Assembly (NCBI GenBank): GCA_964458665.1
Contig: CAYWOO010000192.1
Location: 6,984-70,983 of the forward strand
Direction of reading: 5' to 3'
Length of the DNA: 64,000 bases
Origin: an uncultured Dehalococcoidia bacterium
GTDB lineage: Bacteria > Chloroflexota > Dehalococcoidia > DSTF01 > JACRBR01
Part shown: piece after piece, positions 1 through 64,000 of the stretch
Numbering within the stretch: the first letter of the stretch is position 1
Layout of the letters: each line of letters opens with the position of its first letter
Program-made: the position numbers and the translations under genes
Notes under the pieces: generated by a model
The model's database searches: none
Seen by the model: only the letters and a program-made list of their open reading frames with translations
What the model was told of the DNA's origin: nothing

Positions 1-32
1 TGTATCAGCAACCAGGAACCGAGACGACACCT

Positions 33-1916
33 ATGGAACTGATTCGATTCCAAGACGTGGCCATGGACTACGGACACCGCGAGGTGCTCCTCGACGTCAG
101 CTTTCGCATCAATGCGGGTGAGAAGGTCGGCCTCATCGGTCCGAACGGCGCGGGCAAGACATCGATCGCGCGGCTCATCGCCGGTGACGAGCCGATCGCG
201 GGCGGCGCGATCACGAGAGCTGCCGGACTGCGCGTCGGCTTCGTCCGCCAGCAGGTCGATCACGACGAGCGCGCGACGGTGATCGAGAGCGTGCTCGCGG
301 AACAGAGGCGTGCACTCGCCGCGCTGCGCGTGCACGAAGATCTCCTCGCGAACGCCACGGCCGACGATATGCAGAGCGCGTTGGACGCGTACGAAGCCGC
401 GTGCGAGGCGTTCGAACGCACTGGCAGCGACGCGCTACACGCCCGCGCGGTCGCTATGCTCGATGCGCTCGGGCTGGCCGGACGCGGCGATCAGCGAGTA
501 GGAGCGCTGTCCGGCGGCGAGAAGAACGTGCTTTCGCTGACCCAGGCGCTACTGGCGGAGCCGGACCTTCTGGTGCTCGACGAGCCAGGCAACCATCTGG
601 ACTTCGCGGGCATCGCATGGCTCGAGGGCTTCCTCAAGCGCTTCCGCGGCGCTGTGCTGCTGATCTCGCACAACCGCTACCTGCTCGACCGCGTCGTCAC
701 AAGCATTGTCCATCTGGCGGACGGTCGCGCTGATTCGTACGCCGGCAACTACTCCGCATATCGTGCGACATCGCTGCGAGCCAAGCTGGCGCAGCGCGCC
801 GACTACGTCGCCGACCAGAAGCGCCTGGTGCAGCTCGAAGAGCTGGTGAAGCGGTTCGAAGAGATTGCGCGCCGCACCGCCGACCCGTCCTGGGGCAAGC
901 GGCTACGCGCCCGCAAGTCGCAACTGAACCGCGCGCGTGAGGACGCAACGGAGAAGCCGGCTGCCGAGGCATCGAAGATCCGCATGAACTTCAGCGCCGA
1001 GGCAAGCCGCGCCGACATCGCGCTCCAGGTGCGCGGCTACAGCAAAGCATTCGGCGAACGCCAACTGTTCGACGGGGCCGAACTGGAGATCTCCTGTGGC
1101 GAGCGTGTGGCGCTGCTGGGGCCGAATGGCTGCGGCAAGACGACGTTGCTGCGCGAGATCATCGCGGACGGCGCGTGGGACCACGAAGTGCTGCGTATCG
1201 GTCCCAGCCTGCGCGTCGGGTACTGCGCGCAGGAGCAAGAAGTGCTCGACAACGAACGCACCGTCCTTGGTCAGATGGTCGCCGACGGTGTGAACAGCCG
1301 CGACCGTGCGTTCACCTTGCTGCGGCAATTCCTCTTCGTCCGGGACGATCTGGACAAACGCGTGGGCGATCTCTCCGGCGGCGAGAGGAACCGGCTGCAA
1401 CTGGCGCGCCTCATCGCCCAGCAGCCGGACTTCCTCATCCTCGACGAGCCGACGAATCATCTGGACATTCCGGCATGCGAGGCGATCGAGGAGGCGTTGA
1501 CGGAGTTCAAGGGCACGATCCTCGCCGTGTCGCACGACCGCTACTTCCTGGACAAGATCGCCGGCCGGGTCGTCGAGGTGCGCGACGGGAAGTTCGAGTC
1601 GTACTCCGGCAACTTCTCCGAATACTGGGCCGAGCATCACGAACAGCCCGCCGTCAGCACAGGCCGCATCGCCACGCGCCGTCTCGAGCGCGAGCGCGCA
1701 CCGCAACCCTCGAAACGCGCGACATCCGCGCGAGCCAGCGCGCTGCAGGCACGCATCGAAGAAGCGGAGCGCGAGCGCGGCGCGCTGGAGAAGCGCGTGT
1801 CGGATGCCTTCACGCGCGGCGATCATCGCGAAGGCACGCGCGCGGCGACGCTGTTGGAGCAGCACCGCGCGCGGCTCGACGAGCTGTACACGCGCTGGCT
1901 CGCGGAAGAATCCTAG
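33..1916 (+). CDS. ABC-F family ATPase (tandem ABC domains, no membrane domain)
   Basis: 627 aa ORF. Two Walker A motifs (GPNGAGKTS, GPNGCGKTT) and two LSGGE signatures. Charged inter-domain linker and Arg/Glu-rich C-terminal tail typical of ABC-F proteins. Confidence 0.9.
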   Translation: MELIRFQDVAMDYGHREVLLDVSFRINAGEKVGLIGPNGAGKTSIARLIAGDEPIAGGAITRAAGLRVGFVRQQVDHDERATVIESVLAEQRRALAALRVHEDLLANATADDMQSALDAYEAACEAFERTGSDALHARAVAMLDALGLAGRGDQRVGALSGGEKNVLSLTQALLAEPDLLVLDEPGNHLDFAGIAWLEGFLKRFRGAVLLISHNRYLLDRVVTSIVHLADGRADSYAGNYSAYRATSLRAKLAQRADYVADQKRLVQLEELVKRFEEIARRTADPSWGKRLRARKSQLNRAREDATEKPAAEASKIRMNFSAEASRADIALQVRGYSKAFGERQLFDGAELEISCGERVALLGPNGCGKTTLLREIIADGAWDHEVLRIGPSLRVGYCAQEQEVLDNERTVLGQMVADGVNSRDRAFTLLRQFLFVRDDLDKRVGDLSGGERNRLQLARLIAQQPDFLILDEPTNHLDIPACEAIEEALTEFKGTILAVSHDRYFLDKIAGRVVEVRDGKFESYSGNFSEYWAEHHEQPAVSTGRIATRRLERERAPQPSKRATSARASALQARIEEAERERGALEKRVSDAFTRGDHREGTRAATLLEQHRARLDELYTRWLAEES

Positions 1917-2476
1917 TTGAGGTTGTTGATCGCGACGAACGCAGCCGGCGTCATCCGTTGCAGCACCATGTACGAGCCCGTCGGTGGCTTGATCTCCAGA
2001 GTAAAGACCTGATTTGTTCCGACGGTCACGCCCGCCGCGGCAATATCGATGCTGATGCGGATGAGTTCGCCCGGTTCCAGCAGCGTGTTCGCGTTTCCGG
2101 TTATCGGCGTTGCGGTGTACGCCAGGTTGTTGATCACCGTCGCGCTGTCGATGTACGTGATCACCGTGCGGTTCGTCGCGGCGGTCGGGTCCAGATTGAC
2201 AGAGTCGCCGCCCGCGGCAAGCGTCATATCGAAATCGAGCGTCGTGACGCTGGTGCCGTTCGACGCCGCGATGACGCTGCTCGAAAGTTCCATTGTGCCG
2301 CGCGTCTTGGCGAGGCCCGCGTACACGGCCTCCTTGCCCCGCTCAGAGCTGAACAAGCCCGTGCTGAGGACAACAAACGCAAATACGGCGGCGACGACCA
2401 CGAACGCGATGAGGATGATCGCGGTCTCGAGGCCCGTGATGCCGCGTTCGTCACCCAGAGCGCGAAGCCGCCTCAT
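1913..2476 (-). CDS. Archaellin / archaeal-type pilin-like protein with class III signal peptide
   Basis: Track ORF 1913..2557 trimmed to the ATG at 2476. The N-terminus MRRLRALGDERG-ITGLETAIILIAFVVVAAVFAFVV has the pattern of archaeal flagellin N-terminal domains (compare Sulfolobus-type GLAGLDTAIILIAF). The remainder is Ser/Thr/Asn/Ala-rich and looks beta-rich. Its stop codon shares the palindrome CTAG (1913..1916) with the stop of the convergent ABC-F gene. Confidence 0.7.
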   Translation of the reverse strand: MRRLRALGDERGITGLETAIILIAFVVVAAVFAFVVLSTGLFSSERGKEAVYAGLAKTRGTMELSSSVIAASNGTSVTTLDFDMTLAAGGDSVNLDPTAATNRTVITYIDSATVINNLAYTATPITGNANTLLEPGELIRISIDIAAAGVTVGTNQVFTLEIKPPTGSYMVLQRMTPAAFVAINNLN

Positions 2477-2665
2477 GGCCGTTCGGAGCTTGCACACTGC
2501 GCCCACCTCCAACCTCGGTCGGGTCCAAATCGCCGGCAGACCGGAACATGCCCCCAACCGGAGGCGTCCACCCCTAGGTGGATTCCCTAAGAATGTTCGG
2601 CCGCATTGTCGGCGCCTTTAGGCCTGGATGAACCGATAGATTCAGAATGCGATACGACGACACGT

Positions 2666-2695
2666 TTGACACACTCGAAGGACGCTCGATAGACT
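2666..2695 (+). promoter_or_regulatory. Candidate sigma-70-type promoter for rplU-rpmA
   Basis: TTGACA at 2666..2671, an 18-nt spacer, then TAGACT at 2690..2695. It lies about 50 nt upstream of the rplU start. Confidence 0.35.
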
Positions 2696-2706
2696 GGTGA
2701 GCGATG

Positions 2707-2735
2707 CCTGCCGCACGGCGGGTATTCTGTTGTTT
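2707..2735 (+). promoter_or_regulatory. rplU leader hairpin followed by a U-rich tract (attenuator-like)
   Basis: CCTGCC-GCAC-GGCGGG stem-loop at 2707..2722, followed by TATTCTGTTGTTT. It ends immediately before the GGAGG Shine-Dalgarno at 2736..2740. Confidence 0.3.
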
Positions 2736-2745
2736 GGAGGATGCC

Positions 2746-3315
2746 GTGTTCGCGGTCGTACGCACCGGTGGCAAGCAGTATCGCGTCCAGGAAGGCCGTC
2801 CCGTCACCATCGAGCGTTTGCCGGGCGAGGCCGGGCAGAGCATCGAGTTGAATGAGGTGCTGCTCCTGGCGGACGGCGAGGACATCACCGTCGGCGCGCC
2901 AACGGTAGAAGGCGCGCGCGTACTCGGCACGATTCGCGAGCAAGGCCGCGCGAAGAAGATTCTGGTCTTCCGCTACAAGAACAAGACGCGCGCCCGCAAG
3001 AAGAACGGCCACCGTCAGCAGTTCACCACCCTGATGGTCGACGATGTGCTTGGCCCCGGCCAGCAGCCGAAGCCGAAGGCGGAGGTTGCGGCTCCCGCTG
3101 AAGAAGCGGTCGAGGCAGCGCCAACGCGCCGCCGCGGACGCAGGATCTCCGAGCCCGCGCCGGCGGCGGAACTGGCGACAAGCGACGCGGTAGACGTGAC
3201 CGAAGCATCCGACGTGACCGAAGCGCCGGATGTGACCGAGCCGAACGACGTGACCGAAACGACCGACTCCGCGCCGGCGGCAAAGCCGAAGCGGACGCGC
3301 AGGAAGGCGGAGTAG
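2746..3315 (+). CDS. rplU: 50S ribosomal protein L21 with a long acidic/Ala-Pro-rich C-terminal extension
   Basis: GTG at 2746 lies 5 nt after GGAGG. FAVVRTGGKQYRVQEG...KILVFRYKNKTRARKKNGHRQQFT is the canonical L21 core (about 100 aa). It is followed by an extra tail of about 85 aa. Confidence 0.9.
   Translation: MFAVVRTGGKQYRVQEGRPVTIERLPGEAGQSIELNEVLLLADGEDITVGAPTVEGARVLGTIREQGRAKKILVFRYKNKTRARKKNGHRQQFTTLMVDDVLGPGQQPKPKAEVAAPAEEAVEAAPTRRRGRRISEPAPAAELATSDAVDVTEASDVTEAPDVTEPNDVTETTDSAPAAKPKRTRRKAE
3193..3264 (+). repeat. 4 x 18-bp in-frame tandem repeat inside the rplU tail
   Basis: The units are gacgtgaccgaagcatcc, gacgtgaccgaagcgccg, gatgtgaccgagccgaac and gacgtgaccgaaacgacc. Together they encode (DVTExx)x4. 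Confidence 0.9.
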
Positions 3316-3321
3316 GACCCT

Positions 3322-3603
3322 ATGGCACACAAGAAAGGCGTCGGCAGCTCGCGCAATGGCCGCGACAGCAATTCGCAGCGGCTCGGCGTGAAGCGCTCGG
3401 ATGGCCAGGCAGTGCTCGCCGGTACGATCATCATGCGGCAGCGGGGTACGCGCTTCCACGCCGGACGTAATGTCGGCGTCGGCCGCGACCACACGCTGTT
3501 CGCGCTCAGCGATGGCGCTGTGAAGTTCGAGTGGTACGCCAAGGGCCGGCGCAAGAAAGTCAGCGTCTACGCCATCGAGCCGGAGGTGGCAGCCGCGAGC
3601 TAG
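3322..3603 (+). CDS. rpmA: 50S ribosomal protein L27
   Basis: [24 protein letters not shown]... is the canonical L27 N-terminus. It lies directly downstream of rplU. Confidence 0.95.
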
Positions 3604-3650
3604 TTGAGCGGGTCCGTCCATCGTCAGAACAGAGCCACCGAGAGAGTCAG

Positions 3651-3875
3651 ATGAAGCCCAAGATTCACCCCAACTACACCGAAGCCATCGTCCACTGCGC
3701 CTGCGGTAACCGCTGGGATACCCGCGCCACGAAGCCCGACCTGCACGTCGATATCTGTAGCGCTTGCCACCCGTTCTTCACCGGACAGCAACGGATCGTT
3801 GACACCGCCGGCCGCGTCGAGCGCTTCACGAAGCGCCTCGAAAAGTCCGCCGCTGTGAAGGCGAAGACGAAGTAA
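3651..3875 (+). CDS. rpmE: 50S ribosomal protein L31 (Cys-containing, Zn-type)
   Basis: MKPKIHPNY...CACG...[10 protein letters not shown]. The track ORF was trimmed to the ATG at 3651. Confidence 0.9.
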
Positions 3876-3950
3876 GCAGCTCGTAGTTGTCGTTCAGCAC
3901 GCGTCCGCCTCCAGCGGGCGCGTTTGGCATGGTCCTCCTTCACCCACCGA

Positions 3951-3982
3951 AAATGGAGCGCGGGCGTCCCGCCCGTCCCTCC
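3951..3982. repeat. Hairpin repeat family E (AATGGAGCGCGGGCGyCCCGCCCGT)
   Basis: The same element recurs at 8001..8031 and 63380..63413. It occurs in reverse orientation at 56310..56340 and 58754..58782. Confidence 0.85.
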
Positions 3983-4014
3983 GCGTCCTCCAACACCGCA
4001 CCTATACTGCGCCC

Positions 4015-5598
4015 ATGACCGACCTCATCCTTCGCAACGCGCAGATCTGGACCGGCGACGCCACCGCGCCGTATGCCGATACCGCGATCGTCCGTGACGG
4101 GCGTTTCGTCTTCGTCGGACGCTCGCAGGATGCGGCGGCTCCGTCCGACGTGGACGTGTTCGACGCGGGCGGACGACTCGTTCTGCCCGGCTTCACCGAT
4201 AGCCACGCGCACCTGCTCGGCACTGGCCTCGCGATGCAGTCGGTCGATCTGAAAGGCGTGCCGAGCGTGGCCGAGGCGCTACAGCGGGTCGCCGAGCGCG
4301 TCGCTGTATCGCCGGAAGGCGCCTGGGTGCGCGGCGCGGGTTGGGACCAGCACGACTGGCCGGGCGCGCGCTTCCCGCATCGGCGCGAACTCGACACCAT
4401 CGCGCCGGAGCATCCGGTCGTGCTTACGCACACCTCCGGCCACTGCGTCTGGGTGAACAGCGCGGCGCTCCGCGCCGCCGCCATTACCGCAGCGACCATC
4501 GCGCCGACGGGCGGAGCGATTGACATTGGCGACGACGGCGCGCCCACGGGCATCCTGCGCGACAACGCGTCGCGCCTCATCAGCGATGTCGCGCCGAAGC
4601 TGGCACGGAACGAGCGCATCACCACGATGGAGCAGGCGATCGCACACGCGCACAGCCTCGGTGTAACCGGCGCGCACGCGATGGATGTCGGGCGCGGCGA
4701 ACTGCAGGCATTGCACGCGCTCAACGACTCCGGACGGCTGCGATTGCGCGTACGGCCCTTCATGTCGGCTGGCGCGCTGGACGAGTGGTTCGACCGCAAC
4801 CTGGCTACGGGCGACGGCGGCGATATGCTGCGCATCGGCGGCGTGAAGTTCTTCGCCGACGGCGCGCTCGGCTCCATGACGTCATGGATGCTCGAACCGT
4901 GCGAGGGCAGCGATGACACCGGCCTGGCACTCCAGCCGGCCGGCGAACTGGAGCGCGACGTGCGCCGCTGTCTCGAACACGGCCTGGCGACCGCCATCCA
5001 CGCAATCGGCGACCGCGCGAACCGCGAAGTGCTCGACATCATCGCCCGGACGCAGAACGTCGCCCCGGATCTGCCGCGACGCATCGAGCACGCGCAACTG
5101 CTGGCGGCGCCCGACATCGCACGCTTCGCCTACTACGGCGTGACGGCATCGGTGCAGCCGATCCACGCGACGCAGGATATGGCGAAGGTCGATCGGGCAT
5201 GGGGCGCCCGCGGCGTCGGCGCCTACGCGTTCGCGTCGCTGCGCAGCCTGGGCGTCAATCTCGCATTCGGGTCCGATACGCCCGTCGAGACGATGGATCC
5301 GCTCGCCGGCGTACAGGCCGCCGTCACGCGCCGCAACGCCGCGGGCGAGCCGCCCGGCGGCTGGTATCCGCAACAGCGACTGACTGCCATGGAAGCCATC
5401 GCGGCGTACACAACGGGTGCAGCCGAGGCCGTGCGCGAGAGCGCGACCCTCGGCCGGATCGCGCCCGGCTACCACGCGGACTTCGTCCTGCTTTCCGAAA
5501 ACATCCTCACGGCCGCCGATCCGATGCGCATCGCGGATGCGCGCGTCGAAGCAACGGTGGTCGGCGGCGAAATCGTCTATCGGCGATCTGCCGTGTGA
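4015..5598 (+). CDS. Amidohydrolase-family metal-dependent hydrolase (YtcJ-like)
   Basis: 527 aa. N-terminus LILRNAQIWTGD...LPGFTDSHAHL carries the HxH metal motif. The C-terminal GSDTPVE and ADFVLL motifs are typical of Amidohydro_3 proteins. Confidence 0.8.
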   Translation: MTDLILRNAQIWTGDATAPYADTAIVRDGRFVFVGRSQDAAAPSDVDVFDAGGRLVLPGFTDSHAHLLGTGLAMQSVDLKGVPSVAEALQRVAERVAVSPEGAWVRGAGWDQHDWPGARFPHRRELDTIAPEHPVVLTHTSGHCVWVNSAALRAAAITAATIAPTGGAIDIGDDGAPTGILRDNASRLISDVAPKLARNERITTMEQAIAHAHSLGVTGAHAMDVGRGELQALHALNDSGRLRLRVRPFMSAGALDEWFDRNLATGDGGDMLRIGGVKFFADGALGSMTSWMLEPCEGSDDTGLALQPAGELERDVRRCLEHGLATAIHAIGDRANREVLDIIARTQNVAPDLPRRIEHAQLLAAPDIARFAYYGVTASVQPIHATQDMAKVDRAWGARGVGAYAFASLRSLGVNLAFGSDTPVETMDPLAGVQAAVTRRNAAGEPPGGWYPQQRLTAMEAIAAYTTGAAEAVRESATLGRIAPGYHADFVLLSENILTAADPMRIADARVEATVVGGEIVYRRSAV

Positions 5599-5656
5599 CT
5601 ACGGGCCATCCGGCCCCTGCGACACCGCCACGTCTTTCGAGTAACCTGACACTGGC

Positions 5657-6910
5657 ATGAGCAAGACATGGATCGTCGCCGCGCTCACCATTGCACTCGC
5701 CTTGACGGCGTGTGACAGCCGTATCAAGAGTTCATCGGTCAACACGCCCGCAGCCGGTTCGAGTGCTACCGCCGCCGCGCCACCCGCTCCGACGCCCGTT
5801 CCGGTTTCCGTGCCGCCCAAGCCCGCATCGTTCTCCGACTACGCGCCCGTGATCGCCGCGTACCTCACGGCGGATCCCGCGGCGGCTGGTGATACGTGCC
5901 TCGCCGACCTCATCGCGGCGTGGAAGATGCCACTCGTGATAGCCGCAGCTGGCTGCATCGCCGCGAACACGGACGAAGACCTCGAGAGCGAGGTCGTTGC
6001 CGTGCTGACGACGAAGCTCACGACGCCCAGCGCAACCACGGACACACAGTTCACGATCGTTGTGTTCGGTCCTTCGCCCAACGGCTTCAAAGTAGCCTAC
6101 GAGTCCGGCCCGAACGACGTCGTCCCGCCCGGCACGACGCAGCCGATCAAGCCGCTGCTGGCCGCCGGCGATCTGAACAAGGACGGTGGCGGCGAACTGG
6201 CATTCCTCACGGCGAGCTGCGGCGCGAGTACGTGCATCCAGACGGTGCATATCCTCAAGGGTACGGCCGCGGGCTACGTGTCGATTGCCCCGCCTGACGG
6301 GATCTCGATGCCGTTCGCCGACGCGAAGTTCGAAGACGTGGAGGACGACGGTGCGAAGGAGCTGCTGCTCCACGGCGGCGCGCAGGGCAGCGCCGGCGCC
6401 GGGCCGCAGCGCACGCGCACGGAGACGTGGGCATGGAACGGAGCCGCGTACGCGCTCCGATCGACACAGCAGGACAAGGCAACGTATCTCTATCACGCGG
6501 TGAAGGATGCCGACGCGCTGTTCACGGCCGCAAAGTACGGCGACGCCGAAGCGGCGTACGCGGCGGTCGTCGGCGATTCGTCGCTGCTGGCGTGGATGGA
6601 GGAAAAGCACGAGCGTAACGAGCTGCAGTCGTACTCCTTGTTCCGCGCCGGCCTCGCCTTGCTGCTGGCGGGCGGCGACACCGCGAAGGCGAACGCCTAC
6701 TTCGATCGCGCACGTTCCTACCAGCCGCAGACACTGCACGACCAGCTCGCTGGCTCGTTCAAGGCGGGATACGCGGCGAAGGGCAGCGTCAGCGTCGGCT
6801 GCGCGGCCGTGCGCGACGATATCGCCGCGAATCTCGCGGAATACCAGGCGTTTTGGGACTTCGGCTACGCAAATCCGCCGTTCGACGCCGACACGATCTG
6901 CCCCTTCTGA
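5657..6910 (+). CDS. Putative lipoprotein with FG-GAP-like Ca-binding segments
   Basis: Signal peptide with lipobox LALTAC, then an Ala/Pro-rich linker. Contains AAGDLNKDGGGELAF and FEDVEDDGAKELLLHGG segments. The C-terminus is helical and TPR-like. Confidence 0.6.
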   Translation: MSKTWIVAALTIALALTACDSRIKSSSVNTPAAGSSATAAAPPAPTPVPVSVPPKPASFSDYAPVIAAYLTADPAAAGDTCLADLIAAWKMPLVIAAAGCIAANTDEDLESEVVAVLTTKLTTPSATTDTQFTIVVFGPSPNGFKVAYESGPNDVVPPGTTQPIKPLLAAGDLNKDGGGELAFLTASCGASTCIQTVHILKGTAAGYVSIAPPDGISMPFADAKFEDVEDDGAKELLLHGGAQGSAGAGPQRTRTETWAWNGAAYALRSTQQDKATYLYHAVKDADALFTAAKYGDAEAAYAAVVGDSSLLAWMEEKHERNELQSYSLFRAGLALLLAGGDTAKANAYFDRARSYQPQTLHDQLAGSFKAGYAAKGSVSVGCAAVRDDIAANLAEYQAFWDFGYANPPFDADTICPF

Positions 6911-6946
6911 CTTGACGCGCCCTGGCGACACAACGATGCTGCCCGC

Positions 6947-7861
6947 ATGAGCGTGAAGCCCGACGCCGCGTCGAATCTCTACTACGGCGGCCAGGCCGTG
7001 ATGGAAGGCGTGATGATTCGCGGCCCGCGCCACATGGCGATCGCCGTGCGCGCGCCCGATGGCACGATCGTCCGCCGCGGCGAAGCACTGAACGGCGTCT
7101 ACACCGGCTGGCCGCGACGCATCCCGATCCTCCGGGGCATGGTGGTGCTGTACGAGACGCTCGCGCTCGGCGTCCGCGCATTGACGTGGTCGTCGCAGGT
7201 CGCGCTCGGACAGGAGGAGGAGGACGTCGGCTCCACGCAGCTCGCAGTGACGCTCGGCGTCATGTTGCTGCTCGTCGCCGTGATCTTCTTCGCCGGGCCG
7301 GTGCTGCTCACGAGCTGGCTCGGCCGCGTCCTCGGCAACGACTATGGCGAGGTGATCGCCGAAGGCCTGCTGCGACTCGCGATGCTCGTCGGATACATCT
7401 GGCTGATCGGCCGCATGCGGGACATACAGCGCGTCTTCGCCTATCACGGCGCCGAGCATCGCACGATCCATGCGTACGAGCACCGGCGCGCGCTGACGGC
7501 AGCGAACATCCGCGAGTATCCGAACGCGCATCCGCGCTGCGGCACGGCGTTTCTGCTCACCGTCATGGTGATCTCGCTCGTCGCGTTCGTGCTGCTCGGC
7601 ACGCCGCCGATCTGGCTGCGTATCGTCGAGCGCATCGTGCTGATCCCGGTCATCGCCGCGCTGGCGTACGAGGTGCTGCGGCTGGCCCAGCGCTTCGAAA
7701 GGAACGCCGCGTTCTCGCTCCTCTACCGCCCCAACATCTGGCTGCAATCGTTAACGACGCGCGATCCCGACGACGCGCAGATCGAGGTCGCCGTCGCGGC
7801 GCTCGAGCACGTCATCGCGCTGGAGTCGGGGTCGGCAGTGGGTCGCGATGCTGCGGGGTGA
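6947..7861 (+). CDS. DUF1385-family membrane protein (YqhQ-like)
   Basis: YYGGQAVMEGVMIRGP... near the N-terminus, GAEH and HPRCGT motifs, and several TM helices. Confidence 0.75.
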   Translation: MSVKPDAASNLYYGGQAVMEGVMIRGPRHMAIAVRAPDGTIVRRGEALNGVYTGWPRRIPILRGMVVLYETLALGVRALTWSSQVALGQEEEDVGSTQLAVTLGVMLLLVAVIFFAGPVLLTSWLGRVLGNDYGEVIAEGLLRLAMLVGYIWLIGRMRDIQRVFAYHGAEHRTIHAYEHRRALTAANIREYPNAHPRCGTAFLLTVMVISLVAFVLLGTPPIWLRIVERIVLIPVIAALAYEVLRLAQRFERNAAFSLLYRPNIWLQSLTTRDPDDAQIEVAVAALEHVIALESGSAVGRDAAG

Positions 7862-7890
7862 GCACGATGCGAGGCGGCTGGCACAAAACG

Positions 7891-8149
7891 CGCACCTCAC
7901 CCCGGCCTTCGGCCACCCCTCTCCACGACGTGGAGAGGGGATCCACGCGGAGTGTGTCGCTCTAGTCGAACGTTCATTCCACAGAGAAACTGCGATCGGC
8001 GCATGGAGCGCAGGCGCCCCGCCCGTACCACACTCCGTTTCCGGAACTGCAGTTCTCGCCGCCGCCAAATCCACGACGGCACCAGACCAAGTGTCGAAAC
8101 GCTCCCTCTCCACAATGTGGAGAGGGGTGGCCAACGGCCGGGGTGAGGC
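7891..8149. repeat. Inverted pair of family A REP-like elements flanking a family E element
   Basis: Forward copy at 7891..7943: GCACCTCACCCCGGCCTTCGGCCACCCCTCTCCACGACGTGGAGAGGGG. Reverse copy at 8104..8149: CCCTCTCCACAATGTGGAGAGGGGTGGCCAACGGCCGGGGTGAGG. A family E element lies between them at 8001..8031. Confidence 0.85.
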
Positions 8150-8159
8150 TCGCCGAACG

Positions 8160-8483
8160 CTACGTCGACGCCAGCTCTTGCACATCATTGAAGAAGCACG
8201 CCTTCGCGCCGGTGTGGCAGACGGCGCCGCCGAGCATCTTCACGCGGATCAGCAGCGAGCGCTCTTCACAGTCAGCCTTGACCGAGCGCACCTCGAGGAA
8301 GTCGCCGCTCGTCGCGCCCTTGTGCCAGATCTCGTTCCGGCTCCGGCTCCAGAACACGACCTGGCCCTTCTCCTTCGTCATCTGTAGCGTCTCCGGGCTG
8401 ATGTAGCCCAGCATCAGCACGACGTTCGTCTCGTCGTCCTGGATCACGGCGGGGATCAGACCCTGTTGGTTGTAACTCAGCAC
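8160..8483 (-). CDS. hisI: Phosphoribosyl-AMP cyclohydrolase
   Basis: 107 aa: GLIPAVIQDDETNVVLMLGY...FWSRSRNEIWHKGATSG...CHTG. Confidence 0.9.
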   Translation of the reverse strand: MLSYNQQGLIPAVIQDDETNVVLMLGYISPETLQMTKEKGQVVFWSRSRNEIWHKGATSGDFLEVRSVKADCEERSLLIRVKMLGGAVCHTGAKACFFNDVQELAST

Positions 8484-8551
8484 GAATGCCTCCTCTGCCC
8501 ACGCCGTATTGGCGCGTGGCGTTCGAATCGCGGTGTCCTCGTGGGAACGTG

Positions 8552-9316
8552 TTACGGCGCGAGGCGGACGGCCACACCTTGCGCCGCCATATGCCGCTTC
8601 GCCTCGGCGATCGAATACTCGCCGAAGTGGAAGATGCTCGCCGCCAGCACGGCATCGGCCTTCCCCTGCACGACCGCATCGACCATGTGCTGCGGATTGC
8701 CGCAGCCGCCGCTGGCGACGACCGGGACCTCGACCGCTTCGCTGATCGCACGGGTCAGCGGAAGGTCATAGCCGTCCTTGTGACCGTCGGTGTCCATGCT
8801 CGTAACCAGCAGCTCGCCCGCGCCCAGCTCGACAGCCTGCTTCGCCCATGCGATCGCGTCGAGGCCCGTAGGCTTGCGGCCGCCGTGCGTATACACCTCC
8901 CAGCGCCCCTGCCCCACTGCCTTCGCATCGATCGCGACAACCATGCACTGCGCGCCGAATCGCTCCGAGCATACGCGCACGAGGCTGGGATCGGCGACGG
9001 CCGCGCTGTTCAGCGAAACCTTGTCGGCGCCCAGCTCCAGCAGCACGCGTACATCGAGATCGCTGCGGACGCCGCCGCCCACGGTGAACGGGATGAAGAC
9101 TTCATCTGCGGTCCGCGCGATCATGTCGTACGTCGTGCTCCGATTGTCGCTGGACGCCGTTATGTCGAGGAACACCAGTTCGTCAGCCCCCTGCGCGTCA
9201 TACAGCTTCGCCAGCTCGACGGGATCGCCCGCATCGCGCAGCTCGACGAACGAGATGCCCTTCACGACACGCCCATTATCGACATCGAAGCACGGAATGA
9301 TCCGCTTGGTCAGCAT
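8552..9316 (-). CDS. hisF: Imidazole glycerol phosphate synthase cyclase subunit
   Basis: 254 aa: [20 protein letters not shown]...[11 protein letters not shown]...VVASGG. Confidence 0.95.
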
Positions 9317-9499
9317 GATGAAGTCATGGTAACAGGTCGGTCGTCGGTCGTCGGTCGTCGGAGGGTGTTATCGATTGTCATCCTGAGCGCGAAGCGAAGG
9401 ATCTTAGCTCGCCCAACGACCATGCCTCGCGCAGCACGCGAGAACCGCGAAACGCCCGCTGACTGGAAGGGCTAAGTGCTAACCGCTCACTGCTAACCA

Positions 9500-10237
9500 C
9501 TAACCTCGCCGCTTCCGCCCCACCGACAGCAAATTCACCCGCGCGTTTTTCAGCGCCGTAAACCGATTCACCACGCGCTCGAACCCGACGCCGAGCGCGT
9601 ACGTCGCGGTGCTAAATGCAAGGTACTCCGGCTCCGTCTCGAACTGGAACAACTGCTCGACATCCATGCCGGCGTTGTCGTACAGCCAGCGCAGACGCGA
9701 CGCGGTGTTGGCGCGATACACCGTCGGGAAGATGTCGTGCACGTCGATGCCACGCCAGGAGTTGTAGCGCCGGTGGAATGAGTACGGCAGCAGCGCCGAG
9801 CTGATGGTCACGTAGTGCCAGCGGTTCGGCGTCAGGATCAGCAGCCGCCCGCCGGGTTTGAGCACGCGCGAAAGTTCGCCGAACACGCGCTCCGGCTGCG
9901 TCAGATGCTCCGCCACGTGGCTGGAGATGGCGATATCGAACGTGGCGTCGCGAAATGGCAGCGCACCCAGGTCGGCGCGCGCTGCGGCGTCGATGTTCCG
10001 GTTGCCATGCGATTCTTCGGTGACGTCGACGCCGACGATGAGGCGCGGCTTCTGGACGTCGTCGAAGTGATACTGAAAGACGCGGCCGCTGCCGCAGCCG
10101 GCATCAAGCATCGTGTCGCCCGCGCGCACGTAGTCGTGGATGACGTCGGAGAAACGGTCGTACATGCCGCGGAACTGCGGTGGGTAGAACCGTTCGCGCA
10201 GCTCTGTCTTGCGGAAGCGAAGGATTGGCATCGTCAC
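9500..10237 (-). CDS. Class I SAM-dependent methyltransferase
   Basis: LDAGCGSGRV motif I and LKPGGRLLILTPN. The GTG start overlaps the upstream stop (GTGA). An alternative ATG lies at 10231. Confidence 0.8.
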   Translation of the reverse strand: MTMPILRFRKTELRERFYPPQFRGMYDRFSDVIHDYVRAGDTMLDAGCGSGRVFQYHFDDVQKPRLIVGVDVTEESHGNRNIDAAARADLGALPFRDATFDIAISSHVAEHLTQPERVFGELSRVLKPGGRLLILTPNRWHYVTISSALLPYSFHRRYNSWRGIDVHDIFPTVYRANTASRLRWLYDNAGMDVEQLFQFETEPEYLAFSTATYALGVGFERVVNRFTALKNARVNLLSVGRKRRG

Positions 10238-10626
10238 GCCGGCCAGGCGTAGACGAGCGCCACCACGACCGGTGTGGCGGCAAGGGCAGCGAGCGCGAGC
10301 GCCAGTCGCGGTGCCGGCAGGTTGCGGTGGCGTTCCACATGAAGCAACAGCGCGCCATCAGGCTGCATCAGCGGCCTCCGCAGCGGCCGCGTTCCCCGAG
10401 AAGGGCGCAGCGTCCGCCCCAGGTCGCCCGCATCGCCCAGTTCACGCAGCGCCCGCGTCACGGCATCCATCGCGGTAACGCCGCCAACAACCAGCTCGCG
10501 CGCGGCGTCGCGAAGATGCGCCCGTAGTTCGTCGCGCACAGCCTGCTGCTCCGAAAACGACCCACCCATCGCCCAGCACACCTCGTTGAGGTAGCCGTCG
10601 ACGTCGACGTCCTCGCGATCATTCAT
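10234..10626 (-). CDS. PadR-associated membrane-anchored protein (DUF1700/HAAS-like)
   Basis: Trimmed to the ATG at 10626, which overlaps the PadR stop (ATGA). YLNEVCWAMGG...QQAVRDELRAHL is followed by a C-terminal TM helix. Confidence 0.6.
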   Translation of the reverse strand: MNDREDVDVDGYLNEVCWAMGGSFSEQQAVRDELRAHLRDAARELVVGGVTAMDAVTRALRELGDAGDLGRTLRPSRGTRPLRRPLMQPDGALLLHVERHRNLPAPRLALALAALAATPVVVALVYAWPA

Positions 10627-10988
10627 CGCGCGGTTCCCTTCGTGGCGAGGACCTTCGCCATCGCTATGGAGAATGCCGTCCATTCGCTGCGCTTCGCGCG
10701 CAGTTCGCCCAGCCCGGACTTCGTGATCGCGTAACGCTTGCGGCTCGGCGTGCCGGTGCTCTGCTCCCACTCACCCAGGATAAGGCCCCGGTCTTCGAGT
10801 CGATGGAGGATCGGATACAGGACGCCCTGGCCGAGCTGGAGCGCGTCGTCGCTGCGGCGTCGCATCTCCTTCGCGATCTGGTAGCCGTGGAGCGGCCCCT
10901 CGGCCAGAATTGCCAGCACGACCGTCGCGGTATTGCCTTTCAGCAGTTCGCGGTCGAAGCGCGCAAGGGGTTCTGGCGAGCGTGGCAT
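10623..10988 (-). CDS. PadR family transcriptional regulator
   Basis: 121 aa: LKGNTATVVLAILAEGPLHGYQIAKEM...GVLYPILHRLEDRGLI. Confidence 0.9.
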   Translation of the reverse strand: MPRSPEPLARFDRELLKGNTATVVLAILAEGPLHGYQIAKEMRRRSDDALQLGQGVLYPILHRLEDRGLILGEWEQSTGTPSRKRYAITKSGLGELRAKRSEWTAFSIAMAKVLATKGTAR

Positions 10989-11005
10989 CGTCTACAACCT
11001 ACCAG

Positions 11006-11653
11006 CTACGACGGCAGCGTCCACGGGACGGCGCGGCGCGGATTGTCCGTGCCACCGCTCATGATCGCCCCGCTCTGCACGGTGACGTCGCCGTTCGCTG
11101 CCACTTCGACCTGCATCGTATCCATCGACCGCGATGCGGGGCCGAACACGCGCACGCCCGCTTTCGTGTAGGTCGAGCCGTGACAGTTGCAGTTGAACCA
11201 GCCGCGTCGGCCCAACTCGTCCGCGGGCGCCACGAAGTCATTCTTCCACGGCACGGTGCAACCGAGATGGGGACACTTCCACCACAACGCCAGCAGCCCG
11301 CCATCGGTGGCGGTATGATCGCCGCCGATGCGGCCTTCGTTGGCATCGAGGTTGACGAGGAGGAAGTGACCTTCGAGGTTCTGTTTCGGTGCGGCGCCCG
11401 GTAGCGGAATAGCATGCGCTTTCACCGTCACAGGCCCGCCGAAGCCGCCGATCCCGCGCGGATACAGGCTGTTGAGGACGCCTGCTCCGGCCGCAACGAC
11501 GAGCGCACCGAGCGACGTCCAAAAGCCGAGCTTCAACACGCTTCGTCTGCTGAGCCGCGGCACCCGGGCCGACCCGGCGCCTGCTTCGACGACTGCCACC
11601 CCTTCGGTCCGTACGATTTCGCTGCACCACGTGGCACCTCGCGCCTGCTTCAT
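11006..11653 (-). CDS. Rieske [2Fe-2S] protein with Tat-type signal
   Basis: RRSVLKLGFW twin-arginine region. Rieske boxes CPHLGC and CNCHGS. The start codon is uncertain. Confidence 0.8.
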   Translation of the reverse strand: MKQARGATWCSEIVRTEGVAVVEAGAGSARVPRLSRRSVLKLGFWTSLGALVVAAGAGVLNSLYPRGIGGFGGPVTVKAHAIPLPGAAPKQNLEGHFLLVNLDANEGRIGGDHTATDGGLLALWWKCPHLGCTVPWKNDFVAPADELGRRGWFNCNCHGSTYTKAGVRVFGPASRSMDTMQVEVAANGDVTVQSGAIMSGGTDNPRRAVPWTLPS

Positions 11654-11739
11654 GCATATGTAGTATATCTAGCTATACCGCTCTCGCAAGTGCCTCGGCT
11701 AGGCATGGGCCGAATGGCGTCGCCACGTACGCCTCCCGT

Positions 11740-11845
11740 TTGTCGCGTATCCGTGAGGCCTGATATACTGCGCGGGGTAGTGAACCGAGAGAAACCGGAC
11801 CTGGGGCCGTAACGGCCTCAAATTTATGTCCGGGAGGATTGTGAT
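11740..11845 (+). promoter_or_regulatory. Candidate rpsB promoter plus structured leader
   Basis: TTGTCG at 11740..11745, an 18-nt spacer, then TATACT at 11764..11769. In the leader, CCGGAC (11795..11800) can pair with GTCCGG (11828..11833). That stem encloses a GGCCG-TAA-CGGCC hairpin and overlaps the GGGAGG Shine-Dalgarno. Confidence 0.35.
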
Positions 11846-12685
11846 ATGACGAATGCCGCCCCTGTCTCCACCGTATCCATGAAGGCGCTCCTCGAAGCGG
11901 GCGTTCACTTCGGGCACCAGACGCATCGCTGGGACCCGCGGATGAAGCAGTACATCTTCACCGAGCGCAACAAGATCCACATCATCGACCTCCAGCAGAC
12001 CGTACCCCTCTTGAAGCGGGCGATGGACTTCGCCCGTGCGATCGCGTCACGCGGTGAAACGATCATCTTCGTCGGCACCAAGAAGCAGGCGCAGGAGTCG
12101 ATCGAGACGGAGGCGACACGCTGCGGCATGCCGTACGTCACGAATCGCTGGCTCGGCGGCACCCTGACCAACTTCCAGACGATGGAGAGCCGCATCGACC
12201 ACCTCATCCGCCTCGAGGACCGTCGCGACCGCGGCGAGCTTGGCCTGCTGATCAAGAAGGAAGCCGGCAAGCTCATGGAAGAGATCGAGAAGATGAACCG
12301 CTACTTCGGCGGCATCAAGACGATGAAACGGCTGCCGGCCGCGCTGTTCATCGTCGACCCGCCGATGGAGCGCATCGCCGTCACAGAAGCGCTGCGCCTG
12401 CGCATCCCGATCATCGCGATGTGCGACACGAACTCGAATCCAGATGAGGTCGATTACCCCATCCCCGCGAACGACGATGCGATCCGCGCCGTCAAGCTCA
12501 TCGCCAGCAAGATCGCCGATGCGGCGCTGGAGGGGCGGAACCTCCAGGGCTACGCGGCCGAAGCGGACGATACCGATGGCCTCGACATGGCGTCGATTGC
12601 CAGCGGCACGTTCTCGGCTTCGCCGGACGATCCGGAGCCCGCGAAGGTGAGCTACGCCGAGCAGGAGTCCGCACCGCAGGCGTAG
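11846..12685 (+). CDS. rpsB: 30S ribosomal protein S2
   Basis: [24 protein letters not shown]... is the canonical S2 sequence. 279 aa with an acidic C-terminal tail. Confidence 0.95.
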
Positions 12686-12730
12686 TCCGCCGCGCAGCAT
12701 CAACCAGGCATCGAAGAGAGGACGACCGAC

Positions 12731-13991
<1,261 letters not shown>

Positions 13992-14072
13992 GCGCATCCG
14001 CAATGCACAGCTGGCATCTCGCCATACCTGCGCGTGCGGTACCATAAGCCCGTTTGGAGGAGTCGCCAGCAG

Positions 14073-14630
14073 ATGATCGACGGGGTCTTGAACGACGCGG
14101 AACACCGGATGCAGAGCGCGGTCGGCGCGCTGGATCGCGACCTGGAGACGGTGCGCACGGGCCGCGCGCGGCCGTCGCTCGTCGAGTCGCTGAAGGTCGA
14201 CTACTATGGCACGCCAACGCCGCTGAACCAGATGTCGGCAATCAATTCGCCTGAGCCGCGCCTCATTACCATCCAGCCGTGGGACAAGACACTGCTTGGC
14301 GCCATCGAGAAGGCGATCCAGAAGTCGGATCTGGGGCTAACGCCCACGAACGACGGCAACATCATTCGTCTCGTCGTCCCTGCGCTGACGGAGGATCGGC
14401 GCAAGGAACTCGCGAAGACCGTGCACAAGAAGGCGGAGGAAGCGCGTATCGCCGTCCGCAACGTGCGGCGCGATTCCCTGGATCACCTGCGCAAGGCACA
14501 ACACGACAAGAGCATCACCGACGACGACGAGCGCGGCGCGCAGGCGCGGCTCCAGAAGATCACCGACAAGTACGTCGCGGAAGTCGACAAGCACGGGCAC
14601 GCGAAGGAACAAGAGCTGCTCGAAGTGTAG
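14073..14630 (+). CDS. frr: Ribosome recycling factor
   Basis: Trimmed to the ATG at 14073, after GGAGGAG. LETVRTGRARPSLVESLKVDYYG...ITIQPWDK. Confidence 0.95.
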   Translation: MIDGVLNDAEHRMQSAVGALDRDLETVRTGRARPSLVESLKVDYYGTPTPLNQMSAINSPEPRLITIQPWDKTLLGAIEKAIQKSDLGLTPTNDGNIIRLVVPALTEDRRKELAKTVHKKAEEARIAVRNVRRDSLDHLRKAQHDKSITDDDERGAQARLQKITDKYVAEVDKHGHAKEQELLEV

Positions 14631-14686
14631 GCGCGGGCAGGCGAGACGCCCGGGCCGGGCGCGCTTCCGCGACAGATTGAACCAAC

Positions 14687-15532
14687 GTGCGACTACGTCA
14701 GAAAGCCAAACCCGCCAGCAACGGTCACATTCCAAACGGAGTGGTGCCCTCCGACGCGATCGCGCCCATCACTGCGGCCGAAAAAAGGCGTGCATCCCCG
14801 GTTCCCGTCCCGCGGCACGTAGCGCTGATCATGGACGGCAACGGCCGCTGGGCGAAGCAGCGCGGACTGTCGCGTCAGGCCGGGCATCGTGCTGGCACCG
14901 AGAACATCCGCCGCATCATCCAGGCGTTCGGCGAGCGCGGCGTCGAAGTGCTCACGCTGTACGCATTCTCGACCGAGAACTGGACGCGGCCGCGGCGCGA
15001 GGTGTCGGCGCTGATGCGGCTCATCCCGCGCGTAATCAGCCGCGAGATTAATGAGCTGCACAAGAACGGCGTCCGCCTCGTCCACATCGGCCGGCTGGAC
15101 CCGCTGGAGCCGAAGATCCGCGAGAAGGTCGAGCAAGCGATCGAGCTGACGAAGGACAACGACCGTATGACGGTCGCTCTCGCATTCAACTACGGCGGCC
15201 GTGACGAGATCGTTGATGCGGTCCAGCGGATCGTCGCCGATCGCGTGAAGCCGGAGCGTATCGACGGAGCGCTGTTCTCGTCGTATCTGTACACAGCAGG
15301 AATCGGCGATCCGGACATCGTCATCCGCACCGCGGGCGAGATGCGGCTGTCGAACTTCCTGCTGTGGCAGTCGGCCTACGCGGAGTTCTACGCGACGCCC
15401 GCCCTCTGGCCCGACTTCGACGAATCGGAGATCGACCGCGCGCTCGATGCGTATGCGCACCGGGAGCGCCGCTACGGCGGCATCGAGGCCGTTGCGCCCG
15501 CGAACGGCGCGCGCCCTCGCGCGCACAAGTGA
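14687..15532 (+). CDS. uppS: Undecaprenyl (isoprenyl) diphosphate synthase
   Basis: HVALIMDGNGRWAKQRGL...FSTENWTRP...LLWQSAYAEFY. The N-terminus is unusually long. Alternative GTG starts near 14741/14744 are possible. Confidence 0.9.
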   Translation: MRLRQKAKPASNGHIPNGVVPSDAIAPITAAEKRRASPVPVPRHVALIMDGNGRWAKQRGLSRQAGHRAGTENIRRIIQAFGERGVEVLTLYAFSTENWTRPRREVSALMRLIPRVISREINELHKNGVRLVHIGRLDPLEPKIREKVEQAIELTKDNDRMTVALAFNYGGRDEIVDAVQRIVADRVKPERIDGALFSSYLYTAGIGDPDIVIRTAGEMRLSNFLLWQSAYAEFYATPALWPDFDESEIDRALDAYAHRERRYGGIEAVAPANGARPRAHK

Positions 15533-16323
15533 GCCCACTCGCCCAGCGCGTCGCAAGCGCGGTCGTCGGCGTGCCCATCATCATCGGACTCATCTATCTC
15601 GGCGGTACCTGGTACGTCGCGGCCGTCGCGATCGCACTCGCCGTGGCATCGACCGAGTTCAACCACGCACGCCGCGACTGGCTCGATCCCGTGTGCGTCT
15701 TAACAGCGCTCCTCGTCGCCGGCGTCGCCGTCGGCGCGCACACCGGCGACTATCGCTGGTACGTGTGGCTCGGCGCAGCACTCGTCATCCCGCCGATCGC
15801 GGCGGCGCTCTCCCCCACCGACAACGGCGCGCTCGACGACGTGGCGTGGATCGCCTTCGGCGTCACCTACGTCGGCATCCTCGGCAGCTTCCTCGTCCAG
15901 CTCCGCGACGTCGACTTCGATGGCCGCTCATGGGTGTACCTGACCGTGCTGAGCACATTCGCCGTCGACACCGCTGCGTTCTTCACAGGCCGCGCCATCG
16001 GTCGCCGCCTGCTCGCGCCCAGCATCAGCCCGAAGAAGACATGGGAGGGCTTCGTTGGCGGCTGGGGCGCAGGCTTCGCCGCGGTCGTGACGTTGGGCAT
16101 CGCCTTCGACCTCACGAACGAGCCGTTGAAGCTCGGACTCCTCGCGCTGCTGCTGCCGCCCGTAGCCGCCTTCGGCGATCTCGCGGAATCCGCTATGAAA
16201 CGCCGCATGCACATCAAGGACGCCAGCGAACTGATCCCCGGCCACGGCGGCGTCCTCGACCGCCTCGACTCCATCCTCTTCACCTTCGCCCTGGTCTACG
16301 TCTTCACCCAAGTTGTGTTCTGA
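15529..16323 (+). CDS. cdsA: Phosphatidate cytidylyltransferase
   Basis: GTG at 15529 overlaps the uppS stop (GTGA). Multi-TM protein with the C-terminal KRRMHIKDASELIPGHGGVLDRLDS signature. Confidence 0.9.
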   Translation: MSPLAQRVASAVVGVPIIIGLIYLGGTWYVAAVAIALAVASTEFNHARRDWLDPVCVLTALLVAGVAVGAHTGDYRWYVWLGAALVIPPIAAALSPTDNGALDDVAWIAFGVTYVGILGSFLVQLRDVDFDGRSWVYLTVLSTFAVDTAAFFTGRAIGRRLLAPSISPKKTWEGFVGGWGAGFAAVVTLGIAFDLTNEPLKLGLLALLLPPVAAFGDLAESAMKRRMHIKDASELIPGHGGVLDRLDSILFTFALVYVFTQVVF

Positions 16324-16630
16324 GTTCCGCTGCGGCTCACGCGCGAACCCCCATTTCGGAGCGCGGGCGTTCAGCCCGCGCGTTCTCTGTCGCGGTTACG
16401 TCTTGGACGTCGCATATTGTGGTCGCACGAGCGCGGGCGCAACGGGTTGCGCCCCTACAGCACTTCGCGAACTTCCGCCCCTTCGTGGCCTTGGTGCTCT
16501 TCGTGGATCGCCCCTCTCCTCCCCCTCGTGCTCCTTCGTGTCCTTCGTGGTTCCCATCGCCCATGCCGGAACTGCATACACTCATGAGCGAACAGGCGCG
16601 CGGACAGAAGCCATGTGGTACGGTGATCGC

Positions 16631-17806
16631 ATGACCGCACCCGCAAAGGGCGTCGCGATTCTGGGCTCCACGGGCTCGATCGGGCGCCAGACGCTCGATG
16701 TGATCCGCCAGCTTCCCGGCCACTTCCGCATCGTCGCCCTCGCCGGCGGCACCAACCACACCCTCCTCGAAGATCAATCGCGCGAATTCCACCCGGACTT
16801 CGTCTGGTGCCAGAACGCCGGACGCAATATGGACCTCAAGGCCGCAGCCGGCAGAAAGACCCGCTGGGCGACAATGGAGGAGATGGCGGCGCATCCTAGC
16901 GTCGACATCGTCGTCGTCGGCACGGCGGGCGCGGCGGGCCTCGAGCCGACGATCGCGGCACTGCGTGCCGGCAAAGCTGTTGCGCTGGCCAACAAGGAAG
17001 TGTTGGTGATGGCCGGCGCAATCGTGACGCGCGAAGCGGAGCACGGCCGCGGCGAACTGCGGCCGGTCGATAGCGAGCACAGCGCCATCTGGCAGTGTCT
17101 CTGGGGCGAAGACATCGCGACCGTCGAGAAGCTGATCCTCACCGCGTCCGGCGGCGCGTTTCGCGACATGCCCGTGCGCGATCTCGATCGCGTCACGCCG
17201 CGCGATGCGCTGCGCCACCCGACGTGGGATATGGGCCGCAAGATCACGATCGATTCGGCGACGCTGATGAACAAGGGCTTCGAAGCGATCGAGGCGCGCT
17301 GGCTGTTTAACGTACCGATGGACCGCATCGAGATCGTGATGCACCGCGAAAGCATCGTGCACTCGCTCGTCGAGTACACGGACGGCAGCGTGAAGGCGCA
17401 ACTCGGCGAGCCGGACATGCGCCTGCCGATCCAGTGCGCACTCAGCTACCCGGAGCGCGTCGCCAGCGCCGGTGTCCCGAGGCTGAACCTGGCGCGCGCG
17501 AAGACGCTCAACTTCGGCGAAGTCGACCTCGGGCGCTACCCGTGCCTGCGGCTGGCGCTGGAGGCGGGCGCCAAAGGTGGCACATGGACGGCAGTGCTGG
17601 CTGCGGCCGACGAGGTGGCGGTCGAGCAGTTCGCGCTCGGCGCCATCGGCTTCACGGACATCCCTAAGGTGGTGGATTCGACACTATCGGCCCATTCCGG
17701 CGCGGTCGATCCTTCCCTGGAGGCCGTGCTCGAATCTGACGCATGGGCGCGCGCCTTCGCCCTGGACAGGGTTCGCGCCAAGCAACCAGTCGCCCGCGCG
17801 CGATGA
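16631..17806 (+). CDS. dxr: 1-deoxy-D-xylulose 5-phosphate reductoisomerase
   Basis: Trimmed to the ATG at 16631. VAILGSTGSIGRQTLDV...LANKE...DSEHSAIWQC...LTASGGAFR. Confidence 0.95.
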   Translation: MTAPAKGVAILGSTGSIGRQTLDVIRQLPGHFRIVALAGGTNHTLLEDQSREFHPDFVWCQNAGRNMDLKAAAGRKTRWATMEEMAAHPSVDIVVVGTAGAAGLEPTIAALRAGKAVALANKEVLVMAGAIVTREAEHGRGELRPVDSEHSAIWQCLWGEDIATVEKLILTASGGAFRDMPVRDLDRVTPRDALRHPTWDMGRKITIDSATLMNKGFEAIEARWLFNVPMDRIEIVMHRESIVHSLVEYTDGSVKAQLGEPDMRLPIQCALSYPERVASAGVPRLNLARAKTLNFGEVDLGRYPCLRLALEAGAKGGTWTAVLAAADEVAVEQFALGAIGFTDIPKVVDSTLSAHSGAVDPSLEAVLESDAWARAFALDRVRAKQPVARAR

Positions 17807-17870
17807 ACCATGATCGGCAATCGAACGTAGATGCAGGTGAGCCCCGCACGCACGGGGCGGGCGAGGCATA

Positions 17871-19247
17871 GTGGTCGTACTGACGGAATCCATCCTGCCG
17901 TTCTTCGGCATCCTCCTGGGCTTGCTCGTCGTGCACGAGGCAGGTCACTTCATCACCGCGAAGATGTTCGGCGTGAAAGTGCTGGAGGCCGGTATCGGCC
18001 TTCCGCCGCGCATCGCCGGGTTCAAATGGCGAGGAACAGACTATACGATCAATGCCATCCCGATGGGCGCGTTCGTCCGCATGCTGGGCGAAGAAGATCC
18101 GGGCGACCCGCGGAGCCTCGCCGCGCAGGCGAAGTGGAAGCGCACGGTGATCATCGGCGCCGGCGTCTTCATGAACCTCATCCTGGCGATCATCCTCTTC
18201 AGCGCCGGGCTGATGATCCCACACAACGTCTCCGTAGCGGGCGCGCAGATCGTCGATGTCGTGCCGAACAGTCCGTCCAGCAATTCAGACCTCCGGGCAG
18301 GCGATCAAATCCTCGAGGTGAACGGGCGCCACGTTGAGAGCCAGCAGGATGCATCGTACTTCCTGCGCCTATACCAGGGCTCGAACATCAATCTCAAGAT
18401 CAAACGCACGGATCCGAAGACGGGGCCAGAGGTCATTTCGAAGTCTGTGTATTCGCGCTGGAACCCGAAGTCGTACAACGACGAGTGCGGGGTCGAGCGA
18501 TCGCAGGGACCGATCGGCATCTCGGTTGGACCGGCGCACTCGAGTCCTTACACGACCACCGCGGCAGAACGCGCAACGATCGAGGCACAATCAGAGAAGG
18601 GCTTCGCGGACTACAAGAGTCATATTGCGCCCGACGCGCCGGCATGGTGCTTCGGAGGCTCGGCGTTTGGCTTCCGCGGGCTCACCGCGGCGCAGTGCAG
18701 CGCGCTGGAGCCGGCCGACAAGGCGGCAGCCGAAGCACGGAAGGCAAGGCTATTCGCCAAGACCGACTTCGCCTGTCACGAGTTCCCTGCGCAGACTGGA
18801 TACATCGTTCCGATAGAGCGGCAGGCGGAGCCGCCATGGGAGGCAGTACCGGGTGCGACTCGCCTCAGCTTTGAATCACTGATCCTTGCCCGAAACCAGA
18901 TCTGGGGTGTGATTCGGGGCTTCGGTGATTCTCCGTTCACGGGTCCAGTAGGCATCGCGCAGGCCACGGGCGAGGTGGTGGACCAAGCCGGCTGGCTTTC
19001 GCTGCTGAACTTCGCTGCCTTGATCAGCATGAGCCTGGCGATGCTGAATGCGTTGCCGATCCCGATGGTCGATGGCGGGCGGCTCGCGTTCATCCTCGCC
19101 GAGTTCGTACGGCGCGGAAAACGCGTCGCGCCAGAGAAGGAAGCGCTGGTACACTTAGCCGGATTCGCCGTGATGCTGCTATTCGCCGCCGTGATCACGT
19201 TCTTTGACATATCACGGATCGTCAACGGAGAGAGCCTGCTGAAATGA
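17871..19247 (+). CDS. rseP: M50 site-2 protease (RseP family) with PDZ domain
   Basis: HEAGHF (HExxH) lies in the first TM region. PDZ-like segment VVPNSPSSNSDLRAGDQILEVNG. C-terminal LNALPIPMVDGG motif. Confidence 0.85.
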   Translation: MVVLTESILPFFGILLGLLVVHEAGHFITAKMFGVKVLEAGIGLPPRIAGFKWRGTDYTINAIPMGAFVRMLGEEDPGDPRSLAAQAKWKRTVIIGAGVFMNLILAIILFSAGLMIPHNVSVAGAQIVDVVPNSPSSNSDLRAGDQILEVNGRHVESQQDASYFLRLYQGSNINLKIKRTDPKTGPEVISKSVYSRWNPKSYNDECGVERSQGPIGISVGPAHSSPYTTTAAERATIEAQSEKGFADYKSHIAPDAPAWCFGGSAFGFRGLTAAQCSALEPADKAAAEARKARLFAKTDFACHEFPAQTGYIVPIERQAEPPWEAVPGATRLSFESLILARNQIWGVIRGFGDSPFTGPVGIAQATGEVVDQAGWLSLLNFAALISMSLAMLNALPIPMVDGGRLAFILAEFVRRGKRVAPEKEALVHLAGFAVMLLFAAVITFFDISRIVNGESLLK

Positions 19248-20392
19248 TGAGCCCTCGACGCAAGTCCAAGCCTGTATTCGTGCGCGATGTCCAGATCGGC
19301 GGCGACGCACCTGTCGCCGTGCAGTCGATGTGCTCGACGATTACGGAGAACGTCGATGCGACGGTCGCGCAGCTCGACCAGCTCAAGGAAGCGGGCTGCG
19401 ACGTCGTGCGCATCGCCATCCCCGACAGGGCCGCGGCGGATGCGGTGCCGGAGATCGTCAAGCGCACGCCGCTGCCGATCATCGCCGACATTCACTTCGA
19501 CTACCGCTGGGCGCTGGCAGCGATCCGCGGCGGTTTCGACGGGCTGCGGCTGAACCCAGGCAACATCCGCGACGCCGAAAAGGTGAAGCAGGTGGCGCGC
19601 GAGGCGAAAGAGCGCAACATGTCGATCCGAATCGGCGTCAACGCCGGATCCCTGCCGCCGATCCGCGCGCTCGCTGAGGGTGAGCTGCCGCCGTCGCTGC
19701 CGGACCGCATGGTCGAGGCAGCGATGTGGGAGATTAAGGTCCTGAACGAGGCCGACTTCGACGACATCAAGATATCGATGAAGGCGTTCGACGTACCGAC
19801 GATGGTGGAGGCGTATCGCCGGCTCGCTCCGCTCGTGCCGTACCCGCTGCACCTCGGGGTCACCGAGGCGGGCACGCCACGCGCGGGCTCCGTCCGCAGC
19901 GCTATCGGTATCGGCATCCTGCTTTCGGAGGGCATCGGCGATACGATCCGCGTCTCGCTCGCGGCGGATCCGGTGGAAGAAGTGCCCATCTGCTGGGACA
20001 TCCTCAACACATTGAACCTGCGCAAACGCGGCGCGACGCTCGTCGCGTGCCCAACGTGCGGCCGCATCGAGATCGAACTGATCCCGCTGGCGAACAAAGT
20101 CGAGGAGCACTTCACCAAGCGCGGCAAGATCCTCACGGTCGCGGTGATGGGCTGCGTCGTCAACGGGCCGGGTGAAGCGAAGATGGCCGACCTGGGTATC
20201 GCCGGCGGCAAAGGCCGCGGCGTCATCTTCCGCAAAGGCGAGATCGTCAAGACGGTCGACGAGCCGGAGTTCATGAGCGCGCTCATCGAAGAAGGCGAGA
20301 AGATCATCGCCGAGATGGAAGCCGGCACCTACACCGCCGTCAGCCACACCATGGACGACGTGATCCCGCTGATGGAAGTCCCCGGACGGTAG
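19244..20392 (+). CDS. ispG: 4-hydroxy-3-methylbut-2-en-1-yl diphosphate synthase
   Basis: VQIGGDAPVAVQSM...VRIAIPD...LVACPTCGR...MGCVVNGPGE. Confidence 0.95.
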   Translation: MMSPRRKSKPVFVRDVQIGGDAPVAVQSMCSTITENVDATVAQLDQLKEAGCDVVRIAIPDRAAADAVPEIVKRTPLPIIADIHFDYRWALAAIRGGFDGLRLNPGNIRDAEKVKQVAREAKERNMSIRIGVNAGSLPPIRALAEGELPPSLPDRMVEAAMWEIKVLNEADFDDIKISMKAFDVPTMVEAYRRLAPLVPYPLHLGVTEAGTPRAGSVRSAIGIGILLSEGIGDTIRVSLAADPVEEVPICWDILNTLNLRKRGATLVACPTCGRIEIELIPLANKVEEHFTKRGKILTVAVMGCVVNGPGEAKMADLGIAGGKGRGVIFRKGEIVKTVDEPEFMSALIEEGEKIIAEMEAGTYTAVSHTMDDVIPLMEVPGR

Positions 20393-20449
20393 CCTGCCGC
20401 CCGATTCGAACGTCAATCGTGGCGATCGCCGATTCGGTATGATGACGCG

Positions 20450-20686
20450 ATGGTTGTATCGAGGCGTCCAGCATCCAAGCCTCCACCGCACCGCGAAACG
20501 CTTGCGGAGAAGTTCGCACGGGTAATGGCGGAACCGCCGAGTACGCCAATCGGCAAGCTCACGAAACGCGAAGCGCGCTACTTCCTCAAGAAGCTCGCGG
20601 GAAGCGATCCCAACGCACCATCGGGAGAAGAGGTGATGCGCGACTTCTACGGAGATTGGTCTGAGGACGACGAGTCTCCTGCGTGA
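20450..20686 (+). CDS. Putative antitoxin (occupies the VapB position)
   Basis: 78-aa ORF whose stop overlaps the start of the downstream PIN gene. No recognisable DNA-binding motif. The start codon is uncertain. Confidence 0.4.
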   Translation: MVVSRRPASKPPPHRETLAEKFARVMAEPPSTPIGKLTKREARYFLKKLAGSDPNAPSGEEVMRDFYGDWSEDDESPA

Positions 20687-21069
20687 GATATCACCTCGAC
20701 ACGACGTTCCTTATTGACTGGCGAAAATCGACTCCCGGCATCGTTGTCTTACGCGGCGAGATTCTCGCTGGCGCACACGTTGTGTCGATCGACCCGATTG
20801 TTCAGACGGAGTTCTTTGCCGCACCGCGCATAGACCGGACATACGAGGTGGTGTATAGCGCAATTCTGAGCCTCGGGACGCTGATGCCATTGAGTCAAGA
20901 AGCCTCCATGCTCGCCGCGAGTTGGCTCGGGCCGATGGATCGCGCGCAACGCCGCGCTCGGTTTGCCGATGCGCTCATCGCGGCGGTTGCGTACCTTGAC
21001 GGCGCGACTCTGCTCACAAGTGATACGAAGATCGAGGGCGTATTCCCGGTCTCGGTTCGCGCGTACTAG
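20683..21069 (+). CDS. vapC: PIN-domain toxin (VapC family)
   Basis: 128 aa. Acidic residues have the PIN spacing (LDTTFLID, QTEFF, FADALIAA, LLTSD). Confidence 0.75.
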   Translation: MRYHLDTTFLIDWRKSTPGIVVLRGEILAGAHVVSIDPIVQTEFFAAPRIDRTYEVVYSAILSLGTLMPLSQEASMLAASWLGPMDRAQRRARFADALIAAVAYLDGATLLTSDTKIEGVFPVSVRAY

Positions 21070-21070
21070 T

Positions 21071-22000
21071 ATGCCCCCGAAGAAGCGTCCCGCCTCACAC
21101 GATGTTTCCCGCCTCAAGATCCTCGCTGCCGGCGGCGAGCAACCTTACGCCGAGTGCCTGGCGGAGCTGCTGGCGGCGGGCGATCGGCTGGCGCGCGAGG
21201 CGGCGCTGGCAGCGTTGCTGGAGCGGCCGCTGCCGAAACTCCGGGACCAATTGCGATCCGTGTACTTCGACGTCGATCTCGAAGGCGAGAAGCGCGATCC
21301 GGGCGCGCACGTACGCACCGGCATCGCGCGGCTCCTGTTCGCGGGCGAGGACCCGCGCGACATCGACATCGCGCTTCGCGCGGCCGATACGCGCGAGAAG
21401 TCCATGGGCGTCGACTGCACCGCCAATCTCCGCGCGCTCGGTCTACGGATCATCTGCGCTGCGGATCCGGCGCTGTTCCCGTACGTCGCAGTGGAGCACA
21501 TCAACGATTCGAGCGTGTTCTCGCCCGAGCCAGCGAATACAGCGCTGCAGCTGCTCGCGGCGACGGGTCACGAGGTCAACGTGTACCAGTGGATCGTGTC
21601 CGGCGTACACGAGCCGGCGTTAATCGAGTCCGCAATCGACCTGTTGCACGACGCGCCTGCCGCGGTCATGTCGCGCTGCCTGGCGCAGCTCACAAAGGAC
21701 GCCATCGAGACGAAGGATGAGCCGCTCCTGACGAAGCTCGCCGAGACGATCGTCGAGCGAGAGTTCAACGACGCCTACGCATCGCTTTCTTCCATCATAG
21801 AGTCGGCGATCAGCAAGGAGCTGTACAGCTATCTCGCATTGCTCTTCGCCGGCACGAACCGTCCGGCGTTGCTGTCGATTCTCGCCGAGCAGATGGAGCG
21901 AGACATCCGTCGCCGGCCAGCGATCCTGGATGCGCTGCGCGTACGCACGACGGCGGAGCAGGCGGCGATCCTCAAGCGCTGGGAAGAACCCGATGACTGA
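21071..22000 (+). CDS. Helical-repeat (HEAT-like) hypothetical protein
   Basis: Trimmed to the ATG at 21071, 1 nt after the vapC stop. Leu/Ala-rich repeated helices. No catalytic motif was recognised. Confidence 0.5.
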   Translation: MPPKKRPASHDVSRLKILAAGGEQPYAECLAELLAAGDRLAREAALAALLERPLPKLRDQLRSVYFDVDLEGEKRDPGAHVRTGIARLLFAGEDPRDIDIALRAADTREKSMGVDCTANLRALGLRIICAADPALFPYVAVEHINDSSVFSPEPANTALQLLAATGHEVNVYQWIVSGVHEPALIESAIDLLHDAPAAVMSRCLAQLTKDAIETKDEPLLTKLAETIVEREFNDAYASLSSIIESAISKELYSYLALLFAGTNRPALLSILAEQMERDIRRRPAILDALRVRTTAEQAAILKRWEEPDD

Positions 22001-22027
22001 CAACCGCGGCTTCGCGTGGACGAGCGC

Positions 22028-22117
22028 TGTCATAGTGAGCAAGGCGAAGCATCTTGCTCGAAAACAAACCGAGTGCCAGCCCAAGCTAGGTCCTTCGCTT
22101 CGCTCTGGATGACAACG
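22028..22117. repeat. Inverted pair of family G elements (GTCATCCTGAGCGCGAAGCGAAGGATC type)
   Basis: gtcatagtgagcaaggcgaagcatc ... gtccttcgcttcgctctggatgac. A related copy lies at 9377..9404. Confidence 0.7.
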
Positions 22118-22210
22118 GCGCCCATATCCGGTGTCTGAACCGGCACCAAGTACCCCTCGCCATCACCACGCGGTCTCGCGCCTCGATCCCCGCTTCCTTA
22201 CACTGCCTTC

Positions 22211-23731
22211 ATGCCGAAGTACATCCTCGCGCTGGATCAGGGCACCAGCAGCTCGCGCGCTATCCTCTTCGATCACGACGGCATGCCGGTCGCGCAGGCA
22301 GCGTTCGAGTTCCCGCAGATCTACCCGCAGCCCGGCTGGGTCTCCCACGATCCGGAGGCGATCTGGTCTTCGCAGGTCGACGCGGCGCGCAAGGTGCTCG
22401 CCGACACAAACACGCCAGCGGACGAGATCGCTGCGATCGGCATGACGAATCAGCGCGAGACGACGGTCGTTTGGGAGCGCGCCACGGGACAAGCGATCAA
22501 CGACGCGGTCGTCTGGCAGTGCCGCCGCACCGCCGCCATCTGCGAGGATCTACGCGCGCGCGGCCTCGACGCGGAGGTGCGGTCGCGGACAGGGCTCCTG
22601 ATCGATGCCTACTTCTCCGGCACGAAGGTGCGCTGGCTGCTCGACCATAGCGGCGACGGCATGCAGTCGCGCGCGGAATCGGGCGAGCTGGCGTTCGGCA
22701 CCGTCGATTCGTGGCTCGTGCACAAGCTGACGCACGGCCGGGAGCACATCGTCGATGCGACGAACGCGTCGCGCACGATGCTGTACAACCTGCGCGATGG
22801 CGACTGGGACAACTTCATGCTCAACGAGCTGAACATCCCGGCGGCGATGATGCCGTCGGTCGTCGACAGCAGCGGCGTGATCGCCGAAACGGACGCGTCG
22901 ATCTTCGGGCGCGCGATCCCGATCGCGGGCATCGCCGGCGACCAGCAGGCGGCGCTTTTCGGGCAGGGCTGCTTCGAAGCCGGCAGCGCGAAGAACACGT
23001 ACGGCACCGGCTGCTTCATCCTCCAACACACCGGCGACCGCCCCGTCTTCTCGCAGCACGGCCTGCTCACGACCGTCGCATCCCGCATCGGCGGCAAGCA
23101 GCGGTTCGCGGTCGAAGGCAGCGTCTTCATCGCCGGCGCGGCGGTGCAGTGGCTGCGCGACGGCCTCGGCATCATCAAGACCGCCGCGGACAGCGAAGCG
23201 CTCGCGGCGTCCGTGCCGTCGAGCGACGGCGTGTACGTCGTGCCGGCATTCGCCGGTCTGGGCGCGCCGCACTGGGACATGTACGCGCGCGGCACGATCG
23301 TTGGCATCACGCGAGGCACGACCGCCGCGCACATCACGCGCGCGACGCTGGAGTCGATCGCGCTGCAGACGCTCGACGTCGTCGAGCTGATGGAGCGCGA
23401 GACGGGCGTGCGCATGCACGAGCTGCGCGTCGATGGCGGCGCTGTGGCGAACGACCTGCTGATGCAGATCCAGGCCGACGTGCTGCAGCGTCCCGTCGTC
23501 CGATCAGCCACCGCCGAAACGACGGCGCTGGGCGCGGCGTACTTGGCTGGCCTCGCGGTCGGTTTTTGGCGCGACGAAGCGGAGATCGGCCAGATTTGGC
23601 GCAACGGCGGCACATTCGAACCGCGCATGCCGGCATCCGAACGCGACGCGCTCGTCGCCGGTTGGCGGCGTGCCGTCGAGCGCGCGAAGGGGTGGGCGGC
23701 GGTCGATGCACCCACGAGCGGCGGCCTGTGA
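22211..23731 (+). CDS. glpK: Glycerol kinase
   Basis: [21 protein letters not shown]...[12 protein letters not shown]...YGTGCF. Confidence 0.95.
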
Positions 23732-25344
23732 GGCCATCGCTCGCAGACATCGCGAAGCAGAAGTTCGACGTCATCGTTGTCGGCGGCGGTATCAACGGCA
23801 GCGGCGTGGCGCGCGAGGCGGCGCTCCACGGCTACCGGACGCTGCTCGTCGAACGTCACGACTTCGGCGCAGGAACCACGTCCCGCGCGACGCGGCTGAT
23901 CCACGGCGGACTACGCTATCTCGAGCACGGCGAGTTCGGCCTGGTGTACGAATCGCTGGCCGAACGCGAGGCGCTCGTGCGCGACGAGCCCCATCTCGTG
24001 CGACCGCTGAGGATGCTCGTACCGGTGTATCGCGGCGACGCGCGGCCGGGCTGGAAGGTGCGCATCGGCCTCATCCTCTACGACCTCTTTTCCTTCCGGA
24101 AGTCGCTGCCGCGCCACCGCGCCATGCCGCCGCGCGCGCTCGACGCGTACGAGCCGGGCTTGAGCCGCGACGGGTTGATGGCGGCGTTCACAATGTACGA
24201 CGCGCAGGTCGAGTTCCCGGAGCGTCTCGTCGCTGAATCTGTGCGCGACTTCGACGACGCGGGCGGCGTCGCGCTGAACCACGTTGCAGCGGTGCGATTA
24301 TCGTCGCCGGGCGGCGTGCTGCGCGGCCTGGTACTGCGCGATGAGCAATCAGAGCACGTCGTAGAGGTGGAAGCGAAGGTCGTCATCAACGCCGCGGGGC
24401 CGTGGGTCGACCAGCTGCTCGCCGGCAGCGACGGGGAGCGCCACGAGCCGCTCGTCGGCGGCACGAAGGGCAGCCATCTCGTCGTCGACTGGCCCGGCGG
24501 ACCGCAGCACGCGGTCTTCGCTTCGGCGAAGACAGACGGGCGGCCGTTCTTCATCCTGCCGTGGTACGGCCATACGCTCGTCGGCACGACGGACCTGCGC
24601 TGGGACGGCGATCCGTCGAATGCGCAGTGCACCACCGACGAGCTGCGCTATCTGCTCGACGAAGCGACGCGACTCTTCCCGGCGACGCCGCTGCTGCGCG
24701 AGCACGTGCTCTACACGTACTGCGGCGTGCGCCCGCTACCCTGGATGCCGGCCGGCACGGACGAGAGCAAGATCCCACGCAGCCACTACATCATCGACCA
24801 CGCGAAGCGCGGCGGCCCGAACGGCCTGCTCTCCCTCGTCGGCGGCAAGCTCACCACGTACCGCGCGCTCGCCCGCATGGCCATCCCGGCGATCAAGAAG
24901 CATGCTGCGCCCAGCGAGCGGGAAGCGGGAAGCGGGAAGCGGGAAGCGGGATCGAATTTCGGTACGGAAAGGTCTTCAGACCTGTCCCCGACAAGCAGCG
25001 ACGATCCCCTCGCCCTCTACGGCCGCCGCGCCGCCGAGGTACGCGCCCTCATCGCGTCCGACGCATCGCTCGGCGAGCGCATCTGCGAGCACAACGCCGA
25101 CGTGCTGGCGCAGGTCGCGTACGCCGTCGAGCGCGAGCACGCTACCACGCTGGCCGACGCGCTCCTGCGACGCCTGCCGGTCGGATGGAGCGCCTGCCAC
25201 GCCCTCGACGGTGCGGAGCGGGCGGCCGCCGTCATGGCGACGCGGCTCGGCTGGAGCGACGACCAGCGCACGCGCGAGATCGCCGCGTACGGGCGCGAGT
25301 TGCGCGAGACGCTGGTGCCGGTGGATGCACTCGCCGCGGGATGA
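23728..25344 (+). CDS. glpD: FAD-dependent glycerol-3-phosphate dehydrogenase/oxidase
   Basis: GTG at 23728 overlaps the glpK stop (GTGA). [23 protein letters not shown]...GGKLTTYR. Only the last 539 codons of track ORF 22711..25344 are credible. Confidence 0.9.
24917..24992 (+). repeat. 5 x 7-bp tandem repeat (AGCGGGA) plus a family F hairpin element, in frame inside glpD
   Basis: agcggga x5 at 24917..24951. Then ggtacggaaaggtcttcagacctgtccccgac at 24961..24992, which is the reverse complement type of the element at 31545..31575. Confidence 0.85.
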
Positions 25345-25370
25345 GTCCGCATGCAGGGTATGCTGGCCGC

Positions 25371-26063
25371 ATGAACTACCGATGGTTCTACCCGCTCTTC
25401 GTCGCAGGCCTTGTAACGGCAGGCGCCATCGGTGGCGTGCTTGGCAACGGTCACCCGGTCGCAACCCATAGCCACATGCTCGCCTTCGCTGTCAATACCA
25501 ACAACACCATCTGCGCCGCCGACAAGGCGGTGGGCTGTACGGGGCTGTACGTTCTCAACGGGGATAGCGTTCAACAGGATCGACAGGGTCTTGGACCTCT
25601 TCCGCCGGCTGCAAGGCTGCTCGTCGCCGGGACCGACATCGTCGGACTTTCCTGGTCACCAGACGCCACCGAGATCGCGTATCTCGTCGGCCGGCGCGCG
25701 CCGACGGGTAACGACTACTTCATCCAGGCGATCGACCTTTGGCGGGCGCGCGCCACGGACGGACGGACGGACCTCGTGACCCGGAACGTTGCATCAGCGA
25801 CAGACGAGCGCGACTACCGTCTCGGCGAAGCCATCCACTGGATCGGCGATCGGCCAATCATGACTGCCGGCGACACATGGATCCCGGCCACCGCGGAGTC
25901 CCGACAGTTTCTTTCGCCGGATCGGAAGTTGATGGCGATGCGGCAGTGGGGCATCGATTCAAGCTGGATCTGTGTGAGGCCGCCACAAGCGGTGCAGGAC
26001 GCCCGCGACACAGGGTGCTTCGGCGACGGGTTCTTCTCCGAACCCGTGTGGGCGCCATTCTGA
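25371..26063 (+). CDS. Membrane-anchored PD40/TolB-like repeat protein
   Basis: Trimmed to the ATG at 25371. N-terminal TM helix. LSWSPDATEIAYL is a PD40-like motif. Confidence 0.55.
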   Translation: MNYRWFYPLFVAGLVTAGAIGGVLGNGHPVATHSHMLAFAVNTNNTICAADKAVGCTGLYVLNGDSVQQDRQGLGPLPPAARLLVAGTDIVGLSWSPDATEIAYLVGRRAPTGNDYFIQAIDLWRARATDGRTDLVTRNVASATDERDYRLGEAIHWIGDRPIMTAGDTWIPATAESRQFLSPDRKLMAMRQWGIDSSWICVRPPQAVQDARDTGCFGDGFFSEPVWAPF

Positions 26064-26306
26064 CCCGATTGACTCCCGCGCCATCCCCGCGATAGCATTC
26101 GGACAGTTGCGATGATGATGAACGTGATACGACTGCGACGCTAGCGTCCGCCCTTGCGGCGGACCACCCGGCCGCGACACCGGCCGGGCTCACCTCCTGT
26201 CACCAGGACTGATCGTGCCTGCTGACGGCGTCGATGCCGCCTGCCCTTTGTGATCCCGAACACCACAACCGTGCGACATCGCGCCTCCACAGGCCGGAGG
26301 TACATC

Positions 26307-27152
26307 ATGCGTCGCATCCCCAGGGCCGTAGGCAACCCAAGGCTCGCACATCGCCGACCCGAGTTGTCACAGCACTTCCTCCGCAACGGCGACGTCGCGC
26401 GCGCCCTCGTCCGCCGCATGGCGTTCTCGTCCGGCGATCTCGTCGTCGATGCGGGCGCCGGCTTCGGGGCGCTGACGCAGGCGCTCGGCGATGGCGGCTG
26501 CCACGTCATCGCCGTCGAGAAGGACGAGCGGCTGTACCGGCTGCTCGCGCGCCGATTCGACGGGCATCCCGATGTCATCTGCCGCCACGCCGACATCCTC
26601 GCGTTCGCGCTCCCCGTCACACCGTATCACGTCGTCTCGAACGTGCCGTACGCCATCACGTCGGCGCTGATGCGTGCGCTGCTCCACGCCGCGCGCCCGC
26701 CCGACAGCGCGGCACTGATCGTCCAGCGCGAGGCCGCCGAGAAGTTCGCCGGCACTCCTCGCGAGACGCAGTTCTCGCTGCTGTGGAAGCCGTACTACGA
26801 GATCACCATCGCCTGCGCCGTGCCGCGCCGCGACTTCATCCCGCCGCCGCGCGTCGAAAGCGCGCTCTTGCTCCTACGCCGCCGCGATCCGCCGCTCCTC
26901 GCGGAGAAGAGCGCGCACGCATATCAATCGTTCATCACGAAAGCGCTCGCGCACGGCGCAGCCGTCGTCTCGCCCGGACTGCGCCCCTTCGTCACCGCGC
27001 GGCAGCTGAAGCGATTGGCGCGCGATCTCGGATTCGACGCACGGGGCGCAACATCGCAACTCACGTTCGACCAATGGCTCGGCGTCTTCCGCTTCGTAGA
27101 GCACGAGTGCCTCGGCCACGATCCCACGTTGGTAACCGGCGTCGCGGCGTGA
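26307..27152 (+). CDS. rRNA adenine N6-methyltransferase family protein (Erm/KsgA-like)
   Basis: ATG at 26307 after GGAGG. ELSQHFL, VVDAGAGFGALT, VVSNVPYAITSAL, and a C-terminal LTFDQWLGVFRF resembling Erm C-termini. Confidence 0.75.
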   Translation: MRRIPRAVGNPRLAHRRPELSQHFLRNGDVARALVRRMAFSSGDLVVDAGAGFGALTQALGDGGCHVIAVEKDERLYRLLARRFDGHPDVICRHADILAFALPVTPYHVVSNVPYAITSALMRALLHAARPPDSAALIVQREAAEKFAGTPRETQFSLLWKPYYEITIACAVPRRDFIPPPRVESALLLLRRRDPPLLAEKSAHAYQSFITKALAHGAAVVSPGLRPFVTARQLKRLARDLGFDARGATSQLTFDQWLGVFRFVEHECLGHDPTLVTGVAA

Positions 27153-27247
27153 ACATGTCACTGAGTCGAGAAACCTGGCGATTTCTATGAGTTACGCGTC
27201 GAACGATAGACGACATCGAATCGCAGTTTTGTGTTTTCACCAGCTGA

Positions 27248-27835
27248 TCACGTGATGTCGATTCTGGCCAGGGGCGTTGCGTTGCCTCGCCGACGATCCT
27301 GGAGGGCTTCGAGCTCGTGGAGGGCGTGCTTGAGCAGACGGCTCAGGTGCGCCTCGTATCTCATAATCTTTTCGAGCGCGGCGTCGTCCGGCAGCAAGAC
27401 GGGGAGTGTGCGTTCGAAGCGGCTCGTCGCGTTGCCGATGGCAAGGGCACGAGCGTAGAACAGCGGTCTTTGCGTCTCGTCCTGACCATCGACTTCCTCG
27501 TTGACCGGCGGCGGAACCGATCGCGCATATTCCGCGCGCTTGCGGTTGTCCTCGTCGACAAGGAGGGAGCGGTGCATTTGGTCTACTGTTACGGATTGCC
27601 CTTCGGCGCGGACTACGCGCCGAAGGCGCCAGAGGAGTTCGGCCACGCGTGACGCGAGTGCGAGTTCTACGGCGCCTTCGGTATCGAAGCGCGTACGCAC
27701 TTCCTCATGAAATGTCTCCCACTCGTCTGCGCTTTCTGAAGGCAGAACGATCGCGACGGCCGCGAGACCGTGGGTCAGGCGGTTGAAGGCGCTGGCTTCC
27801 TTGCCGGATTCGGATCGCGGGCCGCGGTTGTTCAT
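27248..27835 (-). CDS. Hypothetical protein (N-terminal GPRSxxGKxxSxxNxLTHGL-type motif)
   Basis: Trimmed to the ATG at 27835, preceded by AAGGTGA. Helical. From memory it resembles a widespread uncharacterised family with a KHGL motif followed by ...ALWRLRR. Confidence 0.6.
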   Translation of the reverse strand: MNNRGPRSESGKEASAFNRLTHGLAAVAIVLPSESADEWETFHEEVRTRFDTEGAVELALASRVAELLWRLRRVVRAEGQSVTVDQMHRSLLVDEDNRKRAEYARSVPPPVNEEVDGQDETQRPLFYARALAIGNATSRFERTLPVLLPDDAALEKIMRYEAHLSRLLKHALHELEALQDRRRGNATPLARIDIT

Positions 27836-27916
27836 CGTGCTCACCTTTCGCCTAACGTCCGGGGGCAGCAAGTATGTGCTGTCGCGCCGGCAATCACGAA
27901 GGGGGCGGCGTCACGG

Positions 27917-27963
27917 CCTCACCCCGGCCGTTGGCCACCCCTCTCCACAGCGTGGAGAGGGAG
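27917..27963. repeat. Family A REP-like element
   Basis: CCTCACCCCGGCCGTTGGCCACCCCTCTCCACAGCGTGGAGAGGGAG. Confidence 0.85.
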
Positions 27964-28035
27964 CGTCTCGGACGTTTGGCGTGGGAACGCGATTGATGTT
28001 GGGCGATCAACGCTGCCTTGTGTGCAACATGGAGA

Positions 28036-28121
28036 CCGCGCGGGCTGAAAAGCCCGCGCTACAGTCATGAGCCGCTACAGTCATGAGCCGCTACCGTCGT
28101 GAGCCGCTACAGTCGTGAGTG
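28036..28121. repeat. Family D hairpin followed by a 4 x 16-bp tandem repeat
   Basis: ccgcgcgggctgaaaagcccgcgc, then gctacagtcatgagcc x4 (28058..28121; the last two copies are diverged). Confidence 0.85.
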
Positions 28122-28134
28122 CGAAACGAGCTGG

Positions 28135-29019
28135 TCAGAGGAGGTATTTCTTCGGCGCCGCAGACGGTTGGCGGCGGAAGTTGTGGATGAGCCAACGCTT
28201 GAGGCCGTTCGCGTCCTCGACCTCTTCGATGCGGGCGCGGCTCTTGTTGTCGAGCGCGTCCTGCACGCGGCGTGCATACGTGGCGACGGCGGCGTGCGTC
28301 TCGTCCGCGATGTTCAGCACGTCGCGCATATGCGCCGCGACGGCAAGCTGGCGCTCGCAGAGTCGCAGCAGCCAGCCCAGCTCGACCTCGGCCCAGCCGA
28401 CGTGGAATGACGCATCGGCGAACGTGTACGCAAGGCGCGTGTTATTCGACTCTGGACCGATCTCAAGCAGCGTCGCGCCGAAGTTCGGCCGGCCAAGATC
28501 GCTTGCGGCACGGTAAACGACACGCAACTGCTGGTCGGCAGCGAGCGTCGAGCCTGCGAAATAGTGGCCGAGGCCGACATCGAACGCCTTGTGCTCCTCG
28601 TCCGGCTTGAGGTGGCCGAGCATCCAGCCGGCGAACTCCGGCATCTCTTCGTGATGCAGCTGGTACTCGGCCGCGATCAGCTCGCACGCGCTGCGCACGA
28701 GGTTCGGCGCCGACGCATACGAGCCGCGCGTCACAAGCAAGCATGCGTCCGCCATCGACGAGTACGCGCGCGACCACGCGCCGACGACGGCAGCGTACGT
28801 GTGCGTCCGATAGCGCGAGTGCGACGAATCGTTGAGGATGCGGAGCTGGAGGTTCATCCCCTCAGCGAACAGTCGCAGATCCGCGCCCAGCACGAACTGC
28901 GACTGACGATACGCATCGTGCGCCGTCGTCGACGCCGCATCGTCGGGCTTGCCGGGTAGGTGATACTCCGCCGGAACGTCGATGCCGCTGACGCGCTGTC
29001 CGGGCGTGGGCGTGCTCAT
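28135..29019 (-). CDS. Hypothetical protein (294 aa, mostly helical)
   Basis: Clean ORF bounded on both sides by repeat elements. Coding-like codon usage. No motif was recognised. Confidence 0.6.
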   Translation of the reverse strand: MSTPTPGQRVSGIDVPAEYHLPGKPDDAASTTAHDAYRQSQFVLGADLRLFAEGMNLQLRILNDSSHSRYRTHTYAAVVGAWSRAYSSMADACLLVTRGSYASAPNLVRSACELIAAEYQLHHEEMPEFAGWMLGHLKPDEEHKAFDVGLGHYFAGSTLAADQQLRVVYRAASDLGRPNFGATLLEIGPESNNTRLAYTFADASFHVGWAEVELGWLLRLCERQLAVAAHMRDVLNIADETHAAVATYARRVQDALDNKSRARIEEVEDANGLKRWLIHNFRRQPSAAPKKYLL

Positions 29020-29020
29020 G

Positions 29021-29316
29021 CCTCACCCCGGCCGCTGGCCACCCCTCTCCACACTGTGGAGAGGGGATCAGATGGAGCGCTGATGCTAATTTCCGGAGCA
29101 TGTCGCCAGGCGAGCACCTCACCCCGGCCGTTGGCCACCCCTCTCCACGACGTGGAGAGGGGAGCGTCTCGATGGGTTGAGCCCAACACACGACCTGGTG
29201 CCTGCCAGCAATCGTTGACGTTCGCGAACGCAAGAGGCTCCGGAGATCGAACCGACGGCTCGGGTTGAGCCCCTCTCCACGCTGTGGAGAGGGGTGGCCG
29301 AAGGCCGGGGTGAGGC
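29021..29316. repeat. Cluster of three family A REP-like elements (two forward, one reverse)
   Basis: Forward copies at 29021..29069 and 29117..29164; reverse copy at 29270..29316. Confidence 0.85.
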
Positions 29317-29326
29317 CCGCGCGCCA

Positions 29327-30043
29327 CTACCGCGACCTGATGGCGCGACGTCGCCGTGGCGCGACGTACGCCGCTTCGGTAGCCGGATACGTGCGGCGGA
29401 GCTTGGGCGCGTAGCCGGTGATCTTTACCGGCACGACGCCCGTCCAGCCCTTCGTCACGAAGATGACGCGCGAGATGCCGGGGAACGTCACCTTGCGCGC
29501 GACGATTTCGATGTCGAACTCGACGCTCTGGCCCGGCTTCACCGTGAGGCGGCCGACGGGGCCCCACACCCACGGCTCGGACGTCGAGACGTCGCCCTTG
29601 AGGACGCAGTCGCAGCGGTTCGTGACGATGATGCGCCGGCGGACGCGCGCCTGCGCCCGCAGCTCCGCCATGCCGACTTCGATCTCGTCCGGAGCGATGA
29701 CGGGCAGCGGGTTGTGGACGTGTACAGCTTTCCGCGTCGTCACGCTCTCCGCGACGATGTCTTCCCAGTCGGGCTGCTCGGCGACGTGCTCGTAGTGGCC
29801 GCGCCGACTGCTCGCGCGAGCGCGCGGATGGTGCAGCGCGTCGTACGCACGCCGCTTCTCCCCATCGCCCAGCGTCTCGAACGCGACGTTCAGGCGCGCT
29901 GCCTTCCGCGTCGCCTGCGGGTCGTTCGCGTTGGCGTCGGGGTGCACCGCGCGCATGAGCTTGCGGTATCGGCGCTTGATCTCAGCGTCGGTAGCATCAG
30001 GCGTCAGTTCGAGGACGGCGTAGTGGTCGGACGTGGAGTTCAC
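29327..30043 (-). CDS. J-domain (DnaJ-like) protein with an uncharacterised C-terminal domain
   Basis: DHYAVLELTPDATDAEIKRRYRKLMRAVHPDAN has the HPD motif. GTG at 30043 was chosen because the longer track ORF (to 30193) reads through two REP elements. The 160-aa C-terminus is unassigned. Confidence 0.7.
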   Translation of the reverse strand: MNSTSDHYAVLELTPDATDAEIKRRYRKLMRAVHPDANANDPQATRKAARLNVAFETLGDGEKRRAYDALHHPRARASSRRGHYEHVAEQPDWEDIVAESVTTRKAVHVHNPLPVIAPDEIEVGMAELRAQARVRRRIIVTNRCDCVLKGDVSTSEPWVWGPVGRLTVKPGQSVEFDIEIVARKVTFPGISRVIFVTKGWTGVVPVKITGYAPKLRRTYPATEAAYVAPRRRRAIRSR

Positions 30044-30075
30044 AGTTTGCAGTTTACAGTTTGCAGTTCGTGGAG

Positions 30076-30217
30076 CCCTCACCCGGCCCTTCGGGCCACC
30101 CTCTCCCTCAGGGGGAGAGGGACGGACTGACGAATGCGCGCGGGGAGATCGTCGCTTGCGACGTGGAGCCCCTCTCCCGGCCCTGCGGGCCACCCTCTCC
30201 CACTGGGGGAGAGGGAC
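30076..30217. repeat. Two family A (subtype CCCTCACCCGGCCCTTCGGGCCACCCTCTCC...GGGGGAGAGGGAC) elements
   Basis: Copies at 30076..30123 and 30169..30217. They lie between the J-domain gene and eno. Confidence 0.85.
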
Positions 30218-30242
30218 GAGCGGCGCGAGAAGCGCATGAGGG

Positions 30243-31575
<1,333 letters not shown>

Positions 31576-31586
31576 TGTGTGGATGC

Positions 31587-32102
31587 TCAGCCGCGCTCAC
31601 TAGCTGGGATCACGGCGAAGGAGCCGGTTGCCGTCGCGACGAGTTTGCCGCGATCATCCGCCACCTTCGATTCGAGGAAGACAACCTTGCGGCCTTGCTT
31701 GATGATGTCGGTCTCGCACGTGAGCCGGCCGCCGCGGACGCCGGCGAGGTAGCTGATCTTGATCTCGATGGTCGCGCAGATGTCGCCGGGCGGCAGGACG
31801 GACATCGTCGCGCCGCCCATACTGTAGTCCACCATGACGTACACGGCGCCCCCGTGGAGCACGCCGTGCGGGTTCAGCAACTCCGGCACGACGTCGAGTC
31901 GATACGTTGCGTGGCCGTCCTTCGCGCCGGCGTTGCTGATGTGCAGCGCCTCGGCGATCGGGCCGATGCTTGCGCCCGGTTCGCGCGCGCGGACGACGGT
32001 CGCGTTCATCGCGCCCGCCCAGTCGAGCAGGCGCTGCCGCTGGGCGTCGTCGAGCGCGTCGATAGCGGCGGTGAGGCGGTCGCGAAGGGCCTGATCCGGC
32101 AT
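31587..32102 (-). CDS. PaaI-family hotdog-fold thioesterase
   Basis: Trimmed to the ATG at 32102. NPHGVLHGGAVYVMVDYSMGGA motif. Confidence 0.8.
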   Translation of the reverse strand: MPDQALRDRLTAAIDALDDAQRQRLLDWAGAMNATVVRAREPGASIGPIAEALHISNAGAKDGHATYRLDVVPELLNPHGVLHGGAVYVMVDYSMGGATMSVLPPGDICATIEIKISYLAGVRGGRLTCETDIIKQGRKVVFLESKVADDRGKLVATATGSFAVIPASERG

Positions 32103-32194
32103 GAATCGAGGATACAAGGCGAGGTGGAGGTGGCGCGAGTTGGCGACGGGTTCACCGCGAAGGCGCGAAGATCGCGAAGCTTGTTGGACGGGGT

Positions 32195-34129
32195 TCACCA
32201 CAGAGAGAGTTGGATGGTGTAGCGGGCGAGCTGGTTCGTGCCTTCTGTGGAGCCGGCGATGACGAGGACGGCGTCGGTGACACCGGCGCTGTTGAAACGG
32301 AGTTCGCCTGCGTTTGTCGCGTCGAGCGGAATGTCGAGCACGGTGAATCCGCCATCGGACTTCGTTTCGATGAGGCGCGCGATGTACGTTTGCGGCAGCG
32401 GACGATCGACGTTCACCCAGCCGTCGCTCTCCGGTGCGCCGAGCTGGAGGCGGGCGCCGCTGTCCGCCAGCGCGACGTCGCGGATCGCCCAGCCTTCGCC
32501 GTGCGTGCCGCCGTCCGTGACGTATTCGAATCGCAGCAGGACGTTGTTGCCGGCGAATGGCGCGAGCGGGATCGTCTCGTCGACCCAGGCGCCGTCCTCG
32601 CCGTCACCGCTGGTGCCGGAGTAGCCTGGGCCGAACGCCTGCCTGGCGGGATCGTCGGCCGTCGTACGCGCGCCCGTGAGCGCCTGCCACGTCGCGCCGC
32701 CGTCGGTCGAGACCGACACGTAGCCCCAGTCGTACCATCGCTCGATTTGGTGCCAGGTACGAAACGTTAGCGCGGGGTTCGCTGCGCGCGTGAGGTCCGC
32801 TGCATAGGTGAGGGTTGTATCGACATCGTCCTGCGCATTGCTCCAGAGCAAGGGGCCCTCCGCGAGCGCGGATGGCGGTAGCACGGGCACTGTGGCCTCG
32901 CCACGGAAGCGAAGGACGTAGTCGCCACCATCGAGGCCGGGCATGGCGTAGTAGTCGGCGCCGAACTGGTGCACGTTGCCTTCGAGGACATCGCCAGCAT
33001 GCAGTTCCGCATCGATGCGGATATCGATCGCGCGGCCGGGGTTGCCGTACGGGCCATCGTCACGATTGAGGATGTTGGCGGCCGTCCAGTCCGCATAGAC
33101 ATCGCGGAAGCGGAGCGTCTGCCCCACCGACGTAAGGAACTGGTCGACGCCGGCTGCCCCCGCGCGTGGCTGCCTCGCGATAGCGCCGAGCGAGGGATCG
33201 CCGCCGAATCGGCTGGCCAGGTAGCGGAAGAAGGCCGCTCCAGCGCCGTAGTGCGCGCCGGAGCCCACGGTGTCCCACGCATTGAGCTGCGTCTCCGGCT
33301 TCGACGCGAAGCTCTTGATCGATGAGGCAGCGCCTCCGACCAGCATGGAGCCGTTCTCCGACAAGCCTTCGTTCACCCACGCCTCTTCGCGCGGCGCGTT
33401 GCGTGACTGAATGAGGTGCTGAAGCTCGTGCGCGAGGACGACGTTGAACGCAGCACCGCCGGGCTTGAGCGTGCGGTCCATGTACACCATCTCGGCCTCG
33501 TTGCTGAGCGGCCGGACTGCGCGCGGATAGATATCGTCGCCGGAATAGTAGCCGCCAACCGCTCCGCCGAGATCGGCCTGTAGCACGACGATCCGCGGAT
33601 CGCCGTCGACACCGGGGATGGCGGGCGGGCCGAAGACGGCCGTCACCGCCGGCCACGTCGTTGCCTCGAACTGATCTGCTGCTTCCTGAACAGCGGCGGT
33701 ATCGGCATCGAGCGCATCGTCCTCGTAGAAGTACGCGTGTTCGCTCTTCGCGCGAAGGGTGGCCGTGATGTTGGAGATGATGGGCGGTGTGCGATGCGCG
33801 AGCGCGCCGCCCGTCAGCTTGGCCACAACGAACTCACGCGCGTCGCCAACATTCGCCTCGGCGACGAATAGCTTCGTCGGCGCGACGCGACCGATCGTCG
33901 TGCGATAGCGTGCGGCCAGACCGATCGGGTCGGTTTGCGGGAGATCAGCGCGCACGCCGATCTGCGATGCGAGTGCGATGGCGGGCGCGAGTGTCGGCGC
34001 TGCGGCGGGCGTCGCGCTCGCCTCAACAGCTCTGGTGGACGCGGGCGTGACGCCCGCGGCAGCGTGCTGCTTCGAGCCGCCACATGCTGCCATAGCGACG
34101 GACGCGCACAACAGTGCGGCCGCCCACAT
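32195..34129 (-). CDS. Secreted gluzincin-type metallopeptidase lipoprotein
   Basis: Trimmed to the ATG at 34129. Signal with lipobox VAMAAC. HELQH ... WVNEGLSE (HExxH plus NEG glutamate). Large beta-rich C-terminus. Confidence 0.75.
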   Translation of the reverse strand: MWAAALLCASVAMAACGGSKQHAAAGVTPASTRAVEASATPAAAPTLAPAIALASQIGVRADLPQTDPIGLAARYRTTIGRVAPTKLFVAEANVGDAREFVVAKLTGGALAHRTPPIISNITATLRAKSEHAYFYEDDALDADTAAVQEAADQFEATTWPAVTAVFGPPAIPGVDGDPRIVVLQADLGGAVGGYYSGDDIYPRAVRPLSNEAEMVYMDRTLKPGGAAFNVVLAHELQHLIQSRNAPREEAWVNEGLSENGSMLVGGAASSIKSFASKPETQLNAWDTVGSGAHYGAGAAFFRYLASRFGGDPSLGAIARQPRAGAAGVDQFLTSVGQTLRFRDVYADWTAANILNRDDGPYGNPGRAIDIRIDAELHAGDVLEGNVHQFGADYYAMPGLDGGDYVLRFRGEATVPVLPPSALAEGPLLWSNAQDDVDTTLTYAADLTRAANPALTFRTWHQIERWYDWGYVSVSTDGGATWQALTGARTTADDPARQAFGPGYSGTSGDGEDGAWVDETIPLAPFAGNNVLLRFEYVTDGGTHGEGWAIRDVALADSGARLQLGAPESDGWVNVDRPLPQTYIARLIETKSDGGFTVLDIPLDATNAGELRFNSAGVTDAVLVIAGSTEGTNQLARYTIQLSLW

Positions 34130-34166
34130 GGTGCGGCGGCCGGGGAGGATGCTTCGAGATGGTGGA

Positions 34167-35078
34167 TTATCGTGCGCGAGGATGGGCTTTCTCGTAGACC
34201 TGGCGGACGTGTTCGTTGGCGATCTGCGTGTACACCTGCGTCGTCGAGATGTTGGCATGCCCCAGCAGTTCCTGCACGCTCCGCAGCGGGGCGCCACCTC
34301 TGAGCATATGAGTGGCGAAGGAGTGCCGCAAGGTGTGCGGCGTCACCGAAGAAGTGATGTTCGCTTCCTTGGCGTACTGCTTGAGAATGAGCCAGAACCC
34401 TTGACGCGTCAGCCGCTCACCGCGGCGGTTCACGAAGAGGGCTGATTCCTTGCGATTCTTCACGAGGGCCGACCGGGCGTCGTTCAGGTACCCCGTGACA
34501 GCCGCGGCGGCCTGTTCGTGAATGGGGATTGTGCGTTCTTTCGAGCCCTTTCCCATGCAGCGCACGTACGGGTGCGGGCCGGCCATGTTCATGTCGTCCA
34601 TGTCGAGCGAGACCAATTCGGTAACGCGCAGGCCGGTGGCGTAGAGCAGTTCGAGCATGGCACGGTCGCGCCGCGCTTCCGGCGTGTTGCGCTTCATCGG
34701 CTGTTCCAGCAGCTCGTCGACTTCCGTCACTGACAGCGGCTTCGGCAGCGAGCGGCCGACGCGCGGCGACTCAAGACTCTCCGTCGGGTTGCCGCGGATC
34801 GTGCCTTCCGCTTGCAGATACTGGAAGAACGATTTCATCGCGGCTACCTTGCGCGCGACCGTCGCCTCCGCATAGTTCTTGCGCTTGAGGCTGAGCAAGT
34901 AGTCGATGATCAGATCGCGCTCGAGTTGTTCCCAATCGCGCGGTTTGCCGTTGCCGCGCAGGCCGGTGAGGAAACTGTCGAACTGCTGTAAGTCGTTCTT
35001 GTAGGCAGCGACGGTATTACCAGACGCGCCTTTCTCAACCGACATGAAGTTCAGAAAGTGGCCAATGTGATCGTCCAT
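34167..35078 (-). CDS. Tyrosine recombinase, XerC/XerD family
   Basis: Trimmed to the ATG at 35078. SGNTVAAYKNDL in the N-terminal SAM-like domain. ARxxGLR, HTLRHSFATHML and LLGHANISTTQVYT in the catalytic region. Confidence 0.9.
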   Translation of the reverse strand: MDDHIGHFLNFMSVEKGASGNTVAAYKNDLQQFDSFLTGLRGNGKPRDWEQLERDLIIDYLLSLKRKNYAEATVARKVAAMKSFFQYLQAEGTIRGNPTESLESPRVGRSLPKPLSVTEVDELLEQPMKRNTPEARRDRAMLELLYATGLRVTELVSLDMDDMNMAGPHPYVRCMGKGSKERTIPIHEQAAAAVTGYLNDARSALVKNRKESALFVNRRGERLTRQGFWLILKQYAKEANITSSVTPHTLRHSFATHMLRGGAPLRSVQELLGHANISTTQVYTQIANEHVRQVYEKAHPRAR

Positions 35079-35246
35079 TGCGCCCTCGATAGGTAAGAGA
35101 CCAGTAGTTAGAAAGTGCCCAGGGGGGAATGAATTGCACGGCGATTGTAACACGTAACTTGGCCGTGTCTAGTGATCGCGTGTCTCAATTTCACGGCGTT
35201 TTGATACGAATTCAGAATACCCCTGCACCAGGTTGATTCGCGGGAG

Positions 35247-35951
35247 CTATGACACCTTGGGGCTTCTCGAAGCGCTGTGGAGAGAAGCGTCCGGCCACGC
35301 GTCGCGACCGATGAGCGGTACAAACCCGCACGGTCCGTAACGCGCGAGCGCAACACCGCAAACCGTCTTCGTTGCGCACACCACCTCCTGCATCCGCAGG
35401 CCGCCCACGGGGATGATGAGGCGGCCGCCTTCATCCAACTGGTCGAGGAGCGCACGCGGAACATGCGGCGCGGACGCGGCGACGATGATCGCATCGTATG
35501 GGCCGCGATCAGCCGCGCCGAGCAGATCGCCCGCGCCGCAGACGTGCACTTTGGCGTAGCCCGCAGCGGCGAGCGTTTCTCGCGCGCGCTCCAGCAGACT
35601 CGGCAGCCGTTCGACCGTGATTACTTCGCGCACAAGCATCGACGCCACGGCGGCCTGGTACCCCGAACCCGTTCCGACTTCAAGCAGCCGCTCGTTCGGC
35701 TGCAACGCCAGCACCTCCAGCATCAGGGCGACGATGAGTGGTTGTGAGATGGTCTGCCCTTCCCCGATGGGAAGCGGGTTGTCGTCGTACGCGCGCGAAC
35801 GCAAGTCGTCGGGTACGAAACGCTCGCGACGAACAGCTGCCATGGCGCCGACTACGCGTTCGTCGTGCACGCGGGCACGCAGCAGCGCCAGCATGCGGTC
35901 GCGGGCGGCCGTCAGGCTGGCTTCGGCGTCGCGGTTGGGTGTACTCCCCAT
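35247..35951 (-). CDS. pcm: Protein-L-isoaspartate O-methyltransferase
   Basis: Trimmed to the ATG at 35951. RERFVP...GEGQTISQPLIVALMLE...LEVGTGSGYQAAV. Confidence 0.9.
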   Translation of the reverse strand: MGSTPNRDAEASLTAARDRMLALLRARVHDERVVGAMAAVRRERFVPDDLRSRAYDDNPLPIGEGQTISQPLIVALMLEVLALQPNERLLEVGTGSGYQAAVASMLVREVITVERLPSLLERARETLAAAGYAKVHVCGAGDLLGAADRGPYDAIIVAASAPHVPRALLDQLDEGGRLIIPVGGLRMQEVVCATKTVCGVALARYGPCGFVPLIGRDAWPDASLHSASRSPKVS

Positions 35952-35995
35952 CAACTGATCAACCTGCAGCTCACATTCGGGCATCCAGCTTGGTT

Positions 35996-36087
35996 GCGGG
36001 CACGGCACGCCGTGCCCCTACGGGTTCTGGTACTAAACGGTCGGGAATTCTCGTGAGATGCGGGCACGCCACCGCGTGCCCCTACGG
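35996..36087. repeat. Two family B hairpin elements (GCGGGCACGsCAcsCGTGCCCCTAC)
   Basis: Copies at 35996..36023 and 36060..36087, downstream of uvrC. Confidence 0.85.
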
Positions 36088-36108
36088 TTCGCGGTGCGGT
36101 TCCCGGCA

Positions 36109-38010
36109 TCAAATGGACGCCTTCACGTTCGCCGCCAGCACCGTCGTGAAGCCGATTGTTGTCGCGATGTCCTCGACGGAGGCGTCGCGGATGCCACGCA
36201 CAGACCCGAACTTCTTGAGCAACGCCTTCTTTCGCTTCGGCCCGACGCCCGGGATGGTATCGAGCGCGGACTGGAAGCCGGCCTTCTTACGCACACCGCG
36301 ATGGTAGGTGATGGCGAAGCGGTGCGCCTCGTCGCGAATGCGCTGTACCAGGTACAGCGCCTGCGAATTGCGCGCCAGCACCACCGGCTCCGAGACATCC
36401 TGCACGTAGATCTCCTCGTGCTGCTTCGCCAGACCGACGGTGGGGATGTCCTTGGCGCCCATCTCGCGCATCACATCGAGGACGGCGGCCAACTGACCTT
36501 TGCCTCCGTCGATGATCACGAGGTCGGGCAGCGCGGCGAACGACTCATCGTCCCGCTTGCGCGCGCCTCGACCGTCCGAGGGCAACTCCACGTCGGGCGC
36601 CTCGGCGCCCGCATCGCGCAGTACCTGCTCTCGCGCCCGACGGAATCTCCTGCGCAGTACCTCCGCCATCGAGGCGAAGTCGTTCGCGCCTTCGACCGTC
36701 TTGATGCGAAAGCGGCGGTATTCCTGCGGACGCGGATGGCCGTCGATGGCGACGACCATGGAGCCGACCGAGGACGTACCCTGGATGTTCGAGATGTCGT
36801 AGCACTCGATGCGCTTCGGAGGCGCGGGTAGGTCCAGCGCTTCCTGCAGTCCTTCGAGTGCGGTGCGCGTCTTGCCGCTGTCGGCCATCCACTTCACGCG
36901 AGCCATGTCCAGCGTCTCGCGCGCGTTCGTCGCAGCCATCTCGACGAGGCGCCGCTTCTCGCCGCGCTGCGGCGCCAGCAGCTCGACGTTCGTGCCGCGG
37001 CGTTCGGTCAGCCAGCTCTCAATGAGCGCGTGCTCGGCGAGAGGGAGCGGCACGACGACGCGCTTCGGTACGTATGTTGCGGACTCGTAGAACTGTTGGA
37101 TGAAGCTGGCCATCACGTCGGCGTCGGTCTCATCCTTCGTGCCATCGAGCGTGAAGCTATCGACGCCGACCATTTTGATGCCGCGGACGAACAGCACCTG
37201 CACCACGGCTTCGTCGTCACCTCGGGCGAGGCCGAATATGTCCTCATCGGCCGGCTTCGTGCTGGCGACGGCCTGGCGCTCGGTCACACGCTCGACGGCC
37301 TGGACCTGGTCGCGGATGCGTGCGGCACGCTCGAACTGCATCGTCTTCGATTCGGCCTGCATCTGGCGCTTCAGCTCGCGCACGACTTCATCGGTTCTGC
37401 CTTCCAGGAAGAGGATCACCTGCTTGATCACTTCGTCGTACTCCTCCTTCGTGCAGTACGAGGTGCAGGGGGCGATGCAGCGGTTGATGTAGTAGTCGAG
37501 ACAGGGGCGCGGATCGGTGCCGGTGATGGTCTTCGTGCAAGACCGCCATGGGAAAAGCTTGTTGACGATATCGAGCGTCCGCCGCACCGAACCGGCGTTG
37601 GCGTACGGGCCGAAGTAGCGTGCGCCGTCCTTTTCGACGCGACGCGTTATGTAGACGCGCGGCCACGGGTCGGCGAGATCGACCTTCAGGTACGGGTAGT
37701 GCTTGTCGTCCTTGAGGCGGATGTTGAAGAACGGCTGGTGCCGCTTCACCAGCTCCGCCTCCAGGTGCAGCGCCTCCTGCTCGGTGTGCGTGATCACGTA
37801 CTCGAAGTCGGCGATCGCCTCGGAGAGAGCGCGCGTCTTGCCCTCCATGCTGGATGGCGAGCCGAAGTACGAGCGGACGCGGTTGCGGAGGTTGGCGGCC
37901 TTGCCGACGTAGATCACGGTCGCATCGGCGCTGCGCATGATGTAGACGCCGGGGCCGGTGGGAATGCGTGCGAGCTGCTCGGCGAAGCGGGTGGAGGTCA
38001 CGGGCATCAT
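36109..38010 (-). CDS. uvrC: Excinuclease ABC subunit C
   Basis: GVYIMRSADATVIYVGKA (GIY-YIG), a UVR domain, and a C-terminal helix-hairpin-helix (IPGVGPKRKKALL). Confidence 0.95.
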   Translation of the reverse strand: MMPVTSTRFAEQLARIPTGPGVYIMRSADATVIYVGKAANLRNRVRSYFGSPSSMEGKTRALSEAIADFEYVITHTEQEALHLEAELVKRHQPFFNIRLKDDKHYPYLKVDLADPWPRVYITRRVEKDGARYFGPYANAGSVRRTLDIVNKLFPWRSCTKTITGTDPRPCLDYYINRCIAPCTSYCTKEEYDEVIKQVILFLEGRTDEVVRELKRQMQAESKTMQFERAARIRDQVQAVERVTERQAVASTKPADEDIFGLARGDDEAVVQVLFVRGIKMVGVDSFTLDGTKDETDADVMASFIQQFYESATYVPKRVVVPLPLAEHALIESWLTERRGTNVELLAPQRGEKRRLVEMAATNARETLDMARVKWMADSGKTRTALEGLQEALDLPAPPKRIECYDISNIQGTSSVGSMVVAIDGHPRPQEYRRFRIKTVEGANDFASMAEVLRRRFRRAREQVLRDAGAEAPDVELPSDGRGARKRDDESFAALPDLVIIDGGKGQLAAVLDVMREMGAKDIPTVGLAKQHEEIYVQDVSEPVVLARNSQALYLVQRIRDEAHRFAITYHRGVRKKAGFQSALDTIPGVGPKRKKALLKKFGSVRGIRDASVEDIATTIGFTTVLAANVKASI

Positions 38011-38031
38011 TGTAGCCAGTGGTGGGTAGCT

Positions 38032-38244
38032 GGTCTTTCAGTCTCTCGGTCTTTCAGTCTCTCGGTCTCTCCGTCGCTCAGTCGATCGGGCGCTTCGGGC
38101 GCTTCGGGCGCTTCGGGTGGGTGCCCGGAAGATGATGCTGAGTGCCAGCCGAGCAGGGCACGGCACGCCGTGGCCCTACGATTTCGCGCGACGCACATTC
38201 GGCCGTTCATCCTGGGACGCGGGCACGCCACCGCGTGCCCCTAC
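38032..38244. repeat. uvrC-upstream repeat cluster: 2 x 16 bp, 3 x 9 bp, and two family B hairpins
   Basis: ggtctttcagtctctc x2 at 38032..38063. gggcgcttc x3 at about 38088..38114. Family B copies at 38153..38180 and 38219..38244. Confidence 0.8.
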
Positions 38245-39473
38245 TTTGTGGGTGTATGGGTGCGCTTATGCCGGATGCGGGTGAGGCGGTGTTCGAGGGA
38301 CATCTGATCCGCAGCCGGGGCGCGTATCAGGAGTGCGCTCGTGATCTCTTCGGCGGCGGCGAGGTCACGGGCGTGATGCTCGTGGTGCTTGGCTAGCTCG
38401 AGGCCTGCGGGCCTGTCGCCCTGCGCCCACAAGCGGCGCCAGAGGGCCATTGCCTCGCCACGGGCATCTTGACGCTTGCAGAGCGTCGCATGACGGGTGG
38501 CGGCCCACATCCAGTCGCTGCCTCCTTCGAGCCATGGCAGTGCGACCCGGTACAGCCCGGCTGCTCGCTGCGAGTCGCCCGCGCGTTCGTACCAACGCGC
38601 GACAGCCACGGCGTCTTCCGGATCGATGTCGTGCGACGAGAGCAGCGTGGCGAGAGAGGCGAGGATGCCGACGAGCGACAAGACGTCCTCGGCGTTATGT
38701 CGGAAAGCAGCGCGAAGAGGGCTGGCGCGGCCGGCGCGGAGATAGTCGAAGTAGAGTTGCGGAATCAACCAACCCGGGAGATCGTCCGGGCGTTCGATCT
38801 TCAGCAGACGGCGCTCGGCTTCTGCGAGGCGGCACCCGGCCATCCGGTGCCTGTAGAGGCGCCGGACGGGGTGCAGCAGATCGAAGTGCGCCAACGCGCC
38901 ATACGGGGACGGCAGGCGCGCCATGGTCATGCGCGTCTCGACGAACGGCACGTCGAACGTCCGGCCGTTGTACGTCACGAGGCCAGCGAAGCGGCCGATG
39001 TCGGCGGCGAGCATCGCCAGCATCGCCTGCTCGTGCGCTAGGTCCGCGAGGAAGTACTGGCGCAGGCGGAACGCGGGCGGCGCGCCCGGCTCCGCCTCCT
39101 CGTACGTACCGAGGCCAGCGATCACGACGTACGTGCCCGTGCCGCCTGCGAGGCCGGTCGTCTCGATGTCGAAGAAGGCGAGGCGGGACGGGTGCGGCGC
39201 CGCGTCCGCGCCGAGCAGCAGGCGCAGTGCCTCCGGTGCCGCCTCGAGCGCTGCGCTTAGCAGCAGAGCGCCGTGCTGGTGGTCGAGCGGGAACCACTCG
39301 TCACGGACGAAGACGGGGCCGTGCTGGGTCTGGTGCCAGTCGCCGCGGAAGATCTGGGCGATCGGCGGCTTCTCAGGCGCGAGCGGCGGCGGCTGGGGTC
39401 GGAGTTGTGGTCCTTTCGCGACGATGGCGTGGAGGCGATCCCGGAGGAAGGTCGAAGTGGGTGCGGTGGCCAT
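38241..39473 (-). CDS. RNase H-like 3'-5' exonuclease with TPR-like C-terminus (MrfB/YprB-like)
   Basis: Trimmed to the ATG at 39473. LAFFDIETTGL is a DEDD-type exo motif I. The C-terminal half is helical-repeat. It lies immediately downstream of the DUF1998 helicase, as in the B. subtilis mrfAB arrangement. Confidence 0.7.
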   Translation of the reverse strand: MATAPTSTFLRDRLHAIVAKGPQLRPQPPPLAPEKPPIAQIFRGDWHQTQHGPVFVRDEWFPLDHQHGALLLSAALEAAPEALRLLLGADAAPHPSRLAFFDIETTGLAGGTGTYVVIAGLGTYEEAEPGAPPAFRLRQYFLADLAHEQAMLAMLAADIGRFAGLVTYNGRTFDVPFVETRMTMARLPSPYGALAHFDLLHPVRRLYRHRMAGCRLAEAERRLLKIERPDDLPGWLIPQLYFDYLRAGRASPLRAAFRHNAEDVLSLVGILASLATLLSSHDIDPEDAVAVARWYERAGDSQRAAGLYRVALPWLEGGSDWMWAATRHATLCKRQDARGEAMALWRRLWAQGDRPAGLELAKHHEHHARDLAAAEEITSALLIRAPAADQMSLEHRLTRIRHKRTHTPTK

Positions 39474-39825
39474 TGGGGTTCGACCTCCTGTCGCGACGCG
39501 GTCGGCATTGTGCGCCACACCCGCCGCCCGCGCGGGCTGGAAAGCCCGCGCCACGGTGGCGCAAACCGCGCGTTCGTGGCCGCACGGGCGGACACATAGG
39601 TCCGCCCCTACAACATCGCTCACTCGTTCGAGGCGACCAGCCGCACGGCGGATTTAACGCGCCATCGGACGAGCTGTGCTCGTGCGCCACACCCTGCCGC
39701 CCCCACGCGGGCTGGAAAGCCCGCGCCACGGTGTTGGGGAAGCGCCACGGTGGTGGAACGCGCCACGGTGGTGGAACGCACATCCGCACGTTGGTGCCCG
39801 CACGGGCGGACACACAGGTCCGCCC
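39474..39825. repeat. Composite repeat region: two copies of a [family D + family C] unit
   Basis: Family D (CGCGGGCTGGAAAGCCCGCGCCACGG) at 39529..39559 and 39705..39733. Family C (GCACGGGCGGACACAyAGGTCCGCCCCTAC) at 39582..39611 and 39800..39829. Also gcgccacggtggtggaac x2 at about 39741..39778. Confidence 0.85.
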
Positions 39826-42174
39826 CTACACTGCTGCCATCTCGGCCACAGGCTCACAGAGCCGATTCAGCAGCAGCGCTGCGGCACGTTTGTTGGTGCC
39901 GTGCTCGCCTATCGAGGGGCCGACGCAGCCGGGGCAGCCGGAGGGGCATTCGCAGCGGCGCACGACGTCGACCGCCGCCTCGATCAGCTTCGTGTGAATC
40001 TCGAACAGGCGGCGCGCCATGCCGACGCCGCCGGGCTGGTTTTCGTAGAGGAACAGCGTTGGGCGCTCGGTGAAGGGCGAGCGCATCTGGGCGACCGCCT
40101 GGAGGTCGCGCGGATCGCACATGAGGAAGATCGGCGCGAGGTGGCGCAGCAGGTGTGCGATGCCCCAGAGCCCGTCCTGGAGTTCGGCGCGGCCGAGGCC
40201 ATTAACCGCCTCTTCGCTGAGCGAAAACCAGTAGCCTGTGGTGTGGCGGCTCTCCTCCGGAATGCTGATCCTTCCCCAGCCGACGTTTTCATTCGTATCG
40301 AGTTTGATCTTCTTGAAGATGGTGGCCACATCGCGCACAGCGACCTCGCCGTGGTCCACCTCGCAGCCTCGTGAGGGGGCGCGCTCGAACGACTCCAACA
40401 CTTCGAGGTCGACGGCGAGGTTGGCATCGGTGTAGTAATCGACATCGACTTTGTGGACGTAGGCCTTCTTCTCCGCCCAGTCCAGGCGATCGACATGGTA
40501 CTGCTGGCCGGCGTGCATGTAGATCGCCTCGTCGTGGATGAGCAGCGGCGCGGCGGGACGGTCGATCTGGCCGATGACCCGCGGCTTCGGACCTTGCTCG
40601 ATGATCACGAAGTTGTCGATGGCGGCGGAGCGCAGGCTGACGCCCTCGGCCGGGAAGACTTCGGCCATCCAGTGGTAGCGGCCGCCGGCCTTCACGAGTA
40701 CGCCCTCGTCGCTGAGCAGATCGAGCAGCTCGGCTGATCGGTCGCCGAAATCGCCAGCGACACCGGCCACGCCCGCCGTTATATCCTTCTCGTCGAACGG
40801 AAGCTCGAACGCCGCGCATTTCATGTGGCTGACGCGTACCAGCAGGTTGTCCGGGTCGACGAGGCCCGCTTCGGGGGTCGTATCGAACACGTAGTCGGGG
40901 TTGGCAGCGACGTACTGGTTCAGCGGCGACGACGACGCGACGATCACCGAGAACGCGAGGTCGTGGCGGCGGCCGGCACGACCCATCTGCTGCCAGGCGC
41001 TGGCCAGGGTGCCGGGGTATCCGGTCAGCACGGCCGCATCGAGGCCGCCGATATCGACGCCTAATTCGAGCGCGTTCGTGGCGACGACGCCCCGGATGCG
41101 GCCCTCGCGGAGGCCACGCTCGACGGCACGACGCTCGTCCGGCAGGTAACCGCTGCGATAGCCCTCGACTGTGGCGGCGCCCGCGTCGGGGCCGGTGGCG
41201 TGGCCGGGGGGCGGCTTCAGCGCCTCGCGCAGGTAACGCAGCAGCAGCTCGACGCGCACGCGCGATGGCGCGAAGACGATCGTCTGCACGCCCGCCTGCA
41301 GCAGCCGCGAGCCGATCGCCCTTGCGGCGCTGACGGAGCTTTCGCGAATGCCCAGCTCGCGGTTCACGATGGGCGGATTGTAGATGGCGACGACCTTGCG
41401 GCCACGCGGCGCGCCGTTATTGTCGACGAGCGTCACGGGCTTTCGGACGATGTTCTGCGCCAGCTCGGCCGGGTTGGCGATGGTCGCCGAACAGCAGATG
41501 AAGATCGGGTCGGAGCCGTAGAAGCGGCAGACGCGGTGCAACCTGCGAATGACGTTGGCGACGTGGCTGCCGAAGACGCCGCGATACTGGTGCAGCTCGT
41601 CGATGACGACGTAGCGGAGGTTCTCGAACAGCTTCACCCACTTCGTGTGGTGGGGCAGGATGCCGGTGTGGAGCATGTCGGGGTTCGTGACGACAACGTG
41701 GCCGGCCTCGCGCACCTTCCGGCGCGCGTCACCTGGCGTATCGCCGTCGTACGTGTACGTGCCAATTCCGACGCCGAGGTCCGAGACGAGCGCGTGCAGC
41801 TCCTGCATCTGGTCCTGCGCAAGCGCCTTCGTGGGGAAGAGGTAGAGCGCGCGGGCGTCCGGGTCGTCGAGGATCGTCTGGACGACGGGCAGGTTGTAGC
41901 AGAGCGTCTTGCCGGAGGCGGTCGGCGTGACGACGACGACGTTCTCGCGACGTAGTACAGCGGCGAGCGCATCGGCCTGATGCGTGTACAGGCGGTCGAT
42001 GCCGCGGCGGGCGAGGGCGGCGATGAGGCGCTGGTCGGTAGCGGACGGGAAGTCGCCGTAACGGGCGTCGACGGCCGGAAGCTCGCGCCACTCGACGAAG
42101 CCCGATCGCCCGTCGGGGCTGCGGCGGAGTTCGGGGTCGGATCGAAGGGCGTGCAGCGCCTGTTCGAGTGGCAT
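39826..42174 (-). CDS. DEAD/DEAH-box helicase with C-terminal DUF1998 zinc-cysteine domain (MrfA/YprA-like)
   Basis: Trimmed to the ATG at 42174. TPTASGKT (motif I) and VIDELH (DExH). C-terminal RRCECPSGCPGCV four-Cys cluster. Confidence 0.85.
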   Translation of the reverse strand: MPLEQALHALRSDPELRRSPDGRSGFVEWRELPAVDARYGDFPSATDQRLIAALARRGIDRLYTHQADALAAVLRRENVVVVTPTASGKTLCYNLPVVQTILDDPDARALYLFPTKALAQDQMQELHALVSDLGVGIGTYTYDGDTPGDARRKVREAGHVVVTNPDMLHTGILPHHTKWVKLFENLRYVVIDELHQYRGVFGSHVANVIRRLHRVCRFYGSDPIFICCSATIANPAELAQNIVRKPVTLVDNNGAPRGRKVVAIYNPPIVNRELGIRESSVSAARAIGSRLLQAGVQTIVFAPSRVRVELLLRYLREALKPPPGHATGPDAGAATVEGYRSGYLPDERRAVERGLREGRIRGVVATNALELGVDIGGLDAAVLTGYPGTLASAWQQMGRAGRRHDLAFSVIVASSSPLNQYVAANPDYVFDTTPEAGLVDPDNLLVRVSHMKCAAFELPFDEKDITAGVAGVAGDFGDRSAELLDLLSDEGVLVKAGGRYHWMAEVFPAEGVSLRSAAIDNFVIIEQGPKPRVIGQIDRPAAPLLIHDEAIYMHAGQQYHVDRLDWAEKKAYVHKVDVDYYTDANLAVDLEVLESFERAPSRGCEVDHGEVAVRDVATIFKKIKLDTNENVGWGRISIPEESRHTTGYWFSLSEEAVNGLGRAELQDGLWGIAHLLRHLAPIFLMCDPRDLQAVAQMRSPFTERPTLFLYENQPGGVGMARRLFEIHTKLIEAAVDVVRRCECPSGCPGCVGPSIGEHGTNKRAAALLLNRLCEPVAEMAAV

Positions 42175-42287
42175 CCGTGCGTCTCCGTTACGAACAACCG
42201 TACGGGTTGGGAGTATAGGTGTAGAACGGGCGTTCGTCAATGGGAGTTCGTGGTTTGTAGTTGGTAGTAGGTAGTTCTCCGGCGCTT

Positions 42288-42820
42288 CGCGCACCTCACC
42301 GCGGCCGTCGGGCGCGCCCTCCCCGCGACGCGGAGAGGGCTCTCGGTTCGGGGGGAGTGCATTAGAGATCGGGCGGTCGTGCTCGATGAGGGGGCGTGCG
42401 GCGCTGCGCGCACCTCACCCCACCCGTCGGGCGCGCCCTCTCCGCGACGCGGAGAGGGCTCTCGGTTCGGGGGGTGCTGCCAAGGTCGACCGGTAGTGTT
42501 GGAACGTGGCGGCGCGCGGGGCTTCGCGCACCTCACCCCGGCCGTCGGCCGCGCCCTCTCCGCGACGCTGAGAGGGCTCTCGGTTCGGGGGGAGTGCATT
42601 AGAGATCGGGCGGTCGTGCTCGATGAGGGGGCGTGCGGCGCTGCGCGCACCTCACCCCGGCCGTCGGCCGCGCCCTCTCCGCGACGCGGAGAGGGCTCTC
42701 GGTTCGAGGGGGAGTACATCAGAGATTGGGCGGCTGTCCTGGATTAGCGGCGTGCGGCGCTGCGCGCACCTCACCCCGGCCGTCGGCCGCGCCCTCTCCG
42801 CGACGCGGAGAGTGCTCTCG
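42288..42820. repeat. Satellite-like tandem array, about 119-bp period, 5 family A cores
   Basis: Cores start at 42289, 42408, 42526, 42645 and 42764. The inter-core segments 1-2 and 3-4 are identical, 4-5 is related and 2-3 is different. Confidence 0.9.
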
Positions 42821-43061
42821 TCTGGAGAGCTGTTTCGGGTTTGATGCGTCGGTGCGAACAGGACGCGCTCCATTCGCCCGTCAGCAAGCAATCGAGCGAC
42901 GCGCGGGCTGAAAAGCCCGCGCTACGGTAGTGGATGACGATGGTGCGCAGTCTCTCGCGAGATCAGGCCGACTGGCTCGTTGACTCTGCGGGGTGCGGCG
43001 ATAAGATCAGCTACGAACTCGCTACACGGACGCGCCTCGCGCGTGGAAAGGGACGTTGATC

Positions 43062-44171
43062 ATGGCGACGGGTAAGGCTGCGGTGCTGCTGGAGCCGGGC
43101 AAGGGGTACGAGATCCAGGAGTTCGAGGTGCCGACGCCCGAGCCGGGCGGGATCGTCATCAAGGTATCGATGGGCGGCATCTGCGGATCGGACCTGCACA
43201 TCTGGCGCGGCGATTCGCCGCTGTTCGCCGCGATGGCCGGCAGCGTCGCGGGGCACGAGATGACGGGTCGCGTCCACTCGCTCGGTTCGAGCATCACTAC
43301 CGACTCGCTGGGGCGGCCGTTGAAGGAAGGCGATCGCGTCGCGTACAGCTACTTCTATCCGTGCCACCGCTGCTATCAGTGCAACAAGGGCGAGTTCGCC
43401 ACGTGCCCGAACAAGCTGATGACGATGGGCGCGGGGCCGGTGAGCAAGTTCAGCGGCGCGTACGGCGAGTACTACTACCTGAAGCCGGGCGGCTGGATCT
43501 TCAAGGTGCCGGACGAGGTGACCGACGAGATGGCGACGCCCGTGAACTGCGCGCTCTCGCAGGTGACGTACGGACTGCAGAAGGTCGGCATGCGCTACGG
43601 CGACACCGTCGTCATCCAGGGCGCGGGCGGCCTCGGGCTGAATGCCGTCGCCGTGGCGAAGGAGATGGGCGCAGACGCCGTGATCGTCATCGACGGCATC
43701 GCCAACAGGCTCGAGCTGGCGAAGAAGTTCGGTGCGGACGCGACCATCGACATCAGCCAGCTGCAGCCGATGGAGCGCATCGCAAAGGTGCGGCAGCTCA
43801 CGGGCAACCGCGGCGCGGACATCGTCGTCGAGGTCGTCGGCGTGCCGGACGTCATTCCGGAGGGGCTGCAGATGCTCCGTGAGGGCGGCGTGATGCTCGA
43901 GATCGGCAACATCTCGTTTGGGCGCACGGTGGCGATCGATCCGTCGCAGCTCGTCTGGGGCTCGAAGCGCATCCAGGGCGTGATCATGTACGACCCGTGG
44001 GTGATCCCGGAGGCGCTCGACTTCCTGGTGCGGACGAAGAACAAGTACCCGCACGAGGACGTCGTCTCGCACAAGTTCGCGCTGGCCGACATCAACAGCG
44101 CGTTCGAGAACAGCGAGTGGGCGCGCGAGGGCTCGACGACGAAGGTGAACCGCGCGGTTATCACGATGTAG
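43062..44171 (+). CDS. Zinc-dependent alcohol dehydrogenase family (MDR) oxidoreductase
   Basis: ATG at 43062 was preferred over the TTG at 43056. GICGSDLH, GHEMTG and a structural-Zn Cys cluster CHRCYQCNKGEFATC. GAGGLG Rossmann motif. Confidence 0.9.
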   Translation: MATGKAAVLLEPGKGYEIQEFEVPTPEPGGIVIKVSMGGICGSDLHIWRGDSPLFAAMAGSVAGHEMTGRVHSLGSSITTDSLGRPLKEGDRVAYSYFYPCHRCYQCNKGEFATCPNKLMTMGAGPVSKFSGAYGEYYYLKPGGWIFKVPDEVTDEMATPVNCALSQVTYGLQKVGMRYGDTVVIQGAGGLGLNAVAVAKEMGADAVIVIDGIANRLELAKKFGADATIDISQLQPMERIAKVRQLTGNRGADIVVEVVGVPDVIPEGLQMLREGGVMLEIGNISFGRTVAIDPSQLVWGSKRIQGVIMYDPWVIPEALDFLVRTKNKYPHEDVVSHKFALADINSAFENSEWAREGSTTKVNRAVITM

Positions 44172-44177
44172 GTTGTA

Positions 44178-44207
44178 GGGGCGGCCCCGCGTGGCCGCCC
44201 TTTCTTC
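44178..44207 (+). terminator. Hairpin (family H) plus T-tract after the dehydrogenase gene
   Basis: GGGGCGGCC-ccgcgt-GGCCGCCC followed by tttctt. A related hairpin lies at about 58079..58103. Confidence 0.4.
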
Positions 44208-44242
44208 GCCTCTCGGCGTCCCGAGGCGGTACCCTTTGCGCT

Positions 44243-45544
44243 ATGGAACCGCAGATTCGCTACTGCACGACAAGCGACGGTGTCAGCATCGCCTGGGCGG
44301 AGATGGGCCAGGGGCCGCCGCTGCTGCTGTGCGGCCCAACGCCGTTAACGCATGTGCAAGAGCTGCCCGCGATCTACGAACACTTCTTTGGCCAGCTGGC
44401 GCGCTCCTGCCGCTTGATCTGGTTCGATACGCGAGGAACTGGGATGTCCGAACGCGACGTTACGGACGTGTCTGCCGCGACGCTGCTGATGGATGCCGAA
44501 GCCGTAATCAATGCCGCGCAGGTCGACCAATTTGCCGTGTGGTGTTGGGGGAACTTATTGGCGTTATCGACGGCCCTCCACCTTGCAACCGAACATCCCA
44601 ATCGAGTTACACATCTTGTTCTTAGGTCGCCGTTCCAAAGTATGCGCGACGCGGCGGACACGCCGTACGCCAAGACGGGCATGGCGCTCGCGGAGGCAGA
44701 CTGGCCTTCCTACGTAGCGGCCGCGTTTCTCGTCCTGAAGATATCGACAGCGGTCACCCCCGCGGCCGACCTGCTGGCAAAGGCCGCTACTCTCTGGGCA
44801 GATCCCTCCGCGGGCCTTCTGTACAAGAGATTGGAGGAGGCCACAGATCTGGGCGACCGCCTTGCGCGGGTACGCCAACCGACGCTTGTTCTGACGGGAG
44901 AAAAGGACGTCATCCCCGTCCGCGCCAGCCAGCGTGCTGCCGCGAAGATCCCGGGGGCGCAATTTCGGCAATTCTCCGAGAGTGGAATCGACGCGGGACT
45001 GGCGTTCCTCGGGCTATCCACGCCCACCACGAGCGCCCCCGCCGCGCCCTCGGGTATGGCCGTCGTTCTCTTCACCGACATCGTTGACTCCACGGCACTG
45101 ACGGAGAGGCTGGGCGACACGGTGTTCCGCACGGCATCGCGGGCGCTCGACGAAGGGATGCGCGCAGCGATGCGAGAGTCAGGCGGCACGCCGGTGGAGG
45201 GCAAGGTGCTCGGCGATGGCGTTATGGGGGTGTTCACGTCGGCGTCGCAGGCGATCGACGCCGCCCGGCGCTGCATCGAACTGAGCGCCGCGAGCGAATT
45301 GCGGCTGCACGTCGGCCTCCACGCCGGTGACGTGATCCACGAAGCGGGCAACGTCTATGGCGGCGCCGTCAACATCGCGTCGCGCATCTGCGGGCTGTCG
45401 GCTCCAGGTCAGGTGCTCGTGTCGGACACCGTGCGCGGTCTCGCGCGCACGTCGGCGGGTGTGGAGTTCGAGGATCGCGGCGAACAGGCGCTCAAGGGCA
45501 TCGACGACGCCGTGCGGGTGTACGAAGTGCGGTGGCGGGAGTGA
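44243..45544 (+). CDS. Alpha/beta-hydrolase-fold + class III adenylate/guanylate cyclase fusion (paralog 1)
   Basis: Trimmed to the ATG at 44243. The N-terminus MEPQIRYCTTSDGVSIAW is shared with the paralogs. Cyclase motifs FTDIVDST, LGDGVMGVF and GGAVNIASR. Confidence 0.85.
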   Translation: MEPQIRYCTTSDGVSIAWAEMGQGPPLLLCGPTPLTHVQELPAIYEHFFGQLARSCRLIWFDTRGTGMSERDVTDVSAATLLMDAEAVINAAQVDQFAVWCWGNLLALSTALHLATEHPNRVTHLVLRSPFQSMRDAADTPYAKTGMALAEADWPSYVAAAFLVLKISTAVTPAADLLAKAATLWADPSAGLLYKRLEEATDLGDRLARVRQPTLVLTGEKDVIPVRASQRAAAKIPGAQFRQFSESGIDAGLAFLGLSTPTTSAPAAPSGMAVVLFTDIVDSTALTERLGDTVFRTASRALDEGMRAAMRESGGTPVEGKVLGDGVMGVFTSASQAIDAARRCIELSAASELRLHVGLHAGDVIHEAGNVYGGAVNIASRICGLSAPGQVLVSDTVRGLARTSAGVEFEDRGEQALKGIDDAVRVYEVRWRE

Positions 45545-45546
45545 GC

Positions 45547-46905
45547 ATGGAACCGCAGATCCGCTACTGCACGACCTCAGATGGCGCCAGCATCGCCTAC
45601 GCGACGATGGGCGCGGGCCCGGTGGTGATCATGCCGCCGACGGTATATTCCTTTTCCGGACGGCAGCGCGTATTTCCGGGCCATCGGCTGCTGTGCAACG
45701 CGATCGCCGGGCGGTTCACACTGGCGCAATACGACCACCGAGGCATGGGCCTATCCGGGCGCGAACGCCGCGAGTCCGACCTGGATGCGCGCCTTCTGGA
45801 TCTCGATGCTGTGGTGCGTGCCGTTGGCGCGGAGACGTTCGCGCTGTACGGCGGAGGGTTCAGCGGACTGACCGCAATGGCGTACACGGCGCGGCATCGT
45901 GAGCGCGTCACGTGTCTTGTCGTCGCGGATTCATACGCGAGAGGTGGGCAGTTCTATCGCGAGAATCCGATGGGACAGATAATCGATGCGCTCGGTGTCG
46001 TGACGGCCGAGCAGTGGCCCATCGTCACAAACATGATTGGGACCCGCGCCCGCGCTGACGACGACGATCCGCTGTCGGCGCGGGCAATCGGAGCACTGAT
46101 ACGGGAGACGTGGGACCCGGATGCGTTCCTGGCGCACCGGCAGGTCGGACGTCAGATGGATGTGTCGGCGGAACTTTCGGCGATCGCCGTTTCAACGCTC
46201 ATCGTAGCGACCGGTGCAGTCCAAGCTTCGTTCGAGCATTCTCGCGAGCTCGCGGCGGCGATTCCGGGCGCGCGATTGATGCGTGTTGTGTCGCGCTGGG
46301 CGGGCTGGGACGAACGCGACTACGCCACGGTAGTCGCGTTCCTTCGTGAGCACGCGCCGTCCGTCGAGACAGCCGCTGCGCCGACTGCGAGCGCGCCTAT
46401 CGCCGCCCCTTCCGGCATGGTCGTGGTCCTCTTCACCGACATCGTCGACTCAACCGCACTGACGGAGCGGCTGGGCGACACGGTGTTCCGCACGGCGTCG
46501 CGCGCGCTCGACGAAGGGATGCGCGCGGCGATGCAGGAGGCGGGCGGCACGCCGGTCGAGGGTAAGGTGCTGGGCGATGGCGTCATGGGCGTGTTCACGT
46601 CGGCGTCGCTGGCGATCGCCGCCGCCCGGCGCTGCATCGAACTCAGCGCAGAGAGCGAACTGCAGCTCCATGTCGGCCTCCATGCCGGTGACGTGATCCA
46701 CGAAGCGGGCAACGTCTACGGCGGCGCCGTCAACATCGCCTCGCGCATCTGCGGGCTCTCGGCGCCGGGTGAGGTGCTCGTGTCGGGAACCGTGCGCGAG
46801 CTGGCACGAACGTCTGCGGGCGTCGAGTTCGAGGATCGCGGGGAGCAGGAGATGAAGGGCGTGGGGGAGCCGGTGCGGGTGTACGCGGTGCGAGGCGCCG
46901 AATGA
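45547..46905 (+). CDS. Alpha/beta-hydrolase-fold + class III cyclase fusion (paralog 2)
   Basis: The ATG at 45547 lies 2 nt after the paralog 1 stop. By eye, the cyclase half is about nine-tenths identical at the DNA level to paralog 1. The hydrolase half is strongly diverged. Confidence 0.85.
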   Translation: MEPQIRYCTTSDGASIAYATMGAGPVVIMPPTVYSFSGRQRVFPGHRLLCNAIAGRFTLAQYDHRGMGLSGRERRESDLDARLLDLDAVVRAVGAETFALYGGGFSGLTAMAYTARHRERVTCLVVADSYARGGQFYRENPMGQIIDALGVVTAEQWPIVTNMIGTRARADDDDPLSARAIGALIRETWDPDAFLAHRQVGRQMDVSAELSAIAVSTLIVATGAVQASFEHSRELAAAIPGARLMRVVSRWAGWDERDYATVVAFLREHAPSVETAAAPTASAPIAAPSGMVVVLFTDIVDSTALTERLGDTVFRTASRALDEGMRAAMQEAGGTPVEGKVLGDGVMGVFTSASLAIAAARRCIELSAESELQLHVGLHAGDVIHEAGNVYGGAVNIASRICGLSAPGEVLVSGTVRELARTSAGVEFEDRGEQEMKGVGEPVRVYAVRGAE

Positions 46906-48233
46906 GCACGACAGATCCCCAGGTCCGCTACTGCACGACCTCCGATGGCGTCCAAATCGCGTACGTCGTTGATGGCAGCGGTCCGGGCATCCCGGTCATC
47001 TGCATGGGCGCACCCTTTACCGACGTGCGACCGTCCTACTGGGAAGAGTTCGGCTTGACGACCATCGGCGGCGTTTCGCGAGACGCGCGGCCGGTGGCAT
47101 GGTTCGACTTTCGCGGATGCGGCATCTCCGAGAGAAATGTCGAAGACGTCTCCATGGACGCCCTCGAGCTGGATCTTTACGCCGTGATCGAGCGGCTCGA
47201 TTGGCCGCGGTTCTCGCTGATGGCGATGGCCATGACCGGCCCGCTCGTCATGAAGTACGCGGCCGAGCATCCCGATCGTGTCGCCAGCCTTGTACTCCGG
47301 GAGACGTACGCGCGCGCCGCGGAGATGGGGCGCATCCCCCGCATGCGGGCACTGGGGTTGCTCCTGCGTGAGGACTACGAGTCCTACATGATGTTGATGG
47401 TCGCGACAAATGGCTGGTTGAGCGAGGGCGCGCGCCTGATGAAGCTCTTCGCCGGCGCGACAACCGAGGAGATGTGCCGCATGTATGCGGCCGCTTCACC
47501 GACGTTCAACGCGAACATGTTCGTCGACAAGATCCAGGCCCGTACGCTCGTGATCGGCCGCGATGACATGCCCGTGCCGAGCGGCGACATGCTTCGCCAG
47601 CTGGGAGGGCGCATCCGTGACGCACGCGTCGTCATGGAAGCGGGCGGCTTCGCGCGAGACGGCCCTGCGGTGGAGCAGTTCCTGGCCGAAGACGATCCTG
47701 GTGCCGCGGCGCCAGCGCCGACAACTCCCACCGGTACGCGCACGGTGCTGTTCACCGACATCGTCGGCCACACCGAGATGATGCAGCGCCTCGGCGACGC
47801 GAAGGGGCGTGACGTGCTGCGCGAACATGAGCGCATCACGCGCGAAACGCTGAAGCAGCACGGCGGCGCGGAAGTGAAAACGATGGGCGACGGATTCATG
47901 GCGTCGTTCGGCAGCGTGACGTCGGCAATGGAGTGCGCGATCGCGCTCCAGCGAGCGTTCGCTGCGCACACAGATTCAATGCCGGAACCGCTGCACGTCC
48001 GCGTCGGCCTCAACGCCGGCGAGCCCATCGAAGAAGACGGGGATCTCTTCGGCGCGACTGTCATCCTCGCGTCACGCATCGCAGCGAAGGCGGGCGCCGG
48101 CGAGATCCTCGTACCGGACACCGTGCGCGGATTGCTGTCGGGGAAGGGATTCGTGTTCGGCGATCGCGGTGAGTTCGTGCCGAAGGGCTTCGATGAAGGC
48201 GTGCGGCTGTGGGATGTACGTTGGCGGGAATGA
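46902..48233 (+). CDS. Alpha/beta-hydrolase-fold + class III cyclase fusion (paralog 3)
   Basis: The start overlaps the paralog 2 stop (ATGA). Motifs FTDIVGHT, MGDGFMASF and GATVILASR (Ile in place of the catalytic Asn). Confidence 0.85.
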   Translation: MSTTDPQVRYCTTSDGVQIAYVVDGSGPGIPVICMGAPFTDVRPSYWEEFGLTTIGGVSRDARPVAWFDFRGCGISERNVEDVSMDALELDLYAVIERLDWPRFSLMAMAMTGPLVMKYAAEHPDRVASLVLRETYARAAEMGRIPRMRALGLLLREDYESYMMLMVATNGWLSEGARLMKLFAGATTEEMCRMYAAASPTFNANMFVDKIQARTLVIGRDDMPVPSGDMLRQLGGRIRDARVVMEAGGFARDGPAVEQFLAEDDPGAAAPAPTTPTGTRTVLFTDIVGHTEMMQRLGDAKGRDVLREHERITRETLKQHGGAEVKTMGDGFMASFGSVTSAMECAIALQRAFAAHTDSMPEPLHVRVGLNAGEPIEEDGDLFGATVILASRIAAKAGAGEILVPDTVRGLLSGKGFVFGDRGEFVPKGFDEGVRLWDVRWRE

Positions 48234-48407
48234 TCGATCACGCGACGACGGACCGACCGACAGCTTCGACTGGATCTCTCAGGGTCACGTTCGCACAATC
48301 GTCATCAGATGCCCGGCGGGCATGAGCACCGGATTGGTTTGTAAGTCGTGGGAGTTCGTGATCGCGGCAGATTCGGGTGACCATCGGACACGAATTGAAG
48401 CGTGAAA

Positions 48408-48452
48408 CTTCTAATCCGTCGGTCCAGGGTTCGAGTCCGTGAGGGCCCACCA
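48408..48452 (+). pseudogene. tRNA-Arg(TCT)-like 3' half (anticodon loop to CCA); the 5' half is absent
   Basis: The segment reads cttctaa (anticodon loop, TCT) - tccgt - cggtc - caggg-ttcgagt-ccgtg (T arm, one mismatch) - agggccc-a-cca. No matching 5' acceptor, D arm or 5' anticodon stem lies upstream. Confidence 0.6.
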
Positions 48453-48646
48453 TGCATTTCGTTTTTCAGACTATCCTTGGTGCCGGGGCGACCGGCTCGA
48501 ACGGCGCGCCTACGTGGCCCTGGTCTCTTTCGCGGAACGGACATTGACCGTGCGCCTTGGATCGGCGAGTGTTCCGATCAGGCTCCCATCACGGGCCGCT
48601 GAAGAGCATGTGAATCGCGGACAGAGAACCTGGGAGGTTGAGGGCA

Positions 48647-49753
48647 ATGGCTGACATTACGATTCCCCGTACGCCGGCTGACGTCACCGCGGAATGGCTG
48701 ACCGCCGCGCTTCGCGGGACGGCGACGATCACGAAGTCGAGCGTCACGTCGTTCGATATGGAGCCCGACATCGCGGCGGGCGCCGGGTTCATGGGGCAGC
48801 TGGCGCGCGTCAAGCTGCACTACGACCAGCCCGAGCCGGGCGCGCCGGCGGTGCTGATCGCCAAGTTTCCGACGTATGGCCCGGAGAACCGCGCCATCGC
48901 CGACATGTTCCGCATGTATGAGACCGAGACGCGGTTCTACGAGGAGGTCGCGGGCAAGGTTGAACTGCGGACGCCGCGGCGCTACCACAGCGCCCGCGCC
49001 GCGGACAGCACGGACTTCATCCTGCTCATGGAGGATCTCGCACCTGCGCGCGTCGGCGACCAGGTCGTCGGGTGCTCGAGGGCGCAGGCGGAGTTGGCGA
49101 TCCGCGAGCTGGCGAAGTTCCACGCGACGTGGTGGGAGAGCCCACGGCTCGCCGAGCTGGATTGGGTGTGGCCGTTCAACCATCCCGTGCGCTCGGCGGC
49201 GGCCCAGGGCGCCTACGCGGCAGCCTGGGGGCCGTTCAAGCAGATCTGGGCGAAGCAGGTGCCCGCGGATGTGTTGGCGATCGGCGAACAGTTTCACGAT
49301 GCGCTCCCTAAACTCCTCGACCGGCTCGCTGCGCATCCCGTGACGATCACGCACGGCGACTACCGCCTCGATAACCTCTTCTTCGCGACGCCCGAGGGTG
49401 GCGATCCGCTGGCCGTCGTCGACTGGCAGATCATCGCGCTTGGCAGCGGCCCCTTCGATGTCGCCTACTTCATGGCGGGCGCGGTGCCGCCGGAGGACCG
49501 CAGGGCGATGGAGATGGATCTCCTCCGCATGTATCACGGCATCCTCCTGGAGCGCGGGGTGAAGGACTACAGCTTTGACCAGTGCCTGCTCGACTACCGC
49601 AGGGCGGCGATGTTCTGCTGGCAGTACGCGGTGATCATCGTCGGGACGCTCGACGCCTCGAACGAGCGGGGACTGGCGCTGCAAGCCACCGTCCTCGAGC
49701 GTTTTGTTTCGATCATCGTCGACCTGAACGCGGGGGAGCTGTTGTCGGCATGA
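48647..49753 (+). CDS. Phosphotransferase-family kinase (APH/choline-kinase/ecdysteroid-kinase-like)
   Basis: ATG at 48647, 9 nt after GGGAGG. ITHGDYRLDNLFF (Brenner motif) and VVDWQ. Confidence 0.8.
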   Translation: MADITIPRTPADVTAEWLTAALRGTATITKSSVTSFDMEPDIAAGAGFMGQLARVKLHYDQPEPGAPAVLIAKFPTYGPENRAIADMFRMYETETRFYEEVAGKVELRTPRRYHSARAADSTDFILLMEDLAPARVGDQVVGCSRAQAELAIRELAKFHATWWESPRLAELDWVWPFNHPVRSAAAQGAYAAAWGPFKQIWAKQVPADVLAIGEQFHDALPKLLDRLAAHPVTITHGDYRLDNLFFATPEGGDPLAVVDWQIIALGSGPFDVAYFMAGAVPPEDRRAMEMDLLRMYHGILLERGVKDYSFDQCLLDYRRAAMFCWQYAVIIVGTLDASNERGLALQATVLERFVSIIVDLNAGELLSA

Positions 49754-49808
49754 TGCGCCGGGCGACTACCATTCGGAGAGTCGGCCATCGGTACGGTGCA
49801 GGAGACGC

Positions 49809-51272
49809 ATGACCATCGAAGCGCGCATTGAATACGTCACGACGGACGAGGGCGTGAGCCTCGCCTGCACGAAGTTTGGCAGCGGGCCGCCGCTCATCTT
49901 TCACTTCTCTGGTCCGTATGTTTCGCACTTCGAGATGGAGTTCGAGTTTCCTCCCGTACAGGCGGCCTGCGAGGCACTCGCGCGTGTGGCTACGGTTATC
50001 CGATACGACTTCCGAAACACGGGATTATCGACGAGAGGCGTCGAGGACGTCTCCGTCGCGGCGCATGTCCGCGATCTGGACGCCGTGATGCGGCACTTCC
50101 AGCTCGAGTCTGCCGCGCTCCTGTACCCGTTTCATGCTGCGAAGATTGCCGTCGAGTACGCCGCCGCGCAACCCGAGCGCGTGACCGCGCTCGTGCTCTG
50201 GGCGGCGAACCTGGACGCTGCGGGATCCCGATGGGGGACGCCCGTGACCGACATTCTGAAGGCAGCGCTGCGCCTGGGACACGAAGCGTACGCGTCGCTT
50301 TTTGCGGTGATGACCGTCGGGCTCGAGGCTCACGCGAATGCTGCTTGGTACGCGCGATGGGTCTGTGAAGCTTCGAATCTCGATGACTTAATCCGCGTCG
50401 AGGCAGCAATCCACGCGCACAACTCCCGTGAAGCCGCCGTGCGAGTGCGGACGCCAACGCTCTTCGCGAGCCGGCGCTTGCCCTTTTACAACCTCGGCCC
50501 TCCAAGCCCGGAGATGATTCGCGAGCATCGTGCGTTAACAACACACATCGCTGCAACGATCCCCGGCGCCCAGTCGGCCTCGTTCGACGGAACCTCCGCG
50601 TGGATCTCGGGCGACGAGTTCGTCACTGGCCGGATCCCGAAGTTTCTCAACGAGATCCTCGCGAAAGGAGATCCGCAGGGAATCGACTCAGCTGCACCGA
50701 CATCCGGCGGCCTCCGAACGGTGCTCTTCACCGACATCGTCGGCCACACGGAGATGATGCGGCGGCTGGGCGACGCGAAGGGACGCGACGTGCTGCGCGA
50801 GCACGAACGGATCACGCGCGAGACGCTGAAGGCGCATGGCGGCGCGGAAGTGAAGACGATGGGCGACGGGTTCATGGCGTCGTTCGGCAGCGTCACGTCG
50901 GCGATGGAGTGCGCGATCGCGTTGCAGCGGGCCTTCGACGGAGCCCTCACCTCGCCACGGCGAGTCGATGACCGGCCCTCCGGGCCACCTTCTCCTAGAG
51001 GGGGAGAGGGACGCGGGAACGACGAGCGTATCGCGATCCGGATCGGGTTGAACGCCGGGGAGCCGATCGAGGAAGACGGCGACCTGTTCGGTGCGACGGT
51101 GATCCTGGCGTCGCGCATTGCCGCGAAGGCGGGGGCTGGGGAAATCTTCATCCCGGAACCGGTGCGGCACTTGCTCTCCGGTAAGGCGTTCGCGTTCTCG
51201 GATCGCGGCGAGTACGCGATGAAGGGCTTCGACGATTCCGTGCGACTGTACGAAGTCCGCTGGCGGGAGTAG
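49809..51272 (+). CDS. Alpha/beta-hydrolase-fold + class III cyclase fusion (paralog 4) carrying an in-frame REP insertion
   Basis: The cyclase half is near-identical to paralog 3 (TVLFTDIVGHTEMM...MGDGFMASFGSVTSAMECAIALQRAF). It differs by an extra loop, GALTSPRRVDDRPSGPPSPRGGEGRGNDER. Confidence 0.85.
   Translation: MTIEARIEYVTTDEGVSLACTKFGSGPPLIFHFSGPYVSHFEMEFEFPPVQAACEALARVATVIRYDFRNTGLSTRGVEDVSVAAHVRDLDAVMRHFQLESAALLYPFHAAKIAVEYAAAQPERVTALVLWAANLDAAGSRWGTPVTDILKAALRLGHEAYASLFAVMTVGLEAHANAAWYARWVCEASNLDDLIRVEAAIHAHNSREAAVRVRTPTLFASRRLPFYNLGPPSPEMIREHRALTTHIAATIPGAQSASFDGTSAWISGDEFVTGRIPKFLNEILAKGDPQGIDSAAPTSGGLRTVLFTDIVGHTEMMRRLGDAKGRDVLREHERITRETLKAHGGAEVKTMGDGFMASFGSVTSAMECAIALQRAFDGALTSPRRVDDRPSGPPSPRGGEGRGNDERIAIRIGLNAGEPIEEDGDLFGATVILASRIAAKAGAGEIFIPEPVRHLLSGKAFAFSDRGEYAMKGFDDSVRLYEVRWRE
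50943..51011 (+). repeat. Family A REP-like element inside the paralog 4 CDS
   Basis: gccctcacc[tcgccacggcgagtcgatga]ccggccctccgggccaccttctcctagagggggagagggac. Same subtype as the intergenic copies at 30076..30217. Confidence 0.8.
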
Positions 51273-51338
51273 TTGAGTCCGCGAGGCCTCTGCCGTCGTG
51301 CGCTCAACCGCACGAGCGGCTGAACGACGGAGGTGACG

Positions 51339-51880
51339 ATGCGCAAGATTGTGGCCGGGTTGTTCATCACGCTGGACGTCGTCGTCGAGTCGCCGTCGGA
51401 CTGGTGGCGCTTCGATGACGAGATGGGCGAGATATTCGCCGCTGGTCTGGCGCAGGCCGACGCCGTGCTGTTGAGCCGGCGCACGTACCTGCAGTTCGCC
51501 GAGCTGTGGCCGCAACAGGGTAGCGGGTCGCCGATGGCGGCGTTCCTGAACGGCGTTCCGAAGCACGTCGTCTCAAACACGCTGGGTTCGCCGCGTGGGC
51601 GAACTCAAGCCTGGTCACGGGCGACCTCGTCGAGGAGATCACGAAGCTCAAGCAGCAGTCCGGCAAGAACATCCAGATGCCCGGCAGCCCGACGCTCGTG
51701 CGGTCGCTGCTGTGCGCGGGGCTGCTCGATGAGCTGTCGCTGATGGTGCACCCGATCGTGCTCGGCTCCGGCATGCGGCTGTTCGACGACGTCGCGAGCC
51801 CTGTGGCGCTGACGCTCGCCGATTCGCGGGCGCTCGGAAGCGGCGTGGTTTCCGTGACGTACCGGCCGGAGCGCGCGTAA
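51339..51880 (+). pseudogene. Dihydrofolate reductase-like (RibD C-terminal domain) gene with a frameshift
   Basis: Frame A reads MRKIVAGLFITLDVV...VPKHVVSNTLG. The family-typical continuation AWANSSLVTGDLVEEITKLKQQSGKNIQMPGSPTLVRSLL...MVHPIVLGSG is in another frame (track ORF 51677..51880). The shift is near 51583..51595, at a short G run. Confidence 0.75.
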
Positions 51881-52375
51881 TTGACCGAGCGCGCGCGCAC
51901 GATCGCGACCCTCCACCTGACGTGCGGACTGCCGTGCGCAGGAAAAACGACGCTGGCGCGAGAGATCGAGCAGCGCGGTGCGCTGCGGCTGACGTCGGAC
52001 GAGTGGATCAAGCGGCTGTACGGCGATGACCCGGCGGCGCCGCGGGACGAGGCGATCCGGAGTGGCACTGAGGCGGCGCTGTTGGACGTCGCGATGCGCG
52101 TGCTGTCGCTCGGCGTCGACGTCGTGCTCGATTTCGGCGTATGGGCCCGCAGCGAGCGCGAGGAGATGCGTGCGAAGGCGGCAGCCGTGGGCGCACGGAG
52201 CGAACTGCATCTGCGGGACGCGCCGCTGGACGTGCTGATCGCCCGCGTGGCGGCGCGCAACGCCGACCTGCCGCCGGGAACGTTCGCCATCGATGAGGCG
52301 GAGATGCGGTTGTGGGCGACGTTGTTCGAGCGCCCGGATGCGGATGAGCTGCGGCGGCGAGAGCCGGGAGCGTAG
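51881..52375 (+). CDS. P-loop ATPase/kinase (AAA_33-like)
   Basis: CGLPCAGKTTLA Walker A. 164 aa with a TTG start directly after the upstream stop. Confidence 0.7.
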   Translation: MTERARTIATLHLTCGLPCAGKTTLAREIEQRGALRLTSDEWIKRLYGDDPAAPRDEAIRSGTEAALLDVAMRVLSLGVDVVLDFGVWARSEREEMRAKAAAVGARSELHLRDAPLDVLIARVAARNADLPPGTFAIDEAEMRLWATLFERPDADELRRREPGA

Positions 52376-52395
52376 CTCCGCGCGTTGCGCCAGGA

Positions 52396-52558
52396 CGCGC
52401 ACCTCACCCCGGCCTATCGGCGGGACCCCACCTCCGCGCTTCGCGCTGGTCCTCTCCGCCCGGCGGAGAGGAGTGGCGAACGATATCGTGCGTGGCCGGA
52501 TGTTCTCACGGGTGCGGGTGGCATCGGCGGGCGGTACGGGCAGGGCGGACACACAAGT
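52396..52558. repeat. Family A variant plus family C hairpin
   Basis: Family A variant at 52396..52472: gcgcacctcaccccggcc...ctctccgcccggcggagaggag. Family C at 52530..52558: gcagggcggacacacaagtccgcccctat. Confidence 0.8.
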
Positions 52559-52617
52559 CCGCCCCTATGGTGATCGATCGTGGACAGTTGGACTGGTCAT
52601 ACGGCAGGAGGTTACGG

Positions 52618-53139
52618 ATGTCGAACGAAGATCCGATGGTGCTTGCGGCGCGCGGCGTGCTGGCGACGGCGCTCGCGGCGATACGCGGGTGCGTCGAGAG
52701 CGCGTCGCCGGAAGCGCTGAACTGGCGGCCCGGTGGCGATGATACGAGCTCGATCGCAGTGCTCGCCGTGCACTCGCTTGCCAGCACGCGCGGATGGTTG
52801 GCGCGAGCCACTGGTGCGCCGCGGCCGTATCGACATCGCGACGATGAGTTCGCAGTGGTGGCGACGGACGCGGCATCGCTGCTGGTCACCTTCGACGAGA
52901 TCGCGCGCGACTGCACGGCGCTGCTCGCGCAGCCGGTTTCCGTCGATTGGAACGCGATCCTGCCGGATGTCGAGCGTATTCCGGACGGCATGCAACTGCG
53001 CACGGCGTCGACGCCACCGGAGCGCGGCTCGCCCGAGGCGGTGTCCGCGGGATGGGCGCTGATTCACGCACTGGAGCATCTGCGCGAGCATGAGGGGCAG
53101 ATGTTTCTGACGCGGCAGCTGTGGGATCGGCGGGCGTGA
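52618..53139 (+). CDS. DinB-family protein
   Basis: ATG at 52618 after AGGAGG. Four-helix-bundle-like with conserved His positions (AVHSL, HALEHLREHEGQ). Confidence 0.7.
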   Translation: MSNEDPMVLAARGVLATALAAIRGCVESASPEALNWRPGGDDTSSIAVLAVHSLASTRGWLARATGAPRPYRHRDDEFAVVATDAASLLVTFDEIARDCTALLAQPVSVDWNAILPDVERIPDGMQLRTASTPPERGSPEAVSAGWALIHALEHLREHEGQMFLTRQLWDRRA

Positions 53140-53276
53140 CCTCACCTCCGCGCTTCGCGACGGTCCTCTCCGCCCGGGGAGAGGAGGGCGACCGTGCGTA
53201 CGCGAACGGACGTAAGACGTGTGCGTGCGTCATCGGCTGCATTACGAGCAGGGCGGACACACAGGTCCGCCCGTAC
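53139..53276. repeat. Family A variant plus family C hairpin (same pairing as at 52396..52558)
   Basis: Copies at 53139..53187 and 53248..53276. Confidence 0.8.
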
Positions 53277-53351
53277 AGCGACCGATCGCGCACGCCATAG
53301 AGTTATGCGAAACGCTGCATAGTTGGTGACGGCGATCCGTTAGGCTTCACG

Positions 53352-54737
53352 GTGAGTTTCGAGCGGTATCACGAAGCGGTGGACTATCTGCAGCGGCGGC
53401 TGTGGCACGAGCTGCCGATTGTGCCTGTCGAGCGGGCGTTGCAGGCGCGTATCCGGCAGGTGCTGGCGGAGTTCGGCGATCCTCAACTGGCGATGCCCGT
53501 CGTGCACGTTGGCGGCAGCGCGGGTAAGGGTTCGACGTCGACAATGGTTGCTGCGATCTTGCAGGCCTCTGGTCTGCGGACGGGGCTGTACACATCGCCG
53601 CATCTGCAGACGTTCATCGAGCGCATCGCCATCGACGGGCGGTTGATCGCGCCGGATGAGTTCGCCGATACGGTGCTGGGGCTGGAGCCGCTGGTGCGGA
53701 AGATGCATCTCGACGTGCTCGATGGCGCCGGTTTCGGGCGGCCATCGCTGGTGGAGGTGGCGTTCGCGACGGGCATGCGGCACTTCGCGAGCGAGCGGTG
53801 CGACGCGGCGGTCGTCGAAGTGGGGTTGGGCGGCCGCACCGATTGCACCAACGTCTTTGACGAGAAGCGCGTGACCGTGTTGACGAACGTTGAGTTCGAG
53901 CATCGCGAGCGGCTGGGATGGACGCTGGAGTCGATCGCGCGCGCGAAGTCGGCGTTGATCCGCGGGCGCGAGATGGTCGTTGCGGGCTCGCTTCGTCGCG
54001 AGGCGATGGCGGTGATCGAAGCGCGATGCGCGGAGACGGGCGCGACGCTATGGCGGTTGGGGCGCGAGATCCGCGTGTCGCGGCACCCGGCGGGTGATGC
54101 GGGCGTAACGTTCGATGTGCGGACGCCGCTCGGCACGGTGCACGGGCTGCAGACATTGCTGCTGGGCGATCATCAGATCACGAACGCTGCGCTGGCGGCG
54201 GCGGCGGCACTGGCGTCCTTCGGCGCATGTGGCGACGCGCAGGAGCGGACGATACGGTGCGGGCTGGCGGCGGCCCGGTTGAACGGCCGGTTGGAATGCA
54301 TGCAGGAAGGGCCGCGCGTACTGCTCGATTCCGCGCACAATCCGGTGGAGGCGCAACATCTGGCGCGCACATTGCGCGCAGAGATGGCGCGACGCGGCGG
54401 GCGGCTGCACCTGGTGTGCGGGATTCTCGACGACAAGGATCAGGCATCGATGGTGCGCGCGCTGGCGCCTGTAGCGGCGCGCGTGACCGTGACACGGCCA
54501 CCGCTGGTCGAGCGCGCGGGCGATCCTGCCCGGATGGTGGCGCTGTTCCAGAAGGTGCTTGGTGACGATGCGGTGACGTTGGAGGCGCATCCGCAACGCG
54601 CGGTGGATCGGGCGATTGCAGACGCCGCGGAGGGCGATGTGGTGTGCGTGACCGGATCGATGTTTCTTATTGGGGCTGTGCGCGCGCGGTGGGTGGCGGA
54701 AGAGCGGATTCTTGAAGCGCGGTCGGCGGCGTTGTAG
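53352..54737 (+). CDS. folC: Bifunctional folylpolyglutamate synthase / dihydrofolate synthase
   Basis: VVHVGGSAGKGST P-loop, GLYTSPHL, and VVEVGLGGRTDCTN. Confidence 0.9.
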   Translation: MSFERYHEAVDYLQRRLWHELPIVPVERALQARIRQVLAEFGDPQLAMPVVHVGGSAGKGSTSTMVAAILQASGLRTGLYTSPHLQTFIERIAIDGRLIAPDEFADTVLGLEPLVRKMHLDVLDGAGFGRPSLVEVAFATGMRHFASERCDAAVVEVGLGGRTDCTNVFDEKRVTVLTNVEFEHRERLGWTLESIARAKSALIRGREMVVAGSLRREAMAVIEARCAETGATLWRLGREIRVSRHPAGDAGVTFDVRTPLGTVHGLQTLLLGDHQITNAALAAAAALASFGACGDAQERTIRCGLAAARLNGRLECMQEGPRVLLDSAHNPVEAQHLARTLRAEMARRGGRLHLVCGILDDKDQASMVRALAPVAARVTVTRPPLVERAGDPARMVALFQKVLGDDAVTLEAHPQRAVDRAIADAAEGDVVCVTGSMFLIGAVRARWVAEERILEARSAAL

Positions 54738-54745
54738 GCGGCGGG

Positions 54746-54781
54746 CCTCACCCCGACCCTCTCCGCCGGGCGGAGAGGGAG
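54746..54781. repeat. Short family A variant
   Basis: cctcaccccgaccctctccgccgggcggagagggag. Confidence 0.75.
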
Positions 54782-54826
54782 AACGTATTGGGATCGACGT
54801 TCGGCGAACGTACGAAAGGACGTGCG

Positions 54827-55441
54827 ATGGATTTCTTTGAGGTAGCGAATACGCAGCGGGCGATGCGGCGGCTGCACAGCGATCCGATTCCGGATGCGGA
54901 GCTGTGGAAGATCCTCGATGCGGCGACGAAGGCGCCGAACGGCGGCAACCGGCAGCCGTGGAACTTCGTCGTGGTGCGCGATGCGGAGGTGAAAACGAAG
55001 ATCGCCGGGTGGTACCTGGAGGCGTGGAACAAGATGTACGGCGGCGCGCTGAAGGATGCCATGCTTGCCGACGTGAACATGGCGAAGACGTTCCGATCCG
55101 CCGACTACCTGGCGAACCACATGGCCGACGTGCCGGTGCTGGTGCTGGCGACGATCAAGAAAGACATGGTCGCCATCGGGCCGACGTTGGGCGCATCGAT
55201 CTATCCGGCCGTGCAGAACCTGATGCTGGCGGCGCGCGCGCTGGGGCTCGGAACGGCGCTGACGACGCTGCACAAGATGCATGAGGACGACGTGAAGGCG
55301 CTGCTTGGCATCCCTGACGACGTCGAGACGATGGCGCTGATCCCGATCGGCCGGCCGAAGGGCGAGTTCGGTCCGGTGCGGCGGTTGCCAGCCGAAAAGG
55401 TCGTGTACTGGGACGGCTGGGGCAAGCAGCGCACTCGCTGA
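54827..55441 (+). CDS. Nitroreductase family protein
   Basis: Trimmed to the ATG at 54827. RRLHSDPIPDAELWKILDAATKAPNGGNRQPWNFVVV. Confidence 0.85.
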   Translation: MDFFEVANTQRAMRRLHSDPIPDAELWKILDAATKAPNGGNRQPWNFVVVRDAEVKTKIAGWYLEAWNKMYGGALKDAMLADVNMAKTFRSADYLANHMADVPVLVLATIKKDMVAIGPTLGASIYPAVQNLMLAARALGLGTALTTLHKMHEDDVKALLGIPDDVETMALIPIGRPKGEFGPVRRLPAEKVVYWDGWGKQRTR

Positions 55442-55491
55442 GCGAACCGCCGGCGCGGCGGAATCGTACGTGTGTTGGGGGGCAGAGAGGA

Positions 55492-56109
55492 ATGGCGGGC
55501 ATGACCCGTCCGTACAGGCTGGGCAAGCGCGCGGAGCAGGCAGCGCACACGCGGCAGCGCATTATCGATGCGGGGCGCGATCTCATCATAGAAGGTGGCA
55601 TCGGCGAAGCGAGCCTGGACGCTATCGCGCGGCGTGCCGGTTCGACGCGCACGACCATCTACGATCAGTTCGGTTCGCGCCAGGAGTTGCTGCTGGCCGT
55701 CATGAATGACGCCCTGGACCGCGCAGACGTGCGCGAAGTACGGAAGGCGTTGCAGCTTCGCGATCCGGTGCAGGCGATGCGGCGGACGATCCGAGCATCG
55801 TGCCGGTTCTGGGCGGGGGGCCACATACTGTTCGCGCAGGCAAAGGCGTTGGCGCTGGTGGATGCAGAGTTGGCAGCGATCGACGCGATCAAGGAAGGCG
55901 TGCGGCGCGGGCATATCACGAATCTGACGGGCCGCCTCAACGACGGCGGCTGTCTGCGGGCGGGCTGCTCCAGGCGTGCAGCGCTGGACACGCTGCTGTT
56001 CGTGACGAGCTTCGAGACGTTCGATCAGCTGCACGGGCGGTCTGGGATGTCGGTGGACGCAACAGCAGCGGCGCTCGTCGATATGGCGTCGCGGGAGTTG
56101 TTGGGGTAG
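55492..56109 (+). CDS. TetR family transcriptional regulator
   Basis: RQRIIDAGRDLIIEGGIGEASLDAIARRAGSTRTTIYDQFGSRQELL is an HTH. Confidence 0.9.
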   Translation: MAGMTRPYRLGKRAEQAAHTRQRIIDAGRDLIIEGGIGEASLDAIARRAGSTRTTIYDQFGSRQELLLAVMNDALDRADVREVRKALQLRDPVQAMRRTIRASCRFWAGGHILFAQAKALALVDAELAAIDAIKEGVRRGHITNLTGRLNDGGCLRAGCSRRAALDTLLFVTSFETFDQLHGRSGMSVDATAAALVDMASRELLG

Positions 56110-56117
56110 GAGGGAAA

Positions 56118-56340
56118 CCTCACCCCGACCCTCTCCGCCTCTCCTGCGGCGAGCAGGCCGGCGGAGAGGGGGACGACGCCATGCGCCCGGACGTGCAGGT
56201 GTACTGCGTCGATCCGGCGCCGGACTCACAGCCGAGGACGGCTATGCCACCACGCTTCGCGTCTTGTGATCGGGCGTCGATGCTTGAACTTACGCTGGCC
56301 GCCTGACGAGACGGGCGGGGCGCCCGCGCTCCATTCTGAG
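56118..56340. repeat. Family A variant (56118..56171) and a reverse family E element (56310..56340)
   Basis: cctcaccccgaccctctccgcc...ggcggagaggggg, and gacgggcggggcgcccgcgctccattctgag. Confidence 0.8.
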
Positions 56341-56374
56341 TGTCGGCCGCACTGGTCGAGCCGCCGGTTGGCTG

Positions 56375-57994
56375 ATGCCGCGCGCGCTTGCTACGGTGTC
56401 GCACACGATGGCTGATTCGCTTCCGCACTTTTCGCTTGCTGATGCTGCCGGCGCCGCGCGTGCGTTTCCTGCGGGACGGCATGCGTTGCTCTGCTTTGTG
56501 AAGCAGGACTGCCCGACGTGCGTACTGACGCTGCCGTTGATTGAGGCGGCGCATCGCGCGTTCGGCCGGGCGATCGATGTGTGGGCGATCTCCCAGGACG
56601 ACGCGGCGGCTCGTGTAGCGGTGGCTAAAGCGCACGGTCTTACGATGCCGCTGCTGGACGATTCCGCGCTGGCGGTTTCGTTCGCGCACGACCTCGATAC
56701 GGTACCGACGATCATCCTCGCGGACGGCACGGGCACGGAGCTGCGCCGGTTCGTTGGGTTTGGGAGGTCGGACTGGCAAGAACTGTACGGCGAGCTTGCT
56801 GCGATCAGCGGCGTCGCGACGCCAGAGATCGACTGGTCGTCGTATCCGGAGATGCGGCCGGGTTGCGGATCGAAATTCGTCGATCCGGCGATTGCTGAGC
56901 GACTGCTCGCCGAGTCGTCGGGGAGCCCGCTGCGGGCGCGTCGCATCGAGATCGCGGACTCGGACGATGTGTTCGAGTTCATGTTCGACCAGGGGCTGAC
57001 GGATGGGCTGCCTGTGGTGCCGCCGACGCCGGAGCGCGTGCTGCACATGCTGGCCGGCACGAAGCGCGCCGCCCAGGACGTCGTGGCGATCGTGCCGCCG
57101 AACATGGCGCCGGCGACGGTCGAGAAGGTCGCCGTGAACGCGGTGATGGCGGGCTGCACGCCGGAGTATCTGCCCGTCGTCATCGCCGCGCTGGAAGCCG
57201 TGTGCACCGATGAGTTCAACATCCACGGCGTCAACTCCACGACGTGGGGTGCGACGCCGACTCTGGTCGTGAACGGGCCGATCCGCCACCGCATCGGCAT
57301 GAACATGGGGCTGAACGCGCTCGGCCAGGGCAACCGCGCCAACTCGACGATCGGGCGCGCGCTGAAGCTCGTGCTGCGCAACGTCGGTGGCGCGAAGCCG
57401 TCCGGCACCGAGCGGCCGACGTTGGGCTGGCCGGGGCGCATCACGTCGTGCTTCGCCGAATGGGAGGAGCGCAGCCCATGGGAGCCGCTGCACGTCGAGC
57501 GCGGCTTTCGCGCGGACGAGAACGTTGTCACCGTGATCGCGACGGAGGGGCCGCATCAGATCGCCGACCAGGTGTCGCGCACGGCGCACGCGCTGGGCGG
57601 CAGCATCGGCCTGGGGCTGGAAGCGTTCTGGCACCCGAAGAGCCACAACCAGGGCGACATCTTGCTGGTGATCTGTCCGGAGCACGCCGACACGCTCGCT
57701 CGCGACGGCTGGACGAAGGCCGATCTACGCGCGCGCATTCAGCAGATCACGTCGCGACCCATGCGGGACCTGCTCGGCGATGACGAAAGCGGCGAGGGGC
57801 ACCAGCGAAGCTGGTACGGCGCGGCGGGCCCGACGGAGGCACAGCTTGCGACGCTCGTGCCGAAGTTCCGCGCGCCAGAGTACATTCACATCGCCGTCGC
57901 CGGCAGCGAAGCGGGCAAGTTCTCGACAGCGTACGGCGGCTGGGTGCTGGCGCCGATCGGGTCGAACCCTGTGAGTCGCAAGATCGAGGGCTGA
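56375..57994 (+). CDS. Thioredoxin-like (CPTC) domain fused to a large uncharacterised domain
   Basis: 539 aa. N-terminal LLCFVKQDCPTCVLTLP thioredoxin-fold motif, then RPGCGSKF, then about 370 aa with no motif I recognise. An alternative start lies at 56408. Confidence 0.75.
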   Translation: MPRALATVSHTMADSLPHFSLADAAGAARAFPAGRHALLCFVKQDCPTCVLTLPLIEAAHRAFGRAIDVWAISQDDAAARVAVAKAHGLTMPLLDDSALAVSFAHDLDTVPTIILADGTGTELRRFVGFGRSDWQELYGELAAISGVATPEIDWSSYPEMRPGCGSKFVDPAIAERLLAESSGSPLRARRIEIADSDDVFEFMFDQGLTDGLPVVPPTPERVLHMLAGTKRAAQDVVAIVPPNMAPATVEKVAVNAVMAGCTPEYLPVVIAALEAVCTDEFNIHGVNSTTWGATPTLVVNGPIRHRIGMNMGLNALGQGNRANSTIGRALKLVLRNVGGAKPSGTERPTLGWPGRITSCFAEWEERSPWEPLHVERGFRADENVVTVIATEGPHQIADQVSRTAHALGGSIGLGLEAFWHPKSHNQGDILLVICPEHADTLARDGWTKADLRARIQQITSRPMRDLLGDDESGEGHQRSWYGAAGPTEAQLATLVPKFRAPEYIHIAVAGSEAGKFSTAYGGWVLAPIGSNPVSRKIEG

Positions 57995-58187
57995 CGGTTC
58001 ACCGCGGAGCCGCGGAGAGCACAGAGGAGGATTGGGGTTCGCCGCGGGGCCCGCAGAGAGCACTGAGGATAAGCCGTTGAGGCGGCCCTGCGTGGCCGCC
58101 CGCGGCGTGCGAATTGGTAGTTGCGTTCGCACCCGATGCGGGCGTAGGTTTAGCGCACGACGTGACGCGAACGAAACGGAGAACACG

Positions 58188-58709
58188 ATGACAACTATCA
58201 TCCTCGACCCGACGGACGAGCGGGTGCCGGTGCGCCGGGCGCTGACGGCGCGGCCGGAATCGATCACTGGCACCGTAGCGCTGCTGGATATCGGCAAGCC
58301 GCGGGGGAACGTGCTGATCGATCGGTTGCAGGTGCGGTTGGCCGACCGGCTGCCTGGCGTGGAGCTCAAGCGGTATCGCAAGCCGACGTTCACAAAGCCG
58401 GCGCCGGATGAGCTGCGCCGCCAGATCGCAAAGGAGTGCGGCTTCGTTATCGAAGCGCTTGCCGATTGAGGCTCCTGCACAACGTGCAGTGTGCACGACA
58501 GCGTCTGGTTCGAAATCAATAGCAGGCCCACGGTGTTCATCGCGTCGTCGGAGTTCGTCGAGGCCGCGGACGCGCAGGCGGTCGCGCTCGGGCTGCCCGA
58601 GGTGCGCCGTATCTTCGTGCCGCATCCGATCCAGGACGCGACGGACGATGAGATGCGCGCGAAGGCGGATGCGATCGTGGAGCAGATCATCGAGGCGTTA
58701 GTGGACTAG
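58188..58709 (+). CDS. Candidate selenoprotein with a U-G-S-C motif (in-frame TGA at 58467..58469 read as Sec)
   Basis: ATG at 58188 lies 6 nt after GGAG. Track ORFs 58032..58469 and 58491..58709 are in the same frame and separated only by the TGA. Joined they read ...IEALAD-U-GSCTTCSVHDSVWFEIN.... The downstream part has no ATG or SD of its own. Confidence 0.65.
58475..58495 (+). promoter_or_regulatory. SECIS-like hairpin(s) just 3' of the in-frame TGA
   Basis: Two alternative folds: CTGCAC-aac-GTGCAG (58475..58489), or TGCACA-acgtgcag-TGTGCA (58476..58495). They begin 6-7 nt after the TGA. Confidence 0.45.
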
Positions 58710-58740
58710 GGGTGGTGGAACCGCAGATCGCGCGGATCTC

Positions 58741-58782
58741 GCGGAGAGGGGACGACAGGCGGGGCGCCCGCGCTCCATTTTG
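58741..58782. repeat. Family A tail fused to a reverse family E element
   Basis: gcggagaggggacgac + aggcggggcgcccgcgctccattttg. Same orientation as the copy at 56310..56340. Confidence 0.8.
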
Positions 58783-58849
58783 CGGGTCGCTTTGTGCGCG
58801 GGATTGCTGCGGCTCTCGCTATCTCTAGTCGCGACGCGGGGAGAGTGCG

Positions 58850-59649
58850 ATGGACAACGATGATCAACAGCGCGTTGCGGCGGGCTACAACGCCGTGTAT
58901 GCGGCCATTCCGAAGAGTCCCACCTTGGCGCGCATCTGGCGCGAGCACGCTCTCGGGGATGACTATCCGGCGGGGTTCGAGCACATCAGCTTCGTCACGC
59001 TTGCAGAGCTCGGCACGATCGCGAGCGAGTTGCGGCTCGATGCCAACTCGGCGTTTGTTGATCTGGCTTGCGGCTTGGGGGGACCGGGGCTGTGGGTTGC
59101 TCGCGAGACGGGGGCGCAGCTCACGGGCATCGATCTGTCGTCGGTGGCGGTGGCCGGCGCGCGCGAACCCGCAGCCGGGTTGGGGCTGTCGGGCGTCGCG
59201 CAGTTCTCCGGTGGCACATTTGCAGAGACTGGCCTGAAGGCTGCGCGTTCAAGGGCGCGATGAGCTGTGACGCGCTGCAGTACGCGCCGGACAAACAGGC
59301 GGCGCTGAACGAGGCCGCGCGCATCCTCCGCCCCGGTGGACGACTCGTCTTCGCGTGCTTCGAATTCGACGCAGCGCGAGTGGCCGGTCTTCCTGTGCTC
59401 GGCACGGACCCGGTCGGTGACTATCGACCGTTGCTCGAACGGGCAGGCTTCGATGTATCGAGCTACGCCGAGACGCCGGGCTGGCGCGAACGACTGACGG
59501 CGGCGTATCAGGGCATCGCCGATGCGAAGACGTCGCTTGGAGACGAGATGGGCGTCGCGGCGTATTCCTCGCTGCTTGGCGAGGTGGCGCTCACGCTGCA
59601 GATACAGCCGTACCGAAGTCGCGTGCTCGTTTCGGCAACCAGACGCTAG
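58850..59649 (+). pseudogene. Class I SAM-dependent methyltransferase with a frameshift
   Basis: Frame 1 (58850..59263) has VDLACGLGGPGLWVA motif I and ends ...GGTFAETGLKAARSRAR*. The continuation ...GAMSCDALQYAPDKQAALNEAARILRPGGRLVF is in the frame of track ORF 59068..59649. The shift is near 59230..59240. Confidence 0.75.
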
Positions 59650-59770
59650 GTGGCACGGGCTGTCGTTATATGCGCGGGGAGTCGGGCATGCAGCGAGGCA
59701 TCGGTGGGCAGCACGCGTTTGATGTCGTACGTCTGTGGTTCCGCCGCCCCAAACTCGCTACCCTCTCCGC

Positions 59771-60409
59771 ATGGAAATCACCTGGCTTGGACACTGCTGC
59801 TTCCGCATCCGTGCGAAGGAAGCCACTGTCGTTACCGATCCGTGCGACAAGACCACCGGCTACAGCCTGGGCCGCCCGACCGGCGACCTCGTGACGGTCA
59901 GCATCGATGACCCCTCGCACAACTACGTCGCTGGCGTCGCCGGCGACCCGCGCGTCATCGACGGCCCGGGCGAGTTCGAGATCGCCGGCGCGTCCGTCGT
60001 CGGCGTCACCACGTATCGAGACAAAGAGAAGGCCGCGGGCGCCGGCCGCAACGTCGCGTTTGTTATCGAGCTGGAGGATCTGCGGATCTGTCATCTCGGC
60101 GGCATCGGCCATGTGCCAACGTCGGACCAGGTGGAGCAGATCGGCAACATCGACATTCTGCTCGTCCCGGTAGGCGGCGGCAATGCGCTGGATGCGCCGC
60201 CTGCGGCCGAGACGGTGAGCCTCCTCGAGCCGAAACTGGTCATTCCCATGCACTTCAAGACGGACATCGAGAAGCGCCCACTCGACCCGATCGACCGATT
60301 CCTGAAGGAGATGGGCGCCAAGTCCAGCGAGACCCACGCCAAGATCGCCGTCACCCGCAGCTCGCTGCCCGAGGAGACGCAGGTCCTCATTCTGGACTAC
60401 AAACGCTAA
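59771..60409 (+). CDS. MBL-fold metal-dependent hydrolase (UPF0173-like)
   Basis: Trimmed to the ATG at 59771. MEITWLGHCCFRI...VTVSIDDPSHNY...ICHLGGIGH...IPMHF. Confidence 0.8.
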   Translation: MEITWLGHCCFRIRAKEATVVTDPCDKTTGYSLGRPTGDLVTVSIDDPSHNYVAGVAGDPRVIDGPGEFEIAGASVVGVTTYRDKEKAAGAGRNVAFVIELEDLRICHLGGIGHVPTSDQVEQIGNIDILLVPVGGGNALDAPPAAETVSLLEPKLVIPMHFKTDIEKRPLDPIDRFLKEMGAKSSETHAKIAVTRSSLPEETQVLILDYKR

Positions 60410-60540
60410 GCGCCGAACTGGCCCGGAGCGCGGGCATTCAACCCGCGTCATACGACGCACGCCGCTCGTACCAACCCGCCAGCCGCGATGTCGAGGCCGT
60501 TTACCTCATACCACCCCAACCAGCCTCCGTGTCCTCTGTG

Positions 60541-60583
60541 GCGAAAAAGAAAAGCCCGGACGCTATCCGGGCTTTCTTCCTTC
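60541..60583. terminator. Bidirectional rho-independent terminator between convergent genes
   Basis: A-rich run, then a 9-bp stem AAGCCCGGA-cgcta-TCCGGGCTT (60552..60574), then a T-rich run (tcttccttc). Confidence 0.75.
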
Positions 60584-60598
60584 AATGAGCAGTGGCCG

Positions 60599-61711
60599 CT
60601 ACGGCAGGTACGACACGGGGTTGACGCGCGTGCCGTTGTCGATGACCTCGAAGTGCAAGTGCATGCCCGTCGAGTATCCGGACGATCCGACGACGCCCAA
60701 CTCCTCGCCTTGCGCCACCGTCTGTCCCTGCGAAACGACGATCGAACTGAGGTGCGCATAGAGCGTTTCGATGCCGCCGGGGCTCACCACCACGACGTAG
60801 AGGCCGTACGAGCAGCAGGCGTTACCGCCGGCGAATACGACTGTGCCGCTGGTCGCGGCGGCAACCGGACCGCCGGACGAGTTGTAGCCGTCGATATCGA
60901 TACCGAGCGGGTGCGAGGAGCCGTACCCGCTGGATATCGGCCCGCCCATCGGCCAGATCAACCCGTGGTCCGAATTGGCGCCGCCGGCCACGATCCCGCC
61001 GCTCGCGCTTGAGCCGGAATCACTGGAGCCGCTGCCGGCCTCTGGCAGCGGCACCGCCACCGGGGCGGCCTTCTTGCCGCCGGGCACGAATACCAGCTTG
61101 TTCTCAGCGATCGTGTCCGGCGACGAGAGATGGTTCGGCGCGTACGAGATGATTGCCGCCATCTCTACGCCGTACGCGTCGGCGATGTCGCTGATCGTGT
61201 CGTTCAGGTGGACGTTGTGCAGGATGCCCTCTCCCGGTGGGATGAGCACCTGTTGGCCCAGCGTCAGGAAGTCCGAATTCGGAATTTCCGGGTTGTTGTC
61301 GATGATCGCCTCTACGCTCAGGCCGAACTGAGCGGCGATCTTCGAGACGTTGTCCCCGTCCCTCACGATGTACGTCTCTTCGAGTTTGGGTTCCGGCGGT
61401 GGCGGCGCTACCGCGGCGGCACGCAACAAGGGATCCTCAGCGGTCGGTGAAGGCTCGGCAGTGGGCGTCGCGTAGATCCGGGCGAGTTGGTCGGCGACGT
61501 CGCGGTGCTTACTATCCACCGGGGCTGAGATGTTCGCTGTGCGATTCGCCAACGAAGGCCGTAGGACCGATTGGTCAGCGGCAGGGATGCTCGAACTTAC
61601 GCCAGGCAGGGTGAGTCCCGTGATCGGTGCCGCGAAGGCATGCGACTTCGAACGGAACGTTCCGCCCGTGAGCGTTGCATAGCCTACCGCGAGAAAGATG
61701 ATCACGAGCAC
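60599..61711 (-). CDS. LysM-domain M23 family peptidase (membrane anchored)
   Basis: GTG start with no upstream in-frame start before a stop. N-terminal TM helix. Two LysM repeats (YIVRDGDNVSKIAAQFG, HNVHLNDTISDIADAYG). The M23 motifs include GMHLHFEV. Confidence 0.9.
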   Translation of the reverse strand: MLVIIFLAVGYATLTGGTFRSKSHAFAAPITGLTLPGVSSSIPAADQSVLRPSLANRTANISAPVDSKHRDVADQLARIYATPTAEPSPTAEDPLLRAAAVAPPPPEPKLEETYIVRDGDNVSKIAAQFGLSVEAIIDNNPEIPNSDFLTLGQQVLIPPGEGILHNVHLNDTISDIADAYGVEMAAIISYAPNHLSSPDTIAENKLVFVPGGKKAAPVAVPLPEAGSGSSDSGSSASGGIVAGGANSDHGLIWPMGGPISSGYGSSHPLGIDIDGYNSSGGPVAAATSGTVVFAGGNACCSYGLYVVVVSPGGIETLYAHLSSIVVSQGQTVAQGEELGVVGSSGYSTGMHLHFEVIDNGTRVNPVSYLP

Positions 61712-62103
61712 AAGGCCGTGGGTATAAGGCCTGTGCTTCCTACGAGCACCGTCGCGTCCGAAATGGAGCGACGGCCTGCCGGTGGTGAATCGCGCTCTTG
61801 AGTCCTTGAACGAGCGCGGGCTGAGCGTGCCCCTGATGCTCCCTGCCTCCTACTACTGACGGCTATGCGTCTCGCCGCCCACCCAACGAAGATCCTCAGT
61901 GGAGTATCAGACCCTCGGACCGCATCCGCAGTCAGGCACCGGGATATTCTACCCCACAGAAGCAACCCGATCTGAGCTATCTACTTAACATATGTAAAGC
62001 GTCGGTCCGGTTATCCTGTTATGCCTAGATTCAAATTCCCCCGATCCCACGCTTCCAACCCACCTATAATGAGGATGATCAGAGTCCCGAGAGAGAGCCA
62101 GCA

Positions 62104-63369
62104 GTGATCGATCGCGTGACCATCCAGGCAATGGCGGGGGATGGTGGACATGGCCTCATCGCCTTCCACCGGGAGAAGTTCGTGCCGCGTGGCGGCCCCG
62201 ATGGGGGCGACGGCGGCCGCGGTGGCAACATCGTGCTCATCGCCGACCATGGCGTGAACGGGTTGGGCGCGTTCCGTTACCAGAAGCAGTACAAGGCTGA
62301 GCGCGGCGGTAACGGCGCGTCGAACAAGAAGCACGGGCGAAACGGCGCCGACCTGGAGCTGCGCGTGCCGGCGGGTACCATCGTGCGAAACGCGGAGACC
62401 GGCGAGATTATCGGTGACCTGATCGAAGCTGGCGAGCGGCTGGTCATCGTGCACGCCGGCCGCGGCGGCCGCGGCAACCAGCATTTCGCCTCGCCCGCCA
62501 ACCAGGCGCCGCACATCTCCGAGACGGGACAGCGCGGCGAGAGCCTGCGACTCGACCTCGACCTCAAGCTGATCTCCGATGTCGGGCTTGTCGGCCTGCC
62601 GAACGCCGGTAAGTCGACGTTGCTGGCGGCGGTTTCGCGTGCCACGCCGAAGATCGCCGACTATCCGTTCACGACATTGGAACCGAACCTGGGCGTGGTC
62701 GAGGCGGGCTACGACTCGTATGTGATGGCCGATATCCCGGGCCTCATCGAAGGCGCGCACACGGGTGCCGGGCTCGGGCTCGAGTTCCTGCGCCACGTCG
62801 AGCGGACGCGGCTGCTCATCCATATTGTCGACGCGGCGCAGCCGGATCCCGCGCACGACATTGATGTCATCGACAACGAGCTGCGATCCTACGCGGTCGA
62901 TCTGAGCGCGCGCCCGCAGATCATCGCTTTCAACAAGATGGACATTCCGGAAGCCGAGGCGCGACGGTCGGAGCTCGAAGCCCTTGCCGAACGCCTCGGC
63001 CGCCCGTACGCCTTCATGTCGGCCGCCGCGCGCCTGGGCACGGCCGATCTGGCGAAGATGGCGTTCGAGCGGCTCGAGCGCATCCGCGAGGAGGAGCCCA
63101 AGCCCCAGCCGGACGACGACGTAGAAGTCCTGCGGCCGCAGCAACGCGGCCCCGGATTCACCATCGAGCGCGAAAACGAAGCCTATCGCGTCATCGGCAA
63201 CCAGCCCGTCGTGCTGGTCGAAATGCTCGCACTGCAATCGGACGAATCGCGCGCGGAAGTGATGCGCCGCCTCGGCCGCATGGGCGTCGTCGGCGCGCTG
63301 CGCCGCGCGGGCGCCCGCGAAGGCGACCCCGTACGCTTCGGAGACATCGAGCTCAAATGGGAAGAATGA
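62104..63369 (+). CDS. obg: GTPase Obg/CgtA
   Basis: AGDGGHGLIAFHREKFVPRGGPDGGDGGRGG is the Obg fold. GLPNAGKST is G1. The C-terminal OCT-like domain ends DIELKWEE. Confidence 0.95.
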   Translation: MIDRVTIQAMAGDGGHGLIAFHREKFVPRGGPDGGDGGRGGNIVLIADHGVNGLGAFRYQKQYKAERGGNGASNKKHGRNGADLELRVPAGTIVRNAETGEIIGDLIEAGERLVIVHAGRGGRGNQHFASPANQAPHISETGQRGESLRLDLDLKLISDVGLVGLPNAGKSTLLAAVSRATPKIADYPFTTLEPNLGVVEAGYDSYVMADIPGLIEGAHTGAGLGLEFLRHVERTRLLIHIVDAAQPDPAHDIDVIDNELRSYAVDLSARPQIIAFNKMDIPEAEARRSELEALAERLGRPYAFMSAAARLGTADLAKMAFERLERIREEEPKPQPDDDVEVLRPQQRGPGFTIERENEAYRVIGNQPVVLVEMLALQSDESRAEVMRRLGRMGVVGALRRAGAREGDPVRFGDIELKWEE

Positions 63370-63379
63370 TCCGAGACCG

Positions 63380-63413
63380 GAAATGGAGCGCGGGCGCCCC
63401 GCCCGTCACCTCC
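63380..63413. repeat. Family E hairpin element
   Basis: gaaatggagcgcgggcgccccgcccgtcacctcc. Confidence 0.85.
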
Positions 63414-63493
63414 CGACCCGCCGCGCTAGACCCACACGCGAAACAGAACCTACAACTCTCTGTGCCTCTGTGGCTCTGTGGTGAAAACGCGCC

Positions 63494-64000
63494 ATGAAAC
63501 TCGGCGTCCTCGGCGGCACCTTCGACCCTGTCCACAACGGCCACCTGATCCTGGCGGAGGCGGCGCGCTCGCAGCTCGCGCTCGATCTCGTGCTCTTCGT
63601 TCCCGCCGGCGAACCCTGGCGCAAAGCCCACCGCACCATCACGCCCGGCGAATATCGCCTCGCGATGCTCATGCTCGCGATCACCGATCACGCGCAGCTC
63701 GGCATCAGCGATATCGAACTACGCCACCCCGGCCCCACGTACACCGCCGACACATTGGAAGCACTCGCCGCCGAACGCCTGGACGACGAGTTCTACTTCA
63801 TCGTCGGCGCCGACGCCCTCGCCGACCTGCCGACGTGGCACGACCCCGCCCGCATCGTCCAGCACGCCATACTCGCTGTCGCGGAACGCAGCGGCCACGA
63901 GCTCGAAGCAGCGATCGCGGCGATCCCGCAGCTCGCGACGCGCATCGTTCGCTTCGACATGCCACCGACGGAGATCTCGTCAACGGATATCCGCGCCCGT
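63494..64000 (+). CDS. nadD: Nicotinate-nucleotide adenylyltransferase (3' end runs off the window)
   Basis: MKLGVLGGTFDPVHNGHL (the (H/T)xGH motif), then ISSTDIR near the window end. It is not in the ORF track because no stop codon lies within the window. Confidence 0.85.
   Translation, partial: MKLGVLGGTFDPVHNGHLILAEAARSQLALDLVLFVPAGEPWRKAHRTITPGEYRLAMLMLAITDHAQLGISDIELRHPGPTYTADTLEALAAERLDDEFYFIVGADALADLPTWHDPARIVQHAILAVAERSGHELEAAIAAIPQLATRIVRFDMPPTEISSTDIRAR

Follow-up and report, generated by a model that had tools for sequence, protein, structure and literature searches.

An archaellin gene beside rplU in a Dehalococcoidia-type Chloroflexota genome and its predicted sigma-28/WhiG-type promoter

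The window analyzed here (the whole stretch of 64,000 nucleotides) carries a minus-strand open reading frame that reads MRRLRALGDERG-ITGLETAIILIAFVVVAAVFAFVVLSTG... from an ATG at 2476 and ends with a TAG stop codon at 1915..1913. We assign it as arlB, the gene for the filament subunit (archaellin) of the archaellum. It lies between a convergent ABC-F ATPase gene and the divergent genes rplU-rpmA-rpmE (Table 1). The stop codons of arlB and of the ABC-F gene (TAG, 1914..1916) share the palindrome CTAG at 1913..1916, as originally described. Across the orthologous loci, the tail-to-tail spacing of the two genes varies from −8 to +226 bp and the overlap is not kept, so that it is probably incidental. 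An Rfam scan of positions 1500–4200 returned no RNA family.

Table 1. Features of the arlB locus (window coordinates)
Feature	Position	Strand	Basis
arlB (pre-archaellin) coding sequence	1913..2497	-	Open reading frame, PF01917, match to 9i5h, orthologue alignment of start and Shine-Dalgarno sequence
Class III signal peptide (basic, with Gly as its last residue)	2441..2497	-	TIGR02537, start of the 9i5h chain, reported Litorilinea aerophila cleavage site
N-terminal hydrophobic α-helix of the mature archaellin (filament core)	2309..2440	-	AF2 model, paralogue alignment, invariant columns
C-terminal β-sandwich globular domain (outer surface of the filament)	1916..2308	-	AF2 model, Foldseek, sequence comparison
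Predicted sigma-28 (FliA/WhiG)-type promoter	2594..2621	-	Orthologue alignment, motif searches
Predicted 5′ untranslated leader	2498..2590	-	Orthologue alignment, fold
Convergent ABC-F ATPase gene (context only, outside the system)	33..1916	+	Open reading frame list, synteny comparison
Divergent rplU-rpmA-rpmE (context only, conserved syntenic neighbor of this arlB lineage)	2704..3875	+	Open reading frame list, synteny comparison

Translation of arlB likely starts at the GTG at 2497, seven codons upstream of the ATG at 2476, which then is an internal Met codon. We prefer the GTG because it follows a Shine-Dalgarno sequence (GGAGG, 2510..2506) at a distance of 8 nucleotides, which the ATG lacks, and because the orthologues begin at the aligned position. 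The leader read from the GTG comprises 19 residues, MCKLRTAMRRLRALGDERG. Cleavage of the pre-archaellin is predicted between Gly (2443..2441) and Ile (2440..2438), giving a mature N terminus ITGLETAI. In the solved filament of L. aerophila (PDB code 9i5h), the first residue of the chain is the Ile that aligns with this one (ITALETAIIL), and the cleavage site of this archaellin has been reported (PMC12488501). Across 30 homologues, Gly-12 and residues 14–42 (block G12–F42) are invariant or nearly so.

The gene product is a bona fide archaellin, ArlB. The original prediction of an archaellin-type protein with a class III signal peptide is borne out by both family profiles and by the predicted fold. 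PF01917 matches with 87.3 bits against a cut-off of 29.5 (E 1.9e-24, model positions 1–161 of 162), and TIGR02537 with 36.8 bits against a cut-off of 20. The profile searches of Pfam and NCBIfam gave no match to Flp (PF04964) or to type IV pilin families at E ≤ 1; the sole further Pfam match was DUF4244, with an E value of 0.028 that falls under its threshold. The best solved relative is 9i5h, the bacterial archaellum of L. aerophila (phmmer E 1.2e-34 over residues 13–186). In the AF2 model (mean pLDDT 84.3), a helix of residues 15–56 is followed by a β-sandwich of nine strands. Mean pLDDT over 10-residue blocks of the helix is mostly ∼76–93, falling to ∼69 at its C-terminal end. The 17 best Foldseek matches in the PDB are all archaellins (among them 9i5h, 7txi, 7ofq, 9eq7, and 5tfy), 9i5h ranking first with an E value of 1.3e-15, and pilin structures are not found within the top 20.

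We compared the window ArlB with that of L. aerophila, which belongs to the same family and shares 46% identity over the mature chain. The two proteins agree in the cleavage position between Gly and Ile-Thr-x-Leu-Glu and in the fold of helix and β-sandwich. In contrast to L. aerophila ArlB, the loop of the metal site is shorter, and Asn (GNANT) occupies the position of D127; only the two Glu of the four metal ligands are retained. The β-sandwich domain further features two N-X-S/T sequons at Asn-73 and Asn-102 (numbered from ATG 2476).

Within the window, as the original prediction had it, arlB is solitary, and genes for ArlI, ArlJ, and a prepilin peptidase are lacking; this was judged from the open reading frame list, read by eye, and from searches of the whole genome. 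The solitude does not extend to the genome, where a main archaellum locus and a prepilin peptidase lie on other contigs. The main locus (contig C154) has the order arlB (three copies)-arlCDE-arlG-arlF-arlJ, with all genes intact. Its ArlJ matches NF004703 (E 3.6e-135), ArlG and ArlF have their own families as best matches, and the locus includes an ArlCDE-like gene. A single A24 prepilin peptidase (Peptidase_A24) is encoded on contig C218. PF01917 has seven matches at E ≤ 0.01 in the genome, namely the four archaellins, ArlG, ArlF, and a spurious one on contig C47, where an Ala/Thr-rich stretch is read in the wrong frame and no gene is present.

The search for assembly machinery thus recovered arlJ and the peptidase, but neither arlH nor arlI was found in this 87%-complete assembly or in the one for G001, the closest relative. 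ArlI is full-length in 19 of the 21 relatives searched and is broken in G006 by two in-frame TGA codons. In G002, G003, G010, and G020, arlH-arlI sits between orthologues of genes that lie at the extreme ends of contigs C182 and C103. In the present genome, these flanking genes are a CoA-ligase-like gene on C182 and a thiolase gene on C103. The absence of arlH and arlI therefore looks like an assembly gap. Because both genes are missing from this assembly and from that of G001, a complete machine is predicted rather than observed. A location downstream of nadE, as in G011, was discarded, since the orthologous site on contig C28 holds other genes and synteny is not conserved there. Extension of the main locus upstream of arlB1 was attempted with Logan accession SRR9952630, which yields the only public contig with the exact arlB2 protein, and failed because this contig, too, is interrupted between arlB1 and arlB2. 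Assemblies probably break at this point because the arlB paralogues have conserved 5′ ends.

Upstream of the window gene, we located a motif with the architecture of sigma-28 (FliA/SigD/WhiG) late promoters, as known from fliC/hag and motor genes (TAAA-N15-GCCGATAA). Its −35 element is CTAAAG (2621..2616), and a 15-nucleotide spacer after TAAA leads to the −10 element GCCGAACA (2601..2594), which ends 97 nucleotides before GTG 2497. As criterion, we used a published one (PMC8325347) that allows up to two mismatches in total to TAAA/GCCGATAA, a spacer of ∼15 nucleotides, and a distance of up to 200 nucleotides from the start codon. The window motif, TAAA-N15-GCCGAACA, has two mismatches. Sites with two or fewer mismatches were found at 14 of 15 rplU-linked loci of clade A, at one of 32 main-locus arlB genes, at none of 21 other solitary copies, and in none of 400 random windows; the orthologues of clade B have a weaker motif with three mismatches. 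The consensus block of the orthologues is TAAA-N15-GCCGAnnA. Exact matches to the pattern number 17 in 36 genomes of the family, as compared with four for a reversed control, and 12 of these 17 sites precede archaellins, one precedes arlH, and one pilA. The motif is also present in all six arlH upstream regions examined, each from a relative with a relocated arlHI operon, and the pilA gene of this genome is preceded by a perfect consensus match. A genome-wide scan with a position weight matrix yielded few more convincing sites; only the site at pilA and perhaps one in the flp region seem genuine, whereas the top additional hits on contigs C74 and C123 fall within coding sequence and are probably due to chance.

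From this pattern, a sigma-28 promoter of the bacterial flagellar type appears to drive the orphan arlB, the evidence for the link being the conservation of the motif. The predicted leader contains a hairpin (CCACC-TAGG-GGTGG, 2581..2568), and the orthologues retain a CCCCTAGGG-like block there; the overall fold of the leader is no more stable than that of shuffled sequence (z −1.1). Translational control of the CsrA/FliW type was considered, as a CsrA gene is present on contig C126 and the leader has GGA motifs, but was rejected, as FliW was not found and in view of the same z score.

Two native sigma factors, encoded on contigs C126 and C42, have the FliA/WhiG models as best matches, with 188.5 and 181.1 bits just below the TIGR02479 cut-off of 189.6. 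A third one on contig C210 is the only match above this cut-off (258 bits). We rejected it as the native sigma-28 and regard it as a probable binning contaminant because its contig deviates in GC content (57.7% versus 65–66% elsewhere), carries flhG directly upstream and transposase-like open reading frames, and stands in a genome in which FlhA, the flagellar export gate, was not detected. Orthologues of the C126 sigma factor are confined to the order, where they also occur in three genomes without archaellins, and most of the other families with archaella in the class lack them. Accordingly, co-occurrence of this sigma factor with archaellins is unsupported across 301 genomes of the class, and, given such a distribution, it is not a dedicated archaellum regulator.

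The conserved block (TAAAG-N-GCCGAnnA) might instead be the site of another regulator or the promoter of a different sigma factor, such as the BldN-like ECF sigma factor of the Tad operon, and the archaellin role of the gene would stand in that case. A similar motif does occur upstream of an ECF-like sigma gene (C42:14503), and both the slightly subthreshold scores of the FliA/WhiG-like sigma factors and their distribution across the class would fit such a reading. ECF promoters normally have AAC/CGT-type elements. Against another regulator or sigma factor, the spacing and both hexamers of the block fit the flagellar/WhiG consensus within the mismatch limit given above, the pilA site does so perfectly, and control of type IV pilus genes by WhiG is documented in Rubrobacter (PMC8325347). 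We consider the alternative a real possibility, although not the one that we would favor.

Genes for a Tad system (C42) and a type IVa system (C146) were also found when the genome was searched for tad and pil ATPases, and either machine could in principle build a separate, nonrotating adhesion filament of archaeal or Tad-like type with the window protein as its pilin. The protein shares with Flp/Tad and type IVa pilins a class III/prepilin signal peptide with a predicted A24 peptidase site behind Gly, a hydrophobic N-terminal helix, and Glu at position +5 of the mature chain, and its gene shares the promoter type of pilA. Unlike these pilins, however, it has the length and the β-sandwich of an archaellin, and its top matches in sequence and fold are archaellum filaments, not pili. 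In the tree, the window gene nests within the archaellin clade beside the main-locus arlB genes. It is 61–66% identical to arlB1–3, with the first ∼45 mature residues nearly identical (the helix stretch is so among all four paralogues of the genome) and a divergent β-sandwich. Moreover, the Tad and type IVa machines have pilins of their own, Flp (C153) and PilA (C146), and arlHI in the relatives is preceded by the same promoter type. We therefore judge a pilin function to be very improbable.

The rplU-linked arlB copies form clades apart from the main-locus copies (SH-aLRT 99–100), and the linkage to rplU-rpmA-rpmE is kept in ∼16 related genomes. It is hardly tenable that the window gene is a silent or decaying remnant of an archaellin duplication, deprived of its role by loss of the ATPase genes from the species: its distance from the motor locus and the absence of ArlI and ArlH from both assemblies would agree with it, but dN/dS is 0.04–0.27 against 14 orthologues and 0.037 against G001 at a dS of 0.57, the frame, Shine-Dalgarno sequence, promoter block, and synteny are all conserved, the main locus is intact in arlB1–3, arlCDE, arlG, arlF, and arlJ, and the place to which synteny assigns arlHI is an assembly gap with no deletion junction. 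The sequence comparisons indicate that the window arlB is an old fourth paralogue under strong purifying selection. Very probably, it encodes a functional archaellin, the fourth and unlinked filament-subunit paralogue of a bacterial archaellum of Dehalococcoidia-type Chloroflexota, with predicted sigma-28/WhiG regulation.

In the mechanism that we propose, the pre-archaellin would insert into the membrane, and the single A24 peptidase would cut off its basic leader after Gly. The ArlJ platform, together with the ArlI ATPase and ArlH, whose genes are presumed to lie within the gap between contigs C182 and C103, would then add the archaellin at the base of the filament, where the N-terminal helix would pack into the core and leave the divergent β-sandwich at the surface. 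As the N-terminal helices are (nearly) identical, all four paralogues could co-polymerize. One of the two native sigma factors of the FliA/WhiG type would recognize the sigma-28/WhiG-type promoter, and transcription would be expected to start ∼6–9 nucleotides downstream of the −10 element, near position 2587. Because this promoter class is common to the orphan arlB and the arlH-arlI genes of the relatives and not to the main-locus arlB, we propose that the orphan is co-regulated with the motor ATPase. It would be a separately controlled filament subunit, either an alternative or the principal one.

More broadly, the archaellum of this Dehalococcoidia family may have been acquired horizontally, split into transcription units, and put under a sigma factor of the bacterial flagellar type. 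The orphan arlB and arlH-arlI would have gained sigma-28/WhiG “late gene” promoters of the type that the native type IV pilin gene also has, and the main arlB-arlCDE-arlG-arlF-arlJ operon would have kept a different one. We regard the chances of this scenario as even. If it holds, an archaeal rotary machine is run by the bacterial regulatory logic for flagellin and motor genes, and the rplU-linked archaellin is a filament subunit that is turned on together with the ATPase.

Archaea possess multiple archaellin genes, as exemplified by FlaB1, FlaB2, and FlaB3 of Methanococcus, which are major and minor subunits, and by the archaellin ecoparalogues of Haloarcula marismortui, which lie at separate loci or replicons. 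Archaeal paralogues have identical N-terminal core helices and divergent surface domains, and some are located away from the motor operon and expressed differently. The set described here resembles them in the shared core helix, the divergent surfaces, and the one unlinked copy. It differs in its bacterial host and in the bacterial-type regulatory signals of the unlinked copy.

Bacterial archaella were established only in 2025 by the work on L. aerophila ArlB and the archaellum clusters of Chloroflexota (Sivabalasarma et al., 2025, Nat Microbiol, PMC12488501; PDB code 9i5h). The present genome conforms to these clusters in its arl2-type order (arlG before arlF), the arlCDE gene in the main locus, a peptidase encoded elsewhere, a host from the phylum Chloroflexota, and the lack of a detectable FlhA gene. 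All 71 of 71 related loci likewise come from Chloroflexota metagenome-assembled genomes (MAGs). According to PMC12488501, all archaellum genes stay in one locus, whereas in the family studied here they are distributed over at least three transcription units, i.e., the main locus without arlHI, the arlHI module, and the orphan arlB at rplU. PMC12488501 discusses no promoter or sigma factor, and our literature search found no publication that links bacterial archaella to a sigma factor. Hence, this kind of archaellum is already known, and the split loci and the predicted sigma-28 wiring are what is new here.

The likeness to sigma-28 systems extends from the promoter architecture to its placement before a filament-subunit gene, motor genes (arlHI in the relatives), and pilA, and to the presence of a FliA/WhiG-family sigma factor gene in the genome. 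In contrast to sigma-28 flagellar systems, the genes concerned derive from archaea and have no relation to flagellin, the pairing of sigma factor and promoter is a prediction, and neither genes for FlhA and FliW nor an anti-sigma factor were detected in this genome. Nothing has been reported on how a bacterium controls its archaellum. The locus offers a concrete case in which regulatory domestication following inter-domain transfer can be tested, with a filament gene and a motor ATPase operon each standing behind the promoter class that serves flagellin and motor genes in bacteria and also pilus genes in Rubrobacter. Archaellum genes of Chloroflexota need not share one locus, which matters for completeness scoring of the MacSyFinder type that assumes a single locus. 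For annotation, an “orphan” archaellin in Dehalococcoidia MAGs is to be taken as a normal and, by prediction, functional gene rather than an artefact.

The open reading frame that ends at 1913 on the minus strand is real, and from ATG 2476, the start assumed in the original prediction, it reads MRRLRALGDERGITGLETAIILIAFVVVAAVFAFVVLSTG.... We preferred GTG 2497 as the start, because the start codons of 14 orthologues fall in this column of an alignment of upstream regions, each 6–9 nt downstream of a GGAGG-type Shine-Dalgarno sequence, which is present for this GTG but not for ATG 2476. The gene is taken as 194 codons with a putative 19-residue leader. Its stop codon does overlap that of the convergent ABC-F gene (CTAG, 1913..1916), as had been noted; because the tail-to-tail distance varies from −8 to +226 bp among orthologous loci, the overlap is not conserved and is regarded as incidental.

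The assignment to the archaellins was borne out by profile searches. PF01917 (Arch_flagellin) scores 87.3 bits (cut-off 29.5) over 161 of 162 model positions, TIGR02537 (archaellin/type IV pilin N-terminal domain) exceeds its cut-off, and no Flp or bacterial pilin family matched the protein. Among solved structures, the bacterial archaellum of Litorilinea aerophila matches best in sequence (9i5h; E 1.2e-34, residues 13–186), the mature chains being 46% identical. The 9i5h chain starts at the residue aligned with Ile13 (ATG numbering); since this N terminus was seen experimentally, cleavage is predicted after Gly12. An AlphaFold2 model (30 homologues, mean pLDDT 84.3) shows a helix (residues 15–56) followed by a β-sandwich, and a Foldseek search against the PDB returned archaellins at all ranks 1–17, headed by the L. 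aerophila filament, with the archaellum stator proteins FlaF and FlaG ranking below them. L. aerophila ArlB has four reported metal ligands; both glutamates are retained here, whereas a 5-residue deletion removes one aspartate and an asparagine replaces the other. The asparagine belongs to a GNAN motif that is constant across the orthologues; the main-locus paralogues carry GN(S/G)D.

The source genome (3.27 Mb in 259 contigs, 65% GC, 87% complete; window C192:6984-70983) has its main archaellum locus at the end of contig C154. The window protein is 61–66% identical to ArlB1–3 of this locus, and the mature N termini are nearly identical over ∼45 residues. Among the assembly partners named in the original prediction, arlJ and an A24 peptidase are present, the latter as the sole A24 domain in the genome (C218), whereas ArlI and ArlH were not found in the 87%-complete assembly, whose only T2SSE-family ATPases are PilB (C146, type IVa pilus operon) and TadA (C42, Tad operon). 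The acidic protein directly downstream of arlJ (∼125–135 residues) has no family match; the same acidic protein/Amidase_3 pair follows arlJ in loci L036, L037, L048, and L054–L062, in both related clades. The amidase fixed in the archaellum locus could be a bacterial addition letting the machine cross the wall.

Positions of the features discussed (window coordinates unless a contig is named)
Feature	Position	Strand	Remark
Unlinked arlB	1913..2497	-	
Shine-Dalgarno sequence	2510..2506		for GTG 2497
Putative −10 GCCGAACA	2601..2594	-	orthologue alignment
Putative −35 CTAAAG	2621..2616	-	orthologue alignment
rplU promoter, sigma-70-like	2666..2695		TTGACA-18-TAGACT
rplU leader hairpin	2703..2726		CCTGCCG-n-CGGCAGG
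L21, rplU region	2704-3315		
Main archaellum locus	end of C154	all one strand	arlB1 (cut by contig end), arlB2, arlB3; ArlCDE-like coiled-coil protein; arlG + arlF (arl2 order); arlJ (NF004703, E 3.6e-135); acidic 135-aa protein; Amidase_3 peptidoglycan hydrolase
Acidic protein + Amidase_3 (N-acetylmuramoyl-L-alanine amidase)	C154:34677-36118 (L008 9678-11119)	-	directly 3′ of arlJ
Sigma factor	C126:29034-29969		NF004935 192.8 bits; TIGR02479 188.5 (cut-off 189.6)
Sigma gene and CsrA homologue	C126:29034-31434		within 1.5 kb
Sigma factor	C42:60271-61245		181.1 bits; HD-GYP protein follows
pilA region	C146:1793-2229		
PilD-like ORF	C146:9714-10076		
Motif at Tad operon	C42:14476-14503	-	TAAAG-N15-GCCGATCT
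Tandem Flp-type pilin genes	C153 about 2494-2730, 3071-3307		78 aa each
arlH-arlI near rplU-rpmA	G007 C254 (L091 1801-7340)		

In deeper relatives (L048, L054, L055, and others), arlF-arlH-arlI-arlJ are contiguous, whereas arlF and arlJ are immediate neighbors in the closest relatives, which have arlH-arlI at another site as a two-gene module with a small acidic protein after it. Of 21 relatives searched, 19 encode a full-length ArlI and one more a broken version; among the genomes searched it is missing only from the source genome and its closest relative, G001. In G002, G003, G010, and G020, the module is flanked by a CoA-ligase-like gene on one side and a DUF35/thiolase pair on the other, and the source-genome orthologues of these flanking genes (84–95% identity) are cut by the ends of C182 (7882) and C103 (21939). 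The expected site of the module thus appears to fall in an assembly gap, and its not being assembled is no evidence of loss; we infer that the module is present in the genome. In one relative, the relocated module lies only ∼2 kb from rplU-rpmA, so archaellum genes of this family may repeatedly land in the rplU neighborhood.

In about 16 genomes, arlB lies divergent beside rplU-rpmA-rpmE, often with a convergent ABC-F gene at its opposite flank. A maximum-likelihood tree of 74 archaellins groups these rplU-linked copies into two clades, A and B (SH-aLRT 99 and 100), both nested in a 27-sequence clade (SH-aLRT 99) with main-locus archaellins of the same genomes. The tree points to an old duplication that has been vertically inherited. 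The window gene might be a relic of such a duplication, but low dN/dS of the mature part argues against this (0.04–0.27 in pairwise comparison with 14 orthologues; 0.037 at a dS of 0.57 against G001). The 71 related loci all stem from MAGs of Chloroflexota, most of which are labeled Dehalococcoidia. Within the class, 66 of 301 sampled genomes encode an archaellin, and within the family 10 of 11, consistent with a published survey of 243 archaellum-encoding Chloroflexota.

Besides the Shine-Dalgarno sequence, conservation upstream of the orthologues is confined to three blocks: CTAAAG, 14 nt further on GCCGAcAAT, and then a CCCCTAGGG-like palindrome. The first two fit the flagellar/WhiG sigma-28 consensus (−35 TAAA, −10 GCCGATAA), which with up to 2 mismatches has served to find WhiG promoters of Rubrobacter type IV pilus genes (PMC8325347). 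By this criterion, 14 of 15 clade-A loci carry the motif, compared with 1 of 32 main-locus arlB loci, none of 21 other solitary arlB copies, and none of 400 random 260-nt windows of the source genome; clade B has a weaker motif (3 mismatches) at the homologous position. The six arlH upstream regions examined all have the motif, none with more than 2 mismatches. Across 36 family genomes, the exact pattern CTAAAG-N14-GCCGAHMA was found at 17 sites (4 for the reversed control), of which 12 lie before archaellin genes, one before arlH, and one before pilA of the source genome. This last site is a perfect consensus, CTAAAG-N14-GCCGATAA, and precedes a type IVa pilin gene by ∼75 nt.

The pilin gene product starts MLKKLNSEQG|FTLTELL, and the gene heads a pilA-pilB-pilC-minor pilin-pilMNO operon. 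On the same contig, a PilD-like ORF consists only of the Cys-rich N-terminal domain and has no A24 peptidase domain. A further motif, between a vWA-FHA gene and a BldN-like ECF sigma gene, may bring the C42 Tad operon into the same regulon or be due to chance. Well away from this operon, on C153, are two tandem Flp-type pilin genes (…EEGQTLAEYGLIMAVIAVAVVV…).

Two native sigma factors have WhiG/FliA as their best family matches, and their pairing with the sigma-28-type promoters is inferred from the motif. The C126 factor is found throughout the order, including three archaellin-less genomes, and most other archaellated families lack it. This distribution marks it as a sigma factor for appendages or lifestyle in general that was recruited here, rather than one dedicated to the archaellum. 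The nearby CsrA homologue scores 65.7 bits with TIGR00202 (cut-off 70.1); searches of the source genome found no FliW and no FlhA, the protein of the flagellar export gate. A third FliA, on C210, outscores both native factors and was rejected: this 10.8-kb contig, with flhG-fliA and transposase-like ORFs, probably is a contaminant from a flagellated organism, given its GC content (57.7%, compared with 65–66% elsewhere) and flhG neighbor.

In the proposed mechanism, the A24 peptidase would remove the leader of the window pre-archaellin, and ArlJ, ArlI, and ArlH would incorporate the subunit at the base of the filament. The common N-terminal helix would let it copolymerize with ArlB1–3, its divergent outer domain altering the filament surface, and the putative sigma-28-type promoter would tie its expression to that of arlHI and not to that of the main operon. 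Bacterial archaella are already known from Chloroflexota (PMC12488501), and that paper states that their genes all stay in one locus; here the set is split three ways, with an orphan arlB at a syntenically fixed site and candidate sigma-28-type promoters on the detached parts. Promoters are not addressed in PMC12488501, and our literature search found no paper connecting bacterial archaella to a sigma factor; the putative regulation by sigma-28-type promoters is the new part of this case.

The neighboring rplU leader contains a conserved perfect hairpin with no match in Rfam. The true rplU start probably is the GTG near 2746 (VFAVVRTGGKQYRV), and L21 carries a C-terminal extension of ∼100 residues that is Ala/Pro/Glu-rich with DVTE repeats.

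Follow-up and report, generated by a model that had tools for sequence, protein, structure and literature searches.

The alpha/beta-hydrolase and class IIIc adenylyl cyclase domains of Mycobacterium tuberculosis Rv1900c (LipJ; 1YBT/1YBU) are joined in one protein, which is known only as a single gene. Adjacent paralogous class III cyclases of one shared architecture occur in the same species as Rv1318c-Rv1319c-Rv1320c; these are membrane/HAMP cyclases that are alike over their whole length. In bacterial multigene families, concerted evolution and domain shuffling are known, in which recombination between repeats decouples the history of one segment from that of the rest. For Ma1120, an adenylyl cyclase of class III from Mycobacterium avium (4WP3 and further entries), no array of paralogues is known to us. 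PMC10865251 lists LipJ among the characterised esterases. With Ala at the transition-state position, Ma1120 is an active cyclase, and its activity is abolished by the exchange A164N (PMC4215837).

Locus and gene architecture

Features of the locus are listed in Table 1; the window is the whole stretch of DNA that was analysed (64 kb). Pfam assigned Abhydrolase_1/Hydrolase_4 and Guanylate_cyc domains to four of four genes, as the sequence-only reading had claimed, and all four reading frames were intact. The arrangement described as translational coupling of genes 1-3 was likewise present: genes 1 and 2 lie 2 nt apart, and genes 2 and 3 overlap by ATGA. The kinase between genes 3 and 4, previously described as APH-like, was identified by Pfam as EcKL/APH-type. 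It was no regular neighbour elsewhere, with one distant tblastn match (30% identity) among 22 genome loci. The genes around the array were core chromosomal (UvrC, Mur ligase, Obg and enolase among them).

Table 1. Positions of the array genes, neighbouring genes and sequence features in the window
Feature	Position	Strand	Description	Basis or remark
Zn-dependent alcohol dehydrogenase (ADH)	43056..44171	+	Upstream syntenic edge of the array	Pfam
Gene 1	44243..45544	+	Non-catalytic alpha/beta-hydrolase fold (about 44243-45040) joined by a disordered linker to a class III cyclase of type A (about 45044-45541)	Pfam, AF2
Gene 2	45547..46905	+	Architecture as gene 1; mosaic cyclase	Start codon 2 nt past gene 1 stop
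Gene 3	46902..48233	+	Architecture as gene 1; type B cyclase	Orthologue of L003_2
Gene 4	49809..51272	+	Architecture as gene 1; type B cyclase with Pro/Gly-rich insertion approx. 50940-51023	
EcKL/APH-family kinase	48647..49753	+	Between genes 3 and 4	Pfam EcKL 3e-24, APH 9.5e-13
Best block of cyclase pair 1~2	45040..45339	+	300 nt, 89% to 46401-46700; starts at linker/cyclase boundary	Repeat search (family D1), sliding-window identity
Best block of cyclase pair 3~4	47739..47961	+	223 nt, 89% to 50715-50937	Repeat search (families D3, D2)
tRNA 3'-end-like motif	48428..48452	+	25 nt: T-loop GGTTCGAGTCC, 11 nt, CCA	Not a tRNA gene

An N-terminal tag, (M)EPQ(I/V)RYCTTSDG, had been ascribed to all four proteins. 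Genes 1 and 2 carried it exactly, gene 3 had a close version (DPQVRYCTTSDG), and in gene 4 the match was only loose (EARIEYVTTDEG). In the AF2 model this segment forms the first beta-hairpin of the hydrolase fold, with strands 4-9 and 15-21. The family conserves it throughout, and it lines up with the start of the LipJ model. The tRNA remnant proposed between genes 3 and 4 was not recovered by ARAGORN or Rfam, and only a 25-nt motif resembling a tRNA 3' end was present there. The pattern of T-loop, 11 nt and CCA matched once, at this site (0 matches expected from shuffles), and the motif had no cloverleaf and no stable fold (fold z-score 0.18).

Comparison with described proteins

The likeness to LipJ noted earlier held only for domain order and full-length homology. 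The NCBIfam LipJ model aligned over the full length of genes 1-4 (E 1e-42 to 1e-46). The scores, 144-158 bits, stayed far under the equivalog threshold of 800, and genes 1-4 lacked the catalytic residues of an esterase. By Foldseek, the gene 1 cyclase superimposed on the cyclase domains of Rv1900c (rmsd 1.4 A) and Ma1120 with a TM score of 0.9. Ma1120 was the best PDB match of the gene 3 type B cyclase (E 3e-29); both have a Lys/Asp substrate pair and a transition-state residue other than Asn, namely Ala164 of Ma1120 and the Ile of genes 3 and 4. In genes 1 and 3, the solved Ma1120 chains, of 171-210 residues, had their match in the cyclase half alone. Whereas LipJ is known as a single gene, the family of genes 1-4 forms arrays with shuffled domains. 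In contrast to Rv1318c-Rv1320c, the sensor halves here were about 30% and the cyclase halves 80-95% identical, with conflicting domain trees. What sets this case apart from concerted evolution in general is that the unit of exchange coincides with a domain boundary of the protein, that the events date far back (dS at least 0.33 in every cyclase pair) and that two cyclase types occur within the same arrays.

Hydrolase domains

Alignment revealed that the catalytic Ser and His are absent from the hydrolase domains of genes 1-4, whereas LipJ is listed as an esterase. Ser occupied the nucleophile position in none of 41 family members (alignment read by hand). The nucleophile motif is GNLLA in gene 1, versus GNSIG in the esterase 5egn; in gene 2 the Ser is replaced by Gly (GGGFS versus GGSWG in 1qtr). 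The AF2 model of gene 1 (pLDDT 92.8) resembled esterases in Foldseek with TM scores of 0.72-0.78, and linker residues 262-269 were disordered. The hydrolase fold is a pseudo-enzyme joined to the cyclase via a disordered linker, and probably acts as a ligand-binding or regulatory module.

The claimed much greater divergence of the hydrolase halves within pairs was borne out, with 29-35% amino acid identity in all six pairs of genes 1-4. Diversification of the sensor domains, which had been inferred from it, found no support: hydrolase orthologues were under purifying selection and derive from old, distinct lineages.

Cyclase domains

The cyclase retains the two Asp residues that bind metal, its substrate Lys and the Arg (D 41/41, K 40/41, D 41/41 and R 41/41 among the family members). 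The four genes carry two widespread, strongly conserved cyclase types, A (D-K-D-N-N-R) and B (D-K-D-D-I-R). Genes 1 and 2 have type A, in which the second specificity residue is an Asn and the canonical transition-state Asn is kept; in type B, found in genes 3 and 4, the specificity residue is an Asp, and Ile replaces the transition-state Asn. The gene 2 cyclase is a mosaic, type A1 for approximately the first 400 nt and A2-like for the last ~90 nt, with the breakpoint placed by max-chi2 at nt ~396-413 of the cyclase (p<0.0005). The insertion of gene 4 falls where gene 3 is gapped. It is rare, being common only to gene 4 and L007_2, and the hydrolase halves of these two genes are 27% identical.

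Compared domain by domain, divergence was not uniform, and the hydrolase halves were far less alike than the cyclase halves. Within the array, the cyclases paired by similarity as 1~2 and 3~4, as described before. Their DNA identity, put earlier at about nine-tenths, was 86% (88% amino acid identity) for pair 1~2 and 78% (82.5%) for pair 3~4 over the whole halves, and only the best ungapped blocks reached 89%; the next block of pair 3~4 (47998-48245 versus 51037-51284) was only 75% identical.

Family and domain histories

A database search returned 3268 homologues at E<=1e-20, and 41 relatives from Chloroflexota MAGs, all of them from metagenome assemblies, served as the comparison set. Genes 1-4 are part of a large LipJ-like family whose members, in this analysis, came almost exclusively from uncultured Chloroflexota/Dehalococcoidia. 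The 22 loci, almost all from Chloroflexota MAGs, held arrays of 2-6 genes, and a JGI contig carried at least 9 copies in a gene order that was the same in two separate samples. Family members, 2 to at least 9 per array, usually lie head-to-tail and are often translationally coupled. The ADH was 97% identical at the amino acid level in L003 and L007, and the arrays after it carried differing hydrolase cassettes; past the ADH, the orthologous locus held different cassettes in three genomes.

Separate phylogenies gave different histories for the two domains, and recombination was detected by PHI and max-chi2. Over all pairs, hydrolase and cyclase identity correlated with r = 0.13. Bootstrap support for the hydrolase clades {gene 1, L004_3, L014_1, L018_1}, {gene 3, L003_2, L008_1} and {L004_4, L010_1} fell from 100% in the hydrolase tree to 0% in the cyclase tree; conversely, the cyclase clades A1 (96%) and B (99%) had 0% support in the tree of the hydrolase halves. 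In a set of about 100 database homologues, the gene 1 hydrolase lineage (50-69% identity) bore type B cyclases in about 30 and type A in about 45. PHI was significant for A1 (p = 0.002), A2 (<0.001) and B (<0.001); on third codon positions alone, type B was not significant (p=0.34) and A1 was marginal (p=0.069). Max-chi2 gave breakpoints for gene 2, L003_2, gene 3 and gene 1, and the breakpoints lay at the linker and inside the cyclase. Between gene 3 and its orthologue, dS was 0.26 for the hydrolase and 0.77 for the cyclase (Fisher p=2e-5). Differences in rate cannot explain the conflict, since dN/dS of the two halves in orthologous pairs (hydrolase 0.2-0.5, cyclase 0.05-0.16) was only 2-3 fold apart, versus a 14-fold gap in dN in pair 1~2 (hydrolase 0.93, cyclase 0.067).

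Origin of the array

Old modular recombination combined with purifying selection in a LipJ-like sensor-cyclase family is the best reading, with a probability of roughly 0.68. On this reading, a large number of old hydrolase lineages, whose identity to one another is about 25-35%, were rejoined repeatedly to the few cyclase types. They were joined through homologous recombination, as unequal crossing-over or gene conversion, and the breakpoints lie at the linker and within the cyclase. Strong purifying selection then held each cyclase type near constant, and the likeness of 1~2 and of 3~4 is a trace of old shuffling rather than of anything recent in this array. Gene conversion or partial duplication of recent date within the array, by which the sequence-only reading had explained the homogeneous cyclases, is unlikely and, as the main cause, largely refuted. 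It would account for the 300-nt and 223-nt blocks of 89% identity beginning exactly at the linker, and for gene 3 being nearer gene 4 than L018_1 over the first ~197 cyclase nt (max-chi2 p=0.0015). The similarity is not recent, however, because cyclase dS was 0.45 (1~2) and 0.88 (3~4), values that are imprecise in the range 0.4-0.9 at the genome GC3 of 80-90%; even the best segments gave 0.38 and 0.53, and the value for 3~4 was as high as those between types A and B (0.67-0.74). When other genomes were included in the cyclase tree, 1+2 and 3+4 were sisters in 0% of bootstraps, and gene 1 grouped with L003_1 (90%), while L007_2 was the partner of gene 4 (99%), which contradicts homogenisation specific to this array. 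Cyclases 1 and 2 resembled each other no more than they resembled the A1 cyclases of other MAGs. For the gene 1 cyclase, identity (nt) in the first 130 codons was 87-89% to cyclases from other MAGs, versus 89% to that of gene 2. Flanking-gene dS between the window and the closest MAG ranged from 0.29 to 0.98, so that the events are not datable against speciation. Cyclase pairs from the same MAG were somewhat lower in dS than pairs from different MAGs (A1 0.45 versus 0.51, p=0.02; A2 0.62 versus 0.88), and some within-genome homogenisation, as proposed earlier, may still continue. Overall, the earlier observation stood in part, with figures and timing corrected, and its interpretation was partly supported.

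Plain tandem duplication of whole genes without recombination, with a slow cyclase and a fast hydrolase, is improbable. It agrees with the stronger purifying selection on the cyclase and with hydrolase dN near saturation in all pairs, but not with the excess of the dN gap over the orthologue rate ratio or with the tree conflict (100% versus 0% bootstrap). Moreover, at the four-fold sites of residues that are identical in pair 1~2, identity was 70% for the cyclase against 40% for the hydrolase, and one hydrolase lineage bears either cyclase type in different genomes. An artefact of metagenome assembly or binning, with chimeric contigs joined via the conserved cyclase repeats, was considered as all loci are MAG or metagenome contigs. 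It is very improbable: the pattern recurs in >10 independent assemblies, the array of at least 9 genes has an identical order in two different samples, and the four frames in the window are intact. Shared exact k-mers of assembler length (k127-k141, from contig names) are also unlikely, because the paralogous cyclases are at most 89% identical in DNA. Just as little probability is given to a role as cyclases of a Pycsar-like anti-phage defence system. PADLOC gave weak matches to PycC (E 7e-7 to 4e-3, 15-27 bits), far weaker than those to Pfam Guanylate_cyc, Ma1120 or Rv1900c; the surrounding genes are core chromosomal, and among the neighbours examined no effector with a cyclic-nucleotide-binding domain was found.

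As to function, each paralogue would couple a signal of its own, from a small molecule or a protein, to cAMP synthesis. Paralogues that are translated together and have nearly the same cyclase dimer interface may also form mixed dimers.

Sequence comparisons

Similarities of the hydrolase and cyclase halves were calculated from protein-guided codon alignments of the four array genes (g1-g4). Relatives were collected by scanning a single genome for each species, which resulted in 22 loci, and HMM searches of these loci gave 41 complete family members, the window genes included. Trees of the two halves were constructed separately by neighbour-joining/Kimura in our own implementation with 500 bootstraps. 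The PHI test was likewise implemented by us and applied to codon alignments of the cyclases. Individual relatives are designated by locus and member number, e.g. L003_2.

Gene layout and distribution of the family

The four genes were recovered as the sequence-only reading had described them, with Abhydrolase_1/Hydrolase_4 at the N-terminus and Guanylate_cyc at the C-terminus in 4/4 cases (Pfam). Between the g1 stop codon (TGA) and the g2 ATG lies only the dinucleotide GC, and g2 and g3 overlap in ATGA; the 2-nt gap and the overlap noticed earlier are thus both present. The APH-like kinase placed between g3 and g4 was confirmed, the EcKL and APH profiles both scoring above threshold. Coordinates are listed in the table.

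Features of the window, in order of position
Feature	Position	Strand	Remarks
UvrC	36109-38010	-	first of the row 36109-42294
RNase_H_2-superfamily protein	38241-39623	-	between UvrC and helicase
DEAD-box helicase with MrfA Zn-binding domain	39826-42294	-	
Zn-dependent alcohol dehydrogenase (ADH)	43056-44171		immediately upstream of array; Pfam
g1	44243-45544	+	433 aa; ORF list and translation
Repeat block, cyclases of g1/g2	45040-45339 vs 46401-46700		300 nt, 89% identity; unbiased repeat search
Conserved ...VRWRE* codons	45530-45549		CGG TGG CGG GAG TGA, contains GGAG; conserved family-wide
g2	45547-46905	+	452 aa; ORF list and translation
g3	46902-48233	+	443 aa; ORF list and translation
Repeat block, cyclases of g3/g4	47739-47961 vs 50715-50937		223 nt, 89% identity; unbiased repeat search
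Repeat block, g3/g4	47998-48245 vs 51037-51284		248 nt, 75% identity; unbiased repeat search
Region of the g3 stop	48225-48325		stop within GGGAATGA
T-loop...CCA motif	48428-48452		GGTTCGAGTCC-N11-CCA, 25 nt
EcKL/APH kinase	48647-49753		Pfam EcKL 86.3 bits (cut-off 22), APH 48.9 bits (cut-off 23.2)
g4	49809-51272	+	487 aa; ORF list and translation
Insertion in g4 cyclase loop	50940-51023		GALTSPRRVDDRPSGPPSPRGGEGRGND; elsewhere only in L007_2, from another MAG
Long opposite-strand ORFs	51367-52552		no Pfam matches; shadow ORFs by appearance
Small AAA_33 kinase-like gene	51881-52375		downstream of g4
DinB/mycothiol-S-transferase-like gene	52492-53139		follows the AAA_33 gene

The window has a G+C content of ~66% and holds core chromosomal genes (Dxr, RseP, IspG, enolase, KsgA, UvrC, Mur ligase, Obg), and is therefore not a mobile element. 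In a scan for promoters and terminators the counts did not exceed chance; such a scan is not informative in this phylum. Upstream of the ADH, the RNase_H_2 protein and the MrfA-domain helicase look like a MrfA/MrfB-type repair pair adjoining UvrC; the order of these three genes is kept in locus L003. At the end of g3, start and stop codon overlap in ATGA as at the g2/g3 junction, and the overlapping ATG opens an ORF of only 31 codons (MIDHATTDRPTASTGSL...), possibly what is left of a further array member once present downstream. The GGAG in the conserved terminal codons is Shine-Dalgarno-like and is located a few bases 5' of the next gene's ATG; the C-terminal residues may therefore be conserved in part for the sake of translating the following gene.

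The exact pattern of the T-loop...CCA motif occurs once, and none is expected in shuffled sequences. ARAGORN detected no tRNA gene in the window or on 13 loci, Rfam (E<=10, 48200-48700) gave no tRNA match and only a chance snoRNA match, and the region folded no better than shuffled sequence. Among the neighbouring genes, no integrase was noticed. The tRNA remnant proposed between g3 and g4 was not recovered as a cloverleaf by tRNA models; the motif represents, at most, the short remains of a tRNA 3' end.

Nearly all of the 22 loci stem from MAGs of Chloroflexota/Dehalococcoidia, a single MAG often contributing several, and most of the family members are arranged in tandem arrays of 2-6 genes. 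A protein database search resulted in 3268 homologues (E<=1e-20), the named sources being Chloroflexota or Dehalococcoidia adenylate/guanylate cyclases. One JGI contig contains at least nine copies, and its gene order is identical in a second sample. Literature searches yielded no description of such arrays. Large proteins with Guanylate_cyc and AAA_16 (+TPR) domains were observed near arrays in JGI contigs (L025, 102-3206; L023, 1060-4395), and L025 also carries an apparently split (frameshifted) family member at 8679-9998.

Properties of the two halves

The cyclase halves matched PF00211 with 40.7-70.6 bits (cut-off 21.9). That of g1 was superposed by Foldseek on the domains of Rv1900c (1YBU) and Ma1120 (5D0E) with a TM score of ~0.9 and an rmsd of 1.4-1.5 A. 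The Asp pair for metal binding, the substrate Lys and the Arg of the transition state occur in all of g1-g4; across the family these positions (D, K, D, R) are kept in 41/41, 40/41, 41/41 and 41/41 members. At the second specificity position and the transition-state position, g1/g2 have Asn and Asn (type A, signature D-K-D-N-N-R), and g3/g4 have Asp and Ile (type B, D-K-D-D-I-R). The two positions co-vary, D-K-D-N-N-R occurring in 28 members and D-K-D-D-(I/T/Q)-R in 13, often both in one array. Ma1120 carries Ala instead of this Asn and nevertheless works as an adenylyl cyclase; an Asn introduced there destroys activity (PMC4215837). On this precedent, type B could well be active too. Complementary active sites in mixed A/B dimers were considered and rejected: Lys, Asp/Asn, the residue at the Asn position and Arg are all supplied by one subunit, so no mixed site would be fully canonical.

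The N-terminal half has an alpha/beta-hydrolase fold according to Pfam and to the AF2 model of g1 (pLDDT 92.8, above 90 across most of the domain; linker disordered at residues 262-269). In Foldseek it superposed on esterases and enol-lactonases (3OM8, 6EB3, 5EGN) with TM scores of 0.72-0.78. Sequence searches led to the same neighbours as the structural superpositions. The G-x-S-x-G elbow is absent (GNLLA in g1 vs GNSIG in 5egn; GGGFS in g2 vs GGSWG in 1qtr), and the nucleophile position is occupied by Leu, Gly, Ala and Phe in g1 to g4. None of the four genes has the triad His at the expected position. In the family alignment, read by hand, 0/41 members have the nucleophile Ser; one has Cys. 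This member, L012_1, shows G-H-C-F-G at the elbow, where Cys might take the nucleophile role of the Ser that the family lacks. The Ser-His-acid triad of alpha/beta-hydrolases, and with it the residues of an active esterase/lipase half as in LipJ, are missing. Some plant alpha/beta-hydrolases act as receptors. We infer that the pseudo-hydrolase would be a sensor controlling cAMP synthesis, possibly by way of mixed dimers.

The likeness to Rv1900c/LipJ put forward earlier holds for the architecture and for the LipJ model (NCBIfam NF058673, bifunctional lipase/adenylate cyclase), whose alignment covers each protein entirely or for the most part, but not for the esterase residues or for the equivalog score, which is 144.5-158.2 bits in g1-g4 against a cut-off of 800 bits. 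An anti-phage role of the Pycsar type was rejected, as matches to PycC reached only 15-27 bits (PADLOC) and no adjacent cNMP-sensing effector was found among the annotated neighbours.

Similarity within the array

Cyclase halves of g1 and g2 were 88% identical in amino acids and 86% in nucleotides, those of g3 and g4 82.5% and 78%, and the remaining four cyclase pairs 39-44% and 58-59%. For the hydrolase halves, all six pairs showed 29-35% and 44-49%. Since the repeat search agrees with these alignments, the pairing of the cyclases and the far greater divergence of the hydrolases are real. The earlier estimate of nine-tenths identity at the DNA level applies to the best blocks, but not to whole halves. 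DNA-level homogenisation of the N-terminal 'tag' was rejected: at four-fold sites its identity of 0.51 (remainder of the hydrolase half, 0.36) does not differ between within-genome and between-genome comparisons and so reflects conserved protein sequence and alignment quality.

Origin of the domain contrast

Across 820 pairs, median identity was 28% for the hydrolase and 62% for the cyclase half, with a correlation of r = 0.13. Three groups with 100% bootstrap in the hydrolase tree, {g1, L004_3, L014_1, L018_1}, {g3, L003_2, L008_1} and {L004_4, L010_1}, had 0% in the cyclase tree; conversely, cyclase clades A1 (a type A subgroup; 96%) and B (99%) had 0% in the hydrolase tree. The two halves have had separate histories, as the earlier reading supposed. 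Its explanation by recent conversion or duplication in this array was not borne out. The cyclases of g1 and g2 differ by a dN of 0.067 and a dS of 0.45, those of g3 and g4 by 0.13 and 0.88, the latter dS being no lower than that between pairs (0.67-0.74). Neither g1+g2 nor g3+g4 were sister pairs in any bootstrap (0%); instead, g1 grouped with L003_1 (90%) and g4 with L007_2 (99%). When only the first 130 codons are compared, nucleotide identity of the g1 cyclase is 89% with g2, 89% with L003_1, and 87% with L004_3 and with L002_1/2 of another MAG. The pairs 1~2 and 3~4 are two cyclase types, not array-specific twins.

Re-pairing of halves was found throughout the family. The g1 hydrolase lineage carries an A1 cyclase in the window and one MAG, A2 in another and B in a third; among ~100 further database proteins, this lineage (50-69% identity) was joined to type B in ~30 and to type A in ~45. 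At least 20 proteins have an unrelated hydrolase half (24-33%), yet their cyclases share 84-95% identity with the g1 cyclase. g4 and L007_2 have a rare Pro/Gly-rich cyclase insertion in common, while their hydrolase halves are 27% identical. Between g3 and its orthologue L003_2, dS is 0.26 in the hydrolase and 0.77 in the cyclase, 81% vs 54% of four-fold sites are identical (Fisher p=2e-5), and the drop in identity is located at the linker. Within the cyclases, PHI gave p = 0.002 (A1), <0.001 (A2) and <0.001 (B) with all sites, and 0.069, 0.002 and 0.34 with third positions only. Triplet-based max-chi2 analysis revealed that the g2 cyclase is A1-like for ~400 nt and A2-like in the last ~90 nt (p<0.0005), that L003_2 resembles g3 over 386 nt and L007_2 thereafter (p<0.0005), and that g3 is nearer to g4 than to L018_1 in the first ~197 nt only (p=0.0015).

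The contrast is too large to be due to evolutionary rates alone. Among hydrolase-orthologous pairs, the hydrolase has a dN/dS of 0.2-0.5 and the cyclase one of 0.05-0.16, a 2-3 fold difference, whereas dN of the two halves differs 14-fold in g1~g2. At four-fold sites under identical residues, the cyclase and hydrolase halves are 70% and 40% identical in g1~g2, and 51% and 38% in g3~g4. Non-orthologous cyclase pairs from the same MAG had a somewhat lower dS than those from different MAGs in A1 (0.45 vs 0.51, p=0.02) and A2 (0.62 vs 0.88, p<0.0002), the difference in type B being not significant; homogenisation within genomes may therefore make a modest contribution. The cause of the contrast is old, family-wide modular recombination of many hydrolase-fold lineages with few strongly conserved cyclase types.

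The content of the arrays turns over at an orthologous locus. Upstream, L003 is syntenic with the window over UvrC, the RNase H-like protein and the MrfA-type helicase (77-91% aa) and then the ADH (97% aa). Its array has only two genes, one with a hydrolase 37% and a cyclase 94% identical to those of g1, the other being the g3 orthologue. In L007 the same ADH precedes three genes whose hydrolase halves are different again. Synteny stops downstream of g3.

Proposed function and significance

The arrays might constitute an evolvable cassette library, in which sensors are re-paired via homology arms and mixed dimers pool signals; we consider this unlikely as a whole, at roughly one chance in five. 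The homology arm would be a conserved ~580-nt block flanking each variable ~0.7-kb sensor cassette and comprising the cyclase, the stop/start junction (GGAG from the ...WRE* codons) and the start of the next gene (~25 codons). By recombination of such arms, pseudo-hydrolase sensors could be inserted, deleted or re-paired with either of two interchangeable cyclase outputs. Because of near-identical cyclase dimer interfaces and co-translation, paralogues of the same type could form mixed dimers, combining several signals in one cAMP output.

Highly similar paralogue domains in one genome are, by themselves, no evidence of a recent event. The locus illustrates how bacteria can vary signal input with the output left unchanged; the limits of the exchanged unit in this second-messenger enzyme coincide with a domain boundary. 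The coexisting N/N and D/I signatures amount to a natural experiment, since they differ at the active-site positions for substrate specificity and the transition state. The family comprises thousands of members in uncultured soil and sediment Chloroflexota, whose signalling is almost unstudied, and its hydrolase folds without catalysis may serve as receptors, which makes it a testable pseudo-enzyme receptor family.

What the first reader, a model, noticed from the sequence alone, without database searches (positions are those of the whole stretch)
50943..51011. REP-like intergenic repeat inserted in frame into a cyclase catalytic domain
Paralog 4 differs from paralog 3 by a 21-residue-longer loop. 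Between QRAF and (R)IGLNAGEP it has 35 aa against 14 aa in paralog 3.
- The extra DNA is a recognisable family A element: gccctcacc...ccggccctccgggccaccttctcctagagggggagagggac.
- It is the same subtype as the intergenic copies at 30076..30217, with an internal 20-bp hairpin insertion.
- It is translated as ...LTSPRRVDDRPSGPPSPRGGEGRGN... without breaking the frame.

This is a direct example of a dispersed palindromic repeat being built into a protein loop.
Basis: seen in the sequence. Interest (0 to 1): 0.6.

Follow-up and report, generated by a model that had tools for sequence, protein, structure and literature searches.

The report
Repeat DNA translated in cyclase loop
A short GC-rich repeat that normally lies between genes is read through as a floppy 34-residue loop in an adenylate-cyclase-type protein of a soil Dehalococcoidia bacterium, and the same loop carries repeats of at least four kinds in many sister genes and related species, which makes it a recurrent sink for repeat DNA.

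Summary
Window 50943-51012 lies in frame inside ORF 49809-51272, an alpha/beta-hydrolase + class III cyclase gene. It is a 90%-identical copy of the intergenic repeat at 30075-30123, with an extra 21-nt hairpin module.

The interpretation needs three changes.
1. The family is not a GTAG-type REP. It has the three blocks of the E. coli BoxC/PIT/TM "intrastrand triplex motif" (CCCTCACCC / CCCTCTCCC / GGGAGAGGG), which is published as strictly intergenic.
2. Paralog 4 probably did not gain the element by a fresh insertion. Its syntenic orthologs (N-terminal dS about 0.1) have the short loop, and synonymous divergence jumps 4-13-fold at the cyclase domain. The occupied loop most likely came with a converted cyclase segment.
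3. The case is not isolated. Seven more cyclase paralogs in this genome carry one or two TM copies in the same alpha3-beta4 loop, and two carry a heptamer-armed palindrome there. Relatives carry GTAG REPs in both orientations and heptamer arrays. About 40% of the 113 closest database homologs have expanded loops.

An AlphaFold model places the insert in a low-confidence surface loop. Flanking codons are under purifying selection (omega 0.04-0.19). Verdict: a new variant of a known kind, moderately interesting.

The parts
49809..51272 (+). Paralog 4: alpha/beta-hydrolase-fold + class III cyclase gene (487 aa) that hosts the repeat
   Evidence: ORF list and translation. Pfam PF00561 and PF00211. 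N-terminal domain 94-96% identical to the syntenic orthologs P0104/P0057.
50718..51245 (+). Cyclase catalytic domain (PF00211 match, residues 304-479)
   Evidence: AlphaFold model mf76f785a8912 has pLDDT 90.7. Foldseek best matches are Ma1120 (4wpa) and Rv1900c (1ybu), target-normalised TM about 0.9.
50937..51038 (+). The 34-codon alpha3-beta4 loop (DGALTSPRRVDDRPSGPPSPRGGEGRGNDERIAI), which replaces the canonical 13-codon loop
   Evidence: It corresponds to model residues 77-108, between helix 61-76 and strand 109-116; the 10-residue blocks covering 81-100 average pLDDT 55-61.
50943..51012 (+). BoxC/TM-type repeat copy (subtype A1) translated in frame
   Evidence: 44/49 identity to the intergenic copy at 30075-30123 once the 21-nt module is removed (my count on the sequences). 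Core pattern occurs 3 times against 0 expected.
50943..50951 (+). Block 1 (GCCCTCACC), the pyrimidine block corresponding to GGGTGAGGG of TMECO on the other strand
   Evidence: Compared with Holder 2015 Table 1.
50952..50972 (+). Extra 21-nt hairpin module TCGCCACGGCGAGTCGATGAC (encodes SPRRVDD)
   Evidence: Its core CGCCACGGCGAG occurs 10 times in the genome (2.7 expected); 4 of these lie inside intergenic family copies at the same internal position. The same module is in G003 L001 and L017, and is absent from the neighbouring paralog in L017/L021.
50973..50987 (+). Small spacer hairpin CGGCCC-TCC-GGGCCA
   Evidence: 118 of 171 full copies in the genome have such a spacer hairpin.
50988..51012 (+). 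Main hairpin: block 2 (CCTTCTCCT), loop AGA, block 3 (GGGGGAGAGGGAC). The stem is weakened by two C-to-T changes.
46902..48233 (+). Paralog 3: same architecture, with the canonical unoccupied 13-codon loop at 47961-47999
30075..30123 (+). Intergenic copy of the same subtype (A1)
30169..30217 (+). Second intergenic copy, 94 nt downstream (block 1 = CCCTCTCC variant)

Best explanation
The 70-nt stretch is a non-autonomous BoxC/PIT/TM-type three-block repeat (pyrimidine block, spacer hairpin, pyrimidine block, loop, purine block). It once landed in the DNA that encodes the alpha3-beta4 loop of a hydrolase-cyclase paralog.

It survived there for three reasons. The family is stop-free in all six frames, its length is a multiple of three (48 nt, +21 nt here), and the loop is a disordered surface loop, so the extra residues are carried as a floppy Pro/Gly/Ser-rich extension.

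The occupied loop has since been passed between paralogs by gene conversion, within a large family of about 40 cyclase genes per genome, many in tandem. Paralog 4 most likely received it together with a converted cyclase segment, not by a fresh insertion. The same loop has been hit independently by other repeat families, so it acts as a repeat sink.

Shown: the identity of the repeat, its frame, its position in the fold, absence from the true orthologs, the jump in dS, purifying selection on the flanks, and multiple repeat families in the same loop.

Inferred: translation in vivo, neutrality of the loop, gene conversion as the transfer route, and the mobilising enzyme. The candidate enzyme is the DUF559 endonuclease, whose genes are bracketed by inverted copies of this repeat.
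For: - **Repeat identity.** 44/49 identity to the intergenic copy (my count on the sequences). The pattern occurs 3 times against 0 expected. There are 233 cores in the genome.
- **Family.** The blocks match TMECO no. 1, CCCTCTCCCTGTGGGAGAGGGCCGGGGTGAGGGC, read on the other strand.
- **Fold.** The insert is model residues 77-108, between helix 61-76 and strand 109-116. The blocks covering 81-100 average pLDDT 55-61, in a model of mean 90.7. Foldseek matches Ma1120 and Rv1900c, and phmmer aligns the insert opposite a gap in Ma1120.
- **Orthologs without it.** P0104 (L037, same kinase-cyclase synteny) and P0057 (L038) are 96% and 94% identical in the N-terminal domain, and their loop is ATHTESMPEPL(Y/H)V.
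- **Conversion.** Against L037, dS is 0.097 in the N-terminal domain, 0.44 before the loop and 1.30 after it. DNA identity falls from 97-100% to 62-88% from about 50660 onward.
- **Mosaic.** Both C-terminal haplotypes (PDTVRG, PEPVRH) occur with every loop class. The masked tree needs 7 changes for the TM label.
- **Selection.** Omega is 0.04-0.05 for the flanks between two occupied alleles (paralog 4 against G003 L007, dS 0.43-0.77), so occupied genes have stayed functional for a long time.
- **Recurrence in this genome.** The same loop holds a TM copy in C1 (two genes), C57, C139 and C214; two tandem TM copies in C25:1 and C25:9816; and a family B palindrome in C23 and C199.
- **Recurrence in relatives.** GTAG REPs occur forward (G005 L003/L009, G003 L024), reversed (G004 L014) and as another type (G004 L018). 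The same REP types each have tens of matching copies elsewhere in this genome.
- **One orthogroup, four to five loop states**.
- **Hot spot within the protein.** In a 100-sequence full-length alignment, internal insertions of 7 aa or more lie almost only in this loop. The exceptions are 7 sequences after position 227 and 2 in the interdomain linker; start and C-terminal extensions also vary.
- **Candidate machinery.** Both DUF559 genes of this genome are bracketed by inverted TM copies, and so are 6 more DUF559 genes in relatives (8 of the 25 matches in all).
Against:
- The donor of the presumed conversion was not found. Every other allele differs from paralog 4's cyclase domain by dS of at least 0.27-0.4. 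It could equally be the orthologs' cyclase halves that were converted.
- All TM copies in cyclase loops share one orientation and one reading frame. This could mean one ancient insertion that later co-evolved with the genomic family, which would lower the count of independent TM events. The GTAG, family B and heptamer cases remain independent.
- Several occupied loops are only slightly longer than the native one. The repeat replaced native codons, which a simple insert-and-tolerate model does not predict.
- The host subfamily has Ile in place of the catalytic Asn (GATVILASR), so 'tolerated by an active enzyme' is not established.
Confidence: 0.75

Rival explanations
1. Targeted hot spot. The DNA encoding this loop is a preferred landing or repair site. 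It could be a target of the repeat-mobilising enzymes (RAYT for GTAG REPs, DUF559 for TM repeats), or a fragile, recombination-prone spot where abundant hairpin repeats are copied in as filler. On this view recurrence reflects mutation bias more than tolerance.
For: - At least four unrelated repeat kinds occur within about 13 codons, while other internal parts of the roughly 450-residue protein show almost no insertions of 7 aa or more.
- Repeats often replace native codons instead of adding to them. Examples are L092, +4 aa for a 24-nt REP, and L072, where a (CCAACAT)4 array sits in a loop of native length.
- Tandem double occupancy occurs in C25.
- All TM copies share one orientation and frame.
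Against: - There are no target-site duplications and no conserved flanking motif around 171 genomic copies.
- GTAG REPs sit at slightly different codons, in both orientations and in two frames, as expected for untargeted hits filtered by selection.
- TM copies also sit in loops or linkers of SufBD, MutL, a P-type ATPase, a succinyl-CoA-ligase-like protein and others.
- The conversion boundary in paralog 4 is at the domain border, not at the loop.
Confidence: 0.2
2. Adaptive diversification. The loop is a regulatory or partner-binding surface, and repeat-derived peptides are retained because they diversify the specificity of the many sensor-cyclase paralogs.
For: - About 40% of the 113 closest homologs have expanded, very diverse loops, while the rest of the domain is 75-90% conserved.
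- Occupied alleles persist under purifying selection.
- From my own knowledge of Tesmer et al. 1997, the alpha3-beta4 loop of mammalian adenylyl cyclase C2 contributes to the Gs-alpha binding groove. I did not test this here.
Against: - The inserted peptides are low-complexity and are predicted to be disordered.
- Their sequences are dictated by the DNA repeat, not shaped away from it: 90% DNA identity to intergenic copies.
- Omega within the element is higher (0.26-0.30) than in the flanks.
- The same repeats sit in unrelated housekeeping genes.
Confidence: 0.08
3. Not a real in-gene repeat. It is either an assembly chimera of a metagenome bin, or a decaying pseudogene.
For: The genome is a fragmented bin of 259 contigs, and several cyclase paralogs lie at contig ends.
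Against: - Cyclase-coding sequence continues in the same frame on both sides of the element.
- The same element with the same 21-nt module is found in an independent assembly (G003 L001 = P0002). Many other public contigs carry occupied loops.
- Omega is 0.18 in the N-terminal domain and 0.04-0.19 in the cyclase flanks.
Confidence: 0.02

Closest known systems
BoxC / PIT elements / TM(ECO) intrastrand triplex motifs of E. coli and other bacteria (Holder et al. 2015, PMC4666352; earlier Bachellier, and Hoyne and Maher, as cited there)
   Same: The three sequence blocks are the same. TMECO no. 1, read on the other strand, is GCCCTCACCC-CGG-CCCTCTCCC-ACA-GGGAGAGGG. Ours is GCCCTCACC-[spacer]-CCCTCTCCC-TCA-GGGGGAGAGGG. 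Both are dispersed, often occur as close pairs, are G/C-rich, and have no transposase of their own. 32 of 171 copies here have the short E. coli-like spacer.
   Different: Most copies here (118 of 171) have a small GGCC(C)nnnGG(G)CC hairpin in the spacer, and some have a second hairpin module, as in this gene. There are 233 copies in 3.3 Mb, against 23 in E. coli. TMECO is reported as 'always located intergenically'; here at least about 19 copies are translated inside genes. Triplex formation was not tested.
Rickettsia palindromic elements (RPE; Ogata et al. 2000, as cited in PMC3733652) and intragenic GTAG/CGTC REPs (Di Nocera et al. 2013, PMC3733652)
   Same: These are short palindromic repeats inserted in frame in genes that stay functional. 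They add 15-30 residues and are sometimes doubled in one gene.
   Different: The repeat family is different, with no GTAG or CGTC tag. The published cases are scattered over unrelated genes. Here one loop of one paralogous family is occupied again and again, by several families, and occupied alleles are exchanged between paralogs.
Rv1900c (LipJ) of M. tuberculosis and Ma1120 of M. avium: alpha/beta-hydrolase-linked or stand-alone class III cyclases (PDB 1ybt/1ybu, 4wp9)
   Same: Best sequence and fold matches of the host domain. Rv1900c has the same hydrolase + cyclase architecture (PDB molecule name).
   Different: The solved proteins have a short alpha3-beta4 loop, and the insert aligns to a gap. 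The host subfamily has Ile at the transition-state Asn position (GATVILASR).

Membership tests
BoxC / PIT / TM(ECO) intrastrand triplex motif repeats | Three consecutive blocks (two pyrimidine-rich, one purine-rich) able to give a hairpin plus a third strand, with mirror symmetry | tested here: met
   GCCCTCACC ... CC(T/C)TCTCC(T/C) ... GGGGGAGAGGG in the gene copy. 171 full three-block copies in the genome.
BoxC / PIT / TM(ECO) intrastrand triplex motif repeats | Sequence similarity to the described TMECO consensus | tested here: met
   The blocks CCCTCACCC, CCCTCTCCC and GGGAGAGGG are identical to the reverse complement of TMECO no. 1 in Table 1 of PMC4666352. The spacers differ.
BoxC / PIT / TM(ECO) intrastrand triplex motif repeats | Located between genes ('always located intergenically' in E. 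coli) | tested here: not met
   This copy and about 18 others lie in frame inside genes. This is a habit, not a structural criterion, so I still file the element here.
BoxC / PIT / TM(ECO) intrastrand triplex motif repeats | Forms an intrastrand triplex in vitro (CD, NMR) | not testable with these tools
   Only hairpins could be predicted. Their energies are not significant against shuffles (z -0.5 to -1.5).
REP / REPIN elements handled by RAYT transposases | GTAG (or CGTC) tetranucleotide tag at one end of a simple hairpin | tested here: not met
   The element starts GGAGCCCTCACC and has no GTAG or CGTC tag. Genuine GTAG REPs exist in the same genome and differ in sequence.
REP / REPIN elements handled by RAYT transposases | The family flanks a RAYT (Y1 transposase, PF01797) gene | tested here: not met
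   The best PF01797 gene (C43:11784-12107) is flanked by inverted GTAG REPs at C43:11689 and 12212, not by this family. This family instead brackets DUF559 genes.
In-frame palindromic insertions of the RPE kind | A repeat with many genomic copies lies inside an ORF, keeps the frame and has no stop, and the host gene stays conserved | tested here: met
   (omega 0.04-0.19 in the flanks).
In-frame palindromic insertions of the RPE kind | The insert maps to a surface loop away from the core of the fold | tested here: met
   Model residues 77-108, between alpha3 and beta4; the blocks covering 81-100 average pLDDT 55-61. Distance to the active site or the dimer interface was not computed, because no coordinates were available.
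Class III nucleotidyl cyclase (host domain) | PF00211 match above the cut-off, and the cyclase fold | tested here: met
   69.8 bits against a cut-off of 21.9. Foldseek E 4e-17 to Ma1120.
Class III nucleotidyl cyclase (host domain) | Full catalytic set: two metal-binding Asp, and transition-state Asn and Arg | tested here: not met
   Both Asp (FTDIVG, MGDGF) and the Arg are invariant. The Asn position is Ile (GATVILASR). Activity is therefore uncertain.

The most novel reading that the evidence does not exclude
The alpha3-beta4 loop of this Dehalococcoidia hydrolase-cyclase family is an active capture site and not merely a tolerant one. Breaks or template switches in the loop-encoding DNA are repaired by copying in whichever hairpin repeats are abundant (TM motifs whose parent cassettes carry a DUF559 endonuclease, GTAG REPs with their RAYT, heptamer arrays). 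Gene conversion then shuffles the results among some 20-40 paralogs. The outcome would be a naturally hypervariable surface on a family of signalling proteins, and a direct link between the long-unexplained BoxC/TM repeats and a mobilising nuclease.
Probability: 0.2. Interest if true: 0.8.

Novelty: new variant of a known kind. Interest (0 to 1): 0.6.

Why it matters
In-frame palindromic repeats are known from Rickettsia (RPEs) and from scattered intragenic REPs. How they get into genes has remained open: does the mutation process target certain sites, or do random hits survive only where the protein tolerates them?

This family offers a natural experiment. It has dozens of near-identical target genes per genome, one loop that is hit repeatedly, at least four repeat kinds, empty and occupied orthologs at dS of about 0.1, and tandem double occupancy.

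It also extends the BoxC/PIT/TM triplex-motif repeats from 'always intergenic' to coding sequence in a free-living soil bacterium. In this clade it ties them to DUF559 endonuclease cassettes, which gives a testable candidate for how these repeats move.

For annotation, Pro/Gly/Ser-rich loops such as PLSPASGRPSPTGGEG in high-GC genomes should be recognised as translated repeats and not as functional motifs.

Tried and rejected
- **First structure job.** The full-length model with a 100-sequence alignment gave pLDDT below 50 for the whole cyclase half. I discarded it and redid the cyclase domain alone.
- **Masked tree.** The maximum-likelihood tree of 39 cyclase domains with the loop masked is largely unresolved (18 of 36 inner branches open). 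It cannot count gains, and I use it only as a sign of mosaicism.
- **ORF criterion.** 'An ORF of at least 60 codons on both sides' is useless at 65% GC: 254 of 466 hits passed. I replaced it with a GC3-GC2 frame test, which gave 15 candidates, not counting copies near contig ends.
- **Regular expressions.** Two over-strict expressions for domain extraction returned almost nothing and were corrected.
- **Target-site search.** I found no target-site duplications and no insertion motif around 171 copies.
- **Rfam.** No family matched in the window.
- **Folding energies.** Hairpin energies are not significant against dinucleotide shuffles, so structure is argued from the conserved block layout and not from energy.
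- **Donor search.** No allele is closer to paralog 4's cyclase segment than dS of about 0.27-0.4.
- **Rejected ideas.** The intergenic repeats do not derive from the cyclase gene: there are hundreds of copies, several subtypes, and they bracket DUF559 genes. The loop is not convergent low complexity: it has 90% DNA identity to intergenic copies.
Full report
**1. The observation**

ORF 49809..51272 (+, 487 aa) has an alpha/beta-hydrolase fold followed by a class III cyclase domain (PF00211, 2.9e-19).
- Three further genes with this architecture lie upstream (43997, 45532, 46902).
- Aligned with paralog 3 (46902..48233), paralog 4 has 34 residues between QRAF and RIGLNAGEP, where paralog 3 has 13.
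- The extra DNA contains, at 50943-51012, GCCCTCACC[TCGCCACGGCGAGTCGATGAC]CGGCCCTCCGGGCCACCTTCTCCTAGAGGGGGAGAGGGAC.
- Without the bracketed 21 nt, I count 44/49 bases identical to the intergenic copy at 30075-30123 (sequences).
- The core pattern occurs 3 times in the window against 0.00 expected. A looser hairpin core occurs 17 times in the window and 233 times in the genome. The genome is a 3.27-Mb, 259-contig, 65% GC bin.

**2. What kind of repeat it is**

- The genomic copies share a fixed layout: a pyrimidine block (CCTCACCC or CCCTCTCCCC), a spacer, a second pyrimidine block (CCCTCTCC), a 3-9-nt loop, and the complementary purine block (GGAGAGGG).
- Of 171 full copies, 118 have a small GGCC(C)nnnGG(G)CC hairpin in the spacer, 32 have a spacer of 6 nt or less, and 21 are of other kinds.
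I checked that against the paper.
- TMECO no. 1 of E. coli is CCCTCTCCCTGTGGGAGAGGGCCGGGGTGAGGGC (PMC4666352, Table 1). Its reverse complement is GCCCTCACCC-CGG-CCCTCTCCC-ACA-GGGAGAGGG. These are the same three blocks as here, with a shorter spacer.
- The element has no GTAG or CGTC tag. The genome's best RAYT-like gene (C43:11784-12107) is flanked by genuine GTAG REPs (C43:11689 and 12212), not by this family. 'REP-like' is therefore true only in the loose sense.
- The 21-nt 'internal insertion' is a module of the family. Its core CGCCACGGCGAG occurs 10 times (2.7 expected), and four of these sit at the same internal position in intergenic copies.
- Holder et al. state that TMECO is 'always located intergenically'.

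**3. Where it sits in the protein**

- A cyclase-domain model built on 29 paralogs of this genome has mean pLDDT 90.7.
- The insert is residues 77-108, between helix 61-76 and strand 109-116. The 10-residue blocks covering 81-100 average pLDDT 55-61.
- The best structural matches are Ma1120 and Rv1900c, with target-normalised TM of about 0.9. In the phmmer alignment to Ma1120 the insert faces a gap.
- By the usual class III numbering this is the alpha3-beta4 loop. That naming rests on my own knowledge.
- The host subfamily keeps both metal-binding Asp and the Arg but has Ile at the transition-state Asn position (GATVILASR). Catalytic activity is therefore uncertain.

**4. It is not a single case**

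*Paralogs in this genome.* A tblastn search finds 41 cyclase matches, about 40 paralogs. In the close subfamily the same loop holds:
- one TM copy (subtype A2, CCCCTCTCCCCGGCCTCCGGCCGACCCTCTCCCACCGGGGGAGAGGGT, 48 nt) in C1:2474, C1:3541, C57, C139 and C214;
- two tandem copies in C25:1 (A2 + A1) and C25:9816 (A2 + A2);
- the A1 copy in paralog 4.

Two paralogs of a more distant subfamily (C23, C199) carry, in the same loop, a different palindrome with heptamer-built arms (GATGGAnGATGGACGAT...ATCGTCCATCCTCCATC). Copies of it also occur elsewhere in the genome.

*Same-genus genomes*:
- G003 has the A1 element with the same 21-nt module (L001). It also has neighbouring paralogs with and without the module (L017/L021).
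- G005 (L003, L009) and G003 (L024) have a forward GTAG REP inside the canonical loop.
- G004 has a reversed GTAG REP (L014), another REP type (L018) and a TM variant (L008).
- These REP types each have tens of matching copies (26-48, allowing up to 4 mismatches) elsewhere in the window's genome.

*Wider samples.*
- Among the 113 closest database homologs with a readable loop, 60 have the 13-residue loop and about 45 have expanded loops. These include TM-type, GTAG REPs in two frames and both orientations, heptamer arrays and others.
- With a short-loop query against one genome per species, 14 of 73 loops are 14 residues or longer and one 12-residue loop is a heptamer array. Most of these are recognisably repeat-derived. 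All records but a few are Dehalococcoidia or Chloroflexota MAGs.
- In a 100-sequence full-length alignment, internal insertions of 7 residues or more lie almost only in this loop. The exceptions are 7 sequences after position 227 and 2 in the linker; start and C-terminal extensions also vary.

**5. How paralog 4 got its copy**

- The N-terminal domain identifies the orthologs. P0104 and P0057 are 96% and 94% identical there, and L037 has the same kinase-cyclase synteny.
- Both have the short loop ATHTESMPEPL(Y/H)V.
- More distant members of the same orthogroup have no insert (P0031), an A2 TM copy (P0033), a GTAG REP (P0117), or a REP plus other material (P0016).
- Against L037, DNA identity is 97-100% over the first 600 nt and falls to 62-88% in the cyclase domain. 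dS is 0.097 in the N-terminal domain, 0.44 before the loop and 1.30 after it.
- The cyclase half is thus not orthologous between paralog 4 and its orthologs. One lineage had it replaced from a paralog.
- The whole loop and the following VRV->IRI differ, and all TM-bearing alleles share the (D)ER(I/V)x(I/V)RIG flank. The simplest reading is that paralog 4 received an already occupied cyclase segment.
- The donor was not found, and the direction of conversion is not proven.
- Mosaicism is general. Both C-terminal haplotypes occur with every loop class, and the masked tree scatters the TM label.

**6. Is the host gene alive?**

- Omega is 0.18 for the N-terminal domain (paralog 4 against L037).
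- Omega is 0.04-0.05 for the cyclase flanks between two occupied alleles (paralog 4 against G003 L007, dS 0.43-0.77). It is 0.26-0.30 within the element, where there are few sites.
- Occupied genes have therefore persisted under purifying selection for a long time, and the element itself is less constrained.
- In paralog 4 the main stem has decayed by two C-to-T changes, while the G003 copy is intact.

**7. Background and candidate machinery**

- About 15 TM copies pass a frame test for lying inside genes. Four more in cyclase genes at contig ends are not counted there.
- Ten copies lie in eight cyclase genes. The rest lie in SufBD, MutL, a P-type ATPase and a succinyl-CoA-ligase-like protein (Pfam-checked), and in Lhr-like, IleS-like and kinase-like ORFs (by eye).
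- Half of the in-gene copies thus sit in a target of under 1 kb. These are not independent events, because of conversion.
- Both DUF559 (PF04480) genes of the genome are bracketed within about 60 bp by inward-facing inverted TM copies. The pair at C214 is the A2 subtype found in the cyclase loops.
- Eight of the 25 DUF559 matches (this genome and relatives; 21 are strong) show the same bracket under a strict pattern, including genomes from other families of the order.
- This agrees with earlier scan notes and was partly tested here. It makes DUF559 cassettes the candidate parents of the solo repeats.
- No target-site duplication or target motif was found.

**8. Mechanism, rivals and standing**

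- Best explanation (0.75): a TM-type repeat is carried as a tolerated, disordered, translated loop. It is spread and reshuffled by gene conversion in a large paralog family, and the loop acts as a sink for several repeat families.
- A targeted or repair-capture hot spot (0.2, not exclusive) is suggested by the restriction to one loop, by repeats that replace native codons, and by the uniform orientation and frame of the TM copies. The lack of a target signature and the varied positions and orientations of the GTAG REPs argue against it.
- Adaptive diversification (0.08) and artefact or pseudogene (0.02) are unlikely.
- Published knowledge covers in-frame RPEs and intragenic REPs (PMC3733652). 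It does not cover TM/BoxC repeats in genes, or one loop of a paralog family hit recurrently by several families. I rate it a new variant of a known kind.

Noticed in passing
own genome C30:11750-12230 and C214:7766-8310 (loci L035, L036): Both DUF559 (PF04480) endonuclease genes are bracketed by inward-facing inverted copies of the TM-type repeat, like terminal inverted repeats of a roughly 0.5-kb cassette. The same bracket is seen at 6 more DUF559 genes in relatives, including other families of the order.
   Followed up: partly
own genome C43:11689-12237 (locus L031): A Y1-transposase (RAYT-like, PF01797, 49 bits) gene is flanked by two inverted GTAG REPs (GTAGGGACGCAGCTTTAGCTCCGTCC), the classic REP/RAYT arrangement. 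A related REP type occurs reversed inside a cyclase loop in G004.
   Followed up: partly
own genome C212 (ORF of 1640 aa around 6700): An Lhr-like helicase ORF carries at least six in-frame TM-type copies (EHLTPAFGHPSPRRGEG...) and two APP(L/I)HVVERGLGGEV units, in two clusters. It was identified by eye and not checked against Pfam.
   Followed up: no
own genome C110:32896, C42:24980, C30:5703, C182:7515: TM-type copies lie in frame in SufBD, in the MutL linker, in a P-type ATPase (reverse orientation) and in a succinyl-CoA-ligase-like protein. All four hosts were confirmed by Pfam.
   Followed up: partly
cyclase loops and other genes of the own genome; P0002-P0121: Every TM-type copy in a cyclase loop, and 5 of 6 in other genes, is read in the same orientation and frame (block 1 = Leu-Thr/Ser-Pro, block 3 = Gly-Glu-Gly/Arg-Gly), although all six frames are open. 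This is unexplained: it could be peptide selection, polarity of the repeats relative to transcription or replication, or common descent.
   Followed up: partly
own genome C24:3158-3652; L072; P0018, P0026, P0098: Some loops of native length are made of heptamer arrays: (GAACCTn)4 read as QNLEPGTENLN, and (CCAACAT)4 read as SNFQHPTSNIQ. Repeat DNA can therefore replace the loop without lengthening it.
   Followed up: no
window 42317-42814: Five TM-type cores lie at 118-119-bp spacing, a satellite-like array built from the same family. This matches an earlier first-reader note.
   Followed up: no
window 49809-51272 against L037/L038: Synonymous divergence jumps 4-13-fold at the hydrolase/cyclase domain border. 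Cyclase domains are exchanged between paralogs while N-terminal domains stay orthologous.
   Followed up: yes
own genome contig ends C25:1, C139:1, C57:8013, C1:3591, C237, C242: Several contigs break inside cyclase paralogs, often at or near the repeat-bearing loop. The family and the number of occupied loops are therefore undercounted in this bin.
   Followed up: no
window 50706-51269 and 47730-48230: Paralogs 3 and 4, and their whole close subfamily, have Ile where class III cyclases have the transition-state Asn (GATVILASR against GGAVNIASR in paralogs 1 and 2). They may be weak or non-catalytic.
   Followed up: partly
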